NCBI GenBank assembly: GCA_002269645.1
Contig: NIVC01000337.1
Coordinates: 62,001-126,000, forward strand
From: Macrostomum lignano
Lineage: Eukaryota
Length of the DNA stretch: 64,000 bases
Direction: 5' to 3'
Part shown: positions 1 through 64,000 of the stretch, piece by piece
Layout of the letters: the number at the start of each line of letters is the position of its first letter
Numbering within the stretch: position 1 is the first letter of the stretch
The notes under the pieces: generated by a model
What the model was told of the DNA's origin: nothing
Database searches by the model: none
What the model saw: the letters and a program-made list of their open reading frames with translations, nothing else
Program-made: the position numbers and the translations under genes

Positions 1-148
1 CTGATCTTCGAATTTGGGTAGTGCTTCAACAGAACTGCGCAGGGACCCAGTTAGGCGCTTAATAGGAGAGTGGTTTAGCAAGTTCTGCCAAACTCAAGTT
101 ACTGTTGCAGACCTGAGCTGGTCTTGCTGACCCCGTGAAACATTTGCA

Positions 149-522
149 ATGACCTCCCTCACACTGACCTCCCTCACTCTGACCTCCCTCACTCTGACCT
201 CCCTCACTCTGACCTCCCTCACTCTGACCTCCCTCACTCTGACCTCCCTCACTCTGACCTCCCTCACTCTGACCTCTCTCACTCTGACCTCCCTCACTCT
301 GACCTCCCTCACTCTGACCTCCCTCACTCTGACCTCCCTCACTCTGACCTCCATCATCCTGACCTCCCTCACTCTGTACCTCCCTCACTCTGACCTCCAT
401 CATCCTGACCTCCCTCACTCTGTACCTCCCTCACTCTGATCTCCATCATCCTGACCTCCCTCACTCTGTACCTCCCTCACTCTGATCTCCATCATCCTGA
501 CCTCCCTCACTCTGGACCTCCC
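149..522. repeat. 15-bp minisatellite (CTGACCTCCCTCACT)n
   Basis: Direct tandem copies, degenerating towards 520; explains the VREVR/SLTLT pseudo-ORFs. Confidence 0.95.
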
Positions 523-992
523 TTAAATTTTAAACTTGAAAAAATGTAAGCTTCAATTGCTGGAAAAATCGTGTGTGATTATTAATGAAGTAAAAGAAGC
601 TTTACACAAACCCTTTTTGTTTCCGTAGCAGATCAGATGTTTTTACTTAAAACTGGCATATCGCGGTACTAATCAAGTGCGGGCCAGACCGAAACAAATC
701 AATAAGGTTGGCTATTAGCAGTTTGCACCTGGCAAAATGCAGCCACACCTACTGGTAAATAAGACGAAGTGGTAAATTCCAGTTAATTTGAGATTTTCTC
801 AGCACATCTGAATGTTCACCTGGCACCAAGGCTCTGTTGCAGGTGCTCGGGGTTGCATAATCAACCTATCGTGTTCTCTTCAAATTCCGCATAAATAACC
901 GGTATGCTTCATGGCTCAGAACTCTCAGAACGCCCAGAACTCTCAGATAGCGTTTTGCTAACTGCCAAAACAATTTGCTTCAAGCAAACAGA

Positions 993-1661
993 ATGGCGAC
1001 AAACTCATCCAGGCGTCTTCTTCTTGCGGCCACTGCGGCGCTTCTGTGCGCCATCGCGGCTTCCAGTCTGCCTGATGGCTCCAGTAACGGCTCCACGAAG
1101 GACGGACAACGCTGGAACAAGGGCGGAGACCGCTGGAAGAAGGGCGGTGACGGCTGGAACAAGGGCGGAGACCGCTGGAACAAGGGCGGAGACCGCTGGA
1201 ACAAGGGCGGAGATCGCTGGAACAAGGGCGGAGATCGCTGGAACAAGGGCGGAGACCGCTGGAACAAGGGCGGAGACCGCTGGAACAAGGGCGGAGACCG
1301 CTGGAACAAGGGCGGAGACCGTTGGAACAAGGGCGGAAACCGTTGGAACAAGGGCGGAGACCGCTGGAACAAGGGCGGAGACCGCTGGAACAAGGGCGGA
1401 GACCGTTGGAACAAGGGCGGAGACCGCTGGAACAAGGGCGGAGACCGCTGGAGCAAGGGCGGAGACCGCTGGAACAAGAGCGGAGACCGCTGGAACAAGA
1501 GCGGAGACCGCTGGAACAAGGGCGGAGACCGCTGGAACAAGGGCGGAGACCGCTGGAACAAGGGCGGAGACCGCTGGAACAAGGGCGGTGACGGCTGGAA
1601 GAAGGGCGGAGACCGCTGGAACAAGGGCGGTGACGGCCGGAAGAAGGGGGGAGATTATTGA
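993..1661 (+). CDS. Putative secreted protein (222 aa): signal peptide plus about 26 copies of heptapeptide RWNKGGD
   Basis: ATG 993 in good Kozak context (agaATGg); hydrophobic N-terminus MATNSSRRLLLAATAALLCAIAAS; 21-bp in-frame repeat; stop right after the array; TATA-like CATAAATA near 890; AATAAA near 1767 and 1812. Confidence 0.7.
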   Translation: MATNSSRRLLLAATAALLCAIAASSLPDGSSNGSTKDGQRWNKGGDRWKKGGDGWNKGGDRWNKGGDRWNKGGDRWNKGGDRWNKGGDRWNKGGDRWNKGGDRWNKGGDRWNKGGNRWNKGGDRWNKGGDRWNKGGDRWNKGGDRWNKGGDRWSKGGDRWNKSGDRWNKSGDRWNKGGDRWNKGGDRWNKGGDRWNKGGDGWKKGGDRWNKGGDGRKKGGDY

Positions 1662-1856
1662 ACCCTTTGCTATTCAATTATTTGGTGCTCTGCTCCTTGA
1701 ACTCCTTCTCCCACAATGGGAAATGAAATCTGAGCCTTTGTGTTTTCTCTTTTATTGACTTGACCAATAAATCTGCAGTGTTACTTTGGTGGTACTTTGT
1801 GAGTAGTTTTATAATAAAATTGTTCACCCTGTGTTTTCGCAAACATTCTTTCAACC

Positions 1857-2154
<298 letters not shown>

Positions 2155-2511
2155 TATGAGGTCGTGAACTGAGCTAATTTACAAGGGAAAAGATTGCTAT
2201 GCAAAAACTTTGGGCAAATGTCATGAAAATGCTTGTAAAACATTGATCACCGCTTCTACCTTGGGAATTAAAAAGCAGATGACAAACCAAGCCAACAAAG
2301 CTAGGAAAATCCTCCCCCTATAATTAATGTAAAGGCCAGGCTCGATCTCGCCAATCAAGTAGGGCTAAAGGAACTCGTGTCTACTTCATCCATAAAAAAA
2401 TGAGTGCATTGCCTATACTGTACAGTCTTTTTGAATGTTTCTTCTGTTGCTCGGGTCCTTCAGTTCAAGTTCAAGTGCACGAAGAACTTCTTCCAGATGC
2501 AGTTGCGGCTG

Positions 2512-4523
2512 TCAGTTCGCTGGTCTCCTGCGGCCAGAGGCACCCGCTGGCAGCTTCACCGCCGGTTGCTCCATCGGTCGTCGGGCCGTTGTCAAGGCAT
2601 TGGCCAGTTCCGAGCAGCCTTTTGCTTGCGTTTTTGGCTGAGCAACTGCTGGCAGGCCCTGCGTCAGCCGCGACCGCGTGAGCAGCAGCTGGTCCAGAGC
2701 CTCGTCGACGTACTCCGGCCGCACCGTGGCGTCGTCTTCCACGGCACCGGCCTCGGCTGAGTCGGTCTGCGAGGCTGTCGAGCTTGTCCAGCCTGGCCCG
2801 TCGAGAGGCGAATCATAAAATCGCTGCTCACAATCAAGCTGGTTGTCAACTGACCCGGAAGGTCTACAACGACTGTGACGTTCTCGAGGCACCGGCAAGG
2901 TCGGTGGTGGAGGCAGCGGCTCAAAGTCGGGCGTCGATGAAACAACAACTGGCTGCGGCTGCTGCTGAGATCGGCGCCGTCTTGGCGTCGGCACTGGCGC
3001 CGCTGCGTTGAAGTTAATCGGCAGCGCTGGATCTGAGATATTTGCACGTACAGACCAATATGCGTCTCAGAGCAAGGAGATGCAGTTAATGAGAGCTAAT
3101 GAATGCAAATCTGCATGGTACCTGTACGCGTGGCTCAAGAAGGGACTTAAAGAAATCGCGATAGGTTTGGTGCTATACATGACCTCCAATGAAATGGCGC
3201 CCCTTCAAATCAAATGGCGCCCCCTCAGATGAAATGGCGCCCCTTCAAATCAAATGGCGCCCCCTCAGATGAAATGGCGCCCCTTCAAATCAAATGGCGC
3301 CCCCTCAAATGAAATGGGGCCCCTCAACCGAAATGGCGCCCTCTCATGTGAAATGGCGCCCTCTCATGTGAAATGGTGCCCTCTCATACGAAATGGAGCC
3401 CACTCAAATTAAAAGGCATCCTCTCTCAAATGAAATGACCCGCTTCAACGGAAATGGCGCCCCTCAGCTGAAACGGCGCCCCCTCAGCTGAAATGGCGCC
3501 CCTTCAACTGAAATGGCGCCCCCTCAGCTGAAATGGCGCCCCTCAACTGAAATGGCGCCCCTTCAACTGAAATGGCGCCCCTCAGCTGAAATGGCGCCCC
3601 TCAGCTGAAATGGCGCCCCTCAACTGAAATGGCGCCCCTCAGCTGAAATGGCACCCCTCAACTGAGATGGCGCCCCTCAGCCGAAATGGCGCTCCCCCTC
3701 GAATGTAATGTAACAATAAATTCATTATTCAATCGATCCCTGAGGGATTTACCCAACTGAGTCACTTGAGCAGCCGGTTGCTCCATCGTTAAAGTACGCC
3801 TCGTTCTCGGCTTCGGGACTGGCGGCTTCGGAGTCAGAAACAGCTCGCCCGACCCAGCCTCCGCGTCGGTCAGTTCGTCATCTGAGAAGTCAGCCAGCAG
3901 TAGCTGGTCGCGCACTGTCTCATGATCTTGAGAAGTCTCTGGTTGCTCTCCGGAGCTGCGACAGCCTGACTGATCAGCTGAAGACTTTGAATCGGCCAGA
4001 CGAGTTTGAGCTTCCGCGCGAGTCACATCGAAGCCATTTTGAAACAGCAAGCTTTCAAGACTGATTGTGGATGCTGGGATCTCTGCGGGAAGACCTACTT
4101 GTCCATCTCTGCCGTTGGTGCAGAGGTCAGGTCTGGATTCCGAAGTCCGCTGCCACTGCTGCGGTGGTTCGTTAAGGCATGCTTCATCCTGATTCTGCAG
4201 CAGCGTCATCTCGGAACCTGGTGAATCGAACCCCTCCAGAGCGCACTGGTTGTTGCTCCCCTGACTGATCCAGCCTTGTCCGGCTTGCTGCTCCTTCTGA
4301 GACTTCTGAGACCCCCCGAGTCCAGCTGATCCCTTGGCTGACTTCGCTGCAACCGACCGCCACTTCAGCTGGGAGCTGCACTTTCCACCGGAGATGGACT
4401 CGGCGTTGCCGCTCTGTTTCGAAGACGATGACGTCATCATCAATAAAGTCCTCGTCCTGGCTGGGCTCTTTGCCTGTTGATGAAGCCGCTCAGCCATGCA
4501 GTCGGTGAACTTCCTGGGGCGAG
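2512..4523 (-). CDS. Last two coding exons (4523-3753, 3002-2512) of an unidentified, largely low-complexity protein
   Basis: Acceptor ttttag|CT at 4523; donor G|GTAAAT at 3752; acceptor cgcag|CG at 3002; phases match (1/1); GC-rich open frames; no recognisable domain. Confidence 0.6.
3182..3700. repeat. Intronic minisatellite, about 19-23 bp, core GAAATGGCGCCCC
   Basis: About 25 tandem variants filling the intron 3003-3752. Confidence 0.9.
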
Positions 4524-4679
4524 CTAAAAAATGCTGGTGCCTATAGAAGTAATTTGGAATGCATTGCGTGTTCACTTAATGCATTTCTGCCATAAAACTT
4601 TAGCCAAGTTTTTTTGCTGTTTATTTGGCCTATAGAATACGCCCGTATTTATGTCTTGCACCGGTGCCTTCGGCGCCGA

Positions 4680-6806
4680 AAGGAGTGCGGCGGCGCCAAA
4701 ATGAGTGCCTGCGGAGCCAAAATGAGTGCCTGCGGCTGCAAAATGAGTGCCTGCGGAGCCAAAATGAGTGCCTGCGGCTGCAAAATGAGTGCCTGCGGCG
4801 CCGAAAGGAGTGCCTGCGGCTACAAAATGAGTGCCTGCGGCTGCAAAATGAGTGCCTGCGGCGCCAAAATGAGTGCCTGCGGCTATAAAACGAGTGCCTT
4901 CAGCGCCAAAAGGAGTGCGGCGGCGCCGAAAGGAGTGCCTGTGGCTACAAAATGAGTGCCTGCGGAGCCAAAATGAGTGCCTGCGGCTCCAAAATGAGTG
5001 CTTGCGGTGTCAAAATGAGTGCCTGCGGCTCCAAAATGAGTGCTTGCGGTGTCAAAATGAGTGCCTGCGGCTACAAAATGAGTGCCTGCGGCTACAAAAT
5101 GAGTGCCTGCGGAGCCAAAATGAGTGCCTGCGGCTGCAAAATGAGTGCCTGCGGCGCCGAAAGGAGTGCCTGCGGCTACAAAATGAGTGCCTGCGGCTGC
5201 AAAATGAGTGCCTGCGGCGCCAAAATGAGTGCCTGCGGCTATAAAACGAGTGCCTTCAGCGCCAAAAGGAGTGCGGCGGCGCCGAAAGGAGTGCCTGTGG
5301 CTACAAAATGAGTGCCTGCGGAGCCAAAATGAGTGCCTGCGGCTCCAAAATGAGTGCCTGCGGCTCCAAAATGAGTGCTTGCGGTGTCAAAATGAGTGCC
5401 TGCGGCTCCAAAATGAGTGCTTGAGGAGCCAAAATGAGTGCCTGTGGCTGCAAAATGAGTGCCTGTGGCTGCAAAATGAGTGCCTGTGGCTACAAAATGA
5501 GTGCCTGTGGCTACAAAATGAGTGCCTGCGGCTGCAAAATGAGTGCCTGTGGCTATAAAATGAGTGCCTGTGGCTACAAAATGAGTGCCTGCGGTTGCAA
5601 AATGAGTGCCTGCGGAGCCAAAATGAGTACATCTGGACCCAAAATGAGTGCTTGCGGTGTCAAAATGAGTGCCTGTGGCTACAAAATGAGTGCCTGTGGC
5701 TACAAAATGAGTGCCTGTGGCTACAAAATGAGTGCCTGTGGCTGCAAAATGAGTGCCTGCGGCTCCAAAATGAGTGCTTGCGGTGTCAAAATGAGTGCCT
5801 GTGGCTACAAAATGAGTGCCTGCGGCGCCAAAATGAGTGCCTGCGGCGCCAAAATCAGGCCTGCGGCTCTAAAATGAGTGCCTGCGGCTACAAAATGAGT
5901 ACATGCGGAGCCAAAATGAGTGCCTGCGGCTGCAAAATGAGTGCCTGTGGCTATAAAATGAGTGCCTGTGGCTACAAAATGAGTGCCTGCGGTTGCAAAA
6001 TGAGTGCCCGCGGCTACAAAATGAGTACATGCGGAGCCAAAATGAGTGCCTGTGGCTACAAAATGAGTGCCTGTGGCTACAAAATGAGTGCCTGCAGCGC
6101 TAAAATGAGTGCTTGCGGCTACAAAATGAGTGCCTGTGGCTACAAAATGAGTGCCTGTGGCTACAAAATGAGTGCCTGCGGTTGCAAAATGAGTGCCCGC
6201 GGCTACAAAATGAGTGCCTGCAGCGCTAAAATGAGTGCTTGCGGTGTCAAAATGAGTGCCTGTGGCTATAAAATGAGTGCCTGCGGCTGCAAAATGAGTG
6301 CCTGCGGCTATAAAATGAGTGTCTGCGGAGCCAAAATGAGTGCCTGTGGCTACAAAATGAGTGCCTGTGGCTACAAAATGAGTGCCTGCGGCTATAAAAT
6401 GAGTGCCTGTGACTACAAAATGAGTGCCTGCGGCTGCAAAATGAGTGCCTGCGGCTGCAAAATGAGTGCCCGCGGCTACAAAATGAGTGCCTGCGGCTGC
6501 AAAATGAGTGCCTGCGGCTGCAAAATGAGTGCCTGCGGCTGCAAAATGAGTGCCTGCGGCTATAAAATGAGTGCCTGTGACTACAAAATGAGTGCCTGCG
6601 GCTGCAAAATGAGTGCCCGCGGCTACAAAATGAGTGCCTGCAGCGCTAAAATGAGTGCTTGCGGTGTCAAAATGAGTGCCTGTGGCTATAAAATGAGTGC
6701 CTGCGGCTGCAAAATGAGTGCCTGCGGCTATAAAATGAGTGTCTGCGGAGCCAAAATGAGTGCCTGTGGCTACAAAATGAGTGCCTGTGACTACAAAATG
6801 AGTGCC
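4680..6806. repeat. 21-bp satellite (CAAAATGAGTGCCTGYGGCTA)n, left part
   Basis: About 100 units; ends at GTGCC (6802-6806) where the BEL element is inserted. Confidence 0.97.
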
Positions 6807-7599
6807 TGTTAATGAAACGAAAAATTATATGGGTTTTTCCCATATTATCGTTTCCTTCTGCCAACAGTTCAGGAAGACAACGAACAATGGACCTGATGGT
6901 AACTTTCTCTGTGTGATCTCTAGAGTCACATTCTCAAACTTCAGGCGAGGATCTTTCCTCTTCAATCAGTATATTTTATAAGCTAGCACACTGTACGCGA
7001 GCAACGAGGAATAGGAGCAGTAGGGGGAGAGAGTAGGATTTCGAGGCCCAATAGGCAGTGTCGGTCAGAGGTTGTGCATGCATCACGCGAGGGTCGCATG
7101 GCTGGGCTTCTTGCTCGCCGATCATCATGACTATTTTTAGGCATGCAGATCTTGTGCATCTGGGGAGTTGCTGCCAAGGCTGGATGCTTGTTCACGCATC
7201 ACGCGCGTGTCGGCTGATTTCTCCCATCCTCTTGCTAACCGCGCCTTCGTTTCACTTCATTAACAAGAGATTCTTAAGAACTGAGAACTCAGCACTTGGC
7301 GGCTAGCCTCGCAATTGACAATCGTAGCAGAACAAAATCACCAAGGGGGTTTCGCGCAGTCTACTCTTAAGCTAGGTATATTTATTCTCAATATAATATA
7401 TGGCGGGGTTGACACAGGCTTTAGCGGGGGGGTTGTAGGTGTGCATGACTTGCAATGTACTCGTACGTTTAACCAAATCAGAATGGGGGGTGAGAAAGTG
7501 GCGTGAGGCGCGGAGGGGGGCAGGTAAATTAGCTAGGCAAATGATGAGTAATAGTACAGAAGTACAATGAAATAAGCAAAACCTTTACTCTTCAATCCA
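6807..7599 (-). repeat. BEL 3' LTR (6807-6812 plus 7260-7599), split by a solo LTR
   Basis: Matches 17754-18095 with about 5 differences in 342 bp by eye; preceded on the minus strand by the PPT. Confidence 0.9.
6813..7259 (-). mobile_element. Solo LTR (447 bp) of a second family, probably Ty3/gypsy
   Basis: Begins TGAA, ends TTCA; flanked by TTAA at 6809-6812 and 7260-7263; absent from the 5' LTR; TATAAAA on the minus strand near 6975-6981. Confidence 0.75.
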
Positions 7600-7612
7600 T
7601 ACCTCCCTTCTT
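7600..7612 (-). other. Polypurine tract of the BEL element
   Basis: AAGAAGGGAGGTA immediately before the TGGATTG start of the 3' LTR. Confidence 0.85.
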
Positions 7613-8269
7613 GGCATGAGCACATGCCAACAACAAAGAGCACCTCGAACAAAGATCTTAAAAATGGAAACATTCAATTATTATAGTACCACGTACTTTT
7701 CAGGAACAAAGTTAAATCGCAAGGATGAAATACGCAAGACGAAATGACAAAGTGAAAATGGGATCAAATAATTAGATGCAGTAAACGGATCAGGGGGGTG
7801 TGATAAATATTCGAACTGGATTAACAACAGAGTTGAACCTAAAAAGTAGCGTACAGTGCGATGAAATGAGCAAAGGGGATAAACGCTGAAAATGGAAAAA
7901 TTAACCGAACAGAGTATGCAAAACCTCTTCGCAACAAACGCCAAAAAAGCAAAAAAACACAAAAAACACAAAAACAGAAAACTAACACAAAAAACAGACA
8001 ACAAAAACTCCCAAAAATAGACAGCAGACATGAAAAAACACAATGCGATGGAACCAAACTGGATTAATGCGCAGGGAAGCAAAGCTCTCAAAAGCCACAA
8101 AAGAAAAATGTAGCGCCAACCCATCACCAAAATAGCTTGAAACTGAAAACATCGAAAATTGAAACGCATGCAACGGCTAATCAAAGTTAAGGAAATGATC
8201 GCTAAATCGCAGATTTTTTTCAATAAATTAAAGTTTGGCCAAAAATCTCAACTACTCCGATTCTCAAGC

Positions 8270-9135
8270 CTCCCTTCGTGATTAGCGGACGCAGCCTCGC
8301 AATCGGCCTCGCGGAGGCCTTGCCAACCAGCTGCACTTTTGCGACTCTCACCCGTCTCTCCGCGGCAGCCAGCAGGTGGTCGCGAATCGAGCTGTCTCGC
8401 CTTGCATGCAGATGCGCCGCTTTGAGCTCGAGCACCTGGTCGCCATGGTCGGGTCTAATCGTCTGACCGCCGATCGTTCCTCATTCATGCTAACGACTGT
8501 GCTCCGACCAGTCACCCTTTGTCCATGCCACCAGCTGTCAACCTCCGTCAGCTGCTTCGCTGAAGTTCCTCGAGACAACGTATCGGCTGGATGGAATTCG
8601 GTCGTGACACACCTCCACTGGTCCGGATCTGTGACAAACTTGGTCTCTCCAATGCGGTTCGCACCAAACGGCTGGTCAAATTTAAAGGTGCACTCTTTCC
8701 GATCGCTTCTTAATTCTACACCAAGCGTCTTGATGGATGGCATCGGTGTCCCTTCCAATGTTACTTCGGCTACTCGATCTTCTGGTGGCACTCTGCTCAA
8801 CAGTTCTCGCGAATCGGACATCCATTTCCTGGGGTGCATGCCTGCACGCTCCCAGCGAGTCTTCAACTCTTGAAACAGCTGGATCGCCTCAGCCTCTGAC
8901 CCGACCGAATCTAAACAATTGTCCATATAGGTGGAGTTGAGAACAGCGTCTGCAGCTACGAGCGTAATGGCAGCTCTTCTTTCAGGCGTTCCGCATGCTC
9001 ACGAACTACGAACTGAGCAAGAAACGGCGAGCTCGAGTTGCCGAAAACGATGCGGTTGGTCTCAAACATTTCAACAGGCTTGCTGGAGTCCATCTCACGG
9101 CATAGAAAGCTTTTGTAGAGTGTTCTACCTCCCGT
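8270..9135 (-). pseudogene. Decayed BEL pol remnant (partial RT, fragments of RNase H and integrase C-terminus)
   Basis: ETNRIVFGNSSSPFLAQFVV, AVLNSTYMDNCLDS, KTLGV, HPADTLSRG...WWHG, VRVAKV...RPIARLRPL; frameshift, stop and large internal deletions; no DDE core. Confidence 0.9.
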
Positions 9136-9235
9136 TAAAAAAGGAAAAAAGAAGATAATCGTATAATACTACTATAAGTAAGTAAGTACACGCATGTGCG
9201 CCTAAGCTTTGAATGAATCACGCTACCAGAAAAGA

Positions 9236-9976
9236 TGTTACCAGAATAATACGCCATGAGCCATTTTCCCCTTTTAGCGCAACACGTGAATTGTCATGAT
9301 ACTATTTTGGATCAAAAACTTGTCTATAAATACAAGCGATCTGAAGCGGTACCGGAGCCATTCTCCCCACGGAAGAGGAGCGCTCCGAAGAGGAAGCCTT
9401 AGGAGGACTTCCTGATCTACCAAGTCAATCGAGACTCGGTCGAGTTGTTGCGGTAAGCCTTCCTTATTTGCGCCCGTTGTGTTAGAGACGTCTCGCTCAA
9501 GTCTATTGAGACTTGAGTCTAATTGAGTCTGTTGAGACTCTTGAGTCTGTTTAGACTCCATTGGTTGCAGTCTCCAGAAGGACTGCCCCTGATAGATCTT
9601 AGAGGACTATCAGTGGTTTCCGGAGCTATACCTAGAGTGCATAGAGGCACTGCTAGAAGAAGGAGGCTTAATTTAGACCGCAGTTTGGCGCAGGGTACCC
9701 ATTGTTGCTACGAGGCCTCTGATTGGTCCTGACGGAAGATACCGGCCGGAAGAACTTATCGGAAGTACAAGAGGAACCAGGACCAGAGCAACTGAAGAAT
9801 CAAGGCGCCTGATCTACGAGATCTACTGACAAGTTCCTAGCGAGAACTACTCAAGAAATTCAAATCCGGATTAAAGGTAATTGAATACCTTCGTTTGACT
9901 TACTGGGTTGCCTAGCTGTTGAGCTAGAAGTGATTGTTCCTTGATTATCGAAAGTCGGGTAATAAGGAACACATCA
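9236..9976 (+). repeat. Putative single LTR of the nested gypsy module
   Basis: TGTTACC start after a purine run; TATAAATA 9325-9332; ends ...ACATCA, then AT, then PBS-like TGGTGATCTCGCCC (9979). Only one copy, so boundaries are inferred. Confidence 0.5.
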
Positions 9977-10091
9977 ATTGGTGATCTCGCCCTCTCGGCA
10001 CTACTCAAACCTTGAGCAATAGCCTGGCCAAGCTATTGTAAAGTGACGACAGAGCGACTTCATTAATTTTGCGCGCACGCGTTAGAGTTAA

Positions 10092-13000
10092 CACTTAAAA
10101 CTGAAATGCAAGGATACAGACAAGACACTATTCATCTCGGAACAAGAGATACCAGTCTACGTAAAGGAAGAAGACAAACAAACCTTCTTGGCAATCATCA
10201 ATGGAACGTATCAGCAACAAGAAAAACAGAATAGAAGACGACGTGACATCGAACGTCCCAAACTGGTGTCAAACCGGCTGTTGTCAGCAAAGATAACGGC
10301 TTTGGATCACAATCTACACAACCAGTTAAACCACTTGCATCGAACACTGGTCCAGCTAACTTGCAAAATGCACGCAATCAACTTAAATTATGCCAGACAA
10401 AACTACTATGTCAACCCTACGATGACTTTTCGTAAAATCACCGGAATGACGAACGTTTTGGCAGTTCCAATATACGAGCATCTGTTGATATACAAGTGCA
10501 CGCCGATACAGCACTTAAACATCTTGCCGTCAAACACGTCAACAACCTGCTACGATAAGCCAAGGATTGAAGCGTTCTACGAAGGAAAACGAATTCAGGG
10601 ATTCTTGGACACGGTACACAACATCATCGTTGGCACCGCAATACCGAGACCTTGCACCACGGCAGTAAACTACTATCAACTGGACAATGCACTACACGTC
10701 ATCAAAACAACTGGAACGACAGCAAACGTCACAGAACCGGAAGAAATCGTCGAGGAAAACTACAACATGGAGGATTTGAAAATCCGATTCAACAGAACGA
10801 AGTATACGCCATTCGCCGATATCCAACTTGACGAGATAACACCAGGATGGACGATCAACGACTTCTTGCAAGCGTTCATCACCCAACGCAAGATGATTCA
10901 CCAGCTGTTCACAAGAAAGGACAAAGGAACCGGGACAGGAAGATTTCCCGTCCTTGTTTCAATGGACAGCGCCATCAAATCATTTTGGACAAATAGCTTC
11001 TGGGAGCTGCTCAATGGAAGAGGCAGTCTCTATCAAGGATTCATCTTCGACGGTGCTTGCATTGTGTGGATTGTCACGGCAATCTTCATCATTTCATCGA
11101 TCGTACGGTGCTTCAGTCAAACTTGTCCAAGAGCTAAGAAGACAGTGAATGCCATAATGCAAAGAACGACAACGGAAAGCGACAACAGTTTAGAACTAAC
11201 AGAAACTGCACATTGTGAGGTTCAAGGGCAACCGACACTAGCAACGCGGCTATATCCATCGATTCCGACAACACCAACGGCACCAAGGATACAACCACCC
11301 AACTATCAAGCAGAACAGCACGAGCCAAAATGGCCGGAAAACTACGTCTGTACGCTACACGCCGAGATTGGCAAAGCAATGGCTCAGGTCATTGTCAACA
11401 ACTTACCATGTCGAGCACTACTGGATTCAGGCAGCTCGATCACAGTCATCTCGCAACAATTATGCAACAAGCAACGACTCGCGGTACGACCAGCAGCAAT
11501 CGCAGTTGCAGGAGCAGGAGGACATTCACTCAACATCCTAGGAAAAGCAGATATCGACTTGAAAATTGCTAATAAACAGCTGACGGTCCCGACGTACATC
11601 ATCGACAGACTACCAAACCAAGACGCCATCGTTGGAATCGACACGTTCAAGCAGCTTCAACTACCATTAACCTTCGACTTCAACAAGCAAACGTTTAGGA
11701 TCGACACGGTGGAGCAACCGCTGATCAACCAGATTCGAGTACTACCGAAAGTAACTCTGCAGCAAGATGTCATTATCCAGCCTGAAAGCGCATGCTGGGT
11801 CAGAGCGAAAACGACCAGCGCGGCAGAAGAAGCAATGATATTTGATCCACACAGGAGAGTCACGGCAAAACATCAAATCATGATGCCTACGGCACTAGTG
11901 CTGGTTGCAAAGGATAAGCAACTGCCAGTACAAATCTTCAACCCGAACACAGAAACGGTTCATCTACGACAAGGAAAGTGCATCGGTCATCTCAACACCC
12001 AAGCATCGGTTATGCTGATTGAACAAGCGACTCCACGACTAACAGAGGAAGAATTTCAAAAGAAGATCAATTTGGATGACAGCCCGATTACGGAACAGCA
12101 AAAGAGGAAAGTTCGACAGCTGTTGTGGAAGAACAACGAAGCCTTCTGCAATCATGATTACGACATCGGACGAGCCAAGGACATCAAACAGGAAATCAAA
12201 CTTCTGCCGCACACGGAACCAATTCAGTGCAAGCCGTACCCGATCGCCAAGCATCTGCAACAACACTTTGACGAAATCATCGATAAAATGCTAAAGCACG
12301 GCATCATCAGCAAAGCTATTTCGGCTTACTCCTCACCGTGCCTACTGGTACAGAAGAAGGAGACAAACGAAAGACGACTCGTATGCGACTTCAGACTGTT
12401 GAACAAGTACATACCGACGGATCAGCAAAGCCTACCGAAGATCTCCGAACTACTAGCAAAGCTCAACACGGCAAAATTGTTCACGGTGTTCGACCTACGT
12501 CATGGATTTTGGCAAATTGAAATCGAGAAAGAGTCACGACAGTACACGGCTTTCAAAACCTACAATGGACAAGTATACGAGTACAATCGATCGCCGATGG
12601 GACTTAGCAACAGCCCAGCAACGATGAGTCGACTAACAGCATACATGCTAGCAGGATGCACGAACCTGCTGCACTATGTCGACGACATTTTAGCCTACGG
12701 AGAGGATTTCGAGCGACTCTACGAAGCTACGGAGAAGGCCCTAGCGCTCATTCAACGCCAAGGTTTGAAGCTACAACCAACTAAATGCAAATTCTTCCGA
12801 GACAACGTGCGTTACCTGGGACATCAGGTGACAGCCAAAGGAATCTCACCGGACCCAGACAACGTGGAAAAGGTGAAGAAGTTTCCTACGCCAACCAGTA
12901 TAACGAAGGTCCAATCATTCCTTGGACTTGCGCAATACTTCAGGAAGTTCTTACCTAACTTCGCAAAGACAGCAAAGCCACTGTACGACCTGCTCAAGTT

Positions 13001-14888
13001 CGACAAATGGAAGCAAGACAACTGGACACAGAGACAACAGGAAAGTTTCGACGAAATCAAACGACAGCTGACATCAGACGCACTGCTACAGCATCCGGAC
13101 TTCGACAAGCCCTTCATCATCGAGACAGACGCCTCAGGAACGGGACTCGGAGCAGTCCTACTACAGGAAACCGAGGACAAGAAGGAACGACCTATTGCCT
13201 ACGTCAGTCGAGCACTCAAACCAAATGAAACAAAGTGGTCAGCTACGGAACGAGAGCTACTAGGAGTCTTGTTCGCCCTGCGACAGTTTCATTACTACAT
13301 CTATGGTTCTCCAATACAGACGATAGTACGCACGGATCATGCACCATTGACCTACGTCGTAACTACAAAAGGACAGACCAACAACCGACTCATCAGAATG
13401 ACACTCAAGATCCAGGATTACAACTACAAACTCGTCTACAAACCAGGAATTACCAACAAAGCCGCGGACGCCCTGTCAAGAGCCTATGAAGTCAACGCCA
13501 TTCATCCAATCCCTAACATCAAGGAGTTGGTGGATGAAACCGAGCGCGACAACTTCTACCAAGCGGTTAAAGACGACGACAAGAACATCAAACTCAGTCC
13601 CATGGAACGAAAATTCCTACGCAAGCAACGACAACACCTAACAATCAATAAGTCACGGCTCTACTGGATGAGCGACAATAAACCCAAGATCTACATACCA
13701 TATTCGTTTCGGCAAGCAATTCTCAACGAGCTACACGACAACCCACTCGCTGGACACCTGTCGGCAGCAAAGACCATCGCGAGAGTGGAACAATACTACT
13801 TTTGGCCAACTATGTACGGCGACATCAAGCAGTATTGCAACAACTGCCATTCATGTGCTGCATCAAAGACAGGACGACGACAGAAACCGCAGCTACAGTC
13901 CATTCCGAAGTCGACTACAATGGACTGTCTAAGCATCGACATCACCGGACCGCTACCACCGAGCTGTCTCCAGGGCATCGCCTACACCTACATTCTAACC
14001 GCCTTGGATATCTTCTCGAAGTTTGCTATCGCCATACCGATACCGGACATCACAGCTCAGACAGTGGCAATGAGTTTCTTCAACGAAATCATTTGCAAGT
14101 ACGGCACGCCGAAGAACCTCACATCGGACAACGGATCGCAGTTTACATCGCAACTGTTTCAGCAAGTCGTAAGGATTCTCAACATTACGCAGATCTACAC
14201 ATCGACCTACAATCCGAAGGCAAACATGGTTGAACGGTTTCACCGCAACCTGCACGAGATGATTACACATTTCGCGCACCAACAGCCGGAAGACTGGATC
14301 ATCTACCTGCAATCTGTAACAATGGCCTACAACAGCGCTATTCATCGATCAACGGACAATACGCCATTCTTCCTAATGTTTGGACGAGACTTCCAACCGC
14401 CGAATCTGCTCGCACAGCAATTGCTACCATCGCAGTACGTGGAAGTACCGACTTCCATTCAGAAATTCGTCACGCAACTACACCTCGCATGGAAGATCGC
14501 CAAGCACAACATTGACAACCAGGTGGCTCTGACCACCGGCAACGACGCGAGATCGACAACCCTGACGGCCGGCGACATCGTCTACCTACACTACCCGCCA
14601 CAGCAGACGCATAAACATGCACAGAAGTACAAAGGACCCTATCGAGTGGTCCAACTAACGTCACCAACAACGGCACGCCTGGCTAATGTACAAGATCCAC
14701 ATCAGCACCAGTTCTACGTACACATTCATCGACTAAAGAAGATCAACACTGACACAGCGACGTTTCTACCGACATTAGACAACGCTGATCGCACGCGTTC
14801 AACGAACCGCCACATCGCGACGAAGCACGAGGAGACTCAAACGACAGATGTGAGCCAGCCACATGGCTACAACCTACGACCACGCTAG
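10092..14888 (+). CDS. Ty3/gypsy Env(gB-like, N-truncated)-TM-PR-RT-RNaseH-IN single ORF, no gag
   Basis: Open from 10092 (after TAA 10089-10091). RRRR furin site 10233-10244; 4 ectodomain Cys and N-glycosylation sequons; TM about 11040-11105; LLDSGS (11424); DLRHGFWQ, YVDD (12675); TDASG/TDH/ADALSR; HHCC; DITGP/SDNGSQF/VERF; GPY; terminal YNLRPR. Confidence 0.92.
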   Translation, partial: HLKLKCKDTDKTLFISEQEIPVYVKEEDKQTFLAIINGTYQQQEKQNRRRRDIERPKLVSNRLLSAKITALDHNLHNQLNHLHRTLVQLTCKMHAINLNYARQNYYVNPTMTFRKITGMTNVLAVPIYEHLLIYKCTPIQHLNILPSNTSTTCYDKPRIEAFYEGKRIQGFLDTVHNIIVGTAIPRPCTTAVNYYQLDNALHVIKTTGTTANVTEPEEIVEENYNMEDLKIRFNRTKYTPFADIQLDEITPGWTINDFLQAFITQRKMIHQLFTRKDKGTGTGRFPVLVSMDSAIKSFWTNSFWELLNGRGSLYQGFIFDGACIVWIVTAIFIISSIVRCFSQTCPRAKKTVNAIMQRTTTESDNSLELTETAHCEVQGQPTLATRLYPSIPTTPTAPRIQPPNYQAEQHEPKWPENYVCTLHAEIGKAMAQVIVNNLPCRALLDSGSSITVISQQLCNKQRLAVRPAAIAVAGAGGHSLNILGKADIDLKIANKQLTVPTYIIDRLPNQDAIVGIDTFKQLQLPLTFDFNKQTFRIDTVEQPLINQIRVLPKVTLQQDVIIQPESACWVRAKTTSAAEEAMIFDPHRRVTAKHQIMMPTALVLVAKDKQLPVQIFNPNTETVHLRQGKCIGHLNTQASVMLIEQATPRLTEEEFQKKINLDDSPITEQQKRKVRQLLWKNNEAFCNHDYDIGRAKDIKQEIKLLPHTEPIQCKPYPIAKHLQQHFDEIIDKMLKHGIISKAISAYSSPCLLVQKKETNERRLVCDFRLLNKYIPTDQQSLPKISELLAKLNTAKLFTVFDLRHGFWQIEIEKESRQYTAFKTYNGQVYEYNRSPMGLSNSPATMSRLTAYMLAGCTNLLHYVDDILAYGEDFERLYEATEKALALIQRQGLKLQPTKCKFFRDNVRYLGHQVTAKGISPDPDNVEKVKKFPTPTSITKVQSFLGLAQYFRKFLPNFAKTAKPLYDLLKFDKWKQDNWTQRQQESFDEIKRQLTSDALLQHPDFDKPFIIETDASGTGLGAVLLQETEDKKERPIAYVSRALKPNETKWSATERELLGVLFALRQFHYYIYGSPIQTIVRTDHAPLTYVVTTKGQTNNRLIRMTLKIQDYNYKLVYKPGITNKAADALSRAYEVNAIHPIPNIKELVDETERDNFYQAVKDDDKNIKLSPMERKFLRKQRQHLTINKSRLYWMSDNKPKIYIPYSFRQAILNELHDNPLAGHLSAAKTIARVEQYYFWPTMYGDIKQYCNNCHSCAASKTGRRQKPQLQSIPKSTTMDCLSIDITGPLPPSCLQGIAYTYILTALDIFSKFAIAIPIPDITAQTVAMSFFNEIICKYGTPKNLTSDNGSQFTSQLFQQVVRILNITQIYTSTYNPKANMVERFHRNLHEMITHFAHQQPEDWIIYLQSVTMAYNSAIHRSTDNTPFFLMFGRDFQPPNLLAQQLLPSQYVEVPTSIQKFVTQLHLAWKIAKHNIDNQVALTTGNDARSTTLTAGDIVYLHYPPQQTHKHAQKYKGPYRVVQLTSPTTARLANVQDPHQHQFYVHIHRLKKINTDTATFLPTLDNADRTRSTNRHIATKHEETQTTDVSQPHGYNLRPR

Positions 14889-15008
14889 AGTTTAGAGAAC
14901 AACCCCGTGTAGTGACCGGGATAAAGAATAGCACTACAGCTTCGCAAGCTTGTCGTAAAAGGCGACTAATCCGAGCGACACAAAGACAGCGACAAATTGA
15001 CGACAATT

Positions 15009-15434
15009 ATGGGCAACGCACTGTCAAAACAGGCGCCCCAGCCTCAGCAGCTATATGACTGCCCGATATGTTTAACTGATGACTTGGCTGTCAAGCCACC
15101 GACTATTTGCATCAATGGACATAAAGTTTGCGGACAATGTTTAAGTGATTCACACTATATTCAGCCCTGGCAGAGTTGTCCCCTCTGTAGAGATAGTTTG
15201 CGACAATGTGCCTATTGTTATTCTTGGCGCACGTTTCAATATTGTAACCACCAACATTTTATTTGCATGCACTGTTTGAAGCAAACCGCTAGTAGGGGCA
15301 TTATAGGATGCCCCTTATGTAACAGTATGCCCCGCGAAAACACTTTTAAGAAATGGTGTCGGATTATACCTGACCCAGCGCGTTGTTTATCCGTTTACAC
15401 TATGCACACCTTAACCGCTATGAGTATCGGCTGA
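15009..15434 (+). CDS. Tandem RING-finger protein (141 aa) with N-myristoylation motif; accessory ORF of the gypsy module
   Basis: MGNALSKQ start; CPIC-x12-CINGHKVCGQC-x12-CPLC followed by CAYC-x8-CNHQHFICMHC-x11-CPLC; C-terminus lies at the junction with BEL sequence. Confidence 0.8.
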   Translation: MGNALSKQAPQPQQLYDCPICLTDDLAVKPPTICINGHKVCGQCLSDSHYIQPWQSCPLCRDSLRQCAYCYSWRTFQYCNHQHFICMHCLKQTASRGIIGCPLCNSMPRENTFKKWCRIIPDPARCLSVYTMHTLTAMSIG

Positions 15435-17724
15435 GTATCTCATAGTTATTCGAGCGAACTTTCGCCTCTGGCTTCCACGGAATTCCCACCTGGTATCGGC
15501 CGTTTGTTAGCTTTAATGAAGACTTGGCTTGCTGGACTGCAGCTTGCTCATCCGCTGTCCAATTTTGATCTTGAGCTGGCCGGATTTCTTCGACTTCCCA
15601 GAACTTGTGCAGCACTGGTGACAGCATCTCCTCGCTGGTGACACAGAAAAAGGTGCTGGCCAAGTTTTTCTGATGCTGAATCTGTTCTACTGGACCCACA
15701 CCTGTCCATCCAAGGGGAGTCAAACGTGCCTGTGGCTCCCCAGGGCCACCGCGAACTTCTCGGTAGGACACGTGTAACTCCGCATGATCCACTCCTATCA
15801 GCAGGTCTATGAGATGCGGTGCATGGAGCTGAGGAAATGGAATGCGCTCCAGATGTTTCCAATCTGCTGCCGTCGTCTGCCAATCCGTAGCCTTCAACTT
15901 CCCGGTGACGCTGTCTGTCGTGAATGCCGTGATCGGACGACTCAGACTTCCATCTACACTTTCGAGCGTCATCGTAACCGGAGCTGTCAAGAATGTCTCT
16001 GTCTGTCCGTTCAAAACGTTCACTTTCACTTGCTCCACATTGCCCTCCAGTCCCAGAGCTTCCGCAATCTCCGCATTCACATACGTCCTTGTACTCGCGT
16101 CGTCCAACAGTGCGTTCACCTTCACTACACGGCCGCCTGCCTTGAGAACTACTGGAACTGTTCGCAGCGACGTTGCACTTCCACTTCCTGCCATCATAGT
16201 TACGGCGGCTCCTTTGCGACCCGACTCAGCGTTCTTTTTGCCTCCTTCGGTCGGAGAATTCTTCTTCGACTCAGTTTTTGCAGCCTCGTCAGAATGCAGC
16301 AAGCGGTGGTGAAACTTGTTGCATTCACCTATTCCACATCGGCGTCCATGACGGCATATCCGAGCAGCATGACCGCGAGCTAAGCAGCAAAAGCATGATT
16401 TCGAATCTTGCGCAGCCTTCCACCGATTTTCAATTGACAGCTGTCTAAATGTTGGACACTTCCACAGCTCATGTTGATCTTGACACAGTATACAAGATTT
16501 TGACGGAGACGCTTGTTGATGATCTGCAAGAAACGTTTTGGACCGCGTCTCCTTCTTAACTTTCTCTTCACTCGTCACACCGTGCACAATCTCCATGGCT
16601 TCTGTCTGGAAAGCGGCCTCCATCAGCACCCACTCACGTAACATCTTTACGCTCTCTTGCCTATGTCCTTCGAATAGCCAACGCCGGTAACGCGCCACCA
16701 TCTGCTCAGGGAGCTTCTTCTGCAACTTTGCGTACAACAACCCGTCAGTCAATTCTGAGACCTTACCAGACTCTTCGAGATTTACAACTGCGACATCTAA
16801 CAGATTAGAGAATTGCTTAAGCTCTTTTGCATTGGTGGAGCGGATGGGTGGAAAGTTATCGAGCTCTTCAAGATACAGAGCGATACGTCGGCGGCTGCCC
16901 CCAAATTCGCGTTCCAATCTGTCTTTGGCAGCCTCGTAAGCAGCGGCAGAGTGACCCAGATGTTCGACTAATTTCAAAGCCGGCCCTTGAAGATATTGAC
17001 GGAGTTGAAGCAATTTGAACTCCGGTGTGGCAGGAGCTCTATCAATACAAGCAGTAAAGGCGGCTTTCCAAGATTCGTACTGCTGCTTTTCGCCGCCGAA
17101 CTTTGGGATCTCTACACGCCGAAGCATCTTCCAAAGATCCTTTGCTAACTCGGCTTCACCGCTGCTAGTCTGAGAATGGCCCGCCTCACTTACAGAGTCA
17201 TCAATGCTACTGGCACTCACAACCGGCATTGCTGTAGCCGCCGTCGCCGCCGTCGCCGTCGTTGCAGTCGTCGCAGTCGCCGCAGTCGCCGCAGTCGCGG
17301 CAGTCGCGGCAGTCGCCGCAGGCGCAGCAGTCACGGCAGTCTGATGGGCAGTGATTAATTGAGTGACACATTTCATAGTGTCTTGAAACTGCTGCTCCAC
17401 TTGATCCAGCTCGTCCAGAAGTTTGTCTCGAGCTTCTTCTGTGGCTTCTTGCTGAAGGAGCTCATCATAGAATTCGTCGAGCAGCTTCACGCACTCTTCG
17501 TGTGCTGCAGTGGCTGCATCGCACGCTTGCTGGATCGCTCCATGATCGGTTTCGCTCTGTAGCAACAGTACCAGCCGGTTTCGAGTCCTAGTTGCTGCAG
17601 ACTTCGTTCTTGCCTTCACTCGTCGAAACTGTTCGATGCGAAGCCGCTCCTCAGTGCTGATCTCTTTTTCTTGTTCATCTTCTGAGCAGCCAGTCTGCTG
17701 CTGATTCAATTCGTGGCTGGCCAT
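15418..17724 (-). CDS. gag: BEL/Pao Gag-protease (768 aa), truncated at the insertion junction
   Basis: IPKFGG...WKAAF...YLQGPA (DUF1759-type); three Zn knuckles; LLDDAS protease; YQVGIPWK...NNYE just before the junction; no internal stops. Confidence 0.93.
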   Translation of the reverse strand: MASHELNQQQTGCSEDEQEKEISTEERLRIEQFRRVKARTKSAATRTRNRLVLLLQSETDHGAIQQACDAATAAHEECVKLLDEFYDELLQQEATEEARDKLLDELDQVEQQFQDTMKCVTQLITAHQTAVTAAPAATAATAATAATAATATTATTATAATAATAMPVVSASSIDDSVSEAGHSQTSSGEAELAKDLWKMLRRVEIPKFGGEKQQYESWKAAFTACIDRAPATPEFKLLQLRQYLQGPALKLVEHLGHSAAAYEAAKDRLEREFGGSRRRIALYLEELDNFPPIRSTNAKELKQFSNLLDVAVVNLEESGKVSELTDGLLYAKLQKKLPEQMVARYRRWLFEGHRQESVKMLREWVLMEAAFQTEAMEIVHGVTSEEKVKKETRSKTFLADHQQASPSKSCILCQDQHELWKCPTFRQLSIENRWKAAQDSKSCFCCLARGHAARICRHGRRCGIGECNKFHHRLLHSDEAAKTESKKNSPTEGGKKNAESGRKGAAVTMMAGSGSATSLRTVPVVLKAGGRVVKVNALLDDASTRTYVNAEIAEALGLEGNVEQVKVNVLNGQTETFLTAPVTMTLESVDGSLSRPITAFTTDSVTGKLKATDWQTTAADWKHLERIPFPQLHAPHLIDLLIGVDHAELHVSYREVRGGPGEPQARLTPLGWTGVGPVEQIQHQKNLASTFFCVTSEEMLSPVLHKFWEVEEIRPAQDQNWTADEQAAVQQAKSSLKLTNGRYQVGIPWKPEAKVRSNNYEILSRYS

Positions 17725-17731
17725 TTACCTG

Positions 17732-17749
17732 AACCACGCTCTGCTACCA
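17732..17749 (-). other. Primer binding site, initiator tRNA-Met type
   Basis: TGGTAGCAGAGCGTGGTT, 4 nt after the 5' LTR; complementary to the metazoan tRNAiMet 3' end pattern AACCNNNCUCUGCUACCA. Confidence 0.85.
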
Positions 17750-17753
17750 AAAA

Positions 17754-18095
17754 TATTAACAAGAGATTCTTAAGAACTGAGAACTCAGCACTTGGTGGCT
17801 AGCCTCGCAATTGACAATCGTAGCAGAACAAAATCACCAAGGGGGGTACACGCAGTCTACTCTTAAGCTAGGTATATTTATTCTCAATATAATATATGGC
17901 GGGGTTGACACAGGCTTTAGCGGGGGGGTTGTAGGTGTGCATGACTTGCAATGTACTCGTACGTTTAACCAAATCAGAATGGGGGGTGAGAAAGTGGCGT
18001 GAGGCGCGGAGGGGGGCAGGTAAATTAGCTAGGCAAATGATGAGTAATAGTACAGAAGTACAATGAAATAAGCAAAACCTTTACTCTTCAATCCA
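17754..18095 (-). repeat. BEL 5' LTR (342 bp)
   Basis: Near-identical to the 3' LTR; terminal CA reads TA in this copy. Confidence 0.92.
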
Positions 18096-19108
18096 GTGCC
18101 TGTGGCTGCAAAATGAGTGCCTGTGGCTACAAAATGAGTGCCTGTGGCTCCAAAATGAGTGCTTGCGGTGTCAAAATGAGTGCTTGCGGTGTCAAAATGA
18201 GTGCCTGCGGCTCCAAAATGAGTGCCTGCGGCTCCAAAATGAGTGCTTGCGGTGTCAAAATGAGTGCCTGCGGCTCCAAAATGAGTGCCTGCGGAGCCAA
18301 AATGAGTGCCTGCGGCTACAAAATGAGTGCCTGTGGCTACAAAATGAGTGCCTGCGGCTGCAAAATGAGTGCCTGCGGCTACAAAATGAGTGCCTGTGGC
18401 TACAAAATGAGTGCCTGTGGCTACAAAATGAGTGCCTGTGGCTACAAAATGAGTGCCTGCGGCTGCAAAATGAGTGCCTGTGGCTACAAAATGAGTGCCT
18501 GTGGCTACAAAATGAGTGCTTGCGGTGTCAAAATGAGTGCTTGCGGTGTCAAAATGAGTGCCTGCGGAGCCAAAATGAGTGCCTGCGGCTGCAAAATGAG
18601 TGCCTGCGGAGCCAAAATGAGTGCCTGCGGAGCCAAAATGAGTGCCTGCGGCTACAAAATGAGTGCCTGTGGCTACAAAATGAGTGCCTGTGGCTGCAAA
18701 ATGAGTGCCTGTGGCTACAAAATGAGTGCCTGTGGCTACAAAATGAGTGCCTGTGGCTACAAAATGAGTGCCTGTGGCTACAAAATGAGTGCCTGCGGCT
18801 GCAAAATGAGTGCCTGCGGCTACAAAATGAGTGCCTGTGGCTACAAAATGAGTGCCTGTGGCTGCAAAATGAGTGCCTGTGGCTACAAAATGAGTGCCTG
18901 TGGCTACAAAATGAGTGCCTGCGGCTGCAAAATGAGTGCCTGCGGCTGCAAAATGAGTGCCTGCGGCTACAAAATGAGTGCCTGTGGCTACAAAATGAGT
19001 GCCTGCGGCTGCAAAATGAGTGCCTGCGGCTGCAAAATGAGTGCCTGCGGCTACAAAATGAGTGCCTGTGGCTACAAAATGAGTGCCTGTGGCTACAAAA
19101 TGAGTGCT
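18096..19108. repeat. 21-bp satellite, right part (same array as 4680-6806)
   Basis: Same unit, resumes in register at the TSD. Confidence 0.97.
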
Positions 19109-20029
19109 AATATCACCAATTCTTTAAATAAAGTAGAAATAAATAGTAAAATCAGTTAAGCTGATTCCGCATCATACTACTCACAGACTCTACAAAAGTA
19201 GTCAGTACTAAATCGAAATTTTAATCCTCTATTTTGTTGACTTCTCCTGATCCTGTATTGGATTTTTTACAGCCAAAGCTGCGCGACTTTTTCAATCCCT
19301 TTTCTAGCAGCGAGCGGCCCAGCGAGCCTCGGCGATCGATGGCCAAGAGTCATAAAAATCAATCTCCCGGATGCCGGCCTCCCAGACCAAGGCAAATTGA
19401 TCATCGAATGCCCGCCTCCCCGATCGGCCCCGAATTCCCCCGAGGCCCCGCCTGGGGCTGCAGCAGGAGAAGCAAAGAGCGGAGCAGAAATCCTGTTGAG
19501 AAGAGGAGAAGAGCCTCTGAGTCTCTGAGAGTGAGGGGGCGGTGCGCGGACTCGGTGGCTCCCTACTTGGGGGGGGGGGTTGCGCCTAGCACCAGTGGCG
19601 CTACAGCCAAAGTACATTAGCCCCCAAAATTTGGGAAACAGGGTGCCAAAGCCAAACCTGTTGTGAGGGGGGGGGCTCCCTTCTCCTCTGGCTACGGCCC
19701 TGTGCTGGGGCGCAGGGATCCCATGGGCGAAGAGTTCAGTTATCCCCTCGCCATTTTCCCACTCTGCATTAATCTCGGGCCGAAAATCTCATATTCTCTT
19801 ATCAAAAAAACAAAAAAATGGTTCCCAGGTGCACATAAATCCCCCGTGTCGTTTTTAGATTTACCGGTCCATGCTCAGTTCCCTTTGCGCGAGAATTCTT
19901 CAAAGAGACTCCGCTTTGGCCCTCTTTGCCGGCTCGGTTTTTGGCGTATAAGTGAAAATTTCCCCTACTGAAGCAGATTTTGTGAAAAATTTGCTTAAAA
20001 AATAGGCATAGCACCTTTCTCAAACATAG

Positions 20030-20522
20030 ATGCTCAAACATGGCACTCCGATTCTCAAATGTGGCACTCCGATTCTCAAATGTGGCACTCCGGTTCTCAA
20101 ATGTGGCACTCCGATTCTCAAATGTGGCACTCCGATTCTCAAATGTGGCACTCCGATTCTCAAATGTGGCACTCCGATTCTCAAATGTGGCACTCCGATT
20201 CTCAAATGTGGCACTCCGATTCTCAAATGTGGCAGTCCGATTCTCAAATGTGGCACTCCGGTTCTCAAATGTGGCACTCCGGTTCTCAAATGTGGCACTC
20301 CGATTCTCAAATGTGGCACTCCGATTCTCAAATGTGGCACTCCGATTCTCAAATGTGGCACTCCGATTCTCAAATGTGGCACTCCGATTCTCAAATGTGG
20401 CACTCCGATTCTCAAATGTGGCACTCCGATTCTCAAATGTGGCACTCCGATTCTCAAACATGGCACTCCGATTCTCAAATGTGGCACTCCGATTCTCAAA
20501 TGTGGCACTCCGATTCTCAAAC
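20030..20522. repeat. 21-bp minisatellite (TCAAATGTGGCACTCCGATTC)n
   Basis: About 23 highly homogeneous units. Confidence 0.96.
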
Positions 20523-21070
20523 ACGGCGTCATTTTCAGTTATGATGCTCCAACTCTCCAAACGGATTCTTAAATATGGTATATGAAATATGAAATATGAA
20601 ATATAAAATGCTGCCCTGTCACCAGTCCGCCCACTTCAGTCTTGTATTTCTTATCCTAATCATTTTAGCGTAATTTTTATTTGCAATCAGGGCTGCAGTC
20701 GTTGGGGGGCCGAGAGTCGCAATTAATATCTTTCAGCTCGACCGATCTCTCCGATATTGCCCAGGACATGGCTAAGCATCGGGGGGGGGGGGGTGACTCA
20801 CGTCGCCCTACTCAAATTCGATCGCGATAATCCCAGAGCGCAGAATTTAATAATCCTCGTGTCCTCGGGCGCGAGACGGACCGGCTGTTTGCTCAAATCT
20901 TGACTTGCTGCTCTACCGATTCGCTCTTTCTCTACTGACACCGCAATCCGATCCAGCAGTTTCCTGTCCCCCTCTGAGCTTTCGGCCTCCTGCAGCATTC
21001 ATTGCATTTGATTAATCTGTCTGCCGCTGAATGCAGCGCTGACCTTGCTTGTGTACCTCATTAGGGACCG

Positions 21071-21307
<237 letters not shown>

Positions 21308-21854
21308 TCTAGCATCTGTGGTGGTACAGTTGCCACTCCCTAGTCAATGAAATTTACCATACGGAGCCACTGAACTCGGGCAGGCCAGCTGGGCTCCGCA
21401 TACCAAGAAGCAACGATTCCAAAGTTTTGTAACAGGCGGATTTCTTGACAGACCAACTGCAGCGACAGATCGACAGCTGCATTTTGGTATCTCAGGCCAC
21501 TCGGTTTATTCTAGTCTGGCAAAAATATTCAGTTAGCCAGCGCAAGACAGTGTCTGCAGCCCATTGACTTCGGTTTATTTTGTTTAATTGAATTAAAAGT
21601 CTCGCGCGGATATTTTTGTGAAGAATTTTTTTCTCGGCAGTCGACAGCAAGCAAGCAGCTGCGCTATCCTCTGCTGAAGCAAAGCAGTGCTTCGCTACTT
21701 CAAAGGCTCAGATTTTGGTTGCAGCTGCTTCTCGCACAACCTGGTGCGCCTGCAGAGGAGGCCAGCAAAAACATGATCGAATTTCTCCGTGCGCTTCCGA
21801 TTGTCGTAAGGTTGGTAAAATTGTAACTCACCGATGGGCTGAAAATTTATGTCT

Positions 21855-22140
21855 GTCCTGTGTCCTCTGCTAGCCCAAACTGTCTCTCTTGTGTCCTCTG
21901 CTAGCCCTAACTGTCTCTCTTCTGCACTCAAACTGTCTCTCTTGTGTCCCTTTCTGGCTCAAACTGTCTCTCTTGTGTCCCTTTCTGGCTCAAACTGTCT
22001 CTCTTGTGTCCCTTCCTGGCTCAAACTGTCTCTCTTGTGTCCCTTTCTGGCTCAAACTGTCTCTCTTGTGTCCCTTTCTGGCTCAAACTGTCTCTCTTGT
22101 GTCCTCTGCTAGCCCCAACTCTCTCTCTGGTGTCCTCTGC
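21855..22140. repeat. 31-bp minisatellite (AACTGTCTCTCTTGTGTCCCTTTCTGGCTCA)n
   Basis: About 9 units, degenerate at the edges. Confidence 0.9.
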
Positions 22141-22599
22141 TTTAAGCCCAATTAAGTTAATAAAATTTTCGGGCCTCTGGCAGAAGCTGCTTGGCAAATG
22201 ATTCAGTCTCCAAGCTGAAGCTAATGAGTGCATCAAGTGTCTGTCCATAACCTCGTATCTACGGTCGTTCTTGTAAACATAGGATTTTCAAGTACCCACC
22301 TGCACAAGACGGGTGCAGAAGCCACATCGAGTCTTTGTCCTGTCGGGTAAGTCTTTGTTTCTCGTTACAAGCAGTCATCTTTTGTCATTTTTCTGCCTTC
22401 CTTCATTAACCATTTTCGGCTTGGCAACAGCTGGAACAAGTGGATGCTTACCTTGAAAGCTTTTGAAGCCGCGGGTTGCAGTTCACTCGCAACGCTGCAT
22501 CAGTCATGCTGGCAATAAAAAATTCAATTCAAGTCCCGGCGCAATGATGACTCATGCGAGTTGAGGTGATTTTCGCTGCTATCGAAAATTTGGGAATAT

Positions 22600-23865
22600 T
22601 ATGAAGCTGTGGGGATTGTGAAGCTTTGGGGATTGTGAAGCTGTGGGGATTGTGAAGCTGTGGGGAATGTGAAGCTGTGGGGATTGTGAAGCTGTGGGGA
22701 TTGTGAAGCTGTGGGGAATGTGAAGCTGTGGGGATTGTGAAGCTGTGGGGATTGTGAAGCTGTGAGGATTGTGAAGCTGGGGGAATTGTGAAGCTGTGGG
22801 GATTGTGAAGCTATGGGGATTGTGAAGCTGTGAGGATTGTGAAGCTGTGGGGATTGTGAAGCTGTGGGGATTGTGAAGCTGTGGGGATTGTGAAGCTGTG
22901 GGGATTGTGAAGCTATGGGGATTGTGAAGCTGTGAGAATTGTGAAGCTGTGGGAAATGTGAAACTGTGGGGATGGTGAAGCTGTGGGGAATTGTGAAGCT
23001 GTGGGGATTGTGAAGCTGTGGGGATTGTGAAGCTGTGAGAATTGTGAAGCTGTGGGAAATGTGAAACTGTGGGGATGGTGAAGCTGTGGGGATTGTGAAG
23101 CTGTGGGGATTGTGAAGCTGTGGGGATTGTGAAGCTGTGGGGATTGTGAAGCTGTGAGGATTGTGAAGCTGTGGGGATTGTGAAGCTGTGAGAATTGTGA
23201 AGCTGTGGGAAATGTGAAACTGTGGGGATGGTGAAGCTGTGGGGAATTGTGAAGCTGTGGGGATTGTGAAGCTGTGGGGATTGTGAAGCTGTGAGAATTG
23301 TGAAGCTGTGGGAAATGTGAAACTGTGGGGATGGTGAAGCTGTGGGGAATTGTGAAGCTGTGGGGATTGTGAAGCTGTGGGGAATTGTGAAGCTGTGGGG
23401 ATTGTGAAGCTGTGGGGATTGTGAAGCTGTGAGGATTGTGAAGCTGTGGGGATTGTGAAGCTGTGGGGATTGTGAAGCTGTGGGGATTGTGAAGCTGTGA
23501 GGATTGTGAAGCTGTGGGGATTGTGAAGCTGTGGGGATTGTGAAGCTGTGGGGATTGTGAAGCTGTGGGGATTATGAAGCTGTGGGGATTGTGAAGCTGT
23601 GGGGATTGTGAAGCTGTGGGGATTATGAAGCTGTGAGGATTGTGAAGCTGTGTGGATTGTGAAGCTGTGGGGAATGTGAAGCTGTGGGGATTGTGAAGCT
23701 GTGAGGATTGTGAAGCTGTGGGGATTGTGAAGCTATGGGGATTGTGAAGCTGTGAGGATTGTGAAGCTGTGGGGATTGTGAAGCTGTGGGGATTGTGAAG
23801 CTATGGGGATTGTGAAGCTGTGGGGATTGTGAAGCTATGGGGATTGTGAAGCTGTGTGAATTGTG
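22600..23865. repeat. 17-bp minisatellite (ATTGTGAAGCTGTGGGG)n
   Basis: About 74 units. Confidence 0.96.
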
Positions 23866-25149
23866 AAACGCCCCAACAAAAGCTATATAGCAATGCGAAC
23901 AGCCAATTGTGGGCCCAGCTATTTGCAAAGGCAAAAAGCGGCGATGGGCTCCATCAGTTCAAACACGCCAGCTCGCTTCCGCTCACACAGGAGCACACGT
24001 GGCGCGGCCAGCAACTAGCAGCGTGTCGGCCCCTGTCGCTGCTAAGCGAGTGTTTGAATACCTTGAGAAAATGGCCGCCAAGAGGAATAGCCCGAACAGG
24101 TGCGGAACAGCGCGCAACTTTTCACCAAGCCTCGGAGGAGATGGAGGCGAGTGAGAGAGGCAGGGAGGGCGGGCAGGTGCGATTCAGACAAAGACTGCCC
24201 CAACTGCTGCAGCTGGAGATGCTGGACAAAATTTTAGCCGGCCACGTGTTCTAAAACAACGTTTTGGAGGAAAATTCTCCCCTAACACCCCACCTGTCGC
24301 TGACACAAATTTGGCAACAGGTGGAGGCGAGGACGCAGGCGGAGGCCCCCCGGGGTCTCCAGTTTCTCACAGGACCCCGCCAGCCCCAGCCCAGCCAAGC
24401 ATCAGCAGGAGAAAGAAAAAAAGCATTTCATGCTTCTCAAATTTTCTCACGCGGCGTCTCAGAGGGGGGTCTCCGGGTGGCGGCAGTTGCCGTGGGGCTT
24501 TGCCACCCCCAACTGGCACCATGGGAAAGCCGATGCCTGCCGCCCATGGGAAATTCTCGGCCTCGGGCCCAGTTGCGATGCGGACCCGGGAAGGGGGGTG
24601 GGGGTGCGCACCTGCGCGGGCTTATCGAGAAACTTTGCTTGGGGCTCTGCTTGGCTTTTGCCTGAGCCAAGGAGACCATTTTGATAGAGCCTGGAGTATA
24701 GCAACTCCTCAGGATTGCTGAGATTTTATGCAGCTTTATAGTGAGATTTTAAGCTTGTTAAAATGAGTTCACTCAAGCTTGAGTTTTGATGGGTTTAATC
24801 AAATTTCAAACATAATCTCTTCTGAAGATGCTGCGGTTCTGGTGAAGACTTGCTGCTCCAGGCTGCCGTTCTGGGCCTCCTTGAAGGGCCGCTGGTCCGC
24901 TGGGAGCGCAGGTGTCCGCGAGCTCTGTCTGATCTGTTTTCATTGCAGCTGCGAGTCTGAATCTCTTCAATCTTGCTGGGCTTGTTGTGGGGCCCAGGGG
25001 AAAACGCTAAGCAGCTTTACTTAATACCGGATCTGCTTCATCTTCCTCTAATTATCTCTCACCTGCGTGTCAGGGGGTCCAGATTCGCTTCGTCAGTTGA
25101 GATGAGCCAGGGTTCAGATGTACTCTGACTGACAGCGCCTGTACTCGGA

Positions 25150-25530
25150 GGGGGGGCGGGGGGGGCAAGTCTCGGGGGAGGTCTCGGGGGCAAGTCTCGG
25201 GGGCAAGTCTGATCGGGGGGGGCAAATCTCGGGGGGCAAGTATCGGGGGGGGGGGCAAGTCTTGGGGGGCAAGTATCGGGGGGCAAGTCTCGGGGGGGCA
25301 AGTCTCGGGGGGGGACAAGTCTCGGGGAGGGCAAGTCTCGGGGGGGCAGTCTCGGGGGGAGCAAGTCTCGGGGGGGGCAAGTCTCGGGGGCAAGTCTCGG
25401 GGGGGGCAAGTCTCGGGGGAGCAAGTCTCGAGGGGGGGGCAAGTCTCGGGGGGGTCAAGTCTCGGGGGGAGCAAGGGGGGGCAAGTCTCGGGGGCAAGTC
25501 TCGGGGGGGGCAAGTCTCGGGGGGGCAAAT
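25150..25530 (+). repeat. G-rich variable-length repeat, G5-9 run plus CAAGTCTC
   Basis: About 23 units, each with a G-tract. Confidence 0.92.
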
Positions 25531-26051
25531 CTCAGAGGCATGCGAGTCTCGGGTGCCAGACCTTTCATATTGCATATAGCCATGGGGAATTTCCAGTTTG
25601 CTTAACAACAATTTTCTAGGCGTCTCTTTGTTCTGGGCAGGGAACCCCGTCATTCATCCGCAGTCGCAACCCAAAGCGCCAATGAATTGAGTAAGGCCCA
25701 AGCAGGTGCAATTATGATGCATAGTTTTCCCTCTAATTAGCCCGAGTCATTTTCCTTTGCAATCGAAGTAACAGCTAGTAAATTGAATAGAATTGTGGTT
25801 ATTTACAATCGATTCCCTGTTTCACATGGCAACTAATCATTAGCTGCAGTTTCCACTCTGTGTAGATGCTAAAGTTTAGCGCATCATTATCAATTAATAC
25901 GAGAACAAGTGTCCAAGCACTGTACATTGTTTACCAACCGTATTTTGGTCTAGTTTATTCGCGAGCTATGAAGTTATACATATCACAAGCAGCAGTGAGT
26001 CATCGAATGCTATTCTCAAGTATTTGACTTCACGTCTGCTCTCCGTCTAAG

Positions 26052-26870
26052 CAGTCTGTCCCTCTCACCCTCCGCAGTCTGTCTCTCTCACCCTCCGCAG
26101 TCTGTCCCTCTCACCCTCCGCAGTCTGTCTCTCTCACTCTCCGCAGTCTGTCCCTCTCACCCTCCGCAGTCTGTCTCTCTCACCCTCCGCAGTCTGTTCC
26201 TCTCACCCTCCGCAGTCTGTCTTTCTCACCCTCCGCAGTCTGTCTCTCTCACCCTCCGCAGTCTGTCCCTCTCACCCTCCGCAGTCTGTTCCTCTCACCC
26301 TCCGCAGTCTGTCCCTCTCACCCTCCGCAGTCTGTCCCTCTCACTCTCACCAGTCTGTCCCTCTCACTCTCACCAGTCTGTCTCTCTCACCCTCCGCAGT
26401 CTGTCTTTCTCACCCTCCGCAGTCTGTTCCTCTCACCCTCCGCAGTCTGTCTCTCTCACCCTCCGCAGTCTGTCTTTCTCACCCTCCGCAGTCTGTTCCT
26501 CTCACCCTCCGCAGTCTGTATTTCTCACCCTCCGCAGTCTGTCTTTCTCACCCTCCGCAGTCTGTCTTTCTCACCCTCCGCAGTCTGTCTTTCTCACCCT
26601 CCGCAGTCTGTATTTCTCACCCTCCGCAGTCTGTCTTTCTCACCCTCCGCAGTCTGTCTTTCTCACCCTCCACAGTCTGTTCCTCTCACCCTCCGCAGTC
26701 TGTCCCTCTCACCCTCCGCAGTCTGTCCCTCTCACCCTCCGCAGTCTGTCTTTCTCACCCTCCACAGTCTGTCCCTCTCACCCTCCGCAGTCTGTCCCTC
26801 TCACCCTCCGCAGTCTGTCCCTCTCACCCTCCGCAGTCTGTCTTTCTCACCCTCCGCAGTCTGTCCCTCT
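26052..26870. repeat. 23-bp minisatellite (CAGTCTGTCCCTCTCACCCTCCG)n
   Basis: About 35 units. Confidence 0.95.
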
Positions 26871-27534
26871 AATTTGTCCCCTGCGACCCCCTGAGTCACC
26901 GAGAAGGCAGCAAGTCCATCCCTAACCCGCGACCTGTCAATCAATCAATCAATCTTGCGAGCTACCAAGGAAGGCTCTGTGAGGAAGAATGCACCTGAAG
27001 TGACCCCAGTCTGACAGCACCGACCCAGGGCAGGAAAAGAAAGCTGAGTGAAATTATTGTTCACTTTAAACTTCGAACTTTTAAAGGAAATATTTCTGAA
27101 CCATTTAACTTGTCACTTATGTAAAAACAGACGTAATTGGTTATGTTATATTTATGAGTCATTATCTTGAAACTCATTCACACAGGATAAAATTAACACT
27201 GAGTTTTATACAACTAATAGGTAATCTAGCTTTTTAATCTGCACTTATTCACAACAAAATGGCAATTAATGTTCAATAAGAATATTGAATTCATATTTTT
27301 TACACAATAAGTACGAAATGAACTTTATCGGTTCTCCGAACAGTTCACAACTTGATGAGGATCAACTCTGCAGACTCCCTGGCGGCACACTTTGCTCAAA
27401 TTGGAGAATTCTGAAAAGGAATTAGTGAGGAAAAAAAGTAAATATAAAAATATGCTTTAAGCACAAGTTCATTGTGTCTATGTGAGTCACTACACGTTTC
27501 AAGATCCAGGTTCAAACCAGTTCTACAGGTTATA

Positions 27535-27705
27535 CCCCTTTTCACCTGTTAGACCCCGGTTTCCCCTGTTAAACCCCGGCTTCACCTGTTAAGACCCCGG
27601 TTTCACCTTTTAGACCCCGGTTTTCACCTGTTAGACCCCAGTTTTCACCTGTTAGACCCCGGTTTCACTAGTTGGACTTGGACCCCGGTTTCCCTGTTAG
27701 ACCCA
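27535..27705. repeat. Degenerate 20-22-bp repeat (AGACCCCGGTTTCACCTGTT)
   Basis: About 8 variable units. Confidence 0.8.
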
Positions 27706-27912
27706 GGTGGCACTTATTAAACCCACGTTCTACCGGTTACTTTACTAATCTTATTTAATTAAATTTGAGTACCAATAAGGCATTAATTTATCATTAACTC
27801 ACAGATAGAAAATAAAACTTGATGAAATGACCAGCTCAAACTCCCAGCAGGTCCGTCATCAGATGCTCACTGCGCAGGAGCATGAAGTGAAGCAGTTTGA
27901 AGCACAAGGAAG

Positions 27913-29295
27913 TCAGTCAGATTTTCGAACGAACTCGCCAGAAAAGGTGCCGCTAAAAGCCGCCGCTGCTGCTGCCGCTGATCGGTGTGACTGTGGGAAA
28001 AATTTATTGTATGCACCTTTATTTGTCGTTCATCTCACTGTTTTTAGGTCTTTCTGTAGAGCAGGCGGCCTCTCATTGAAGGACCGTTTGGGTCAGTGGC
28101 GGCTTCTCACTGAAGGGCCGTTTGGGACAGTGGCGGCCTCTCACTGAAGGACTGTTTGGGACAGTGGCAGCCTCTCACTGAAGGACCGTTTGGGACAGTG
28201 GCGGCCTCTCACTGAAGGACTGTTTGGGACAGTGGCAGCCTCTCACTGAAGGACTGTTTGGGTCAGTGGCAGCCTCTCACTGAAGGACCGTTTGGGACAG
28301 TGGCAGCCTCTCACTGAAGGACTGTTTGGGACAGTGGCAGCCTCTCACTGAAGGACTGTTTGGGACAGTGGCAGCCTCTCACTGAAGGACTGTTTGGGAC
28401 AGTGGCGGCTTCTCACTGAAGGACTGTTTGGGACAGTGGCAGCCTCTCACTGAAGGACCGTTTGGGACAGTGGCAGCCTCTCACTGAAGGACTGTTTGGG
28501 TCAGTGGCGGCTTCTCACTGAAGGACTGTTTGGGACAGTGGCAGCCTCTCACTGAAGGACTGTTTGGGACAGTGGCGGCTTCTCACTGAAGGACTGTTTG
28601 GGACAGTGGCAGCCTCTCACTGAAGGACCGTTTGGGACAGTGGCAGCCTCTCACTGAAGGACCGTTTGGGACAGTGGCAGCCTCTCACTGAAGGACCGTT
28701 TGGGACAGTGGCGGCCTCTCACTGAAGGACTGTTTGGGACAGTGGCGGCCTCTCACTGAAGGACTGTTTGGGTCAGTGGCGGCTTCTCACTACAGCACAT
28801 TTGTTTTAGTGACCCAGGGAGATTTCTCCCAACACCCTAACTGCCCAGCAGTGGCTCCAGTGGTGCACTCACATTCAACAGGATCATCTGTTGCTGGGCT
28901 GGCGTCTCCGCATTTGTCGCCGAGTTGACATCGGCAAACGGCCGTCTGACAGAGGCAGCGGCAGCCGCGGCGGCGAAGGACTGCTGCAGGGCGGCGCGGT
29001 AGAAGTCCCCGGTCAGCTGGTCGGTGAGCTGCTCCTCCAAGTCGATGATGTAATCGATGGCGGCCTGAAGGATCTGCAGCTGGCCGCGGTGGCACTCGGA
29101 ACTGACGCCAGCCTTGGACAGCCACGGGATGGACTGGTGCAGCTGCTCAAAGCTCGCCACAACGTCGAACATCTGCTCGCTGGCAAAATCGGCTCCGTTG
29201 AAGTTCTCGGACTGGCAGCAGTTTGGCGCAGTGCCGGGTTTCACAGTCAGTGATGCAGATCCGGAGGCTGGAAGATCGGTGTACTCGGCGTCCAT
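27913..29295 (-). CDS. emc: Id/extramacrochaetae-like HLH inhibitor (exons 29295-28873 and 27990-27913; 166 aa)
   Basis: HLH without basic region (FEQLHQSIP...QLQILQAAIDYIIDLEEQL); RRPFADVN resembles the Id RTPLTTLN motif; donor AAT|GTGAGT and acceptor cccacag|TCA are both phase 0. Confidence 0.8.
28065..28790. repeat. 34-bp intronic minisatellite (CCTCTCACTGAAGGACTGTTTGGGACAGTGGCAG)n
   Basis: About 21 units filling the emc-like intron. Confidence 0.95.
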
Positions 29296-29439
29296 GTCGA
29301 TCCTCTGCTGTTGCTGGCTTTGTTGAACCTTGGGAAAGTGGAGTAAAGTAGAGTGAAGGAGAGTGGGATCTGGGAGACTTAGCTAGCGCGAGAGACGGTC
29401 AGAGGGTGCAGGAAGGCAGAGAGTCAAGGACGGCTGAAC

Positions 29440-29590
29440 TGGGATGGGGAGGCCTTCCTTTATGCCCGAAGTGAAAGGGAGGGAGGGGGGGTTGGGCCTA
29501 GGCCAGCCAATGCCGGTTGGGGGGGGGGGCTGCAGCCCAGCCAGTGCTTGGCAATTTCCTGCACTCCGGATGCCGATTGCGGCCAGGGCG
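29440..29590 (-). promoter_or_regulatory. Putative core promoter of the Id/emc-like gene
   Basis: TATA-like GCATAAAG on the minus strand near 29458-29465; CCAAT-type boxes near 29506 and 29575; GC-rich context. Confidence 0.45.
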
Positions 29591-31163
29591 GGCGGGCCAT
29601 GGAGTTTAGAATACAGAATCTGGAGCGGAAGTGTTCCTCTCTTACCTCAAAAAGTGAATGCAATTGTAAATTAGCTTGTAAATTGAATTGCGCATCTATG
29701 TTATAACTGTCACACAACAAAAGACTTCTTGAAGTTCTTCTAGAAATTTATAAAACAACTATAACTATAATAATCGTTTCATGATGCTGCGTGTGCTTCA
29801 GACGAGACCAGTTTCCACTCCAGACACTTGCTAGCAAGCAGTCCCTGGCCCCGGCGTACGCAAGGGGGGTAGAGAAGGGAAGGTCAGGCATGGAGGCACC
29901 AGCTGGCACTTTGCTTGCTTCCCATCACACTCGGCACGATGTGAGGAGAGAGAGAGAGAGAGAGAGTGAGTGAGTGGGAGAGAGGGGAGTGAATGAAACA
30001 CCGGGGTAAAATCGGGATTTTGGAATCCCGCTTAACAGCCCACCTGCACCTGCTTCCCTCCCTTTGCATCCTGCTTGCGATGGGAGAAATATGCGACTGT
30101 CGGAGTTCCGCGACGGAGTTCCATGCATAATGCAGGCGCGGGGGGCCGGGCCAGGGGACGGGGCCAGGTGCGCGACGGAGGATGGGGCCGCCAAACCTTT
30201 GCCACTCGCGCAGCTCCTCGCAGTCCCACGCCCTGCCGCAAGTTCATCCGCGCATTTCCAAACACTTTGGCCCTGGGCTGTGGGAAACTCACCAAAAGGG
30301 TCCTCCGCAGGGGAGAGACCGCTGAAAATTTATGTTCAGAACCTGTTCTCTCACGACAGCAGCTTTTCTAACAACTCTGGATGAGTCAACACCTAGATAG
30401 ACAACTGAGTTACCTGTCTCAGGATTACCTAATCTATATGACTCTACTTCTCACCCACTCTACTTCCCTAGCACTCTACTTCTCAGCCACTCTATTGCCG
30501 ACCTAATCTAATTTTAACTACTCATATTTCTACTCTTCTCACTATCTCTACTCTACTTCTCATCATCTCGTTTGCAAACTGCCCGAGCAAGCTAAGGACA
30601 TGCAGCAATGTCTGGCCCCTAAAGTCCCAGTCTAAAGTCAGACACTGCAGTGACCGCCGATATTTGATCTGGCTGGGCTCCCACCTCCCTCCCTCCATCC
30701 TCTTTCTCTTAGTTTCTGACAGGCGCAGTCTGGTGAGAAAAAACTTCATTTTCCAAGAAACTCGACCCAGACTTGACTGACATGAAACCAACCGGAAGTT
30801 GCTATCGGAGGACCGGAAGCTCCAGGGCTGCTAATGAATTCTGAAACACGCCCGCGATCTTTGTGGCTCCCGCTGTCGCTGCGGCGAAATATTCAGAAGC
30901 TGAAATATTCAGAGAAGTTTAGCTGAAAACCTTTTGTGATTGAACCTTCATAAGTTCAACTATCTATAACACTGGCTGATATGGAGTTGAAGGGAGATGG
31001 CTGACACCCCCCCCCCCGAGAAAGTTAGGGGTGGTCATGACCCCCCCCCCTCGAGAAAACAGAAAAATGTCTATTCCAATCGTCACTAGATTTCAATTTG
31101 TGGCATTGAAGTCCAGAGAGTTATGCAAAGTTACAAGCTGTCATATTAACTCAAAGTTAAGAT

Positions 31164-31235
31164 CAATGGCGGATCCAGGGAGGGGGGGGGGTCAAGGGGG
31201 TCATGACCCCCGGAAAAATCCTGGATCCGCCTCTG
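31164..31235. mobile_element. 72-bp palindromic mini-element (CAATGGCGGATCCAGG ... CCTGGATCCGCCTCTG)
   Basis: About 16-bp terminal inverted repeats around a G-rich core; no clear TSD. Confidence 0.55.
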
Positions 31236-31947
31236 GTCCATAAGCTTGAAACTTCATCGATTGTTAAACGAGCTCGAATTCGGGGCCAGTTTCACCATTT
31301 CGCAAAGCATGGCAGCCGCCTGCCGCAGATTCCGGCAACCCCCCCCCCCCCCCAGAGTCGGGCGCCGCCCATGCAGCTGTGCCCGGGTGGCTGGCTTCCA
31401 TCAAGCGCATGTGTTGCGCAGATAAGCCGCCAGAGCCAGGCTCTTCTTAGCTTCATCAGGCCATCAGCTGCGCGCCCTCGTGAATACACGGAACAGCTGC
31501 GGCGGGCAGCTGAAAGCAAGGGATTGAGCGCTGGCTATCAGAGAGCAGGGAGCGCCGCCTGAATGCATGGGGCTCTCCCGCGTGGAGTGGGGGGATAATT
31601 ATCCCAAACGAAGCGGTGGTCTGTGGCTGGGCCCATCATCATCATTGGGCATTGTTGTGCTTGCCTTTGCCACTCAGCTCGGGTGTCCCGGGTGCCAGGT
31701 GACATCTGTCTCCCCCGGCTTACGACGAAACATTTGTTTGTCGCATTTCCCTTCATCCGCAGCTTCCAAACAGAATTTTCATCTCTCGCCGCGCTTTGAA
31801 ATCCTTCACCGGCCCGCGCCGCGCACAGCTGTTCCAAAGGGCGAGGAGCTGGCCAGCTGGCGGCAGGCGAAATTGGAAAATAAATTTTCATTTTCCGGAG
31901 AATAGGAGCTCGCGTTCTCGTCTCTTAGCCTTAGCGTCATGTCCCTT

Positions 31948-32480
31948 ATGCTCTATCCAGATCCTCAGCGCTCTATCCAGATCCTCAGTGCTCTATCAGG
32001 ATCCTCAGTGCTCTATCCAGATCCTCAGTGCTCTATCCAGATCCTCAGCACTCTATCCAGATCCTCAGTGCTCTATCCAGATCCTCAGTGCTCCATCCAG
32101 ATCCTCAGTGCTCTATCTAGATCCTCAGTGCTCTATCCAGATCCTCAATGCTCTATCTAGATCCTCAGTGCTCTATCCAAATCCTCAGTGCTCTATCCAG
32201 ATCCTCAGTGCTCTATCCAGATCCTCAATGCTCTATCTAGATCCTCAGTGCTCTATCCAGATCCTCAGCGCTCTATCCAGATCCTCAGTGCTCTATCCAG
32301 ATCCTCAGCGCTCTATCCAGATCCTCAGTGCTCTATCCAGATCCTCAATGCTCTATCTAGATCCTCAGTGCTCTATCCAGATCCTCAGTGCTCTATCCAG
32401 ATCCTCAGTGCTCTATCCAGATCCTCAGCGCTCTATCCAGATCCTCAGTGCTCTATCCAGATCCTCAGCGCTCTATCCAG
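31948..32480. repeat. 20-bp minisatellite (GCTCTATCCAGATCCTCAGT)n
   Basis: About 26 units. Confidence 0.95.
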
Positions 32481-34854
32481 TGTTCTTCAGCTCCCCCCCC
32501 CACAATAGTTTGTCCCTCAATTATCCAGAATTGGCTGTTGCAATGCTCTTCCAACTCAATTTAATTACATTTAAATGCAGAGATAAAGGCCAGAAACCCG
32601 GCTGTTTCGCATCCCCAGTTCCGGGATCTTCGTAGCTCATAAATTTTGAGTCTCTCGCAAAGTCGAGATTGGAGCTTCGCTTAGCCCCCCCCCACCAGCC
32701 AGTCCCACCCCGCATGGTGCGTGACGATCCGGGAGAATTTCCACTTCCTGTCGCTGACTCCGCCCCCCGTGGAGCAGCAAGGCTGGATCCCCAAGTCTCT
32801 TATCTGAGCTCTGGCCGCACCGGTTCCAATATCGATGATCAAAGTTTCCAGCTGCAACGTGACTTTTAAGCAAAGTAACCTGCGGGGGGTTCGGGTTGGC
32901 CCAATTTGAGTTCGACTCAGCGTCTTTAAGAGGCTTAGCAGGTCTTACACAAAGCATTACAGAGTCATTTTATAATCTTCACTTTCTCCAGTCCAACTCA
33001 GCAATGCCTATGCAAATGACCCGAGTCTCTGGGTATTAGCAGCTCCTAAGCTTGTTGGCGCGTGTTGGCGGTGAGCAAACATCCCCCCACGCTCTCGCCC
33101 GACAACCTTGCTGCCATCAAAGACTCAAATCAATTGGGAGAATGCAGTCGGAGCTGCTTCTATCGTAGGAATTTCTGCATCAAGCTGCTACAAGCGGCCA
33201 TCTGCTGCTGCGTCAGGCGCCTTGCAAGTCTTTGTTCTGACTTCACCACTCCGGCAGTCTAAAGCGACCGTGCTGCGACAGTTGCTAGGCCGGAATCCGG
33301 GCCGACTCGGCTGCTTTTGCGGCCTCTGTATATGCATAATTAGACAGCTGAAAGAGCTAGACCGACTTTTCTGCATGCTGCTTTTCTAAAGTTTTTTCTA
33401 TGCTACTTTTTAGACTGCAGGCTTTGTCAGCCTCCGTGTCTCTCTGTGGGCTAAGCTTGACCCAATTTAGCTGGTATGGCTAATCTTGAAGAGAGACAGC
33501 AATGCCGGGTAGCTGCTGCTGCTGGGGAGGGAGAGGCTGACGGATTGTTTGCATTATATAATTTTATAGCCCGGACACGGAATCCGGACGCGCAGTCATT
33601 AAATACGGTTGGGCTATATATTAAACATGGCTAGCAGTTTAAATCAGCCCTACAATTAACTTCATGGGGGCTGCGGCTATCTCTACTGGATGTCTGGGCA
33701 ATCTGCGATCTCCCATTATGAGGATGCAGATCAATTTTGGAAGCCAAACAAACTGTATTTGACACGACGCATTAAGTTTGGTTGCTGCAAAATCCATTAG
33801 TGAGAAAATTTTATCTGTTCGAAGTTAAAGAAACTTTTTCACACCAAGACTTTCGACAAAGACCTTAAAATAATTCATCCTTCCCCCGCGGGAGTTTATG
33901 AGGCGCCTTGTGGTTTTTGGGAGGCCATTTTTGCGGCAGTTTTTGCTGTTTTTATAGCAGGTTGCACCGCGCTACATGGGTGGGTCATGGGCGACTGCCA
34001 TACGGTTAGGCATTAAAAAGCTCGATGCTTGAAGGCATAATCAACACAGAAGGCATTAAACCTAATTGAATTGCAACCTGAATTCGATGTCAATTTCTAA
34101 ATGGTCTTGGTCTTTGTTCGCCACACTGTCTCCTAGCTAGGCCCCCCCACAGATACTATAAACACTAGATAGGCCACTCAGGCTAATTTTCACAACACGA
34201 CAGTTTACTCTACTTTCTGCTTAGTAGTAGTAAAAACATTTTAGCGTTATTTATATTTTTTAAAAATAAAAAAAACAGATGAATGCAATGCAGCAATTGT
34301 ATTGATTTTTTTGCAAAAAGAAACTTATAATTATACTTTCCACAATTCAAAGCAACATTGTGAATGCTTTAGATTGCATAGAAGGCTATATTATTGCAGT
34401 CAACTATTGTATATTTAGCAAATACGAGCTATATCATATACTCCATAATCCATATTCGTGTAGCAAAATAGAAAGATTTCTCATCTTAATCAGCTCATCT
34501 GTTTGTGAAACTCGCAGCGTGCTGTTGAAGAACAGGGTCGCCAGTCGCCCTTGTTCAGAGGCAGCATTCAGAACGGCCCAACAGATGAAAAAAACTGGCG
34601 AATGCGCCACTTCAAGGTCCAGGGATGTATCCGATGGAGAGCCAATCCTCAGTGGTTTCGTAACAGGCAGCCGATAAGCAGCAGGACTTTTGTGGTGCAG
34701 CTGCAATGAGCTGCTGATGAGATGACATCCTTTGACCAGAGCACCCCTGACTGCGAGCGCCCTGCCGCCCAGTCGACCGCTGGAAGCTGCGCTAGCCACG
34801 CCTCCACAGTCCATGGATGCACGACTGCGCTGCACTTGCCTTGACCATCGAATG

Positions 34855-35160
34855 TTGCCGCTGCAGCCGCTTGATTTGCCTGTCGCTTTCGGGATTGCCG
34901 CTGCAGCCGCTTGATTTGCCTGTCGTTTTCGGGATTGCCGCTGCAGCCGCTTGATTTGCCTGTCGCTTTCGGGATTGCCGCTGCAGCCGCTTGATTTGCC
35001 TGTCGTTTTCGGGATTGCCGCTGCAGCCGCTTGATTTGCCTGTCGCTTTCGGGATTGCCGCTGCAGCCGCTTGATTTGCCTGTCGCTTTCGGGATTGCCG
35101 CTGCAGCCGCTTGATTCGCCTGTCACTTTCGGCCTCGGGATCGTTGCTGCAGCCGCTTGA
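34855..35160. repeat. 40-bp minisatellite (GCCGCTGCAGCCGCTTGATTTGCCTGTCGCTTTCGGGATT)n
   Basis: About 7 units. Confidence 0.92.
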
Positions 35161-37224
35161 TCGTTGCCTCTAGCGCTTGGAACCCGCGAATCGGCTGCAG
35201 AGGTGAGAGCTTTCAGCCGCAACAGCTGTTCTCGGCGCAGAATCTGGTAGCCGAAGGTTGCTCTGCCACAGCACTGGCAGCAGGCAAGTCGCAGGCTCGG
35301 CTGCAGATAGATTGCTAATTGGCCCCAGCACTGGAGGGTACATGTCGTCTGCCTCTTCATCGTTTATCAGTCCTTTGCACAGAGGGTAGCTGGTCTATTT
35401 GAACGAGCCGAGGCAGCATCAACTCTTGGTGTGGGATTGCGTCCCAGCGAAAACAGATGTCTTGCACATCCGTGGCACTTTGTAAGGCAGCAGTAGGCCT
35501 CGTCCATAAAGTGCAAGCTGAACACACGGAGGCCCCGTGATTTAATTGTTTATAAAGGTCAATATCCACGCTCCTGCAGTAGCTGCTGCCAGCGCTTCGC
35601 CAGTGTCATCTTTTGGTAATTTATGCATTCGCAACGGATTTTTCTTTCTCGGATGTTAATAGCACTAGTACAAAGCTCGTGCAAGTGGGAGCACAGCAGT
35701 GGTTCGAATCAAAACATTTCTCGAGTACAAGATTAGATAGAAAAGCTAGTATGCACTCGAACTTTCTTTAACTCTGACTCTTGTCCTGTTCATCTATATA
35801 AGCTTGTATTTAAGCACGATTCGCCACCCCCAAATTTTCTAACCCACAACCTCTCAACCCCCACCCCTAACCCAGGCTAGCTATGTGCAGTCCTTTATTT
35901 TCTATCCCACCACCAGTGGGCCTAAATTATCGATCCACTCACCCTGCCTTATACGAAACTGATATTAACCCTATTCCAGACTACCCCCCTTCCTCCACTT
36001 TGAAAGATAGCGGCATTGCACACTGTCTGTCGCGTCTTAATGTACACCATTACTGCACAAAACAAGTTAGTTGTTTATGGCGTTAGCAAAACGATGTCTT
36101 AAAAACAGTCACTCGATTTGTCTAATTTAGCAAATAATACTGTTGCTTCCTTTCATTGCTACTAAGCAGAAAGTAGAATAAAAAACTTGCCCAGAAAATT
36201 AGCCTGAGTGGCCTATCTAGTGTTTATAGTATCTGTGGGCCCCCCTAGGCATGACCGTTTTGACCATATCTTCCCCCGAGGGTGCTGTAAAAAAGTTCCA
36301 TTGCGCAGGCCGCAGATTAAATCCAAAAATCAATTTTCTTTCATTTCCATAGCACAGAGCAGTTCAATTTACACAGCGGCTTGGTGCAAAAGCTAATGTA
36401 ATGTATAATTCTATTTCTACTAGAAAACTTGCTTGGCTGTTAATCAAGATTCATATGATTTTTTAAATGATCTCATCTGTTGCACATTGTATGATGCATG
36501 GCGTGTACTCTGTTACACCCACAAACGTTGTCCATGTACTGTAGATGCTCTGTAAACTGCTTCTGTCTGTTGCGTGTGTTTTGCTGATGCTGGCTGACTA
36601 GAGAGTACTAATTTTGCCGACTCCAAAATATCTCTCTCTTAGGTTATCCAATTAAGATTGTTTCTACGATTCTTGCATTATACAAGCCGTATAGTAGCTA
36701 TGAGAAGTGATTTTAAGTTCAACGAGCGTCATTTATAAACCATTTGTTTTCATGTCGGTCGCAGAAACTTTAAAAAACTTTCTGGAAACTTGAAGAGTGC
36801 TATATATGCTCGTACGTAGCTTCATTTGCTAGCTGTGCATGAGTATAAAGGCCAACATTGCTGAATTTGTGCAGAGAAAACGGACAGTATTCGAACTTGT
36901 GTTTTTATTTGGCAAAATCCAGTAAAAATGTATTTTGAGCTTTAGCTAATCATTCTAAAGGTCTGCAAAACATATATTATAGTATTAATAAATTATAGTT
37001 TGTTTTTTAAACATGAGAAGTCTTGAACAGGTATATTTATAAAAAATGAATCTTATAGAACTTCAACTTCAGCAACTTGAGTGTTCAGTTACAGTTTGGA
37101 TTAAACTATGAGAACCTCCAGATCCAAGGAAGGCGATTTATCACAAAACAAATCTTACATTCTACTTACAGTAGTACTTTATGAAGTATAAAACAATAAT
37201 ACGACAGTACATGCAGGTACCTGA

Positions 37225-37530
37225 GGTACAACAATAACAAACATAATACGCGATTAGCGTCACAGGGCGCGCTTCAAGGCCAGGTCGCGAATGAACGCCA
37301 CGCCGCCGGCCGAATCCGCGGCGCCGGCGTCAGCCAGCAGTCAGTCGACGAAACGCCGAGTGCGCGCCTGCCCATGCCGGTAGGGTGCCTGCAGCGTTAG
37401 CAGCAGCACCTCCTGCACCGGCTCTGGGCAGTGCGACTCGGTGCGGATGATGTGGCCTGCCAGCTGGAGTCGCCGACGGCGCAGCAGGTCGCTTAGACGG
37501 ACCAGGCCGGCGCGGCGATGCAAAGATTTT
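37225..37530 (-). mobile_element. 5'-truncated non-LTR retrotransposon (RTE/L2-like) 3' end
   Basis: LRRRRLQLAGHIIR...RRFVD*LLADAG...LALKRAL* is an ORF2 C-terminal motif, with one in-frame stop and a (TTG/TAT)-like tail; GC-rich island in AT-rich DNA. Confidence 0.75.
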
Positions 37531-40500
37531 GCCTTCTGAGATATACGTATCGATCCAGACACTTTGTAGGAACAAGTCAAAAGAAAGTAAGTAGACAGCC
37601 ATTATGTTTTTGCTAAAGTTATATATATTATTTTTTCTATAAATATTTTAATATTCATCAAATCCTTTTTAAGTAATTTTATTTGAACCATTCTGCCATT
37701 ATTATAAATAAGTAACACTTGTTTCCAAATTCGAAGTTATTTTAGTATCACATATATATTGAGAGTTTAGAAAGCCAGAGTGAGAGTCCAATCAACAAGT
37801 AGGCCTAAGATCATTCTGAGTTTATATGGCAATAAAATTTTCTCCTATATCTGTATAACTAAACTAAACTTGACCAGATTCCTCTAATTTTCCCTTTTAT
37901 TTAAAACAAAAAACTCACCGATATATTTTGAGCATTAAAACAAAAGATTATTACTTTTCGGTACCTTGCACACATTAATTTTTAAAATATATTACATGGT
38001 ACAATGTCGGCTGACACTATCTCATCTCAGGTCATTGATAGGATAACTATTTATAAAGACTTTTCAGTACCGTGTCAGGTGTGTAAATAACACCAAAAAT
38101 ATTTACATGGGATGGTATCATGCAAATAATGACTGCCATTTTTTAATGCTTATGTCTTATGACTATGTTACTATGTATGACTTGTAAGGCAATCTTCTCG
38201 AATCGTTCGTTTAATTATTTCCGGAATTATTTCGCCCTCTATTCAAGGGTGGTGGGGGGGGGTGGGAACGATTCGAGAAGATAGCCGACTTTAACTTACT
38301 TAGGCCTATTACTTATATGTTATATGCTGTTTATCCTTAGGCTAATCATTTTTATCAATTCTATATTCAGCCTAGGCCCTGGCCTGAGCGAAAATTTTGA
38401 TTTTATATTATAGCTAATTACTAGCTAAAATAATGCACCTAATTTTAGCTAGGCAATAGACTTTTTCTTATTAAGAATATTAGCTAAGCATAAGCCTAAG
38501 GATTATTATTTACTCTATTTGACTATTAATTCAAAATAATTTATAGGCCTAGCTATCTATACTAGTATTAATTAATAGGCCAAATGCTTGAACTAGGCCC
38601 TATTCAAAAATATCTTTACAAGTTGAACAATCTACTAAGCCTACTAAGGTGGCTGTCAAAGTGACCTTCAAACTTGTTAGACGAATATAGTTTGGTATGT
38701 TGATACATTGCTCAAAGTGTAGGCCAAACTAAGCTTGGATATTCCAAATAGCCTCTAGCTTAGCTTTTATAGGCTTTTGGAAATGCATATCCAATTGAAT
38801 CTCAATTGGCCAATTAAATTAGCACCTATACAGTATACATGCTGATACTTATGTAGAGTAGCTGGCCCCTACTAGTAGGGCCTAGGCCTAGCTTTTGCTA
38901 AAATGTATAATATAAAAAGTATACTTATATTTAGCAATATTCTTAAAGAACAATGTCTATTTAAAAATTTATTAAATTCTAAAATTATTTATTTCTATTC
39001 ATGACAACTAGTTAGCAAATAAATTAAACTTATATATGTTTTTAAAGTCAACAAAACTTAGATATCTAATTTATCTAAGAAAAAGCATTGCTATTGCCAT
39101 GATTAAATATATTTGCATTAAGAGAAAATACCTATAGAAATTTCTAGAAATTCTAGAATATAAATAACAAAATTGTTATGTTGTAATGAGTTAGAATATA
39201 TTGGTCAGGCTTGTTATATTAAAGTGCATATATGATTTTATATTTGAATCTGGCTTATAGCTGTAAGAAAATGTACTGTCTTCTTTTAAAAAGTAATAGA
39301 GTAAGTAAATAGCAAGAGTCAAACTGAAATATTCAATACCATAAACATCACAAAAATCCAATAGCCTCTTCTGATTAAAATACACTTGTGCAACAATCAG
39401 ATTTATGCTAAAGTAACACTATGGCATGCATACTAGCATTGTTGGCTATTTCAACCTGAAATAAAATAGAAACATACATGTGCAACAGTCGGCTGATCTG
39501 GCCGACTGATCGGCTGACCAATCTGGCCAACTGATCGGCTGACCGATCTAGCGGCCAACCTAGGAAGTCAAAAAAATGCCCACTCGGAAAACCTAAGTAA
39601 TAGAACTAAGTAGCTGGCGAGGCATTTTGGATCAATAAGACAGTCATAGTTACTCCTGCCGTTTACCCAATGTTGCGTTAATTTTGGTTTTTTACATGCA
39701 AGTCGCATTTTTGTTAAAAACTAAGTCACACGGCAGACAGAATTTTGGAGGTTGCGCATGTATGAATGGAAACATAAAAAGCATTTGCCAAGGAGGGACA
39801 CACAACTATTAAACTTGTACTTGTCTTAAACTTGTTTTTTTTAGAAATGGTAATTGTTAAATTGTAATTGTAAAATGATTTGACAAAAAATGTCACTTTT
39901 GAACAAAATGTGTCATTAGTTTTCTATTGCAAGTATATTTATTTTGTAGGTGCCCCTTAGACTATAAATTGAAATGGCTTCCATTAACTTTTGTTTTTCT
40001 TATTTAATAGTCCTTTGAAAGCAGATTTATGGTGATATTTTATAGCAAACATTCTTGAAACTGGGACTAAAAATTTACATGGTCATTTGTTAGTAGATTT
40101 TTCATGGTAAATTTATACCATTGTCTATGTTTCTTGATCTTGGTTTTCTAAAAGTTGGACTTTTCCCTATAGAAAGACCAAGTTATTCTGTTATTGTGAC
40201 CTGCCATTTAGATATAACAAATATTTCATCTAAAGAATATGTTGTCTAAAAACTGAAAAAGTGCTAACTAGAGGAAGGTACCCACAAAAGAAGTCTCACT
40301 TGATCTAGACGATTCAGTTTCTTCTTTGTTCATTTCTTTATCTAATGGCATATCATGGCTTGATTAAAATGGTCTTCTTCAAATTGAGTCATTCTGCAAT
40401 ATACGTAGTATAAGCATTAGGGCACTTACTGTTATTTTAAGTACTAGCATTTGAAAGCAGTATACTGCATTTGTTAAAAAAAGTGGCACCTGTGAGCAAA

Positions 40501-40622
40501 TTAAAGTACAAGTACTATCAAACAATTGGGAGCACTTTCCTATCTATCTGAGGCATGGCTAAGCAGTCCACCAATCTTACAAAGGTATAACAGAAAGCCT
40601 TGCACGTTCCAGAGCTGGCACA

Positions 40623-42347
40623 ATGAGCAACAGCCCGGCCAGTACAGAACTGACAGCTCGAACGCCGGACTCACCCGCATCGATCTTGCGGACTCCCGGC
40701 TCCAGCAGCCGCGCCAGCTGGTTCGTCGCCACGCCGACTCGGGTCACCCTGCCCGGTGGCGCCATCGACGTGCACGACGTGCTCATCCTGACTCACTTTG
40801 CCAAGCAGCCGCTGGTTGACTTCGGCCGGGTGCCGGTCGGCCGCCTGGCCACCCAGCGGCTGCTGATCCAGAATCCGCACAGCTACGATCAGGAGGTGCG
40901 CATCAGCCGCCTGCCCGGCGAGAAGCTCGGCATCGCCTGCGTCGAACAGGAATTCGTTGTCAACGCCGAGGGCGAGTACATGCTCAGCTTGACTTGGACA
41001 CCGCGTCGGCCCGGCGGCATGCGCGAACTGGTCGCCTTCCGGGTTGGCGATGTGTACAACCTGCAGGCGGTGCTGCTGGGCTCAGCGGTCCCTGCGGCAG
41101 CCACAGCGGCCGGCCGGAAGCGGAAAACCTGGGCGGAGCAGCGGCTGGTTGCCGGGCAGGGCGAATCGGCCAATTCGGCCAGCCAAGCAGCAGAGAAGGA
41201 GAACCTGGCCGCTGCTGCCGTTCAGTCTGCCGACACCGTCCAGTCGCCCGTGTTCAACGTTGCCAAGGCTCGCCTGGCCGCTACAGTGTCCGGAGCGGTG
41301 AAGTGCAGCCGAAGGACACCGGCGCTCCCGGCCCAGCCGGAGGAGTCGTCAGAGTCGGCGGTGGCGGCGGCGGCGGACCAGTCGGCGGTCAGCAAGAAGC
41401 CGCGCCTGGCCGACATCAGCAGCAGCGCCAGCATCGTCAGCGGCAGCAGCCATGCGGGCTCGTCACTGCTGTCGCAGCTGCTGCACTCAAAACTGGCGGC
41501 CAAGCTTCGCCCCCGGTTTCACCACCAGCAGCACCCGAGCCCTGTGGAGCGGTTCCGCAGGCGGCACAGTCTGCGCCGGACTCTCACCGGCCGTTTCGCG
41601 ACCGCCGCCACTGCTGCTGCTGCTTTGACGGCCGCGTCAACGTCCGCGTCGGAGGTGGCGATCAGCAGCCCACTGAGCGGTCGGGTTGTCAAGCGTCGCT
41701 CGACCGGCCGCGCTGTTCGCCGAGCCCCGAGGCCTATGGTCGCCGCCGCAGTGGCCGAGTCGCCGTCATCAGCCGTTTCGGACGCGTCTGACCTCAGCAA
41801 CCTGTCGATGCTGGCGCCGACCACGCCGCGATCGACCGCGGCCTTGGCTTCGGCGTCGATGGCGGATCAGCGGAGCTGCAGCGTCTTCTACGACGAGCGC
41901 TGGCGTGAGAAGCAGGTGAGGAACAGCCAGGGGGTTCGAGTCGATGCAGACAATGGAAGATGTCGGAGCCTGTGTATTCCTTAAATCCAAACCTTTTGAA
42001 AGATCTCAAGGACTGCACTTTTTTTAACTCCGCAGGAATTCGGTCTTCAGCAGTGGCTGAACTACCTGCTCACGCCCGGCCTTGCCCTGCGCTGCTGCCA
42101 AGGCGAGGAGCAGTCCGCTAGTGCCACCGCTGCTGCTGCTGCCGCCGCCGCCGCCGCAGACACGACCGGCCCCGCGCCCACCAAAGAGGCCGTCTCGCTG
42201 CGCGCCTACGCCGATTTTCGCACACTTGCCGCGCTCAGAAGCCGCGGGCGCCGGCTGATGACCAGCGACAGCTTTGTGTCCGTGATCTGCCGGGTGGAGC
42301 GAGAGGTATGCACTGAGCTTTGCTGGCTTCTGATGGGTTGGTGCAGT

Positions 42348-42387
<40 letters not shown>

Positions 42388-45300
42388 AGTCTGTCTGTCT
42401 GTGTCTGTATCTCTGACACGACCTGCTCGCCACGAACCCTGTGCAGGTGAGCGAAGGCCGACTTCGCGTCCGTCAAGACGTTTGCTTTCGTGCCGACCGC
42501 GGACTCCGGGCCCGCCTAGTAGACTTTTACTTGGCCTTCCATCCGCTGTGGCTTCGCCTAGCGCTCGAGTCGCTGTTTGACCAGCCGATCCTGACCTCTG
42601 CCGCGGCGACGCCCTCGGACGGCAGCGACGCCGGTGGCGCAGCGGCACGACGAACTCCGCTGCGGGCCTTCATTCTTAACCGGGTGCTGTGGAGTCCCGG
42701 CCTGGCTGACAGGTTCGCCATGCCTGGAGTCTGCAATCTGTACAGAAAGGGCTTCGATGCCGAGCTGTCCAAGTGAGTCTGCTAGTTGCTGACCGCTAGC
42801 TAATTAGGATAATGCGATTTGAATATTATAATATTGCAAAGTGAGATCAGATTAAGACAGTCGAAGTTGTTTGCCATATTTAGGGTGAGATAAGAGGAGA
42901 TTGGGACGGTGAGCAATGAAGTAATAATTTTAGCAGGGTGATAATAGATATATTTAAAAATGTGATAATCGATTAGATCTAGAAGGAAAGAATTGATTAT
43001 CTCCAAGGTGAGAATAGATTATCTATAAAGTAAGAATAGATAATCTAAAATGTGAGAATAGATTATTTGAAATGTGAGAATAGATGAGTTTAGGATGCTT
43101 AGAATACGAAATACTATTAAGGTGGAAATATATTAGTTAAGGCAGGTGACATTAGATAAGATTACAAATGGGATAAGATATTGAAGATGAGATTAGATGA
43201 GTTAAGAAAGGAGAGGAAAGGAGTGCCGGCTTAATGCCGACTTCCCACTCCGTCAGGTACGTGCTGAACAAATTCCTGGCCATCGTGTACTTCCTGGACC
43301 GGGCCAAAACTGACCGCCTCATCGACTTCGATCCCTGCCTGTTTACTAAGCGATCGCAGCACAAATCCACCAAAGAGGTGGTGACCGCCTTCACCAGGGA
43401 CTACCTGTCCGGCGAGGGTGACGTCATCAAACACCTGGGCTACATGGGCTACCGGTTGAGCCATGCGCAGAAGCCTCTTGACGAATATCAGTTCGGCGTC
43501 ACCAACTTGGCCGTGGATTTGCGCGACGGAATTCGACTGTGCCGGACGCTGGATATTCTGACCGGCGGCCGGACAGCCCTGTCCGGACAGGTCCGCTGCC
43601 CGGCCATAAGCCGGCTGCAGAAGATTCGCAACTGCCAGGCCGCGTTCGAGGCGCTAAAAGGCCTTGGCGTGTCGCTGGATTGGACACCAGGTGAGATATT
43701 TATTTGGGGCAGGTGAGATTAGATCAGATATCAAGCGGTGAGGTTAGATAAGATATCAAACAGTGAGATTAGATGAGATATCAAGCGATGAGATTAGATG
43801 TGATATCAAGCAATAAGATTAAATGTGATATCAAGTGGTGAGATTAGATCAGCTATCAGACGGTGAGATTATATAAGATATCAAACAGTGAGATAAGATC
43901 AAATATCAAACAGTGCGATTAGATGGGATATCAAGCGGTGAGATTAGAGGAGATATCAAGCGGTGAGATTAGAGGAGATATCAAGCGGTGAGATTAGATA
44001 AGATATCAAACAGTGAGATTAGATCAAATATCAAACAGTGAGATTAGAGCAGATATCAAACGGTAAGACTAGATTTGAAAATAAAGATAAGATTAGATAA
44101 TTGGAAATTTTAGATCAGAGTATGCCATAAAATATTCAAGTGACAAAAACATTAAAAATTTTTGCTGAGAAATGGAACAGTGAGGGCATTGGAATGTAGT
44201 TGGCAAATTCCCTCTATATCGCCGGAACTTCCCCGTGCTCCCGTTGTCAAGGCAACCCGATCGATCCGCGCGACATTGTCGACGGTCACCGGGAGAAGAC
44301 GCTCAGCCTGCTGTGGCGCTGTCTGGCCCGTTTCTCCCTGGCCGAGGACCCGGGCCTCGTTGGCCGGCTTCTCTGCGAGATCCGCGCTCTTCGCCGCGCA
44401 CTCCGCACCCGGGGCGCCGCCTGCCCGCCGGCGCCGGCCGACCCGAGCCCGGCCAGCCTCCTGCCCTGCTGGGCCGCCTGCGTGGCCGCCTTCGACTGGC
44501 CGGCGGGCCGGCCGCCTCCGGCCGAGGACGACAGTCGCGTTGTCATGCGGTTGCTAAGGCACTACGGCGCGGCACCGCCAGCTGCTGACGATAACAATGA
44601 CGGCGCCGATAGTTGGCGCGCGGTGGCCGAGCGCCTGGCTGAGCTCGGACAGTGTCCGGCGTTGATCATGCCGAATTCCTCGGACAGGCCGGACCGCTGC
44701 ATGCTGCTCGCCCAGCTGGCCGCCCTGGCCGGCAGCCTGCTCAACCTCAACGCCGAGTCCCGAGCCGCCAGAGTCATCCAAGCGGCCTGGCGCCGACGCT
44801 GCGCCAGCCTGGCGGGCCCGCCAGCCGCCCAGGAGGACCGGGTTGACGCTCTGCCAGCGAAAGTCAGCGCCGAGTCGGCCGTCTTTGAGTTCAACATCGG
44901 CGTGTGGCCGGGCACGCCGGGGCCGGCCAGCAAGCCAGCGGACACGCCCAGCCGCTGCCTGCTGGACGTACAGGCTATTCGGCGCGCCCAGGCTGCCAGC
45001 GCCATCCAGCGCTGGTTTCGGCGCGCGCGCCAGATTCGAATTGGCCGGATTCGGCGCGAGATTGAGCGACGCAGACGGCGACGCGCCATTTTGGTCATCG
45101 TCACCAACTACCAGATTAGCAGGCGCAACCGGTTCTTTGCCCTACTCCAGGATCACGTGACTCGCTGGCTGGCCAACAGGCAGGCGGCCGGCAGACGCAT
45201 CCAGCAGTTCTGGCGCGCATATCGGATCAAACGGATTGAGCTTGAGAGGCTGCGGGCGGAGCGTCTGGAACGGGAAACACTGGCGGCCTGCCAAATACAG

Positions 45301-46976
45301 CGGGTTTGGCGCAATTTCCGGGCGAAGCAATTAGAGCGGCAGCGACTTGAGCAGGAAAGAATCGAGCAGGAACGACTTGAGCAGGAGCGACTTGAGCAGG
45401 AAAGAATCGAGCAGGAACGACTTGAGCAGGAGCGACTTGAGCAGGAAAGAATCGAGCAGGAACGACTTGAGCAGGAGCGACTTGAGCAGGAAAGAATCGA
45501 GCAGGAACGACTTGAGCAGGAGCGACTTGAGCAGGAAAGAATCGAGCAGGAACGACTTGAGCAGGAGCGACTTGAGCAGGAAAGAATCGAGCAGGAACAA
45601 CTTGAGCAGGAGCGACTTGAGCAGGAAAGAATTGTGCAGGAAAGAATTGAGCAGGAAAGAATTGAGCAGGAGCGACTTGAGCAGGAGCGACTTGAGCAGC
45701 AGCGGCTTGAGCAGGAACGGCTTGAGCAGGAGCGACTTGAGCAGGAGCGGCTTGAGCAGGAACGACTTGAGCAGGAGCGACTTGAGCAGCAGCGGCTTGA
45801 GCAGGAACGACTTGAGCAGGAGCGACTTGAGCAGCAGCGGCTTGAGCAGGAACGGCTTGAGCAGGAACGACTTGAGCAGGAACGACTTGAGCAGGAGCGA
45901 CTTGAGCAGCAGCGGCTTGAGCAGGAACGGCTTGAACAGGAACGACTTGAGCAGGAATGGCTTGAGCAGGAGCGACTTGAGCAGGAACGGCTTGAGCAGG
46001 AACGGCTTGAGCAGGAACGGCTTGAGCAGGAACGGCTTGAGCAGGAGCGACTTGAGCAGGAGCGGCTTGAGCAGGAAAGAATTGAGCAGCAGCGGTTTGA
46101 GCAGGAAAGAATTGAGCAGCGGTGGCTTGAGCAGGAAAGAATTGAGCAGCAGCGGTTTGAGCAGGAAAGAATTGAGCAGCGGTGGCTTGAGCAGGAAAGA
46201 ATTGAGCAGCAGCGGTTTGAGCAGGAAAGAATTGAGCAGCGGTGGCTTGAGCAGGAAAGAATTGAGCAGCAGCGGTTTGAGCAGGAAAGAATTGAGCAGC
46301 GGTGGCTTGAGCAGGAACGGCTTGAGCAGGAACGGCTTGAGCAGGAACGGCTTGAGCAGGAACGGCTTGAGCAGGAACGGCTTGAGCAGGAACGGCTTGA
46401 GCAGGAGCGACTTGAGCAGGAGCGGCTTGAGCAGGAAAGAATTGAGCAGCAGCGGTTTGAGCAGGAAAGAATTGAGCAGCGGTGGCTTGAGCAGGAACGG
46501 CTTGAGCAGGAACGGCTTGAGCAGGAACGGCTTGAGCAGGAGCGACTTGAGCAGGAGCGGCTTGAGCAGGAAAGAATTGAGCAGGAGCGGCTGGAACGGC
46601 AGTCACAGGCTGCCAGCCGGATTCAACGGGCTTGGCGCGGCCTCGTTGCCAGGCGGGAGCTGCGGGATCGGCGTACCCGGGCCGCCGTCACTCTGCAGGC
46701 GGCCTTCCGTGGCTGGCGGGTCCGCGCCCGCTGCCAGGTGGCCGCCATGCCACAGCTTCGTCGCCGGATATCCGCCGCCTACGCCGACGCTCGCCGCAAC
46801 CCGGAGCGGCTGCTGCTCGCCCGCGCCCGCTCGGCTCTGCGGTTTGCCCGTCAGCAGCTGCCGGCGCCGGCCGTGGCGCAGCAACTGGCGGACCTGCGGG
46901 CCGGCACCAGCCACTCAGCTAAGCTGTGCGAACTGCTGTGCAGCCAGGTGTGTTCGTTGGTTTCAATGTGTGTGCC

Positions 46977-47029
<53 letters not shown>

Positions 47030-47064
47030 GCCTGTCTGTCTGTCTGTCTGTCTGTCTGCCTGCC

Positions 47065-47105
<41 letters not shown>

Positions 47106-47124
47106 GCCTGTCTGTCTGTCTGCC

Positions 47125-47165
<41 letters not shown>

Positions 47166-47248
47166 GCCTGTCTGTCTGTCTGCCTGTCTGTCTGTCTGCC
47201 TGTCTGTCTGTCTGCCTGTCTGTCTGTCTGCCTGTCTGTCTGTCTGCC

Positions 47249-47289
<41 letters not shown>

Positions 47290-47326
47290 GCCTGTCTGTC
47301 TGTGTGTGCCTGTCTGTCTGTCTGCC

Positions 47327-47367
<41 letters not shown>

Positions 47368-47400
47368 GCCTGTCTGTCTGTCTGTCTGTCTGTGTGTGCC

Positions 47401-47489
<89 letters not shown>

Positions 47490-47492
47490 GCC

Positions 47493-47563
<71 letters not shown>

Positions 47564-48337
47564 GTGTCTGTCTGTGTGTCTGTCTGTCTGTCCGCCTGTC
47601 TCTCTGTCTGTCTCAGTCTATCAATCTACCAAACCCCTCCCGCCATCAACAGTCCGGCGCTGTCGCAGCCCTGTTCTCACTCATGGCAGGCTGCAACCGA
47701 AGTCTACCCCACCAGCACATTGTGCTGCACAGTGTCCAGATCCTGCACAATCTGATCCGGCACTCGGCCACTGCGGCAAGCGTTGCCAGAGAGTGTCCGG
47801 TGAAAGCTGGCGACGTGCTGACCGACGCGCTTGTGTCCGGGGCGGTTGTCCGGCCTTCGCCGCTGCAGCAGGTGAGGCAATATTGGCATCAAGAGCTCAT
47901 GAGCACATTCAAGCGCTACAATTTTTTACACAGGCACGAACTCACACAGGGTGTACAGCAGTCCTGACTGTCTAATCGTCAGGCAGGTGCAATTTCTGTG
48001 CCTTAAGGGTTGGGAAATTCTTGTGAACCCCCGGCCTCCGCTCCCACAGGAACTGGTGAAGGCCAGCGCCTGCCTGCTGGCCTCTCTGGTCTCCAGCGCC
48101 GCAGGCGTCAGCGGCGGATTCGCCCTGTCCCGGCGCGCTGTTGTCCGCCTGCGCGAAACCCGCGACGCGCTGCTGCGCCGGGCGGGCCTGGAGGAGCGGC
48201 GGCTGGTCAGCCAGCTCAAGGCCTCGGGCGCCCTGCTGGTCCGCGTGGAGCCGGACTGGGTGCTGAAGCGGTCAGCCAATCAGCACATGGCCAGCCCCAT
48301 CACTGCGGTCTGCTACCTGTGCGAGCTGTTGCGCTGA
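40623..48337 (+). CDS. ASPM: Abnormal spindle-like microcephaly-associated protein homolog (7 exons: 40623-41915, 42036-42305, 42447-42772, 43257-43690, 44252-46947, 47653-47871, 48050-48337; about 1841 aa)
   Basis: ASH domain ([13 protein letters not shown]); [10 protein letters not shown]|[14 protein letters not shown]; [12 protein letters not shown]; CH domains ([29 protein letters not shown]); IQ motifs; ARM-like C-terminus with EPDW; all GT-AG junctions keep phase. Confidence 0.95.
43713..44060. repeat. 25-bp minisatellite in ASPM intron 4 (GTGAGATTAGATCAGATATCAAGCG)n
   Basis: About 14 diverged units. Confidence 0.88.
45340..46600 (+). repeat. Coding 15-bp repeat encoding ([15 protein letters not shown])n in ASPM exon 5
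   Basis: About 83 units, in frame with IQ motifs on both sides; much of the variation is synonymous. Confidence 0.9.
46976..47615. repeat. (TCTG)n microsatellite in ASPM intron 5
   Basis: Lies between donor 46948 and acceptor 47652; a shorter run is at 42346-42410 in intron 2. Confidence 0.97.
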
Positions 48338-49024
48338 GCTCATTTGCTACCAATGCGAGTGTACTGACAAATCTGTGCTCAAATTCCTGCCTATGTTTGC
48401 TATGAAAATTGATCAGTCATTATTTAGTCAAGGCTCAATTTTACTATTATCAATTTAGTCTCCTATAAGTCTGGAACTTGTGCAGCATTTTCTAATCCTT
48501 TTTTGTATCTTAACGGTGCAATCCTTTATTCACAGGCCTCAATGGTGCTTTTTGTGTCCGGTAAATATTAATTATTTTTATTAGTAACTTTTATATACAT
48601 TTACAATCAGCTGATCGGTTAGGCCGCGTGTTTATTATTATTTAGTATTATTATTATTATACGCTCAGTCATTATTACATTTCACCTATAATGCATCTTG
48701 CTATATAAATACAGCATTGTTGGTGTCCATCTCATGCTGGCCAGCTGGCCTTCATATATAATTTGTGCACTAAAACATCATATTTGCGCTATTATTGCGC
48801 TGTTTAAGGCTTTGCGCTGATTTATTTTTGTCAGCTGACGCTTCACCGCTGAGCCAGGGCATCACCGCTGAGGCCACGCACTATGGGATTTGCTTGCTGC
48901 ATGCACCTGCAGCTGGGCACAGGGTGCGCCTGATCGTGTCGGCCTGTTTTGTACAGAAATTCAAGCCTAGTCTACATGTATTGCAGGAGCAACGCTTTAC
49001 ACCTATTCCTCTCTCCTATTTCAC

Positions 49025-49575
49025 CACCTCTATCCGCCCCTCCCTCTATCGGCCCCTCCCTCTATCCGCCCCTCCCTCTATCCGCCCCTCCCTCTATCCG
49101 CCCCTCCCTCTATCCACCCCTCCCTCTATCCACCCCTCCCTCTATCGGCCCCTCTATCCACCCCTCCCTCTATCCACCCCTCCCTCTATCCTCCCCTCCC
49201 TCTATCCGCCCCTCCCTCTATCCGCCCCTCCCTCTATCTGCCCCTCCCTCTATCCGCCCCTCCCTCTATCGGCCCCTCCCTCTATCCGCCCCTCTATCCA
49301 CCCCTCCCTCTATCCGCCCCTCTATCCACCCCTCCCTCTATCCACCCCTCCCTCTATCCTCCCCTCACTCTATCCGCTGCTCACCTATCCGCCCCCTCTC
49401 TTTCCGTTCACAACTTCTATACGCCCCTGCCTCTATCCGCTCCCTCCCCCTATCCGCCCCTCCCTCTATCCTACCCTCACTCTATCCGCTGCTCACCTAT
49501 CCGCCCCCTCTCTTTCCGTTCTCAACTTCTATACGCCCCTGCCTCTATCCGCTCCCTCCCCCTATCTGCCCCTCT
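49025..49575. repeat. Pyrimidine-rich 10-16-bp repeat (CCCTCCCTCTATCCGC)n
   Basis: Tandem variable units. Confidence 0.9.
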
Positions 49576-49760
49576 TTTTCTAGCTGTATATATTTCTTTC
49601 ACTCAGTTTGAACTTCATTTACAATCTTCGCTTTCTCTTTCATATTTTCTTTATTCCCATTGTCACATCCGTCACACCTTTCTTCCTATTGAAACTGACA
49701 AATCAAGATGTTAGACCAACAAGATCATTTTCCTCGTTTGCGTTGGTGGCCGCTTGTGTG

Positions 49761-50069
49761 TCAGCCGCTGGAATTGCGCGAAGGGCTTTGTACAGCTTGT
49801 ATAAACACAATGCTTGGAAGCTTGGAGGCCCCGATGGCCGCCTTCGCCAGCGGCTGGGCGCAGGAGACGCACGCGGGTGGCGGCGCCTGGCTCTGCGCTT
49901 TGGCGCTGGGCAGCGCAGACTTCTCGGGTCGCAGCTGGCCGCACTCGGCCTCCATGCGGCTGTGCAGCTGCTGCTTCTCGTCCGCTGTCAGCGCCTCGGC
50001 TGTCGGCGCCTGTGTAAGCACCGACACCAGCATGAGCAGCTGGACTACTGTCTGAGCGGCTGCGGGCAT
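49761..50069 (-). CDS. Putative small secreted protein (102 aa if unspliced)
   Basis: gccATG; signal-like MPAAAQTVVQLLMLVSVLTQAPTAEA (A-X-A cleavage site); GC-rich island between two minisatellites; 3' structure uncertain. Confidence 0.5.
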   Translation of the reverse strand: MPAAAQTVVQLLMLVSVLTQAPTAEALTADEKQQLHSRMEAECGQLRPEKSALPSAKAQSQAPPPACVSCAQPLAKAAIGASKLPSIVFIQAVQSPSRNSSG

Positions 50070-50081
50070 GGCTGGGGGTGG

Positions 50082-50455
50082 CGGAGAGAGTGACCCGGTT
50101 TGATGGTGGCTGAGAGAGTGACCCGGATTGATGGTGGTGGAGAGAGTGACCCGGATTGATGGTGGCGGAGAGAGTGACCCGGTTTGATATGGCGGAGTGA
50201 CCCGGTTTGATGGTGGCGGAGTGACCCGGTTTGATAGTGGCGGAGAGAGTGACCCGGATTGGTGGTGGTGGAGAGAGTGACCCGGATTGATGGTGGCTGA
50301 GAGAGTGACCCGGTTTGATGGTGGCAGAGAGAGTGACCTGGTTTGATGGTGGCTGAGAGAGTGACCCGGTTTGATGGTGGCTGAGAGAGTGACCCGGTTT
50401 GATGGTGGCTGAGAGAGTGACCCGGTTTGATGGTGGCTGAGAGAGTGACCCAGTT
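50082..50455. repeat. 28-bp minisatellite (GAGAGTGACCCGGTTTGATGGTGGCTGA)n
   Basis: About 14 units. Confidence 0.92.
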
Positions 50456-50764
50456 TGTATATGGCGGAGAGAGACAAATCAAGGTCAGACAGTCTTTACC
50501 TGTTAGAGTTGAGCTCAATCGGATCGGGGCTAAGATATGCCTGTCTTCCGAGACTGTTTGCTTTTGCTTTTAGATACGCAGAGTCTAAGCTTTCTGCTTT
50601 GCTCCAAGAAATGGGGATCCCGGATCTCGCGCAAGTCCCTTGGGTAAATTTTATACCCAAAAATTTTACGACACGTGGCAAATTAGTTTTTAGAAGATAC
50701 CTAAGGTATTTTTTGCTTAGTTTGATTTCGGGGGAAATGGGGGTGAGTCACTGCGCTGAGCCTC

Positions 50765-50778
50765 GTCACCATGGCAAC
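50765..50778. promoter_or_regulatory. X-box (RFX site) GTCACCATGGCAAC
   Basis: Exact match to GTNRCC-AT-RGYAAC; function unproven. Confidence 0.4.
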
Positions 50779-51461
50779 GCTGACAACAAGCCGAGGAAAA
50801 CACGGCTCAACAAAGCGGAGAAATCCCTGGAGAGACTCGGGACTGAGTGGCTCCAGCAAATTTTTTTAATTAAAATGAAAACAAGCTCTTGGTTATACAT
50901 GATAAATATTTGTCCTAGCTAGTAGATGCAAATGCATTTTAGCGATAAATCCATCAAAACTACTCACACATTCAATTTTGAAAGTAGCTAAATAAGAAGC
51001 TTTAATTAGCATGGTTTTATGACTGCTTTTGTCAAATTTTCAAGATTTTATGACGATGCAAATCAGGCCAAATCAGCCAATCGCTCCTGGAGAAACCAAT
51101 TTGTATTTGGAGAAATTGGCTATTAAGACAAAAGTTCATTAAAGTGTGGAAAGCGAAAATATTATTCATAAAATCAGTTCATAAAACCTTAAAACTTATT
51201 TTATAAGGCAGAGGGGAGTTTAGACCAAGGGTCAGTTTTGAATAAAATATCACAGCAGCAAATTGAATTTCCGTTCTCTTGTGTTGAGAAAACCTGCATT
51301 TTTACAGAGATACAGCTACTAGCAAAAATAGTTTGACAAGCGCATCGAAGCTACTCACATCAGTAGTATTGACGCGTTTGCGGAACAGCAGTAAAATAGT
51401 TTTATAATTGTCTGATACAAATAATTATGGCAAATAAATTAGACAAAATACGCCAAGCTGC

Positions 51462-54400
51462 TCAGGCGGACAGCAGATCCGGCTTCTTCTCCTCTGGTGG
51501 CGGCGGCGCCCTGGCCTCTTCGAGTTCTTTCTTCAGGGCCTCCAGCTGAAAGTTCGAATAGTTTGTGTGAGTACGGTATGGATGTAGCTGATAAGAGTGG
51601 AGTAGACTCGGTGGAGTAGGCTGGGTGGACTGGAGTAGGCTGGGTGGAGTGAAGTAGGCTGGGGGACTGGAGTAGGCTGGGTGGTGTGGAGTAGGCTGGG
51701 TGGACTGGAGTAAGCTGGGTGGAGTGGAGTAGGCTGGGTGGAGTGGAGTAGGCTGGGTGGACTGGAGTAGGCTGGGTGGACTGGAGTAGGCTGGGTGGAG
51801 TGGAGTAGGTTGGGTGGAGTGGACCAGGCCACATTGCGGTTAAGAAAGCATGCAACTCCCAGACTCCACAGCCGCCCACCTTGGCCTCCAGGATGGCCTC
51901 CCGCTCCTTGGCGGCCTGCAGCTCGAGCTGGACTGTCGCCTGCGACTCCTCGGCCTCCGTAGCCCGCAGCTCCGCGTCCCTGAGCTGCGTCTGCAGCTGC
52001 TGCAGGGCGCCCAGCGCTTCGAAGGCGCGCCCAGCGTCGGGCGTCTGCGCGCGCACGCCCGGCTCCATGGCGACGACGTCCTGCGGCGGCGACTCCGGCG
52101 ACTGCGACAGGCTGCGCGAGTGCACGTTGAGGTCCGGGCCGATGGCTTCTACAGTCTCGTCTAGCGGCTGCTCCTGCGGCTGCTCATCTGGCTGCTGTAC
52201 AGACTCTTCTCTGGGTTCCTCAGTTTCCACGGGATCGGCGAATTCAACTTGCTGCGGCGGCTGCTGCGGCTGCTGCGGCTCCAGGCTGGAAAGCGGAGAG
52301 GTGGGTTTATGGCAGTTCTGTGAGGCGGTTTTGGGTAGATTCCCTGGTAGGTTTATGGCAGTTCTGTGAGGCGGTTTTGGGCAGATTTCCTGGTAGGTTT
52401 ATGGCAGTTCTGTGAGGCGGTTTTGGGCAGATTTCCTGGTAGGTTTATGGCAGTTCTGTGAGCCGGTTTTGGGCAGATTTCCTGGTAGGTTTATGGCAGT
52501 TCTGTGAGGCGGTTTTGGGCAGATTTCCTGGTAGGTTTATGGCAGTTCCGTGAGGCGGTTTTGGGCAGATTTCCTGGTAGGTTTATGGCAGTTCTGTGAG
52601 GCGGTTTCGGGTAGATTCCCTGGTAGGTTTATGGCAGTTCTGTGAGGCGGTTTTGGGTAGATTCCCTGGTAGGTTTATGGCAGTTCTGTGAGCCGGTTTT
52701 GGGCAGATTCCCTGGTAGGTTAATGGCAGTTCTGTGAGCCGGTTTTGGGCAGATTCCCTGGTAAGTTTATGGCAGTTCTGTGAGGCGGTTTTGGGTAGAT
52801 TCCCTGGTAGGTTTATGGCAGTTCCGTGAGGCGGTTTTGGGCAGATTTCCTGGTAGGTTTATGGCAGTTCTGTGAGGCGGTTTCGGGTAGATTCCCTGGT
52901 AGGTTTATGGCAGTTCTGTGAGGCGGTTTTGGGTAGATTCCCTGGTAGGTTTATGGCAGTTCTGTGAGCCGGTTTTGGGTAGATTCCCTGGTAAGTTTAT
53001 GGCAGTTCTGTGAGCCGGTTTTGGGTAGATTCCCTGGTAGGTTTATGGCAGTTCTGTGAGCCGGTTTTGGGTAGATTCCCTGGTAGGTTTATGGCAGTTC
53101 TGTGAGCCGGTTTTGGGTAGATTCCCTGGTAGGTTTATGGCAGTTCTGTAGCCTCTGTATTGCAAGGTTTGTTTGGTTGCGGTAACTCTTCCCAATGAAG
53201 TGTTAAAGTTGCCGTTACTATGACAACAAGAATCGCCTCACCCCTCAGTTGCCGGTTCGCTGATCTGCTGACCGTCTGGCCCGATGTCCGAGGCCTCTGG
53301 CTGGCGGCCCTGCAGCGCCAGCAGCGAGTCTTCAATGGCCATTGTGGGCTGTGTCACCTGGCTGCTCTGGGTCGGCTGGCGTGGGTCCCTGGTCAGGTTC
53401 GCCGCCAGCGTGGGGTCTGGGATCATGTGATAGGGGAAGCCCAGGTCCTCCAGGATGCAGGTTGCCGCGTGGCACCAGTCCCGGGCCTCCGTCTGAAAAC
53501 GGTGGAGTAGAGTGGGTTGGAGCAGAGTGGGTTGGAATAGAGTGGGTTGGAGTAGAGTGGGTTGAAATAGAGTGGGTTGGAGTGGAGTGGGTTGGAGTAG
53601 AGTGGGTTGGAGTAGAGTGGGTTGGAATAGAGTGGGTTGGAGCAGAGTGGGTTGGAATAGAGTGGGTTGGAGTAGAGTGGGTTGGAGTAGAGTGGGTTGG
53701 AATAGAGTGGGTTGGAGTAGAGTGGGTTGGAGTAGTGTGTTGGAATAGAGTGGGTTGGAGTAAAGTGGGTTGGAATAGAGTGGGTTGGAGCAGAGTGGGT
53801 TGGAGTAGAGTGGGTTGGAGTAGAGTGGGTTGGAATAGAGTGGGTTGGAGTGGAGTGGGTTGGAGTAGAGTGGGTTGGAGTAGAGTGGGTTGGAGTAGTG
53901 TGTTGGAGTAGTGTGTTGTAGTAGAGTGGGTTGGAGTAGAGTGTGTTGAAATAGAGTGTGTTGGAGTAGAGTGGGTTGGAGTAGAGTGGGTTGGAGTAGA
54001 GTGTGTTGGAGTAGAGTGGGTTGGAATAGAGTGGGTTGGAGTAGAGTGTGTTGGAGTAGAGTGTGTTGGAGTAGAGTGTGTTGGAGTAGAGTGGGTTGGA
54101 ATAGAGTGGGTTGGAGTAGAGTGGGTTGGAGTAGAGTAGAGTGGGTTGGAATAGAGTGGGTTGGAGTAGAGTGGGTTGGAGTAGAGTGAATTAAAGTGGA
54201 GTATGCTGGAGTAGAGTGGGTTGGAGTAGAGTGGGTTGGAGTAGAGTGAATTAAAGTAGAGTGGGTTGGAGTAGAGTGGGTTGGAGTAGAGTGGGTTGGA
54301 GTAGAGTGGGTTGGAGTAGAGTGGGTTGGAGTAGAGTGGGTTGGAGTAGAGTGGGTTGGAGTAGAGTGGGTTGGAGTAGAGTGGGTTGGAGTAGAGTGGG

Positions 54401-57400
54401 TTGGAGTAGAGTGGGTTGGAGTAGAGTGGGTTGGAGTAGTGTGTTGGAGTAGTGTGTTGGAGTGGAGTGTGTTGAAATAGAGTGTGTTGGAGTAGAGTGG
54501 GTTGGAGTAGAGTGGGTTGGAGTAGAGTTGGTTGGAGTAGAGTGTGTTGGAATAGATTGGGTTGGAGTAGAGTAGATTGGAGTAGAGTGAATTAAAGTGG
54601 AGTATGCTGGAGTAGAGTGGGTTGGAGTAGAGTGGGTTGGAGTAGAGTGGGTTGGAGTAGAGTGGGTTGGAGTAGAGTGAATTAAAGTGGAGTATGCTGG
54701 AGTAGAGTGGGTTGGAGTAGAGTGGGTTGGAGTAGAGTGGGTTGGAGTAGAGTGAATTAAAGTGGAGTATGCTGGAGTAGAGTGGGTTGGAGTAGAGTGG
54801 GTTGGAGTAGAGTGGGTTGGAGTAGAGTGAATTAAAGTAGAGTGGGTTGGAGTAGAGTGGGTTGGAGTAGAGTAGAGTGGGTTGGAATAGAGTGGGTTGG
54901 AGTAGAGTGGGTTGGAGTAGAGTGAATTAAAGTAGAGTGGGTTGGAGTAGAGTGGGTTGGAGTAGAGTGGGTTGGAGTAGAGTGTGTTGGAATAGATTGG
55001 GTTGGAGTAGAGTAGATTGGAGTAGAGTGTGAAAGGCATTTGCAGAGGTATACAGTGCACTATTGAGCAGGGTGTGCCCAAGTGTTTGAGCCAATGCCGA
55101 AGGCTGCTTGCATTTGTTTTGCTCAGCAACAGAAAGCGCCGTTAGCAACGCACCCGCAGGCGCTGACAGAGTGAAAAGATAACATATAATAACCAATAAC
55201 ACATCCTGTTCGGCAATGCTCGAACACTGAGCACCTCGAAATTCTCGTGAACTCAAAATTAATATGCGACTTATCCATAGCCGATAAATGAACAGTGATT
55301 TAAATGGCTTTTTGTGCACTAATGATGAAGTAATTTGGTGACGCAGACATTGTGTTAATACAGTATTGATCAAACCTTCCTTGTGATAAGCTTTGCCGTT
55401 ACAGTTCAGTAGTCTGCAAAGAGAAGGACACAAAAGCATAGAAGCAGGATAGGTGTGCAACACAAGCAGTTCACGGGAGCCTGTCTGAAGCGCCAGAACC
55501 CGGCAGGTGATAAATGCAGTTCTAGGAAAATCGCAAAAATCTCTGACCTTTGCTCCTTTTGGCCGAGAGCTGCTTTAGAAACAGTGAAATCATTTGAAGG
55601 TTTTACCGCAAGAAATGAAAATTTCCATCTTTTATATGCAGCAAAAAACTCGATTTTAAGTCATGGGTCGGCGAACTTTTTAAAACTAAGATATACTCGT
55701 AGAGGGGTCGCCATCATAAACCCGAAAAATCACAACTCCGAAAGCACTTCCCATCATAAACCCGAAATATCACAAACCTGAAATATCATAACTCCGAAAA
55801 ACAAAATAGCAACGCCCATCATAACCCCGAAAAATCATAACTCTGAAATTAATAGCAACGCCCATCATAAACCCGAAATATCACAACTCCGAAAAATCAC
55901 AACTCCGAAAACCAAACTAGTGTTGGACATTGCTAGAAATTTCGGAGTTATGATATTTCGGGTTTATGATGGGCAATGCTATTTTTGTTTTCGGAGATAT
56001 GATATTTCGGGTTTGTGATTTTTCGGGTTTATGATGCCCCCCACCTCGTAGAACATAGCACATGGCTGTGGACCAGAGGAGAAGAGAGGAGCGTTGGGAG
56101 GAGGAGAGAGAGAGGAAAGAGGGAGATGAGAGAGAAGGGAAAGGGAGAGAGGAGAAGGAAAAGGGAGAGAGGAGAGAGAAATATAAAAGGGGAGGGGAGA
56201 GTAAAGAGAGAGGAAGGGAAAGAGAAGAGGGGAGAGGAAAAAGGGGAGAGAGGAGAGGAGAGAGGAGAGGAGAGAGGAGAAGAGAGAGGAGAGAGGAGAG
56301 GAGAGAGGAAGGGAAAGAGGAGAGGGGAGAGAGGAGAGAAGAGAAAAGGGGAGAGAGGAGAGAGGAGGGGAGAGAGGAGAGAGAAGGGAAGAGAGGAGAG
56401 AGGAGAGAGGAGAGGGGAGAGAGGAGAGAAAAGAGAAGGGGAGAGAGGAGAGAAAAGGGGAGAGAGGAGAGAAGAGAGGAGAGAGGAGGGGAGAGAGGAG
56501 AGGATCGAGAGAGCTGAGAAGAGACACAAACCTTGATCGGGCCGGATCGCTATTGTGAAGTTCAAAAGACCCGAGGGCCGGATTGCTATTGTGAAGTTCA
56601 AAAGACCCGAGGGCCGGATCGCTATTGTGAAGTTCAAAAGACCCGAGGGCCGGATTGCTATTGTGAAGTTCAAAAGACCCGAGGGCCGGATCGAGAGGCT
56701 TCGTGGGCCGCGTGTGGCCCGAGTTTGCCGAGCCATGACTTAAGTAATCGCCAGGCACAGAACAGAAATCGAATTTAAGGGGTGCATAAAAACAGTTCAG
56801 GAAAACTGAAACTCAAGGCGAATTGGAGTCTGCTAATTAAAACAAAAGTCTACAAAGTTCACGCAAGATCTATGCTATTGAGAGTAACATCTGAAGTCTT
56901 TCAGGCTGATTAATTTTTACCGGAATTTTGCTGCCCACAGATTGCAGCTTCTTAATCCGTTCCTCATCCTGCTGAGGCTGAGGTTCGTCAAGGGGTTTCG
57001 ATATGTAGTTTGAATGCTTTATGGCCTGGGGCTGGGGCCGTAGCCCAGTGGTCTAGCGCGGCGCTCTCGTGTGCAAATTGGAATCTCGGCTTGGGTCTGC
57101 TAGCGTAATTAACGCCTTTAATGGCCAAACCCCAAAGTACATGCCTAACGATAAATAAAGTTAGGGCCGCTGTACGCTCCTGTATCCGAGCGCTTGTGCG
57201 CCTGCTCAAAGAAGTCGACGGAATGGGAAGTGATGTCTCTCGCCGGTTGCGTGTTGATGTCGATTAAAGTGCACCAGGTTGCACATAGCCCCCCCCCCGC
57301 GGCTAATAAAAAAATGGCGCCTCATGCAAAAATCTATTAGGATGGCTCAGTGGAGAATGCATTTAGGGTTAAGCAATAACTGACATGCCTGACGATTAGA

Positions 57401-60400
57401 CAGACAGGGCACCCTGTGTACGTCGTACACCCTGTGTGAGCATGATGAAGTTAGCATGCCTGCTCGCCTCATCGTTTAGTTGCGGCAAGTTTAGTTCCTG
57501 CAAACAAACCACTTTGTGGGTCGAATCCCTCACGCCAAACAGCAAGGGGACTCACCTTGAGCCTGATCAGCTCGGCCTGCTCGTTATCGAAATCCTCGTC
57601 TTTGACGGCCATACGCTGCGCCACGATGCCGCTGACAATCACCGAGCACGAGTCGGCTAAGTACACCGTGAACTTTGTAAGCCATTCGCCGAGCTCTTTG
57701 AACGAGGCCAGAAGCTCCTCAGGAGTGGCGGACGCCATCAGGGCGGCCTGGTGAGCCTCCTGGCTGTTTCCTGGATAGTCCGGGGCCAGGCGCAGCAGGG
57801 ACTGGATCATCCAGCGCAGCATGCCGATGTGCAGCTGCTTGGCCGATTCTGTCATTCGCGTGTCCTCGCTGTCGATGCCGCTGGCCACTTTGTTAGCCCA
57901 CTTGCCCACCTCCGTCACTACCATATTGGGGTCCAGGCTGGGCTCGCGCTGATTGGCTGGCTGGTCCTCCTTGGCTGTGCTGCCAACCTGGAGTTTATAT
58001 AGTAGGGGGAAGCAACCTCACTCCTCGTGACTGATGCTAAAAAAACATGTACATTAATGTACTCTCCGGCAATCATACATGTAAACAGTCCTTATCACAG
58101 CTGATTCTAAAAATAGAAATGCGCCAACGATTTTCCCTAGACCGGAGAAAATAGCATGACGCTATTGGTCGAATAAACCATTGATAAATTGTCACGTGAT
58201 TGGCTTTGTGGGGGTTGCTTCCACTGTGATGCTAAAAATAGATTAGGCACACGCAATTCGAATGACACTATTGGACGAAAGGATTGTCACGTGATTGTCC
58301 TGAGCCAATAGCGACATGCTTCGTGGGGGTTGCTTCCACTGTGATGCTAAAAATAGATCTATAGATCCAACTAACCGCGGCGATCGTCTCGTCTATAAGG
58401 CTAAGCCAATCCTCGATGAGAGCGTAGAACCGAGTCCACTCCTGCTCTGGCAGCAGCTTGCCGGTGTTCAGCACCGACTGCAGCCGGGTAGTCCACGTCT
58501 CCAGAATGTTCTGCAGATTGATGACTCCCCTGGCGACGCCGTTCTCGCCAATTAGTCGAATATTCAGCTGGCGCATCAGCTTCTCAACCAGGGAGGACAC
58601 GGCGCTCATAGTCTTCTTCTCGGGGAATTCTGCGCCGTCCTCGGCCCGATGCCGGGCAAACAGCGTCACGCAGGTGTCATTCCAGGTGAGCATGAGCCGC
58701 CTCATCGAGGCCATGCTCTCCTGAAGATCCAGCATGACGTCGCCGCCGAACGCGTTGGCCTCCTTGTTCAGCAGGGCCTCAAGCTCGCGCAGCTTGCCGA
58801 GAACCTGGGAGGTGTTCTCAACGGTCAGCAGCTGTTTGAGCCGGGCGGGGCCGTCACTGAGGGTGGCGGCGCGGGGCGATCTGTACTGCTTTCGGGTGCA
58901 AACTCCACAACCCGTGCTTATTAGCCAAACAGTGCAAAATTCCTTTATAAAAAGTGCTTTGTGCTTGGATTCAACCATAAAGTGTTCACTTGGTTAAGCG
59001 CACGTGTCCCATATCAAAATTTCTAATTAAAGTGCATGAACTTCAAATTGCTCGTGATTAATTTTTACCTGAGATCGTCAACGCTGCAAATGAGTGAGGT
59101 TGCAATGAATTGGGAGAATTGAGATCACCTTTATTGAGTACAACTATGGATACTTCTCAATTGGGTCATTGTTCATGACCAGTATGACAAATTTTGATTT
59201 ATTCTTGATGAACAACTTTAATGCCTATGATCTGCACTTGCTATGACCATCTAACCGGTCATTAACGATGCCTGCTATGACAATCTAAAGGGTCATTAAC
59301 AATGCCTGCTATGATCATCTAAAGGGTCATTAATAATGCCTGCTATGACCAGCTAAAGGTCATTAACGATGCCTACTATGACCAGCTAAAGGGTCATTAA
59401 CGATGCCTGCTATGACTGAGACAGAAGTCATCATACGAGTATCTGACTACTTATAAGATTAACTAAGAAGTCATAACAGAGAAACCGGGTCAGTGCGGAT
59501 CCCGGAGCCCCGAACTCACAGGAACTGATCCTCGAAGTTCTCCTGCAGCCCCGTGACCAGCTCACGCAGCTTGGTCAGGTTCTTCCTGCTGCTGTCGTCC
59601 CTCACTCGCAGGTGGCCAACAAACACGTCGACTTTCTCGCGCCAGGTGTCCACCAGAGCCTGCACCCTGGCCAGATCTTCGGTGTCGCGTTCGGACAGCA
59701 GGACGGAGAAATGGCCGGCCAGATGCTGCCAGGCTTTTTCGGCCGCGTGCAGCCGTTTGCAGGAGACCAGCTGAGTCTCCTCCATCACCTTCAGGGCCAG
59801 GCAGTAGGCCGTGTGGCTCCACAGCTCTCGCTCCTCAGTCAGCTGGCTCACCTGTATTAAATAGTGCAGATACCGTGTGTTACTAGTCTATGAAATTTCT
59901 AAATTAAATGTAGTTGAGCCCATCTAAAATGTAAAACTTAAATATGCTGAATATTAGGAGCAGGTGCACTTCTTTAATCCATTAGGTTAAAGTACACTTG
60001 GAAACCTAGGTGCACAAGAACCTTTCGCATACTAAAAGTACACGTGCACTTTAGCAGTAAATTACATACGCACTTTAGCAGAAAAGTACACGTGCACTTT
60101 AGCAGTAAATTACATACGCACTTTAGCAGAAAAGTACACACACATTAACAGAAAGGTACATAAGCACTTTAGCAGAAAAGTACATACACACTTTAGCAGA
60201 GTAAAGTACATAAGCACTTTAGCAGAAAAGTACATACTTTAGCAGCAAAGTGCATACACACCTTAGCAGAAAGGTACATACGCAATTTAGCAGAAAAGTA
60301 CTCATTTACTTAAACAGAAAATTTCCAATATACTTGTACTTGAAAAATACAGATGTCCTTTTGTACTAACACGAACTTTTGATAAAAGATACATATGCAC

Positions 60401-61553
60401 TTTTGTTCTATAAAAGTAAACACGCAATTATACAACTGGCTCGCACCTGATCTTCCAGTCTCGCCCGCTGCAGTTCGTACAGACCGTGGTACTCGCCTAG
60501 CAGGTCGGCCGACCGCTTCGCCTCCTCCAGCGCTTTCCGGAGCTCCTCCTGCGTAGCCCGCGCCTCACCGCTGATCTGTCTGTCGTGATCCTTGACGTCG
60601 ACAAGCTCGGCAGTCAGCACCCCGATGGTGGTTTTGAAACGTAGCAGCTCCTCAGTTAGGCGGCGGTCGAGTGCTCGCTGCGCCATCACTTCATCGTGCA
60701 GACTCTTCACCTGGGCGGGCACCTTCGACAGCAACAGGTTGTAGCGGCCGCGCAGGGTCGACAGCAGCTGGCCGCGCTCAACGCACTCGACGGTCACCTG
60801 GCGAATGAGCTCGTGAAACACGACGTTGTACACGTCCTGCTCGCGCTTCACCAGGTCCAGCAGCCGGTGCATCTGGGTCGGGCCCGTCACCTCGAATTCT
60901 TCATCAACTCCGACGCTGGCCAGCATCTGGTCGAAGGTCTTCGACAGCTGCAGCACCTCCCAGCGACTGGTGGGCTTCCTGCCGATGATTCGAGGTCGCA
61001 TAGATTTAGAAAATTAACTACTTACAGTAAATTTTTTAAGCTTATCGAATAACAACTTACAAGGATGGAAACATCACCAGGTGCTTTTCGTGGTCCTCCA
61101 GTTGGGTGGAATGATCGCTGGAAATTTGCATCATCGTTTTCCAGCATTAGTGACAATTGAAAAAAAGGCAGAGAGTAGCTCTTGAATTGCCGCAGTGTCC
61201 ACAGTCTCCCAATTGAACTAACTGGCAAACTAACGGTCAGGGAAAAAGTACATCGACTCACCTGGGATTGTACTCCAGCCCGACCACCGCTTTGTTTTTC
61301 ACCACGTGAAACTCCTCCGGAATGAGAGTGTCGGGCAGGCGGGCCTCCTTGGGCTCGCCGCCTTGCGCCTGCAGCCTCCGACGCTGCTGCTTCTGCTTGC
61401 GCGCCTGCTCCCGGACCAGCGAGGGGTCCTCGGTGGCTGTCGCGGTCGCCTTGGCCTCCAGTGACTTCACCGCGCTCGGCGCGTCGTACAGAAACGAAAT
61501 GTCCCTGCGAATTAGTCAGGATTTCATCAGTGCGTTTATTAGCTAACTAACTG

Positions 61554-61596
<43 letters not shown>

Positions 61597-61621
61597 GACT
61601 AACTAACTAACTAACTAACTG

Positions 61622-61652
<31 letters not shown>

Positions 61653-61653
61653 G

Positions 61654-61692
<39 letters not shown>

Positions 61693-61713
61693 CACTAACT
61701 AAATAACTAACCG

Positions 61714-61744
<31 letters not shown>

Positions 61745-61745
61745 G

Positions 61746-61812
<67 letters not shown>

Positions 61813-61833
61813 CATTAACTAAATAACTAACCG

Positions 61834-61876
<43 letters not shown>

Positions 61877-61940
61877 GACTAACTAACTAACTAACTAACT
61901 AACTGACTAACTACTAACTAACTAACTAACTAACTAACTG

Positions 61941-61972
<32 letters not shown>

Positions 61973-62032
61973 GCTAACTAATTGACTAACTAACTAACTA
62001 ACTCACTAACTAAATAACTAACTAACTAACTG

Positions 62033-62102
<70 letters not shown>

Positions 62103-62103
62103 C

Positions 62104-62150
<47 letters not shown>

Positions 62151-62202
62151 CAACTAACTAGCTAACTAATTGACTAACTAACTAACTAACTCACTAACTA
62201 AA

Positions 62203-62252
<50 letters not shown>

Positions 62253-62253
62253 G

Positions 62254-62284
<31 letters not shown>

Positions 62285-62313
62285 GCTAACTAACCAGCTA
62301 ACTAACTAGCTAG

Positions 62314-62380
<67 letters not shown>

Positions 62381-62381
62381 G

Positions 62382-62424
<43 letters not shown>

Positions 62425-62425
62425 G

Positions 62426-62480
<55 letters not shown>

Positions 62481-62481
62481 G

Positions 62482-62539
<58 letters not shown>

Positions 62540-63454
62540 CTAACCCTGTCATTTCCGATTAAGTTGACATCCACTTTGGAGCAGCTGTGCTGAATTTCTT
62601 TCCCCATGCGATGGCTACTCACTTGCCGGCGCCGCATACGCAGATCGTTGAGTCGGTGAGATGCTTGAGCTTCTCACGGCGCTTTGGATAATTCCAAACG
62701 TTGGACGGCTTCGGCAGTGCGCGAGGCCGCGCCACCGACGATGGCAAATCGGCGCCGACAAAATCCGGCGGCTGAGTGAGGGAGAAAATCACCTCGTCTG
62801 GCAGGTAGTCATTTGGGGCCTGGCCCGGCTGCTGCTGCTGCTTCTGGTCCTCGTCCTGGTGCCTGTTGGCTCCCGACCTGATCTTGGGTAGGACTGCCAA
62901 GATAAACGGGTGATCAAACTGTTTGGTTAAGCGATTCTTATTGGCTGCATGCGGCGTCGAGAGGATGATTTCAGGATTAGGACGATTCTGATTGGCCAGT
63001 GAGTCAAGGGGTAGATTGAGGGTTAGGACCAAGGGGGTAGATTGGGGGTTAGGGAGGGTCCCGCAGGACGCTTCTGATTGGCCAGTGTATCAAGGGGGTA
63101 GATTGGGGAGTTAGGGAGGGTCCCGAAGGACGCTTCTAATTGGCTAGAGGGTAGATGGATAGATGAGAGGATAGGGAGGGTCCCGCAGGACGCTTCTGAT
63201 TGGCCAGTGTACCAAGGGGGTAGATTTGGGGTTAGGGAGGGTCCCGCAGGACGCTTCTGATTGGCCAGTGTATCAAGGGGGTAGATTGTGGGTTAGGGAC
63301 GATTCTGGTTGGTTAGAGACTCAGCAGATAGGGGAGGGGGCACAGTAATTGTCACGTGACCCTCACCTTGGTTCTGCGCTCGCGGTGTCGGCCCAGCGCT
63401 GCCCCCGGGCGAGGCCGTCGTGCCGTTGCGAAATTCAACGAGCTGCGAAGTCAT
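51462..63454 (-). CDS. AXDND1: Axonemal dynein light chain domain-containing protein 1 homolog (11 exons: 63454-63367, 62893-62623, 61504-61262, 61117-61061, 60978-60447, 59851-59520, 58880-58376, 57987-57556, 53492-53242, 52285-51880, 51545-51462; about 1066 aa)
   Basis: WNYPKRREKLKHL...GAGKDISFLYD; DTLIPEEFHVV; HLVMFPSLKP; FHELIRQVTVECVERGQLL; YHGLYELQRARLE; all junctions GT-AG with consistent phases. Confidence 0.92.
51590..51830. repeat. About 19-bp intronic repeat (TGGAGTAGGCTGGGTGGAC)n
   Basis: Lies in the last AXDND1 intron. Confidence 0.9.
52300..53150. repeat. 46-bp intronic minisatellite (GTAGGTTTATGGCAGTTCTGTGAGGCGGTTTTGGGCAGATTTCCTG)n
   Basis: About 18 units. Confidence 0.95.
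53505..55030. repeat. 15-bp intronic minisatellite (GGAGTAGAGTGGGTT)n
   Basis: About 100 units, starting next to the 53493 acceptor. Confidence 0.96.
55704..56044. mobile_element. Foldback MITE (341 bp), Mutator-like
   Basis: 8-bp TSD CTCGTAGA (55696-55703, 56045-56052); termini start with G; TIR core CATCATAAACCCGAAAAATCACAA; arms built from inverted subrepeats. Confidence 0.8.
56080..56520. repeat. Polypurine low-complexity tract (GGAGA/GAGAG)n
   Basis: About 440 bp almost entirely A/G on the + strand. Confidence 0.93.
56535..56695. repeat. 36-bp repeat (GGGCCGGATCGCTATTGTGAAGTTCAAAAGACCCGA) x about 4
   Basis: Identical-length units without spacers. Confidence 0.9.
59230..59420. repeat. 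34-bp intronic repeat (ATGCCTGCTATGACCATCTAAAGGGTCATTAACG)
   Basis: About 5 units. Confidence 0.85.
60030..60305. repeat. About 24-bp degenerate intronic repeat (AAAGTACATACGCACTTTAGCAGA)
   Basis: About 11 units. Confidence 0.82.
61540..62540. repeat. (CTAA)n microsatellite in AXDND1 intron 2
   Basis: About 250 tetranucleotide units with occasional variants. Confidence 0.98.
62990..63310. repeat. About 62-bp repeat in AXDND1 intron 1 (GATTGGCCAGTGTATCAAGGGGGTAGATT...GGACGCTTCT)
   Basis: About 5 units, each with an ATTGG (CCAAT) box. Confidence 0.85.
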
Positions 63455-64000
63455 CTCGCGGCTGCACAACCGGTGACTGGCTGGAAGGCGCAGAAAAACA
63501 GCAGCTGTTTCAGATTGAAGTCATGATAAGTTTTTTATCATTCAACTGTTGATTGGATTTTTGACAGGAAAGACAAAAAATCGAAACCAGAAAACCCAAA
63601 CAATTCAAGCGCAAAATATTCAAAATAGCAACAGAATTCGACTTTATTATTTTACTTCTATAAAACACAACGATACACCGATAAAAATCAGCACACAGAA
63701 GAGTATCAATAAAATATTCATATCGCAGTTATAATAAAATTTCAACATTAAAATGTCGCACAGGATTACTGATAGTGTTGAAAATTTTCATCAAGAAACA
63801 TTTTTAGTCGCAATTGAAGTTTACTGAGCAACGGTGCAATAAATATTTATAAGAATTCAGAGGCTTAACGCAAAAGAGTAAAGGGTAATTAATATCAATC
63901 AAGGAGTGCCAGAAGTTTTAATTTTTTCCTGATTACAAGGATACCAAACTCTGCTACTATTAGTAGTTGATCAAATATTAATCTTAACAAAACACTTAAT

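What the first reader, a model, noticed from the sequence alone, without database searches (positions are those of the whole stretch)
10092..14888. Gag-less Ty3/gypsy ORF with a gB-like envelope fused in frame UPSTREAM of protease-RT-RNaseH-integrase
Seen: one 1598-codon frame with an RRRR furin site, a helical segment ending in LTC, then NP...YKC...TCY..P...GFLD...I...PC spacing, glycosylation sequons, a TM helix (about 11040-11105), about 90 aa of linker without capsid or zinc-knuckle motifs, then a complete catalytically intact pol. Established: class III (herpes gB/chuvirus-like) glycoproteins have been captured by LTR elements, in the cases I know as a separate or post-integrase ORF. Inference: here Pol would be made as the cytoplasmic tail of a membrane glycoprotein and be recruited to budding sites by Env instead of Gag, then released by its own protease. 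This copy lacks a signal peptide and the pre-furin half that should carry the fusion loops (first ATG 10368).
Basis: partly seen in the sequence, partly recalled or inferred. Interest (0 to 1): 0.92.

Follow-up and report, generated by a model that had tools for sequence, protein, structure and literature searches.

The report
Broken copy of known gag-env-pol retrotransposon
This is a damaged copy of an already catalogued flatworm retrotransposon family that normally makes capsid, a herpes-gB-like envelope and its replication enzymes as one long protein; the capsid gene is missing only because this one copy lost a 3.3-kb piece.

Summary
The ORF is real: a class III (gB-like) envelope half runs in frame into an intact Ty3-type PR-RT-RNaseH-integrase. 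'Gag-less' is not a design. The window copy is a 5' LTR and PBS followed by a 3.3-kb deletion that removed gag and the first half of env; its 3' end is also gone. The junction occurs once in the genome, against 76 LTR-PBS junctions. 22 of 23 other copies keep the segment, and this copy's private changes are neutral (12 of 15 non-synonymous). Intact relatives are one ~2,500-codon gag-env-pol frame under purifying selection, so the env-pol fusion is native, not made by the deletion. GAG-ENV-POL gB-type Ty3/gypsy elements are published, and a listed Macrostomum element matches in LTR length (863), PBS offset (865) and PBS sequence. Two side findings were not found in my literature searches. ESCRT late-domain-like motifs (LYPSI, PTAP, PPxY) sit in the Env tail and recur in 6 of 13 distant relatives. 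Double-RING accessory ORFs under selection follow integrase. Both functions are inferred.

The parts
9114..9976 (+). 5' LTR, 863 bp, TG...CA, with a TATA-like box and AATAAA-type signal
   Evidence: same sequence at both ends of other copies
9979..9990 (+). primer-binding site, 865 nt from the LTR start
   Evidence: 76 LTR-PBS junctions in G000; same 12-mer and offset as the published row
9991..10096 (+). remnant of the 5' leader, ending at the deletion
   Evidence: 99.7% match to L021 up to 10096
10096..10097 (.). junction of a ~3,300-bp internal deletion (rest of leader, gag, acidic spacer, env signal anchor and env N-terminal half); no clear microhomology; single copy in the genome
10097..11108 (+). 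C-terminal half of a class III gB-like Env: end of domain II, furin site (10233-10244), central helix, domain IV, stem, TM helix (~11037-11108)
   Evidence: fold tested on the undeleted ectodomain of L006
11109..11363 (+). Env cytoplasmic tail / env-protease linker, ~85 aa, under purifying selection
   Evidence: dN/dS 0.17-0.27
11250..11306 (+). cluster of late-domain-like motifs LYPSI, PTAP, PPNY; the aromatic-Pro bonds here and at KWP (11328) may instead or also be protease cleavage sites
   Evidence: function inferred
11364..11669 (+). aspartic protease (LDSG at 11421-11432)
12216..13421 (+). reverse transcriptase (YVDD 12675) and RNase H (TDASG 13125)
13695..14888 (+). integrase (HHCC, DDE), ending YNLRPR-stop
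15009..15434 (+). accessory ORF with two C3HC4 RING fingers, cut off after codon ~140 (222 aa in the matching subfamily)
15429..15437 (.). second break: element 3' end (rest of RING ORFs, PPT, 3' LTR) and ~388 bp of the host BEL element are missing; single copy
7259..9113 (-). host BEL/Pao element, 3' part (LTR ~7259-7599 and RT remnant)
15437..18095 (-). host BEL/Pao element, 5' part (gag-protease with DUF1759; LTR ~17755-18095)

Best explanation
The window holds a dead, doubly deleted copy of a young multi-copy Ty3/gypsy (Metaviridae) family whose intact form is LTR - leader - one ~2,500-aa Gag-Env(gB-like)-Pol polyprotein - one or two double-RING ORFs - LTR. It inserted into a BEL/Pao element, then lost 3.3 kb (gag and half of env) and its 3' end. 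How the intact family works: SHOWN - one frame, domain order, two hydrophobic helices flanking a gB-like ectodomain, purifying selection on env, tail, pol and RING. INFERRED from standard membrane topology - Gag is made first in the cytosol, the first helix acts as an internal signal anchor, the ectodomain enters the ER lumen, the second helix stops transfer, and tail plus Pol return to the cytosol. Gag and Pol thus start tethered on the same membrane face, at about 1:1:1 with Env. Signal peptidase, furin and the element's own protease then separate the parts, and tail motifs probably help recruit ESCRT for budding. The window copy has no gag, no signal anchor, no PPT and no 3' LTR, so it cannot replicate by itself.
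For: Junction 10096/10097 found at 1 place in G000 with up to 2 mismatches, against 76 LTR-PBS junctions. PBS-to-env-junction distance is 130 nt here and 3,208-3,436 nt in 22 of the 23 other copies; one had no PBS match. L021 has one open frame from Gag through a CCHC knuckle to the env signal helix (zf-CCHC 21.2 bits over the 20.8 cut-off). 11 of 19 other loci run from ectodomain start to integrase in one frame and 16 of 19 keep TM and protease in frame. 10 family places among 79 listed matches have open frames of 2,370-2,538 codons. A sister family (66.5% aa identity) has Gag-Env-Pol in one 2,502-codon frame plus two RING ORFs. dN/dS between lineages: env 0.05-0.10, tail 0.17-0.27, pol 0.00-0.11, RING 0.16-0.24. 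Window-private changes: 12 of 15 non-synonymous, 11.5 expected if neutral, p 2e-6 against the between-lineage ratio. Env fold: HSV-1 gB E 5e-16, mononega/chu-type G E 3e-20, gB Z 10.2 against 6.6 for the best non-gB chain. Pol nearest Ty3-G, E 1.4e-91. Same order in distant proteins P0004, P0011 (Gag-Env-Pol), P0008, P0014, P0017. Published: GAG-ENV-POL with gB-type env in Nematoda, Bryozoa, Platyhelminthes; row Mlig_errantivirus_2 has LTR 863, PBS at 865, same PBS.
Against: 3 of 19 other loci have a frame break between TM and protease, two at the same place, so a separated form cannot be excluded for a minority. The Env model is low confidence (mean pLDDT 54.8, pTM 0.36) and TM-scores to gB are only ~0.33. 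Pfam found no capsid family in the L021 Gag: capsid identity rests on position, the knuckle and the relative P0011. No listed contig in four runs bridges the window's own junction (tables cut), so the deletion and the private changes could be assembly errors rather than mutations. Topology, processing and budding were not tested. I could not align my sequence to the published element's sequence; the match rests on species label, LTR length, PBS and env type.
Confidence: 0.93

Rival explanations
1. One reading: a gag-less element whose Pol is packaged by Env in place of Gag.
For: The window frame has no gag; Pol follows the TM helix in frame; the tail has late-domain-like motifs.
Against: Junction unique; 22 of 23 other copies keep the segment; neutral private changes; no signal anchor, PPT or 3' LTR in this copy.
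Confidence: 0.02
2. The env-pol fusion is a one-off product of deletion between separate env and pol ORFs.
For: The copy does carry deletions; 3 of 19 other loci break between TM and protease.
Against: The deletion lies upstream of the furin site, not between env and pol. 16 of 19 loci, the sister family and distant proteins keep the fusion. The linker is under purifying selection and an independent contig spans it.
Confidence: 0.01
3. The deleted form is an assembly artefact (mis-join inside a repeat) and does not exist in the animal.
For: Single occurrence; in runs X1, X4 and X7 loose ends on both sides of the junction, and in X2 on the env side, carry the undeleted family sequence.
Against: A single-copy variant of a family with 76 or more copies would normally be dropped from contigs. 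A second independent break also removes ~388 bp of the host BEL element, as expected of real post-insertion decay.
Confidence: 0.12
4. The conserved tail motifs are protease cleavage sites (aromatic-Pro) that release Pol, not ESCRT late domains.
For: An aromatic-Pro bond lies 32-38 aa before the protease Asp in 6 of 8 elements examined, and W replaces Y in two others further upstream. Retroviral proteases cut aromatic-Pro bonds (established knowledge, recalled). PTAP is absent from one of two sister-family tails.
Against: P[ST]AP, which has no aromatic-Pro bond, occurs in 4 of 13 distant tails against 0.10 expected (0 of 20,000 shuffles) and in 20 of 20 family copies. The two roles are not exclusive.
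Confidence: 0.4

Closest known systems
Platyhelminthes_Rhabditophora_Mlig_errantivirus_2 (Chary and Hayashi, eLife 2026, PMC13524379, Supplementary file 1)
   Same: Species label, HSV/gB-type env, LTR 863 bp, PBS start 865, identical 12-nt PBS, GAG-ENV-POL order for the phylum, multi-copy (16 intact copies listed). Very probably the same family.
   Different: The window copy is a deleted, 3'-truncated derivative. The paper's main text has no occurrence of RING, late domain, ESCRT, budding, polyprotein, fused or in-frame, so the single frame, tail motifs and RING ORFs are not discussed there as far as those terms show.
Non-canonical nematode endogenous retroviruses (NERV; Sacco et al. 2022, J Gen Virol 103:1739)
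   Same: Flipped env-pol order in a metavirus with an RNA-virus-like glycoprotein (as cited in PMC13524379). A continuous gag-env-pro-pol ORF and extra ORFs are recalled from memory; the paper was not held.
   Different: Nematode hosts; GAG-ENV-POL elements are not monophyletic in the eLife POL tree. Double-RING accessory ORFs are not part of what I recall.
BEL/Pao elements with gB/chuvirus-like env (Anakin of mosquitoes, seen in a search listing; Tas of Ascaris, recalled)
   Same: Class III glycoprotein captured by an LTR element; P0012 is such a BEL element and matches this env weakly.
   Different: Belpaoviridae pol, env after integrase.
Saccharomyces Ty3 (Metaviridae)
   Same: PR-RT-RH-IN order; best solved-structure match, E 1.4e-91.
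   Different: No env; Gag-Pol made by frameshift (established knowledge).

Membership tests
Metaviridae (Ty3/gypsy) | pol order protease-RT-RNase H-integrase | tested here: met
Metaviridae (Ty3/gypsy) | RT/IN closest to Ty3-type rather than retroviral or BEL enzymes | tested here: met
   Ty3-G E 1.4e-91, caulimoviral 8.5e-45, foamy 1.5e-39; similarity ranking, no tree built
Metaviridae (Ty3/gypsy) | TG...CA LTRs, PBS, short target-site duplication | tested here: met
   5' LTR and PBS in the window; two LTRs 99.8% alike and a 4-bp TSD in the copy L022/L017; 3' LTR lost in the window copy
Metaviridae (Ty3/gypsy) | gag with capsid and nucleocapsid | tested here: inconclusive
   absent from the window copy; in relatives CCHC knuckle met, capsid not recognised by Pfam in L021, Retrotrans_gag only in distant P0011
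GAG-ENV-POL gB-type 'ancient errantiviruses' | env between gag and pol | tested here: met
GAG-ENV-POL gB-type 'ancient errantiviruses' | HSV/gB-type ectodomain flanked by signal or TM helix and a TM helix | tested here: met
   two hydrophobic helices in L006; fold matches
GAG-ENV-POL gB-type 'ancient errantiviruses' | placement in the published POL tree / sequence identity to Mlig_errantivirus_2 | not tested
   the supplements held gave no sequence for that element; match by LTR length, PBS offset and PBS sequence only
Class III viral fusogen | gB-like fold with PH domains, long central helix and domain IV | tested here: met
   Z 10.2/10.1/10.0 to HSV-1, HCMV, PRV gB (rmsd 12.3/5.4/3.5 over 381/243/160 residues); low-confidence model
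Class III viral fusogen | trimer formation and membrane fusion | not testable with these tools
   needs experiment; the window copy lacks the N-terminal half
Arenavirus Z-like myristoylated RING matrix protein (accessory ORF) | conserved N-terminal Gly for myristoylation | tested here: not met
   MG start in this family, but not in the second RING ORF nor in the five sister-family ORFs

The most novel reading that the evidence does not exclude
In gag-env-pol retroelements the ESCRT budding signals sit in the Env cytoplasmic tail in front of Pol rather than in Gag, so a single membrane-threaded polyprotein assembles and buds an enveloped particle in a way unlike retroviruses or insect errantiviruses. 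The Macrostomum lineage adds its own selected, tandem double-RING (probable E3 ligase) accessory genes.
Probability: 0.35. Interest if true: 0.6.

Novelty: already known. Interest (0 to 1): 0.24.

Why it matters
The headline claim (a gag-less, Env-packaged retroelement) is an artefact of one decayed copy, and the architecture is in print. What remains useful: Macrostomum is a transgenic, RNAi-tractable animal with a young, high-copy gag-env-pol family. That makes an open question testable: how a single Gag-Env-Pol polyprotein is threaded, cut and budded, and whether such elements move between cells. The tail motifs and the RING ORFs give two concrete handles that my searches did not find described.

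Tried and rejected
Sequence search of the undeleted ectodomain against PDB chains: nothing (best E 0.67). Word-indexed homolog searches found only the near-identical Macrostomum protein and nothing for the RING ORF (93 candidates); short eukaryotic ORFs are often uncalled, so this is weak. ESM Atlas: env nearest to Monjiviricetes-fusion clusters at 0.89 and RING ORF to viral C3HC4 proteins at 0.91, both with low recognition, leads only. RING model (pLDDT 85.6): no Foldseek viral match at E 0.001, best VIA Z 6.9, uninformative; Lassa Z appears at Z 4.4 among ordinary RINGs. Arenavirus-Z-like matrix idea rejected because the N-terminal Gly is not conserved. The ~110 aa between protease and RT looked dUTPase-like by eye; Pfam did not support it. 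Expression: no RNA holder listed; contig data cannot show splicing or level, and no clean GT-AG joint was listed within 8900-15700. TTAA-flanked DNA-transposon reading of the ends rejected once LTRs were mapped. PMC4604429 (term search and section 9) and PMC12801592 (first of six parts and term search) say nothing on env or RING. Literature searches for RING or late domains in such elements returned nothing relevant (listings only); subscription journals are not covered. Earlier scan findings: none. No tree was built. bioRxiv supplements were closed and figures were not visible; they may show the RING ORFs or single frame.
Full report
OBSERVATION. Pfam gives a sub-threshold Monjiviricetes_fusion match at aa 64-219 (E 3.9e-5, 22.3 bits against a 27 cut-off), then protease, RT, RNase H and integrase. 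Pol is nearest to Ty3-G among solved structures (E 1.4e-91). A 97%-identical protein is labelled Macrostomum lignano. A contig from an independent run spans TM, tail and protease start without a gap.

WHAT SURROUNDS IT. Upstream lie an 863-bp LTR (9114-9976) and a PBS at 9979. The unit sits inside a minus-strand BEL/Pao element (LTRs ~7259-7599 and ~17755-18095, 98.8% alike), itself between arrays of a 21-bp satellite. A search of the genome G000 listed 24 places matching the internal part (24 of 741 candidates scored, so a lower bound), and the LTR-PBS junction occurs 76 times. I fetched 20 loci plus upstream stretches of 2 copies.

THE COPY IS DELETED. Window 9114-10096 matches the 5' LTR and leader of L021 (99.7%), and 10097 onward matches mid-env in the other copies. 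About 3,300 bp lie between these points in relatives. The PBS-to-junction distance is 130 nt here and 3,208-3,436 nt in 22 of the 23 other copies; the remaining one had no PBS match. The junction sequence occurs once in the genome. A second unique break at 15429-15437 removed the element's 3' end and ~388 bp of the host BEL element. Against six close copies the window has 15 private changes, 12 non-synonymous (11.5 expected if neutral), unlike the between-lineage pattern of 90 non-synonymous to 353 synonymous (p 2e-6). It is therefore decaying, or carries sequence errors. Against this: no listed contig in four runs bridges the junction (676 pieces not shown), so an assembly artefact is not excluded.

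THE INTACT FAMILY. The missing segment holds the rest of the leader, a Gag with a CCHC knuckle, a long acidic spacer, a hydrophobic signal anchor and the first half of env, all in one frame. Of 19 other loci, 16 keep TM and protease in one frame, 11 are open from the start of the ectodomain to integrase, and 3 break in the tail. Among 79 listed env matches, 10 family places have open frames of 2,370-2,538 codons, and two places of a sister family (63% env identity) have 2,502-2,503. One of these, L023, shows Gag-Env-PR-RT-RH-IN in a single frame followed by two RING ORFs. Pairwise dN/dS across three comparisons is 0.05-0.10 for env, 0.17-0.27 for TM plus tail, 0.00-0.11 for pol parts and 0.37-0.43 for the acidic spacer. 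A profile-free search of 1.84 billion representatives gave 15 hits. Among them P0004 (a second Macrostomum family) and P0011 are Gag-Env-Pol, P0008 (Panagrolaimus) Env-Pol, P0014 knuckle-Env-protease, P0017 Env-protease, P0010 Gag-Env, and P0012 a BEL element with env after integrase.

THE ENVELOPE. The natural undeleted ectodomain of L006 folded at low confidence (pLDDT 54.8, pTM 0.36). It still matched herpesvirus gB throughout the top of the PDB list (E 5e-16, TM ~0.33), mononega-, chu- and entomopox glycoproteins in BFVD (E to 3e-20), and gB at Z 10.2, 10.1, 10.0 and 9.4 against 6.6 for the best unrelated chain. It is a class III fusogen by fold; fusion activity is untested.

MECHANISM. 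Shown: one frame, domain order, two hydrophobic helices around the ectodomain, selection on all parts. Inferred from general membrane topology: Gag is cytosolic, helix 1 is an internal signal anchor, the ectodomain is luminal, helix 2 returns tail and Pol to the cytosol. Gag and Pol are then co-tethered to the membrane that carries Env, and signal peptidase, furin and the viral protease separate them. The window copy lacks gag, signal anchor, PPT and 3' LTR and cannot replicate alone.

SIDE FINDING 1, TAIL MOTIFS. The tail holds LYPSI, PTAP and PPNY within 19 residues, resembling the ALIX, Tsg101 and Nedd4 late-domain types (labels from established knowledge). PTAP is in 20 of 20 loci and PPxY is kept as PPNY or PPTY while the upstream tail varies. 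Leaving out the window protein, and one hit that ends before its TM, canonical motifs occur in 6 of 13 distant tails (shuffle mean 0.50; 0 of 20,000) and P[ST]AP in 4 of 13 (mean 0.10); density is 7 in 1,207 aa against 6 in 14,101 outside. The env parts of the five motif-bearing hits compared are 20-36% identical to each other and to the window. Against: 7 of 13 lack them; one of two sister tails has no PTAP; the test followed the observation; and the aromatic-Pro motifs lie 32-38 aa before the protease Asp in 6 of 8 elements, as a protease cleavage site would.

SIDE FINDING 2, RING ORFS. After integrase, copies carry one short (113-144 aa where both RINGs are intact) or two longer (222 and 210 aa) ORFs with tandem C3HC4 RINGs. 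15 of the 16 zinc ligands are invariant in 9 aligned sequences, dN/dS is 0.16-0.24, and tandem paralogues at 27-44% identity occur at other places in G000, two of them checked and lying behind sister-family env or pol. The model is confident (pLDDT 85.6) but has no informative match beyond RING. An E3 ligase acting against host defence or in budding is the likeliest role (inference). A myristoylated matrix role is not supported because the Gly is not conserved.

WHAT IS KNOWN. Chary and Hayashi (PMC13524379; I read the abstract, the first parts of two results sections, term passages and supplement rows; also passages of the bioRxiv version) report that Nematoda, Bryozoa and Platyhelminthes elements carry gB-type env in GAG-ENV-POL order, and credit Sacco et al. 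2022 for nematodes. Their table lists Mlig_errantivirus_2 with 16 copies, LTR 863, PBS at 865 and the same 12-mer as here. Sacco et al. was not held; its continuous-ORF description is recalled. The eLife main text has no hit for RING, late domain, ESCRT or budding, and three library searches found nothing on these features.

VERDICT. Real ORF, correct envelope call, wrong inference about gag. It is a decayed copy of a published family: already known, interest 0.24, with a 0.35 chance that the tail-borne budding signal is a real and undescribed feature of this class.

Noticed in passing
window 15009-15434; L002-L020 ~6400-7780; L023 8142-9447; L025: Tandem double-C3HC4-RING accessory ORFs behind integrase, one in a short subfamily, two in a long one, up to three in the sister family; under purifying selection; no homolog found outside this genome.
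   Followed up: yes
window 11250-11306: LYPSI-PTAP-PPNY cluster in the Env tail, with similar motifs in distant gB-like Env tails.
   Followed up: yes
L006 1-640 (deleted in the window): A long acidic, fast-evolving spacer (over 200 aa, dN/dS ~0.4) between the zinc knuckle and the env signal anchor; replaced by unrelated Pro/Thr-rich sequence in the sister family.
   Followed up: partly
window ~11670-12110: About 110-150 aa between protease and RT look dUTPase-like by eye and are strongly conserved, but Pfam gives no match.
   Followed up: partly
L006 versus L017, L018, L020: dS differs more than ten-fold between neighbouring regions (0.02-0.79), pointing to frequent recombination between sub-lineages of the family.
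   Followed up: no
L007, L014 (and L015): Two copies share a frame break at the same place in the Env tail, separating env from pol; inherited mutation, assembly error or a minor separated form.
   Followed up: no
G000 C1130, C2121, C87, C669, C2447: Several family copies or fragments cluster on the same contigs (five LTR-PBS junctions on C1130), possibly nests or piRNA-cluster-like regions.
   Followed up: no
window 4664-6808 and 18095-19107; L021 ~3480: The host BEL element lies between arrays of a 21-bp satellite; the 5' flank of another family copy (L021) resembles the same satellite.
   Followed up: no
P0004: A second, distant Macrostomum gag-env-pol family (2,852 aa) has a long Thr-rich mucin-like insert inside the Env ectodomain.
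   Followed up: no
window 45334-46586, within frame 44200-47967: A 15/30/45-bp repeat encoding EQERL-type units inside a 1,255-codon open frame; not examined.
   Followed up: no
window 34137-34191 and 36194-36248: 55-bp inverted repeats 2 kb apart, likely the ends of a DNA transposon.
   Followed up: no

What the first reader, a model, noticed from the sequence alone, without database searches (positions are those of the whole stretch)
15009..15434. Retroelement-borne myristoylation-motif tandem-RING protein
120 bp after the pol stop is an ORF starting MGNALSKQ (G2, S6, K7: canonical N-myristoylation pattern) with two consecutive C3HC4-like modules; the first has Siah-like C-x-x-G-H spacing. 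Established: arenavirus Z is a small myristoylated RING protein acting as matrix, and many viruses use RING E3 ligases against host defence. Inference: a membrane-targeted E3 or matrix-like partner for the Env-Pol fusion, or an anti-silencing factor. This is analogy only, not claimed homology.
Basis: partly seen in the sequence, partly recalled or inferred. Interest (0 to 1): 0.8.

Follow-up and report, generated by a model that had tools for sequence, protein, structure and literature searches.

The report
Retrotransposon's tandem RING accessory genes
This is a cut-off copy of a real, conserved extra gene that a flatworm envelope-carrying retrotransposon keeps in two or three versions behind its main gene, most likely an enzyme that tags host proteins for destruction, a kind of accessory gene I found no report of in such elements.

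Summary
The ORF is real but cut short. Residues 1-140 match other genomic copies, where it runs 222 aa (two RING modules plus a helical domain); here a deletion joins it to an unrelated BEL element. It is the first of 2-3 paralogous double-RING ORFs between pol and the 3' LTR of a recently active gypsy lineage with one Gag-Env-Pol frame (the 'Env-Pol fusion' is a deletion remnant). The element matches a catalogued flatworm errantivirus whose paper never mentions RING. The cassette is kept across families with about 73% integrase identity, with dN/dS 0.10-0.28. Module 1 keeps the E2-binding pattern CPxCR in 23 of 23 aligned proteins; module 2 lacks that Arg. Gly2 exists in one subclade only. 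The MG-bearing proteins have no late domains, which sit instead in the polyprotein, so an arenavirus-Z-like matrix role is unlikely. Abundant young subfamilies have lost most of the cassette: it is accessory. A conserved pseudoknot precedes the gene, and CAG|ATG acceptors precede most paralogues. Best reading: an accessory E3 ubiquitin ligase (0.5); activity, expression and substrate are not shown.

The parts
15009..15429 (+). RING1 accessory ORF, codons 1-140 of a 222-aa gene: MG leader (1-16), RING module a (18-61), RING-like module b (67-104), start of the helical domain
15430..15436 (.). Deletion junction (7 nt matching neither element) that supplies the ORF's stop
14904..14969 (+). Conserved non-coding element after the pol stop: predicted H-type pseudoknot (CCCG/CGGG stem, loop pairing with CACTACA) plus two hairpins
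   Evidence: no Rfam family
10097..14888 (+). 3' part of the Gag-Env-Pol frame: env C-half with furin site and TM helix, protease, RT, RNase H, integrase
11250..11306 (+). Late-domain-like motifs (LYPSI, PTAP, PPNY) between the env TM helix and the protease
9114..9976 (+). 5' LTR of the gypsy element (TG...CA), TATA box near 9325, candidate splice donors at 9453 and 9877
   Evidence: the gene model P0004 joins at these donors
9979..9990 (+). Primer-binding site
   Evidence: same 12 nt as listed in the PMC13524379 supplement
10096..10097 (+). Junction of a 3.3-kb internal deletion (rest of leader, gag, env N-half)
15437..18095 (-). Unrelated host BEL/Pao element: gag-protease (DUF1759) and one LTR (17755-18095)
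7259..9111 (-). Other half of the BEL element: RT fragment and second LTR (7259-7599, 98.8% to the first)

Best explanation
The gene is the first of a small cassette of accessory RING-type E3 ubiquitin ligases carried 3' of pol by one lineage of Gag-Env-Pol gypsy elements. Shown: position, paralogy, purifying selection, RING fold, clade-limited MG leader, loss in some young subfamilies. Inferred: the ORFs are made from subgenomic messages (later ORFs by splicing to CAG|ATG; RING1 by way of the pseudoknot element, or an acceptor inside it). Module a recruits an E2~ubiquitin; module b and the helical domain bind substrate or a partner. The target is most likely a host restriction or silencing factor, so the proteins act in trans and copies without them can ride along. 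One subclade added a myristoyl anchor that moves RING1 to membranes. The window copy itself is a deletion remnant.
For: C18, C21, C34, H38, C41, C44, C57, P58, C60, R61 are invariant in 23 of 23 aligned proteins. A hydrophobic residue follows the second Cys in all 23. This is the E2-contact and 'linchpin' Arg pattern of active RINGs (recalled, no call). Top profile hits in the PDB are SIAH1, TRIM5, TRIM21 and RING1B. The model is confident (pLDDT 86.7) and its fold hits are RING domains, none at E<=0.001. dN/dS is 0.10-0.28 in the 10 of 45 unsaturated pairs, Fisher p<=3.6e-6 in 4 of 4 disjoint pairs. RING1 changes faster than integrase (73 vs 96%; about 40 vs 73%) and is duplicated, as host-conflict genes often are (inference). 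18 of the 30 best loci carry a 113-144-aa RING1 and no RING2, with LTR overlaps 98.5-100% identical in 17 of 17 tiles tested.
Against: No ligase activity, substrate or protein was observed. RING1 scores below Pfam's curated cut-offs; one paralogue passes. RING folds also serve non-E3 roles (arenavirus Z). The helical domain has no assignable fold (best Z 6.5, rmsd 3.0, 83 aligned, within background). No site-level positive selection was tested. That the target is a host factor rather than the element's own proteins is inference only.
Confidence: 0.5

Rival explanations
1. A Rev/CERV-like regulator: the proteins bind the element's RNA (perhaps the pseudoknot) and control export or splicing of unspliced genomic RNA.
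For: Cer1, a C. elegans gypsy element, needs the spliced accessory protein CERV, with a Cys-rich loop, for genomic RNA export (PMC10309623, abstract and passages). Here a structured RNA and the cassette always go together: 31 motif hits, all in this lineage, and 0 of 11 outgroup loci have either.
Against: CERV's described domains are not RINGs. The E2-type surface is invariant. A myristoyl anchor fits poorly with a nuclear job. The motif stays in copies whose cassette is broken, so it may serve the RNA alone.
Confidence: 0.2
2. An E3 for the element's own particle: it ubiquitylates the Env tail or Gag to help ESCRT-dependent budding or to time polyprotein turnover.
For: The polyprotein has late-domain-like motifs after the env TM helix: YPxI in 6 of 6 frames, PTAP in 5 of 6. 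The MG leader would put RING1 on the same membrane.
Against: PPxY motifs can recruit host Nedd4 ligases (PMC3509680 passages), so an own E3 is not needed. Outgroup gypsy families lack the cassette (0 of 11). Two families lack Gly2.
Confidence: 0.15
3. An arenavirus-Z-like matrix protein standing in for the missing myristoylated MA.
For: MGxxxS plus RING; Gag starts MARR without Gly2. A Lassa Z chain appears among weak fold hits (rank 37, E 0.42).
Against: Z is 90-99 aa with one RING and C-terminal late domains (PMC3509680). RING1 is 222 aa with two modules and no PTAP or PPxY in 9 of 9, no YxxL in the 4 MG-bearing ones. Gly2 is absent in 6 of 19 distinct full-length RING1 proteins. Gag is predicted to be tied to membrane by its own in-frame TM segment.
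Confidence: 0.07
4. A captured host or viral fragment carried neutrally.
For: Many young copies have broken cassettes.
Against: Strong purifying selection; open frames kept at 40% identity; conserved acceptors and start context.
Confidence: 0.03

Closest known systems
GAG-ENV-POL Ty3/gypsy errantiviruses of flatworms, nematodes and bryozoans (PMC13524379; entry Mlig_errantivirus_2)
   Same: Gene order, gB-type env (Pfam Monjiviricetes_fusion E 8e-6 to 5e-5 in 3 of 3, below cut-off), LTR of about 864 bp and identical 12-nt PBS.
   Different: The paper has 0 hits for RING in its main text (listing) and in 7 supplementary files, and 0 for zinc finger or myristoyl. The 3' cassette and the pseudoknot are not described in what I read.
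SIAH/Sina and TRIM RING E3 ligases
   Same: Module a sequence and fold, C-x3-H spacing.
   Different: No match beyond the RING; here a second RING-like module and an unassigned helical domain follow.
RING proteins of large DNA viruses
   Same: Small viral RING proteins lead the fold and feature searches. P0012 has the same tandem spacing over 91 columns.
   Different: All hits are weak (E>0.001; Atlas recognition under threshold) and none covers the helical domain. Descent is not shown.
Arenavirus Z
   Same: Myristoylation motif plus RING.
   Different: Size, second module, no late domains, Gly2 not family-wide, dispensable in cis.
Other LTR-retroelement accessory ORFs: rotifer ORF3 (PMC5408684), sORF2 (PMC11952523), CERV (PMC10309623)
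   Same: Extra ORFs in gypsy elements, some 3' of pol, spliced or myristoylated.
   Different: Those are lipases, exonucleases, FAST-like TM proteins or an export factor; no RING protein in the passages read.

Membership tests
RING-type (C3HC4) E3 ligase | Eight zinc ligands in RING spacing | tested here: met
   Module a invariant in 23 of 23; module b has a first loop of 8-9 residues, one short of the usual minimum (consensus recalled)
RING-type (C3HC4) E3 ligase | RING fold | tested here: met
   AF2 models pLDDT 86.7 and 92.0; fold hits are RING domains, though none at E<=0.001
RING-type (C3HC4) E3 ligase | E2-contact residues and linchpin Arg | tested here: met
   CPxCR in module a 23 of 23; Arg in module b 0 of 23
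RING-type (C3HC4) E3 ligase | Curated Pfam RING threshold | tested here: inconclusive
   RING1 24.2 vs 27.3 bits; paralogue L064 32.6 vs 27
RING-type (C3HC4) E3 ligase | Ubiquitin transfer activity | not testable with these tools
   Needs an assay
SIAH/Sina family | SIAH zinc fingers and substrate-binding domain after the RING | tested here: not met
   Match limited to profile 5-51; no Sina domain in Pfam scans; C-terminus modelled as helical
Arenavirus Z | N-terminal myristoylation signal throughout the family | tested here: not met
   13 of 19 distinct full-length RING1 proteins, one clade
Arenavirus Z | 90-99 aa, single RING | tested here: not met
   216-222 aa, two modules
Arenavirus Z | C-terminal late domains | tested here: not met
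   PTAP/PPxY 0 of 9; YxxL in 4 of 9, none with Gly2
N-myristoylated protein | Met-Gly start with Ser at position 6 | tested here: met
   MGNALSK / MGNAQSR; first ATG after the motif in every row; selection on codons 2-7
N-myristoylated protein | Myristate attached in vivo | not testable with these tools
   Needs labelling or mass spectrometry
GAG-ENV-POL gypsy errantivirus | LTRs, PBS, target-site duplication | tested here: met
   LTR pairs 99.7-100% identical and 4-5 bp duplications in 3 of 3 copies checked
GAG-ENV-POL gypsy errantivirus | gag, env, then PR-RT-RH-IN | tested here: met
GAG-ENV-POL gypsy errantivirus | gB-type env | tested here: inconclusive
   Pfam hit below cut-off in 3 of 3; no PDB sequence hit; not folded; the paper lists ENV_HSV for the matching entry
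CERV (Cer1 export factor) | H, M and G domains from a spliced gag-region mRNA | tested here: inconclusive
   Described architecture and position differ; no direct sequence comparison was run

The most novel reading that the evidence does not exclude
An animal LTR retrotransposon lineage has evolved a complex-virus-style accessory unit: two or three paralogous double-RING E3 ligases, perhaps working as heteromers, that destroy a host silencing or restriction factor. The first is made from an RNA set off by a pseudoknot that blocks 5'-3' decay or starts internal translation, and one clade re-aimed it at membranes by gaining a myristoyl anchor. Cassette-less subfamilies would be cheaters living on these proteins in trans.
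Probability: 0.2. Interest if true: 0.85.

Novelty: new variant of a known kind. Interest (0 to 1): 0.58.

Why it matters
Few retrotransposon-encoded counter-defence proteins are known in animals. An element-borne E3 would point straight at the host factor it removes, in a species with transgenesis and stem-cell models (species label). The cassette, its natural non-myristoylated orthologues and the cassette-less subfamilies give built-in comparisons. The pseudoknot has no Rfam family and may show a new way for LTR elements to express a gene behind pol.

Tried and rejected
Word-indexed homologue searches found nothing for P0002 or A3, and only itself for P0005. Viral and metagenome contig scans gave 0 of 77 and 0 of 70 confirmed stretches. 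No RNA holder was listed. Contigs of 4 runs, only guessed to be RNA, showed no joint or listed loose end at either RING start; the reference lacked the first candidate donor, and 50 loose ends were not shown, so this says nothing on expression. Stop-codon readthrough from pol was rejected: RING1 is in frame, but stops lie between (13 open codons upstream). Rfam gave nothing (best E 4.3). The helical domain has no significant fold match. Host domestication of lone RING ORFs was considered; the lone ORFs tested match element flanks. A host source gene was not seen, but intron-split genes would be missed. One search had one helix misplaced by a column; one search replaces it. P0148 was left out of the tree; 35 of 45 pairs were dropped from each dN/dS table as saturated. 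Earlier findings: none returned.

Full report
Observation. Window 15009-15434 (+) encodes 141 aa starting MGNALSKQ, 120 nt after the stop of a long pol-bearing frame. Two Cys/His modules follow. Pfam gives RING hits below curated cut-offs. A search of the window's genome (G000) scored 150 of 218 candidates and returned 151 matches down to about 30% identity, so this is a repeated, real coding sequence.

The window copy is a remnant. It matches copies on four other contigs at 99.7% from 10097 to 15429 and no further. There the frame is 222 aa (P0002), followed after about 70 nt by a 210-aa paralogue (P0003) and the 3' LTR. In the window, BEL/Pao sequence resumes at 15437. Two other BEL copies hold about 390 bp between the two halves seen here, so the simplest reading is that the gypsy element inserted into a BEL element and one deletion removed its 3' end. 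A second deletion at 10096/10097 removed 3.3 kb with gag and half of env. Three copies checked have LTR pairs 99.7-100% identical and 4-5 bp target duplications, so the family moved recently.

What the element is. The env part hits Pfam Monjiviricetes_fusion below cut-off in 3 of 3 families. PMC13524379 (abstract, section 5 part 1, section 14, passages, supplement searches) describes GAG-ENV-POL elements with gB-type env in flatworms, nematodes and bryozoans. Its table lists a Macrostomum lignano element with an 864-bp LTR and the same 12-nt primer-binding site as window 9979-9990. A UniRef gene model containing a near-identical RING2 also carries that species label. So the element is catalogued; its 3' cassette is not mentioned in what I could search.

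The cassette. In loci chosen to span the hit list, families whose integrase is 72-75% identical to the window's carry RING1 at the same place (37-42% identical) plus one or two paralogues. All share one plan: RING a, RING-like b, helical domain with an invariant Trp-Pro. Eleven loci from more distant gypsy families (RT about 40%) have no such ORF (0 of 11). An HMM search of 1.84 billion representatives found, besides the gene model, three full-length homologues and two partial ones on unnamed short contigs (P0005-P0008, P0016), context unknown; the remaining hits match a RING only.

Selection. dN/dS is 0.10-0.28 for RING1 in the 10 of 45 pairs that are not saturated, and 0.14-0.49 for the paralogues in 9 of 45. 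Four disjoint RING1 pairs each reject neutrality (Fisher p 3.6e-6 to 6e-26). Against a core role: 18 of the 30 best loci have a 113-144-aa RING1 and no RING2, and 6 of 6 tiles of another subfamily stop at codon 71. These are young (partial LTR overlaps 98.5-100% in 17 of 17 tiles). Most have a broken main frame (13 of 14, possibly in part assembly error), but three with an unbroken one exist. The cassette is thus selected over long times yet dispensable in cis.

Protein anatomy. AlphaFold gives a confident model (pLDDT 86.7; 92.0 for residues 62-222), with a disordered leader. Module a keeps all eight ligands, a hydrophobic residue after the second Cys and CPxCR in 23 of 23 proteins; module b never has the Arg. 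By my recall of RING biochemistry this marks a as the E2-binding module and b as structural. The best PDB profile hit is SIAH1's RING (E 5.1e-6); module b hits BRE1, MAT1 and RNF213 RINGs weakly. Fold searches return RING domains only at E>0.001, and no credible match for the helical domain.

The myristoylation motif. MG starts 13 of 19 distinct full-length RING1 proteins. These belong to one clade (support 100/99 for its four representatives); the other families begin MAN, MAK or MDC, and P0005 begins MTA. Within the clade G2, N3, A4 and S6 are kept, Ser6 through four codons, and codons 2-7 show pN 0.08 against pS 0.38 (four sequences). So the motif is probably functional but is a late addition. 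Arenavirus Z is 90-99 aa with one RING and late domains (PMC3509680, listing and passages). RING1 has no PTAP or PPxY (0 of 9), and YxxL only in 4 non-MG proteins, while the polyprotein carries YPxI (6 of 6) and PTAP (5 of 6) behind the env TM helix.

Expression signals. Nine of 15 second- or third-position ORFs start directly at CAG|ATG and three more within 2 nt; none of 13 RING1 starts do. The gene model P0004 joins LTR donors to such ATGs, but I cannot tell whether transcripts back it. Spliced-leader trans-splicing, reported for 30% of genes in M. lignano (PMC8629364, abstract), is an alternative. RING1 is instead preceded by a 66-nt element that is conserved while its flanks are not. It fits a pseudoknot and two hairpins: 97.4% of cells paired, two double-sided changes in the pseudoknot stem, 29-42% for slid controls. 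Only three stem variants underlie this, and the structure was drawn from these sequences; 5 of 300 shuffles gave an equal pseudoknot. The model found 31 hits in 46 sources, none in the 11 outgroup loci; Rfam has no match. Its CACAG/TACAG could also be a splice acceptor. Laid contigs did not settle expression.

Mechanism. I commit to an accessory E3 ligase acting in trans on a host defence factor (0.5). Rivals are a Rev/CERV-like RNA regulator (0.2), an E3 for the element's own particle (0.15), a Z-like matrix (0.07) and neutral cargo (0.03). Position, selection, fold and motif distribution are shown; translation, activity and substrate are inferred.

Novelty. Extra ORFs in gypsy elements are known: rotifer lipases and exonucleases (PMC5408684, passages), myristoylated sORF2 (PMC11952523, passages), CERV (PMC10309623, abstract and passages). 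Searches (listings only) showed no LTR retrotransposon with RING accessory genes. PMC12801592 (first part and passages) has no RING hit in its main text; its supplements, the earlier survey it cites, Repbase entries and subscription journals were not seen and may describe the cassette. Verdict: new variant of a known kind, interest 0.58.

Noticed in passing
window 14904-14969: Conserved pseudoknot-plus-hairpins element right after the pol stop, with compensatory changes and no Rfam family; kept even in copies with a broken cassette.
   Followed up: partly
window 11250-11306; L040, L082, L091, L087, L063, L058: Late-domain-like motifs (YPxI, PTAP, PPxY) lie between the env TM helix and the protease of a single Gag-Env-Pol frame, suggesting Pol is packaged on the Env tail.
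   Followed up: partly
L094:2820-3599 +, L099:6355-7116 -, L095:6102-7055 -, L102:2953-3906 +: Distant gypsy families carry other, unrelated 254-318-aa ORFs in the same slot after pol, two of them starting at CAG|ATG; no credible Pfam match.
   Followed up: partly
G000:C2121:1-70000; also C87, C1130, C272, C4009, C1405: Dense clusters of nested fragments of this lineage, all on one strand in C2121, resembling self-targeted insertion or a piRNA-cluster-like locus.
   Followed up: no
L064, L086, L088, L089: A subfamily lacking most of env/pol keeps both RING ORFs intact, with identical LTRs in L064: the mirror image of the cassette-less subfamilies.
   Followed up: partly
L108:531-4196: ORFs that look like a Polinton/Maverick-type DNA polymerase region (motif recalled, not tested) next to a RING-bearing gypsy fragment.
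   Followed up: no
window 40623-47967: Host gene parts with an ASH domain and IQ motifs (ASPM-like).
   Followed up: no
window 4557-6812 and 18029-19159: A 21-bp tandem repeat array flanks the BEL element on both sides; one gypsy copy (C282) also inserted in this repeat.
   Followed up: no

What the first reader, a model, noticed from the sequence alone, without database searches (positions are those of the whole stretch)
45340..46600. About 83 in-frame EQERL/I pentapeptides inserted in the ASPM IQ region: a charged helical rod in place of IQ repeats
Seen: 15-bp unit, no frameshift over about 1.25 kb, frequent synonymous variation (CGA/CGG, GAA/GAG, ATC/ATT), sub-blocks such as ([20 protein letters not shown])x4, and no splice signals at the borders; IQ motifs flank it in frame. 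Inference: about 415 residues of E/R/Q-rich single alpha-helix or coiled coil (about 60 nm if fully helical) act as a calmodulin-independent spacer between the microtubule-binding N-terminus and the ARM C-terminus, a convergent way of lengthening ASPM.
Basis: partly seen in the sequence, partly recalled or inferred. Interest (0 to 1): 0.74.

Follow-up and report, generated by a model that had tools for sequence, protein, structure and literature searches.

The report
Charged helical repeat inside flatworm ASPM
The spindle-pole gene ASPM of the flatworm Macrostomum lignano carries a fast-changing in-frame tandem repeat of 84 copies of a five-residue unit (EQERL) between two of its calmodulin-binding motifs; it probably adds a long acidic helical stretch, and looks more like a tolerated repeat expansion than a designed replacement for those motifs.

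Summary
Window 45334-46593 (+) holds 84 perfectly in-register 15-bp units encoding (EQERL/I)n. They lie in exon 5 of an intact 7-exon, 1841-aa ASPM/asp orthologue, with IQ motifs directly on both sides in frame. The organism is Macrostomum lignano.

A second genomic copy (GCA_002269645.1, PAA74894.1) is about 98% identical at synonymous sites. It has the same exon structure but only 51 units, and only the array edges are shared. Outside the array the two copies show pN/pS = 0.09, so the gene is under constraint. Inside the array, evidence for selection is weak (P = 0.056).

No usable splice sites flank the array. The RNA-seq-derived GenBank model keeps 41 units, so the array is most likely translated.

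The peptide has no Gly or Pro, carries net charge -69, and AlphaFold2 predicts it as all helix. It has no heptad seam, so it is not a coiled coil, and it is not a pentapeptide beta-helix. By charge-network criteria it is only a borderline single alpha-helix.

Best reading: an exonic minisatellite, derived from the inter-IQ linker in a repeat-rich genome, that lengthens the helical neck of ASPM. "Replacement of IQ repeats" and adaptive lengthening are not shown. It is a new variant of a known kind, of moderate interest.

The parts
40623..41915 (+). ASPM exon 1 (start codon provisional); contains the ASH domain
   Evidence: Pfam PF15780 ASH, E=5.9e-21, residues 53-148. GT donor at 41916. 99% identical to L001 8895-10180.
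42036..42305 (+). ASPM exon 2
   Evidence: AG/GT borders. The junction matches the independently annotated PAA74894.1. Colinear with fish ASPM from residue 565.
42447..42772 (+). ASPM exon 3
   Evidence: AG/GT borders. Colinear with fish ASPM.
43257..43690 (+). ASPM exon 4 (calponin-homology domain)
   Evidence: Pfam CH, 28.3 bits against a cut-off of 26, on the spliced protein. Hits named 'abnormal spindle-like microcephaly-associated protein', E=3e-27.
44252..46947 (+). ASPM exon 5: end of the CH region, IQ-like motifs, the EQERL array, then two more IQ motifs
   Evidence: One open frame. Acceptor AG at 44250-44251. Strongest donor in the region at 46948 (CAG|GTGTGT, score 9.3).
44773..44805 (+). 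IQ-like motif 1 (VIQAAWRRR)
   Evidence: Aligns to the first IQ of fish ASPM. Coordinates.
45001..45033 (+). IQ-like motif 2 ([11 protein letters not shown])
   Evidence: Read directly from the sequence; coordinates.
45196..45231 (+). IQ motif ([12 protein letters not shown])
   Evidence: Regex match. Coordinates.
45238..45276 (+). Native E/R/L-rich inter-IQ linker ([13 protein letters not shown]), similar in composition to the repeat unit
   Evidence: Read directly from the sequence. Fish ASPM has 'LERRHRAA' at the equivalent inter-IQ position.
45292..45327 (+). IQ motif immediately before the array ([12 protein letters not shown])
45334..46593 (+). Exonic minisatellite: 84 x 15 bp encoding (EQERL/I)n, 420 residues
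   Evidence: TRF shows 0% indels. Unit table. Composition E36 Q22 R20 L14 I5 %, no Gly or Pro, net charge -69. AlphaFold2 predicts all helix.
45349..45573 (+). Exact higher-order repeat: 45 bp x 5 ([15 protein letters not shown])
   Evidence: This block structure is absent from the second copy, L001.
46069..46308 (+). Exact higher-order repeat: 60 bp x 4 ([20 protein letters not shown]); a fifth copy lies near 46429-46488
   Evidence: The F- and W-containing units are absent from L001.
46618..46653 (+). IQ motif immediately after the array ([12 protein letters not shown])
   Evidence: Pfam PF00612 IQ, E=7.3e-10, for the 118 residues after the array, two matched stretches. Coordinates.
46690..46725 (+). 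Last IQ motif ([12 protein letters not shown])
   Evidence: Aligns to the last IQ motifs of fish ASPM.
46948..47652 (+). Intron 5, mostly (CTGT)n
   Evidence: TRF 46976-47613, 158 copies. 705 bp here against 1353 bp in L001.
47653..47871 (+). ASPM exon 6 (C-terminal ARM/HEAT-like region)
   Evidence: AG/GT borders. 100% identical to L001. Colinear with the fish ASPM C-terminus.
48050..48337 (+). ASPM exon 7 with the stop codon
   Evidence: Aligns to the last residues of fish ASPM.

Best explanation
The window comes from the flatworm Macrostomum lignano and carries an intact 7-exon ASPM/asp orthologue of 1841 aa. In exon 5, between the fifth and sixth IQ-like motifs, lies an exonic minisatellite of 84 in-register 15-bp units encoding (E-Q-E-R-L/I)n.

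Shown: the array exists, it is in frame with both flanks, it has no usable splice sites, and it is kept in an RNA-seq-derived gene model of a second copy. It turns over very fast, with 84 units here against 51 in that copy and only the edges shared. The rest of the gene is under strong purifying selection in both copies.

Inferred: the unit arose by slippage or unequal exchange from the E/R/L/Q-rich linker between IQ motifs (LERQ...), in a genome where tandem repeats are extremely common. It is translated into a strongly acidic alpha-helical segment without Gly or Pro, up to about 63 nm long if fully helical. That segment extends the helical IQ neck separating the N-terminal microtubule-binding ASH/CH part from the C-terminal ARM-like part. 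It is tolerated because any multiple of 15 bp keeps the frame and the encoded peptide continues a helix. Its length does not appear to be tightly constrained.

It is not a canonical coiled coil, and it is only a borderline member of the charged single-alpha-helix class.
For: Array and frame.

Gene identity:
- ASH, E=5.9e-21; CH; IQ.
- Colinear BLASTP to fish ASPM, E=7e-91 for the CH core and E=1e-8 for the C-terminus. The fish IQ array lies exactly between these two anchors.

Gene model: 7 exons, all GT-AG, one stop at the end.

Organism and second copy: PAA74894.1 / NIVC01000916.1.

Constraint: 20 synonymous against 5 nonsynonymous differences, pN/pS=0.09. A model with one neutral lineage predicts at least 27 nonsynonymous differences, P=2e-7.

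Array turnover: 84 against 51 units, shared prefix of 1 unit and suffix of 6 units, exact higher-order blocks.

No splice sites: best internal donor 2.6 against 9.3. The 150-nt gap in the GenBank model has no GT-AG or GC-AG placement.

The annotation is RNA-derived, and the genome is 15% tandem repeats with 180 Mb of duplicated blocks (PMC5730564). In this window, 29 arrays cover 28% of the sequence.

Structure:
- AlphaFold2 predicts all helix, mean pLDDT 78.7.
- No Gly or Pro.
- Like-charge clashes are half of shuffle, and Q-E (i,i+4) pairs are double.
- No heptad periodicity.
Against: - No RNA reads, cDNA or peptides were examined, so translation of this particular copy is inferred.
- The codon-level test inside the array is weak: 9 synonymous of 25 steps against 20.7% expected, P=0.056, and absence of stops P=0.14.
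- AlphaFold2 was run on a single sequence, pTM is 0.26, and it tends to call any E/R/L-rich sequence helical.
- Net charge -69 and a charge-network density equal to shuffle leave room for a partly disordered polyanionic linker rather than a stiff rod.
- Array length in an assembly can be wrong for 1.3 kb of near-identical units.
- No orthologue from another flatworm could be examined.
Confidence: 0.62

Rival explanations
1. Adaptive rod. The array is a selected, calmodulin-independent stiff single alpha-helix that substitutes for IQ-calmodulin units and sets the distance between the microtubule-binding N-terminus and the C-terminal domain. On this view it is a convergent route to a long ASPM neck.
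For: - The array sits exactly where other ASPMs have their IQ array.
- It is predicted helical and has no hydrophobic seam.
- It is kept in frame in two copies that are both under purifying selection.
- Charged single helices following IQ motifs have been gained repeatedly in myosin levers (PMC5378345).
- With about 7 IQ motifs plus 420 residues, the helical neck would be about as long as 24 IQ motifs.
Against: - Length differs by 33 units (about 25 nm) between copies at 1.8% synonymous divergence, and the interiors are unrelated.
- No significant codon-level selection inside the array.
- Salt-bridge density is about 0.34 per residue against 1.4-1.7 for ideal single helices, and networks equal shuffle.
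- Variant units include W, F and V in this copy, and P, A and K in the other copy.
- There is no evidence that IQ motifs were lost.
- No cross-species data.
Confidence: 0.2
2. Disordered acidic linker. The array is translated but behaves as an expanded polyanionic, largely disordered tether rather than a helix.
For: Net charge -69 over 420 residues, an E:R ratio of about 2:1, and a charge-network density no better than shuffle. AlphaFold2 pLDDT falls to 54-59 in two stretches, and pTM is 0.26.
Against: No Gly or Pro in 420 residues, and E, Q, R, L and I all favour helix. The (i,i+3) E-R, (i,i+4) R-E and Q-E pairings are in register, and like-charge clashes are half of shuffle. AlphaFold2 assigns helix to more than 97% of residues.
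Confidence: 0.15
3. Coiled-coil dimerisation or oligomerisation domain that pairs ASPM molecules.
For: About 20% Leu/Ile/Phe/Trp. Coiled-coil predictors often flag sequences of this kind.
Against: Fourier power at periods 3.5-3.75 is about 0. Hydrophobic residues occupy all seven heptad registers evenly, 12-14 each. At most 3 of 8 a/d positions are hydrophobic in any 28-residue window, and there are no (i,i+3,i+7) hydrophobic networks.
Confidence: 0.06
4. Not part of the protein. The array is removed by splicing, is an assembly artefact, or lies in a dead paralogue.
For: Older ML2-assembly predictions (UniRef A0A1I8FCG9, A0A1I8JQJ1) lack the array. The GenBank model skips 10 units. RNA was not inspected directly.
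Against: - No usable donor or acceptor.
- The skipped 150 nt cannot be a GT-AG or GC-AG intron.
- The ML2 predictions are riddled with frameshifts and are not transcript evidence.
- The array is present in two independently assembled copies.
- The RNA-derived model keeps 41 units.
- This copy has an intact 1841-aa ORF, and the one-neutral-lineage model is rejected, P=2e-7.
Confidence: 0.06
5. Pentapeptide-repeat beta-helix, the bacterial A(D/N)LXX fold, suggested by weak PDB sequence hits.
For: phmmer hits to designed or cyanobacterial pentapeptide-repeat proteins, E=1e-4 to 5e-3, driven by Leu at every fifth residue.
Against: No Pfam pentapeptide hit at E<=0.1. The inward-facing i-2 position is Glu rather than a small residue. 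AlphaFold2 predicts all helix with no strand.
Confidence: 0.01

Closest known systems
ASPM / Drosophila Asp / C. elegans ASPM-1 (spindle-pole, microtubule minus-end proteins)
   Same: Same gene family and same domain order: ASH, CH, IQ neck, ARM/HEAT-like C-terminus (review PMC10047693). The size of the central helical neck is the main variable between species: 24, 60 and 81 IQ motifs in fly, mouse and human.
   Different: Here only about 6-7 IQ-like motifs are present, and most of the neck length comes from a non-IQ pentapeptide array. I found no ASPM paper describing such an insert.
Charged single alpha-helix (SAH, ER/K) domains that follow IQ motifs in myosins X, VI, VIIa and others
   Same: A helix-favouring, charge-rich, seam-free segment directly continuing an IQ helix and adding length without light chains. 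It has been gained independently many times (PMC5378345).
   Different: Classical SAHs have roughly equal acid and base content and dense (i,i+4) networks. This array has E:R of about 2:1, 22% Gln, 20% hydrophobic residues, salt-bridge density about one fifth of ideal, and networks equal to shuffle. It is also a near-perfect tandem repeat, unlike most natural SAHs.
INCENP SAH domain (mitotic chromosomal passenger complex)
   Same: A long charged helix in a mitotic microtubule-associated protein, acting as an extensible tether between two functional ends (PMC4571873).
   Different: The INCENP SAH is basic enough to bind microtubules directly. This array is strongly acidic and would be expected to repel the acidic tubulin tails (inference).
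Trichohyalin-type E/R/Q/L-rich tandem repeats (comparison rests on my own knowledge of the protein, not tested here)
   Same: Very similar composition (Glu, Arg, Gln, Leu) in short tandem repeats, long proposed to form an elongated single-stranded helical rod.
   Different: An unrelated protein and tissue, with different unit lengths. Only the sheep 23-residue repeat paper appeared in my search (PMC2116006), and I did not read it.
(EKERL)n / ([10 protein letters not shown])n arrays in unrelated proteins
   Same: Near-identical pentapeptide arrays occur in bacterial histidine-kinase/Hpt proteins, in metagenomic proteins, and in insect, holothurian and chytrid proteins. There are 973 proteins at E<=1e-10, and all of those I inspected are repeat-only matches.
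   Different: There is no shared flanking sequence, so these are convergent low-complexity arrays and not homologues. None has a characterised function that I could find.
Coding minisatellites (exonic VNTRs)
   Same: Unit length a multiple of 3, head-to-tail arrays, higher-order blocks, conserved edges with a variable interior, and a large copy-number difference between close copies.
   Different: None in kind. This is what the array is at the DNA level.

Membership tests
ASPM/asp | N-terminal ASH (ASPM-SPD2-Hydin) domain | tested here: met
   PF15780, E=5.9e-21, 74.9 bits against a cut-off of 27; confirmed on the spliced protein.
ASPM/asp | Calponin-homology domains in the centre, colinear with known ASPM | tested here: met
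   PF00307, 28.3 bits against a cut-off of 26. BLASTP to fish ASPM residues 565-1123, 36% identity, E=7e-91.
ASPM/asp | IQ calmodulin-binding motifs after the CH region | tested here: met
   PF00612, E=7.3e-10, for the 118 residues after the array. Four regex IQ motifs plus 2-3 degenerate ones. Calmodulin binding itself was not tested.
ASPM/asp | Conserved ARM/HEAT-like C-terminal region | tested here: met
   Colinear BLASTP to the last 290 residues of fish ASPM, 24% identity, E=1e-8.
ASPM/asp | Spindle-pole / microtubule minus-end function | not testable with these tools
   Needs localisation and RNAi in the animal.
Charged single alpha-helix (SAH / ER/K) | Dense opposite-charge pairs at (i,i+3) and (i,i+4) | tested here: inconclusive
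   0.343 per residue, which is 2.8 SD above shuffle (0.285) but far below ideal repeats at 1.4-1.7.
Charged single alpha-helix (SAH / ER/K) | Three-residue charge networks (i,i+3/4,i+6/7/8) | tested here: not met
   0.16 per residue, against 0.156 for shuffle and 2.5-2.9 for ideal repeats. Criterion taken from PMC5378345.
Charged single alpha-helix (SAH / ER/K) | No hydrophobic seam; few helix breakers | tested here: met
   Zero (i,i+3,i+7) hydrophobic networks and no Gly or Pro.
Charged single alpha-helix (SAH / ER/K) | Monomeric, stably helical in solution | not testable with these tools
   Needs CD plus SEC-MALS or ultracentrifugation. AlphaFold2's all-helix call is only suggestive.
Canonical coiled coil | Hydrophobic periodicity of 3.5-3.75 residues (a/d core) | tested here: not met
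   Fourier power about 0 at 3.5, 3.6, 3.67 and 3.75. Heptad registers are evenly filled. At most 3 of 8 a/d positions are hydrophobic.
Pentapeptide-repeat beta-helix (PF00805 type) | A(D/N)LXX consensus with a small residue at i-2; profile match | tested here: not met
   No Pfam hit at E<=0.1. The i-2 residue is Glu. Only weak phmmer hits, E>=1e-4. AlphaFold2 gives no strand.
Coding minisatellite (exonic VNTR) | Head-to-tail units of 10-100 bp, in multiples of 3, with copy number varying between close copies | tested here: met
   15-bp units, 84 against 51 copies, exact 45- and 60-bp higher-order blocks, conserved edges.

The most novel reading that the evidence does not exclude
The array is a selected length module. 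In this flatworm lineage ASPM keeps a long neck mainly through a light-chain-free acidic helix instead of IQ-calmodulin units. That would make M. lignano a natural experiment, in a transgenic-tractable animal, for separating 'neck length' from 'calmodulin binding' in ASPM function at spindle poles.
Probability: 0.15. Interest if true: 0.6.

Novelty: new variant of a known kind. Interest (0 to 1): 0.35.

Why it matters
ASPM is the most commonly mutated primary-microcephaly gene, and the number of its IQ repeats is its most conspicuous evolutionary variable. What the long IQ neck contributes is still unclear: length, stiffness, or calmodulin and light-chain binding.

An orthologue with few IQ motifs and a long non-IQ helical insert at the same position offers a comparison case. 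M. lignano has RNAi and transgenesis, and its natural copies differ by 33 units.

If the array proves to be merely tolerated, it is still a clean example of how a repeat-rich genome feeds in-frame minisatellites into helical linkers. It also shows why gene models skip or truncate such arrays, as the GenBank model does here.

Tried and rejected
- Two word-index protein searches, with the exon-5 flank and with the ASH exon, found nothing. The exhaustive HMMER search then found the M. lignano protein.
- I first read P0002 and P0033 as transcript-derived, because they lack introns and the array. The cluster look-up showed they are gene predictions from the older, indel-prone ML2 assembly. They are full of frameshifts and even run into the antisense of the neighbouring gene, so I dropped them as evidence on splicing.
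- The Rfam scan of the window found no families.
- Foldseek of the model against the PDB found no matches, as expected for a featureless helix.
- The PDB sequence search returned only pentapeptide-repeat beta-helices. I treated that fold as a rival and rejected it.
- Fragments at 55-63% identity from the CH-exon search were fetched as L002-L004. They belong to unrelated eukaryotes (GC 39-69%) and stop before the IQ region, so cross-species conservation of the array could not be tested.
- Literature searches for ASPM with single alpha-helix, for Macrostomum with ASPM, and for the gene id returned nothing.
- The minus-strand ORF 45227-46606 and the +2 frame ORF are open only because the unit has no stops. 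Neither continues into the flanks, so both were rejected as genes.
Full report
**Observation**

The sequence at 45334-46593 (+) is a perfect-register tandem array. Tandem Repeats Finder reports it with 0% indels and a score of about 1500. Cut into 15-bp units in the frame of the long ORF 44200-47967, it gives 84 units of 15 distinct DNA types, dominated by EQERL and EQERI.

- The synonymous variants are present (GAA/GAG, CGA/CGG/AGA, ATT/ATC).
- Second codon positions are almost invariant, and third positions 9 and 12 are split about 50/50.
- The block [20 protein letters not shown] occurs as four exact 60-bp copies (46069-46308) plus a fifth further on.
- A 45-bp block occurs as five exact copies (45349-45573).

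All six frames are open over the array because the unit has no stop in any frame. Frame openness is therefore not evidence of coding by itself.

**What gene this is**

The surrounding ORFs give:
- an ASH domain (PF15780, E=5.9e-21);
- a calponin-homology domain;
- IQ motifs directly after the array (PF00612, E=7.3e-10);
- two further IQ motifs directly before the array.

I built a 7-exon model with GT-AG at every intron: 40623-41915, 42036-42305, 42447-42772, 43257-43690, 44252-46947, 47653-47871 and 48050-48337. It translates to 1841 residues with a single terminal stop.

The CH core aligns colinearly with residues 565-1123 of a fish ASPM (36% identity, E=7e-91). The last 286 residues align with the extreme C-terminus, residues 2547-2835 (E=1e-8). 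In the fish protein, about 1,400 residues of IQ repeats lie between those two anchors. In this protein the same interval holds six or seven IQ-like motifs plus the 420-residue array.

**Organism and a second copy**

Two word-index searches failed. An exhaustive HMMER search with the whole exon then found a 96%-identical protein. It is PAA74894.1, BOX15_Mlig031656g2, from Macrostomum lignano assembly GCA_002269645.1.

Its locus (L001) is not the same sequence as the window:
- Exons are 99-100% identical.
- Introns are 94-99% identical, with large length differences in their own minisatellites.
- The same axonemal-dynein-light-chain-domain gene lies downstream on the opposite strand.

The genome paper reports 180 Mb of duplicated blocks at 95% identity or more in this line, and 15% tandem repeats (PMC5730564). 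A diverged duplicate or homeologue is therefore expected.

**Is the gene, and the array, functional sequence?**

Outside the array the two copies differ at 20 synonymous and 5 nonsynonymous sites (pS=0.0176, pN/pS=0.09). If either lineage had been neutral since the split, at least 27 nonsynonymous differences would be expected (P=2e-7). The 'dead paralogue' reading is therefore unlikely.

Inside the array the picture is different. The second copy has 51 units, not 84. The two arrays share only the first unit and the last six. The F- and W-containing units and the exact higher-order blocks are specific to the window copy, while K-, P- and A-containing variants are specific to the other copy. 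This is fast minisatellite turnover at 1.8% synonymous divergence.

A minimum-spanning network over the 23 unit types gives 9 synonymous and 16 nonsynonymous steps, against 20.7% synonymous expected (P=0.056), and no stop (P=0.14). The other two frames score worse, but the test is weak.

**Is it in the mRNA?**

With a consensus-derived scoring matrix, the strongest donor near exon 5 is the real exon end at 46948 (score 9.3). The best GT inside or next to the array scores 2.6, and internal acceptors lack pyrimidine tracts.

The GenBank annotation of the second copy derives from RNA-seq assemblies with ORFs called by TransDecoder (PMC5730564). It keeps the array as coding sequence, but with 41 units where the DNA has 51. 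None of the 69 possible placements of that 150-nt gap has GT-AG or GC-AG ends. It is therefore an alignment gap from a shorter transcript contig or another copy, not an intron.

Two older UniProt entries that lack the array are frame-shifted predictions from the earlier assembly and carry no weight. I could not inspect reads, so translation of this copy is inferred, not shown.

**Structure**

The peptide is E 36%, Q 22%, R 20%, L 14%, I 5%. It has no Gly or Pro and carries net charge -69. AlphaFold2 on a single sequence, with the flanking IQ motifs included, gives helix for more than 97% of residues. Mean pLDDT is 78.7, and there are two low-confidence breaks at unremarkable positions. pTM of 0.26 means the packing of the three helices is not to be trusted.

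Hydrophobic residues recur every fifth position:
- Fourier power at 3.5-3.75 residues is about zero.
- All seven heptad registers are equally filled.
- No (i,i+3,i+7) hydrophobic network exists.

A canonical coiled coil is therefore rejected.

Weak PDB hits to pentapeptide-repeat beta-helices reflect only the period-5 leucine. There is no Pfam hit, the i-2 residue is Glu, and the model contains no strand, so that fold is also rejected.

I scored the array against published single-alpha-helix criteria (PMC5378345):

| Measure (per residue) | Array | Shuffle | Ideal repeats |
|---|---|---|---|
| Opposite-charge (i,i+3)/(i,i+4) pairs | 0.34 | 0.285±0.021 | 1.4-1.7 |
| Three-residue charge networks | 0.16 | 0.156 | 2.5-2.9 |
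| Like-charge clashes | 0.171 | 0.336 | not a criterion |
| Q-E (i,i+4) pairs | 0.357 | 0.161 | not a criterion |

The array is helix-compatible and seam-free, but it is a borderline single alpha-helix and is strongly acidic. If fully helical it would be 63 nm long.

**Origin**

Before the last upstream IQ motif, the native linker reads [13 protein letters not shown]. The array starts as [12 protein letters not shown] and ends [16 protein letters not shown]. Fish ASPM has LERRHRAA at the equivalent inter-IQ position.

I infer that the unit is an expanded piece of the inter-IQ linker. This window contains 29 tandem arrays covering 28% of its length, including arrays in three introns of this same gene. 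The mutational supply of such expansions in this genome is very high. A 15-bp unit can never break the frame.

**Best explanation and rivals**

The best reading (confidence about 0.6) is a coding minisatellite in the ASPM neck. It is translated into a long acidic helical spacer, and it is tolerated rather than tuned.

It is attractive because myosins have repeatedly added charged helices after IQ motifs and because INCENP uses one in mitosis. However, the 84-versus-51 difference, the weak selection signal, the poor charge network and the lack of any evidence for IQ loss all argue against claiming it.

A disordered polyanionic tether (about 0.15), a coiled coil (about 0.06), non-translation (about 0.06) and a beta-helix (about 0.01) rank lower.

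**Novelty**

Near-identical EKERL, ERERL and EQERL arrays occur in hundreds of unrelated proteins, from bacteria to insects. There are 973 hits at E<=1e-10, and those inspected are repeat-only matches. The sequence type is therefore recurrent and convergent.

I found no paper describing such an insert in any ASPM, and none on the Macrostomum gene. It is a new variant of a known kind. Interest is moderate, mainly because M. lignano is experimentally tractable and its natural copies already differ by 33 units.

**What I could not do**

I could not examine RNA reads, other Macrostomum species or other flatworm ASPMs. The fragments I could fetch came from unrelated eukaryotes and ended before the IQ region. 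I also could not test helicity or oligomeric state.

Noticed in passing
L001 about 9990 (equivalent to window 41725); also window 41357-41362: The second M. lignano copy has a 1-nt deletion in a C run (CCCC to CCC) in exon 1, plus an in-frame 6-nt deletion. The frameshift explains why GenBank PAA74894.1 starts at an internal Met and lacks the ASH domain. It may be a homopolymer assembly error or a real N-terminal truncation of that copy.
   Followed up: partly
L001 14287-14504: The GenBank protein PAA74894.1 has 41 repeat units where its own genomic DNA has 51. The missing 150 nt cannot be placed as a GT-AG or GC-AG intron, so the deposited model under-reports the array.
   Followed up: yes
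window 1-64000: 29 separate tandem arrays (periods 4-61 bp, up to 250 copies) cover about 28% of the window. This is well above the 15% reported genome-wide for this species.
   Followed up: partly
window 4664-6808 and 18095-19107: The same 21-bp satellite (GTGCCTGCGGCTACAAAATGA) lies on both sides of a block with two long retroelement ORFs: 10188-14888 (+), a 1566-aa pol-like ORF, and 15418-17724 (-), a gag/protease-like ORF. It looks as if mobile elements inserted into one satellite array.
   Followed up: no
window 42306-42446, 43691-44251, 46948-47652 vs L001: The ASPM introns differ between the two copies mainly through the length of their own micro- and minisatellites: intron 2 is 141 against 444 bp, and intron 5 is 705 against 1353 bp of (CTGT)n. 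Their unique parts are 94-100% identical.
   Followed up: partly
window about 51400-61500 (-): A convergent neighbouring gene with an axonemal dynein light chain domain (AXDND1-like). Its exons include 57469-57924, 58268-58978, 59516-59851 and 60408-61001. The same neighbour, in the same orientation, is annotated next to the second ASPM copy (PF10211).
   Followed up: partly
window 28837-29295 (-): An ORF whose C-terminal half resembles an Id/Emc-type helix-loop-helix protein (…LQILQAAIDYIIDLEEQL…). It was not tested against any library.
   Followed up: no
P0002, P0033 (UniRef A0A1I8FCG9, A0A1I8JQJ1): These older M. lignano predictions are named 'Lipoyl-binding domain-containing' and 'PDZ domain-containing'. 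They are frame-shifted chimeras of the ASPM 3' half with antisense translation of the neighbouring gene, so the names look wrong.
   Followed up: partly
P0003, P0005, P0007/P0161: Bacterial and metagenomic proteins, including a histidine kinase and Hpt-domain proteins, carry 50-70 tandem EKERL, ERERL or EQERL units as linkers between folded domains. This is a recurrent, uncharacterised pentapeptide linker type.
   Followed up: partly
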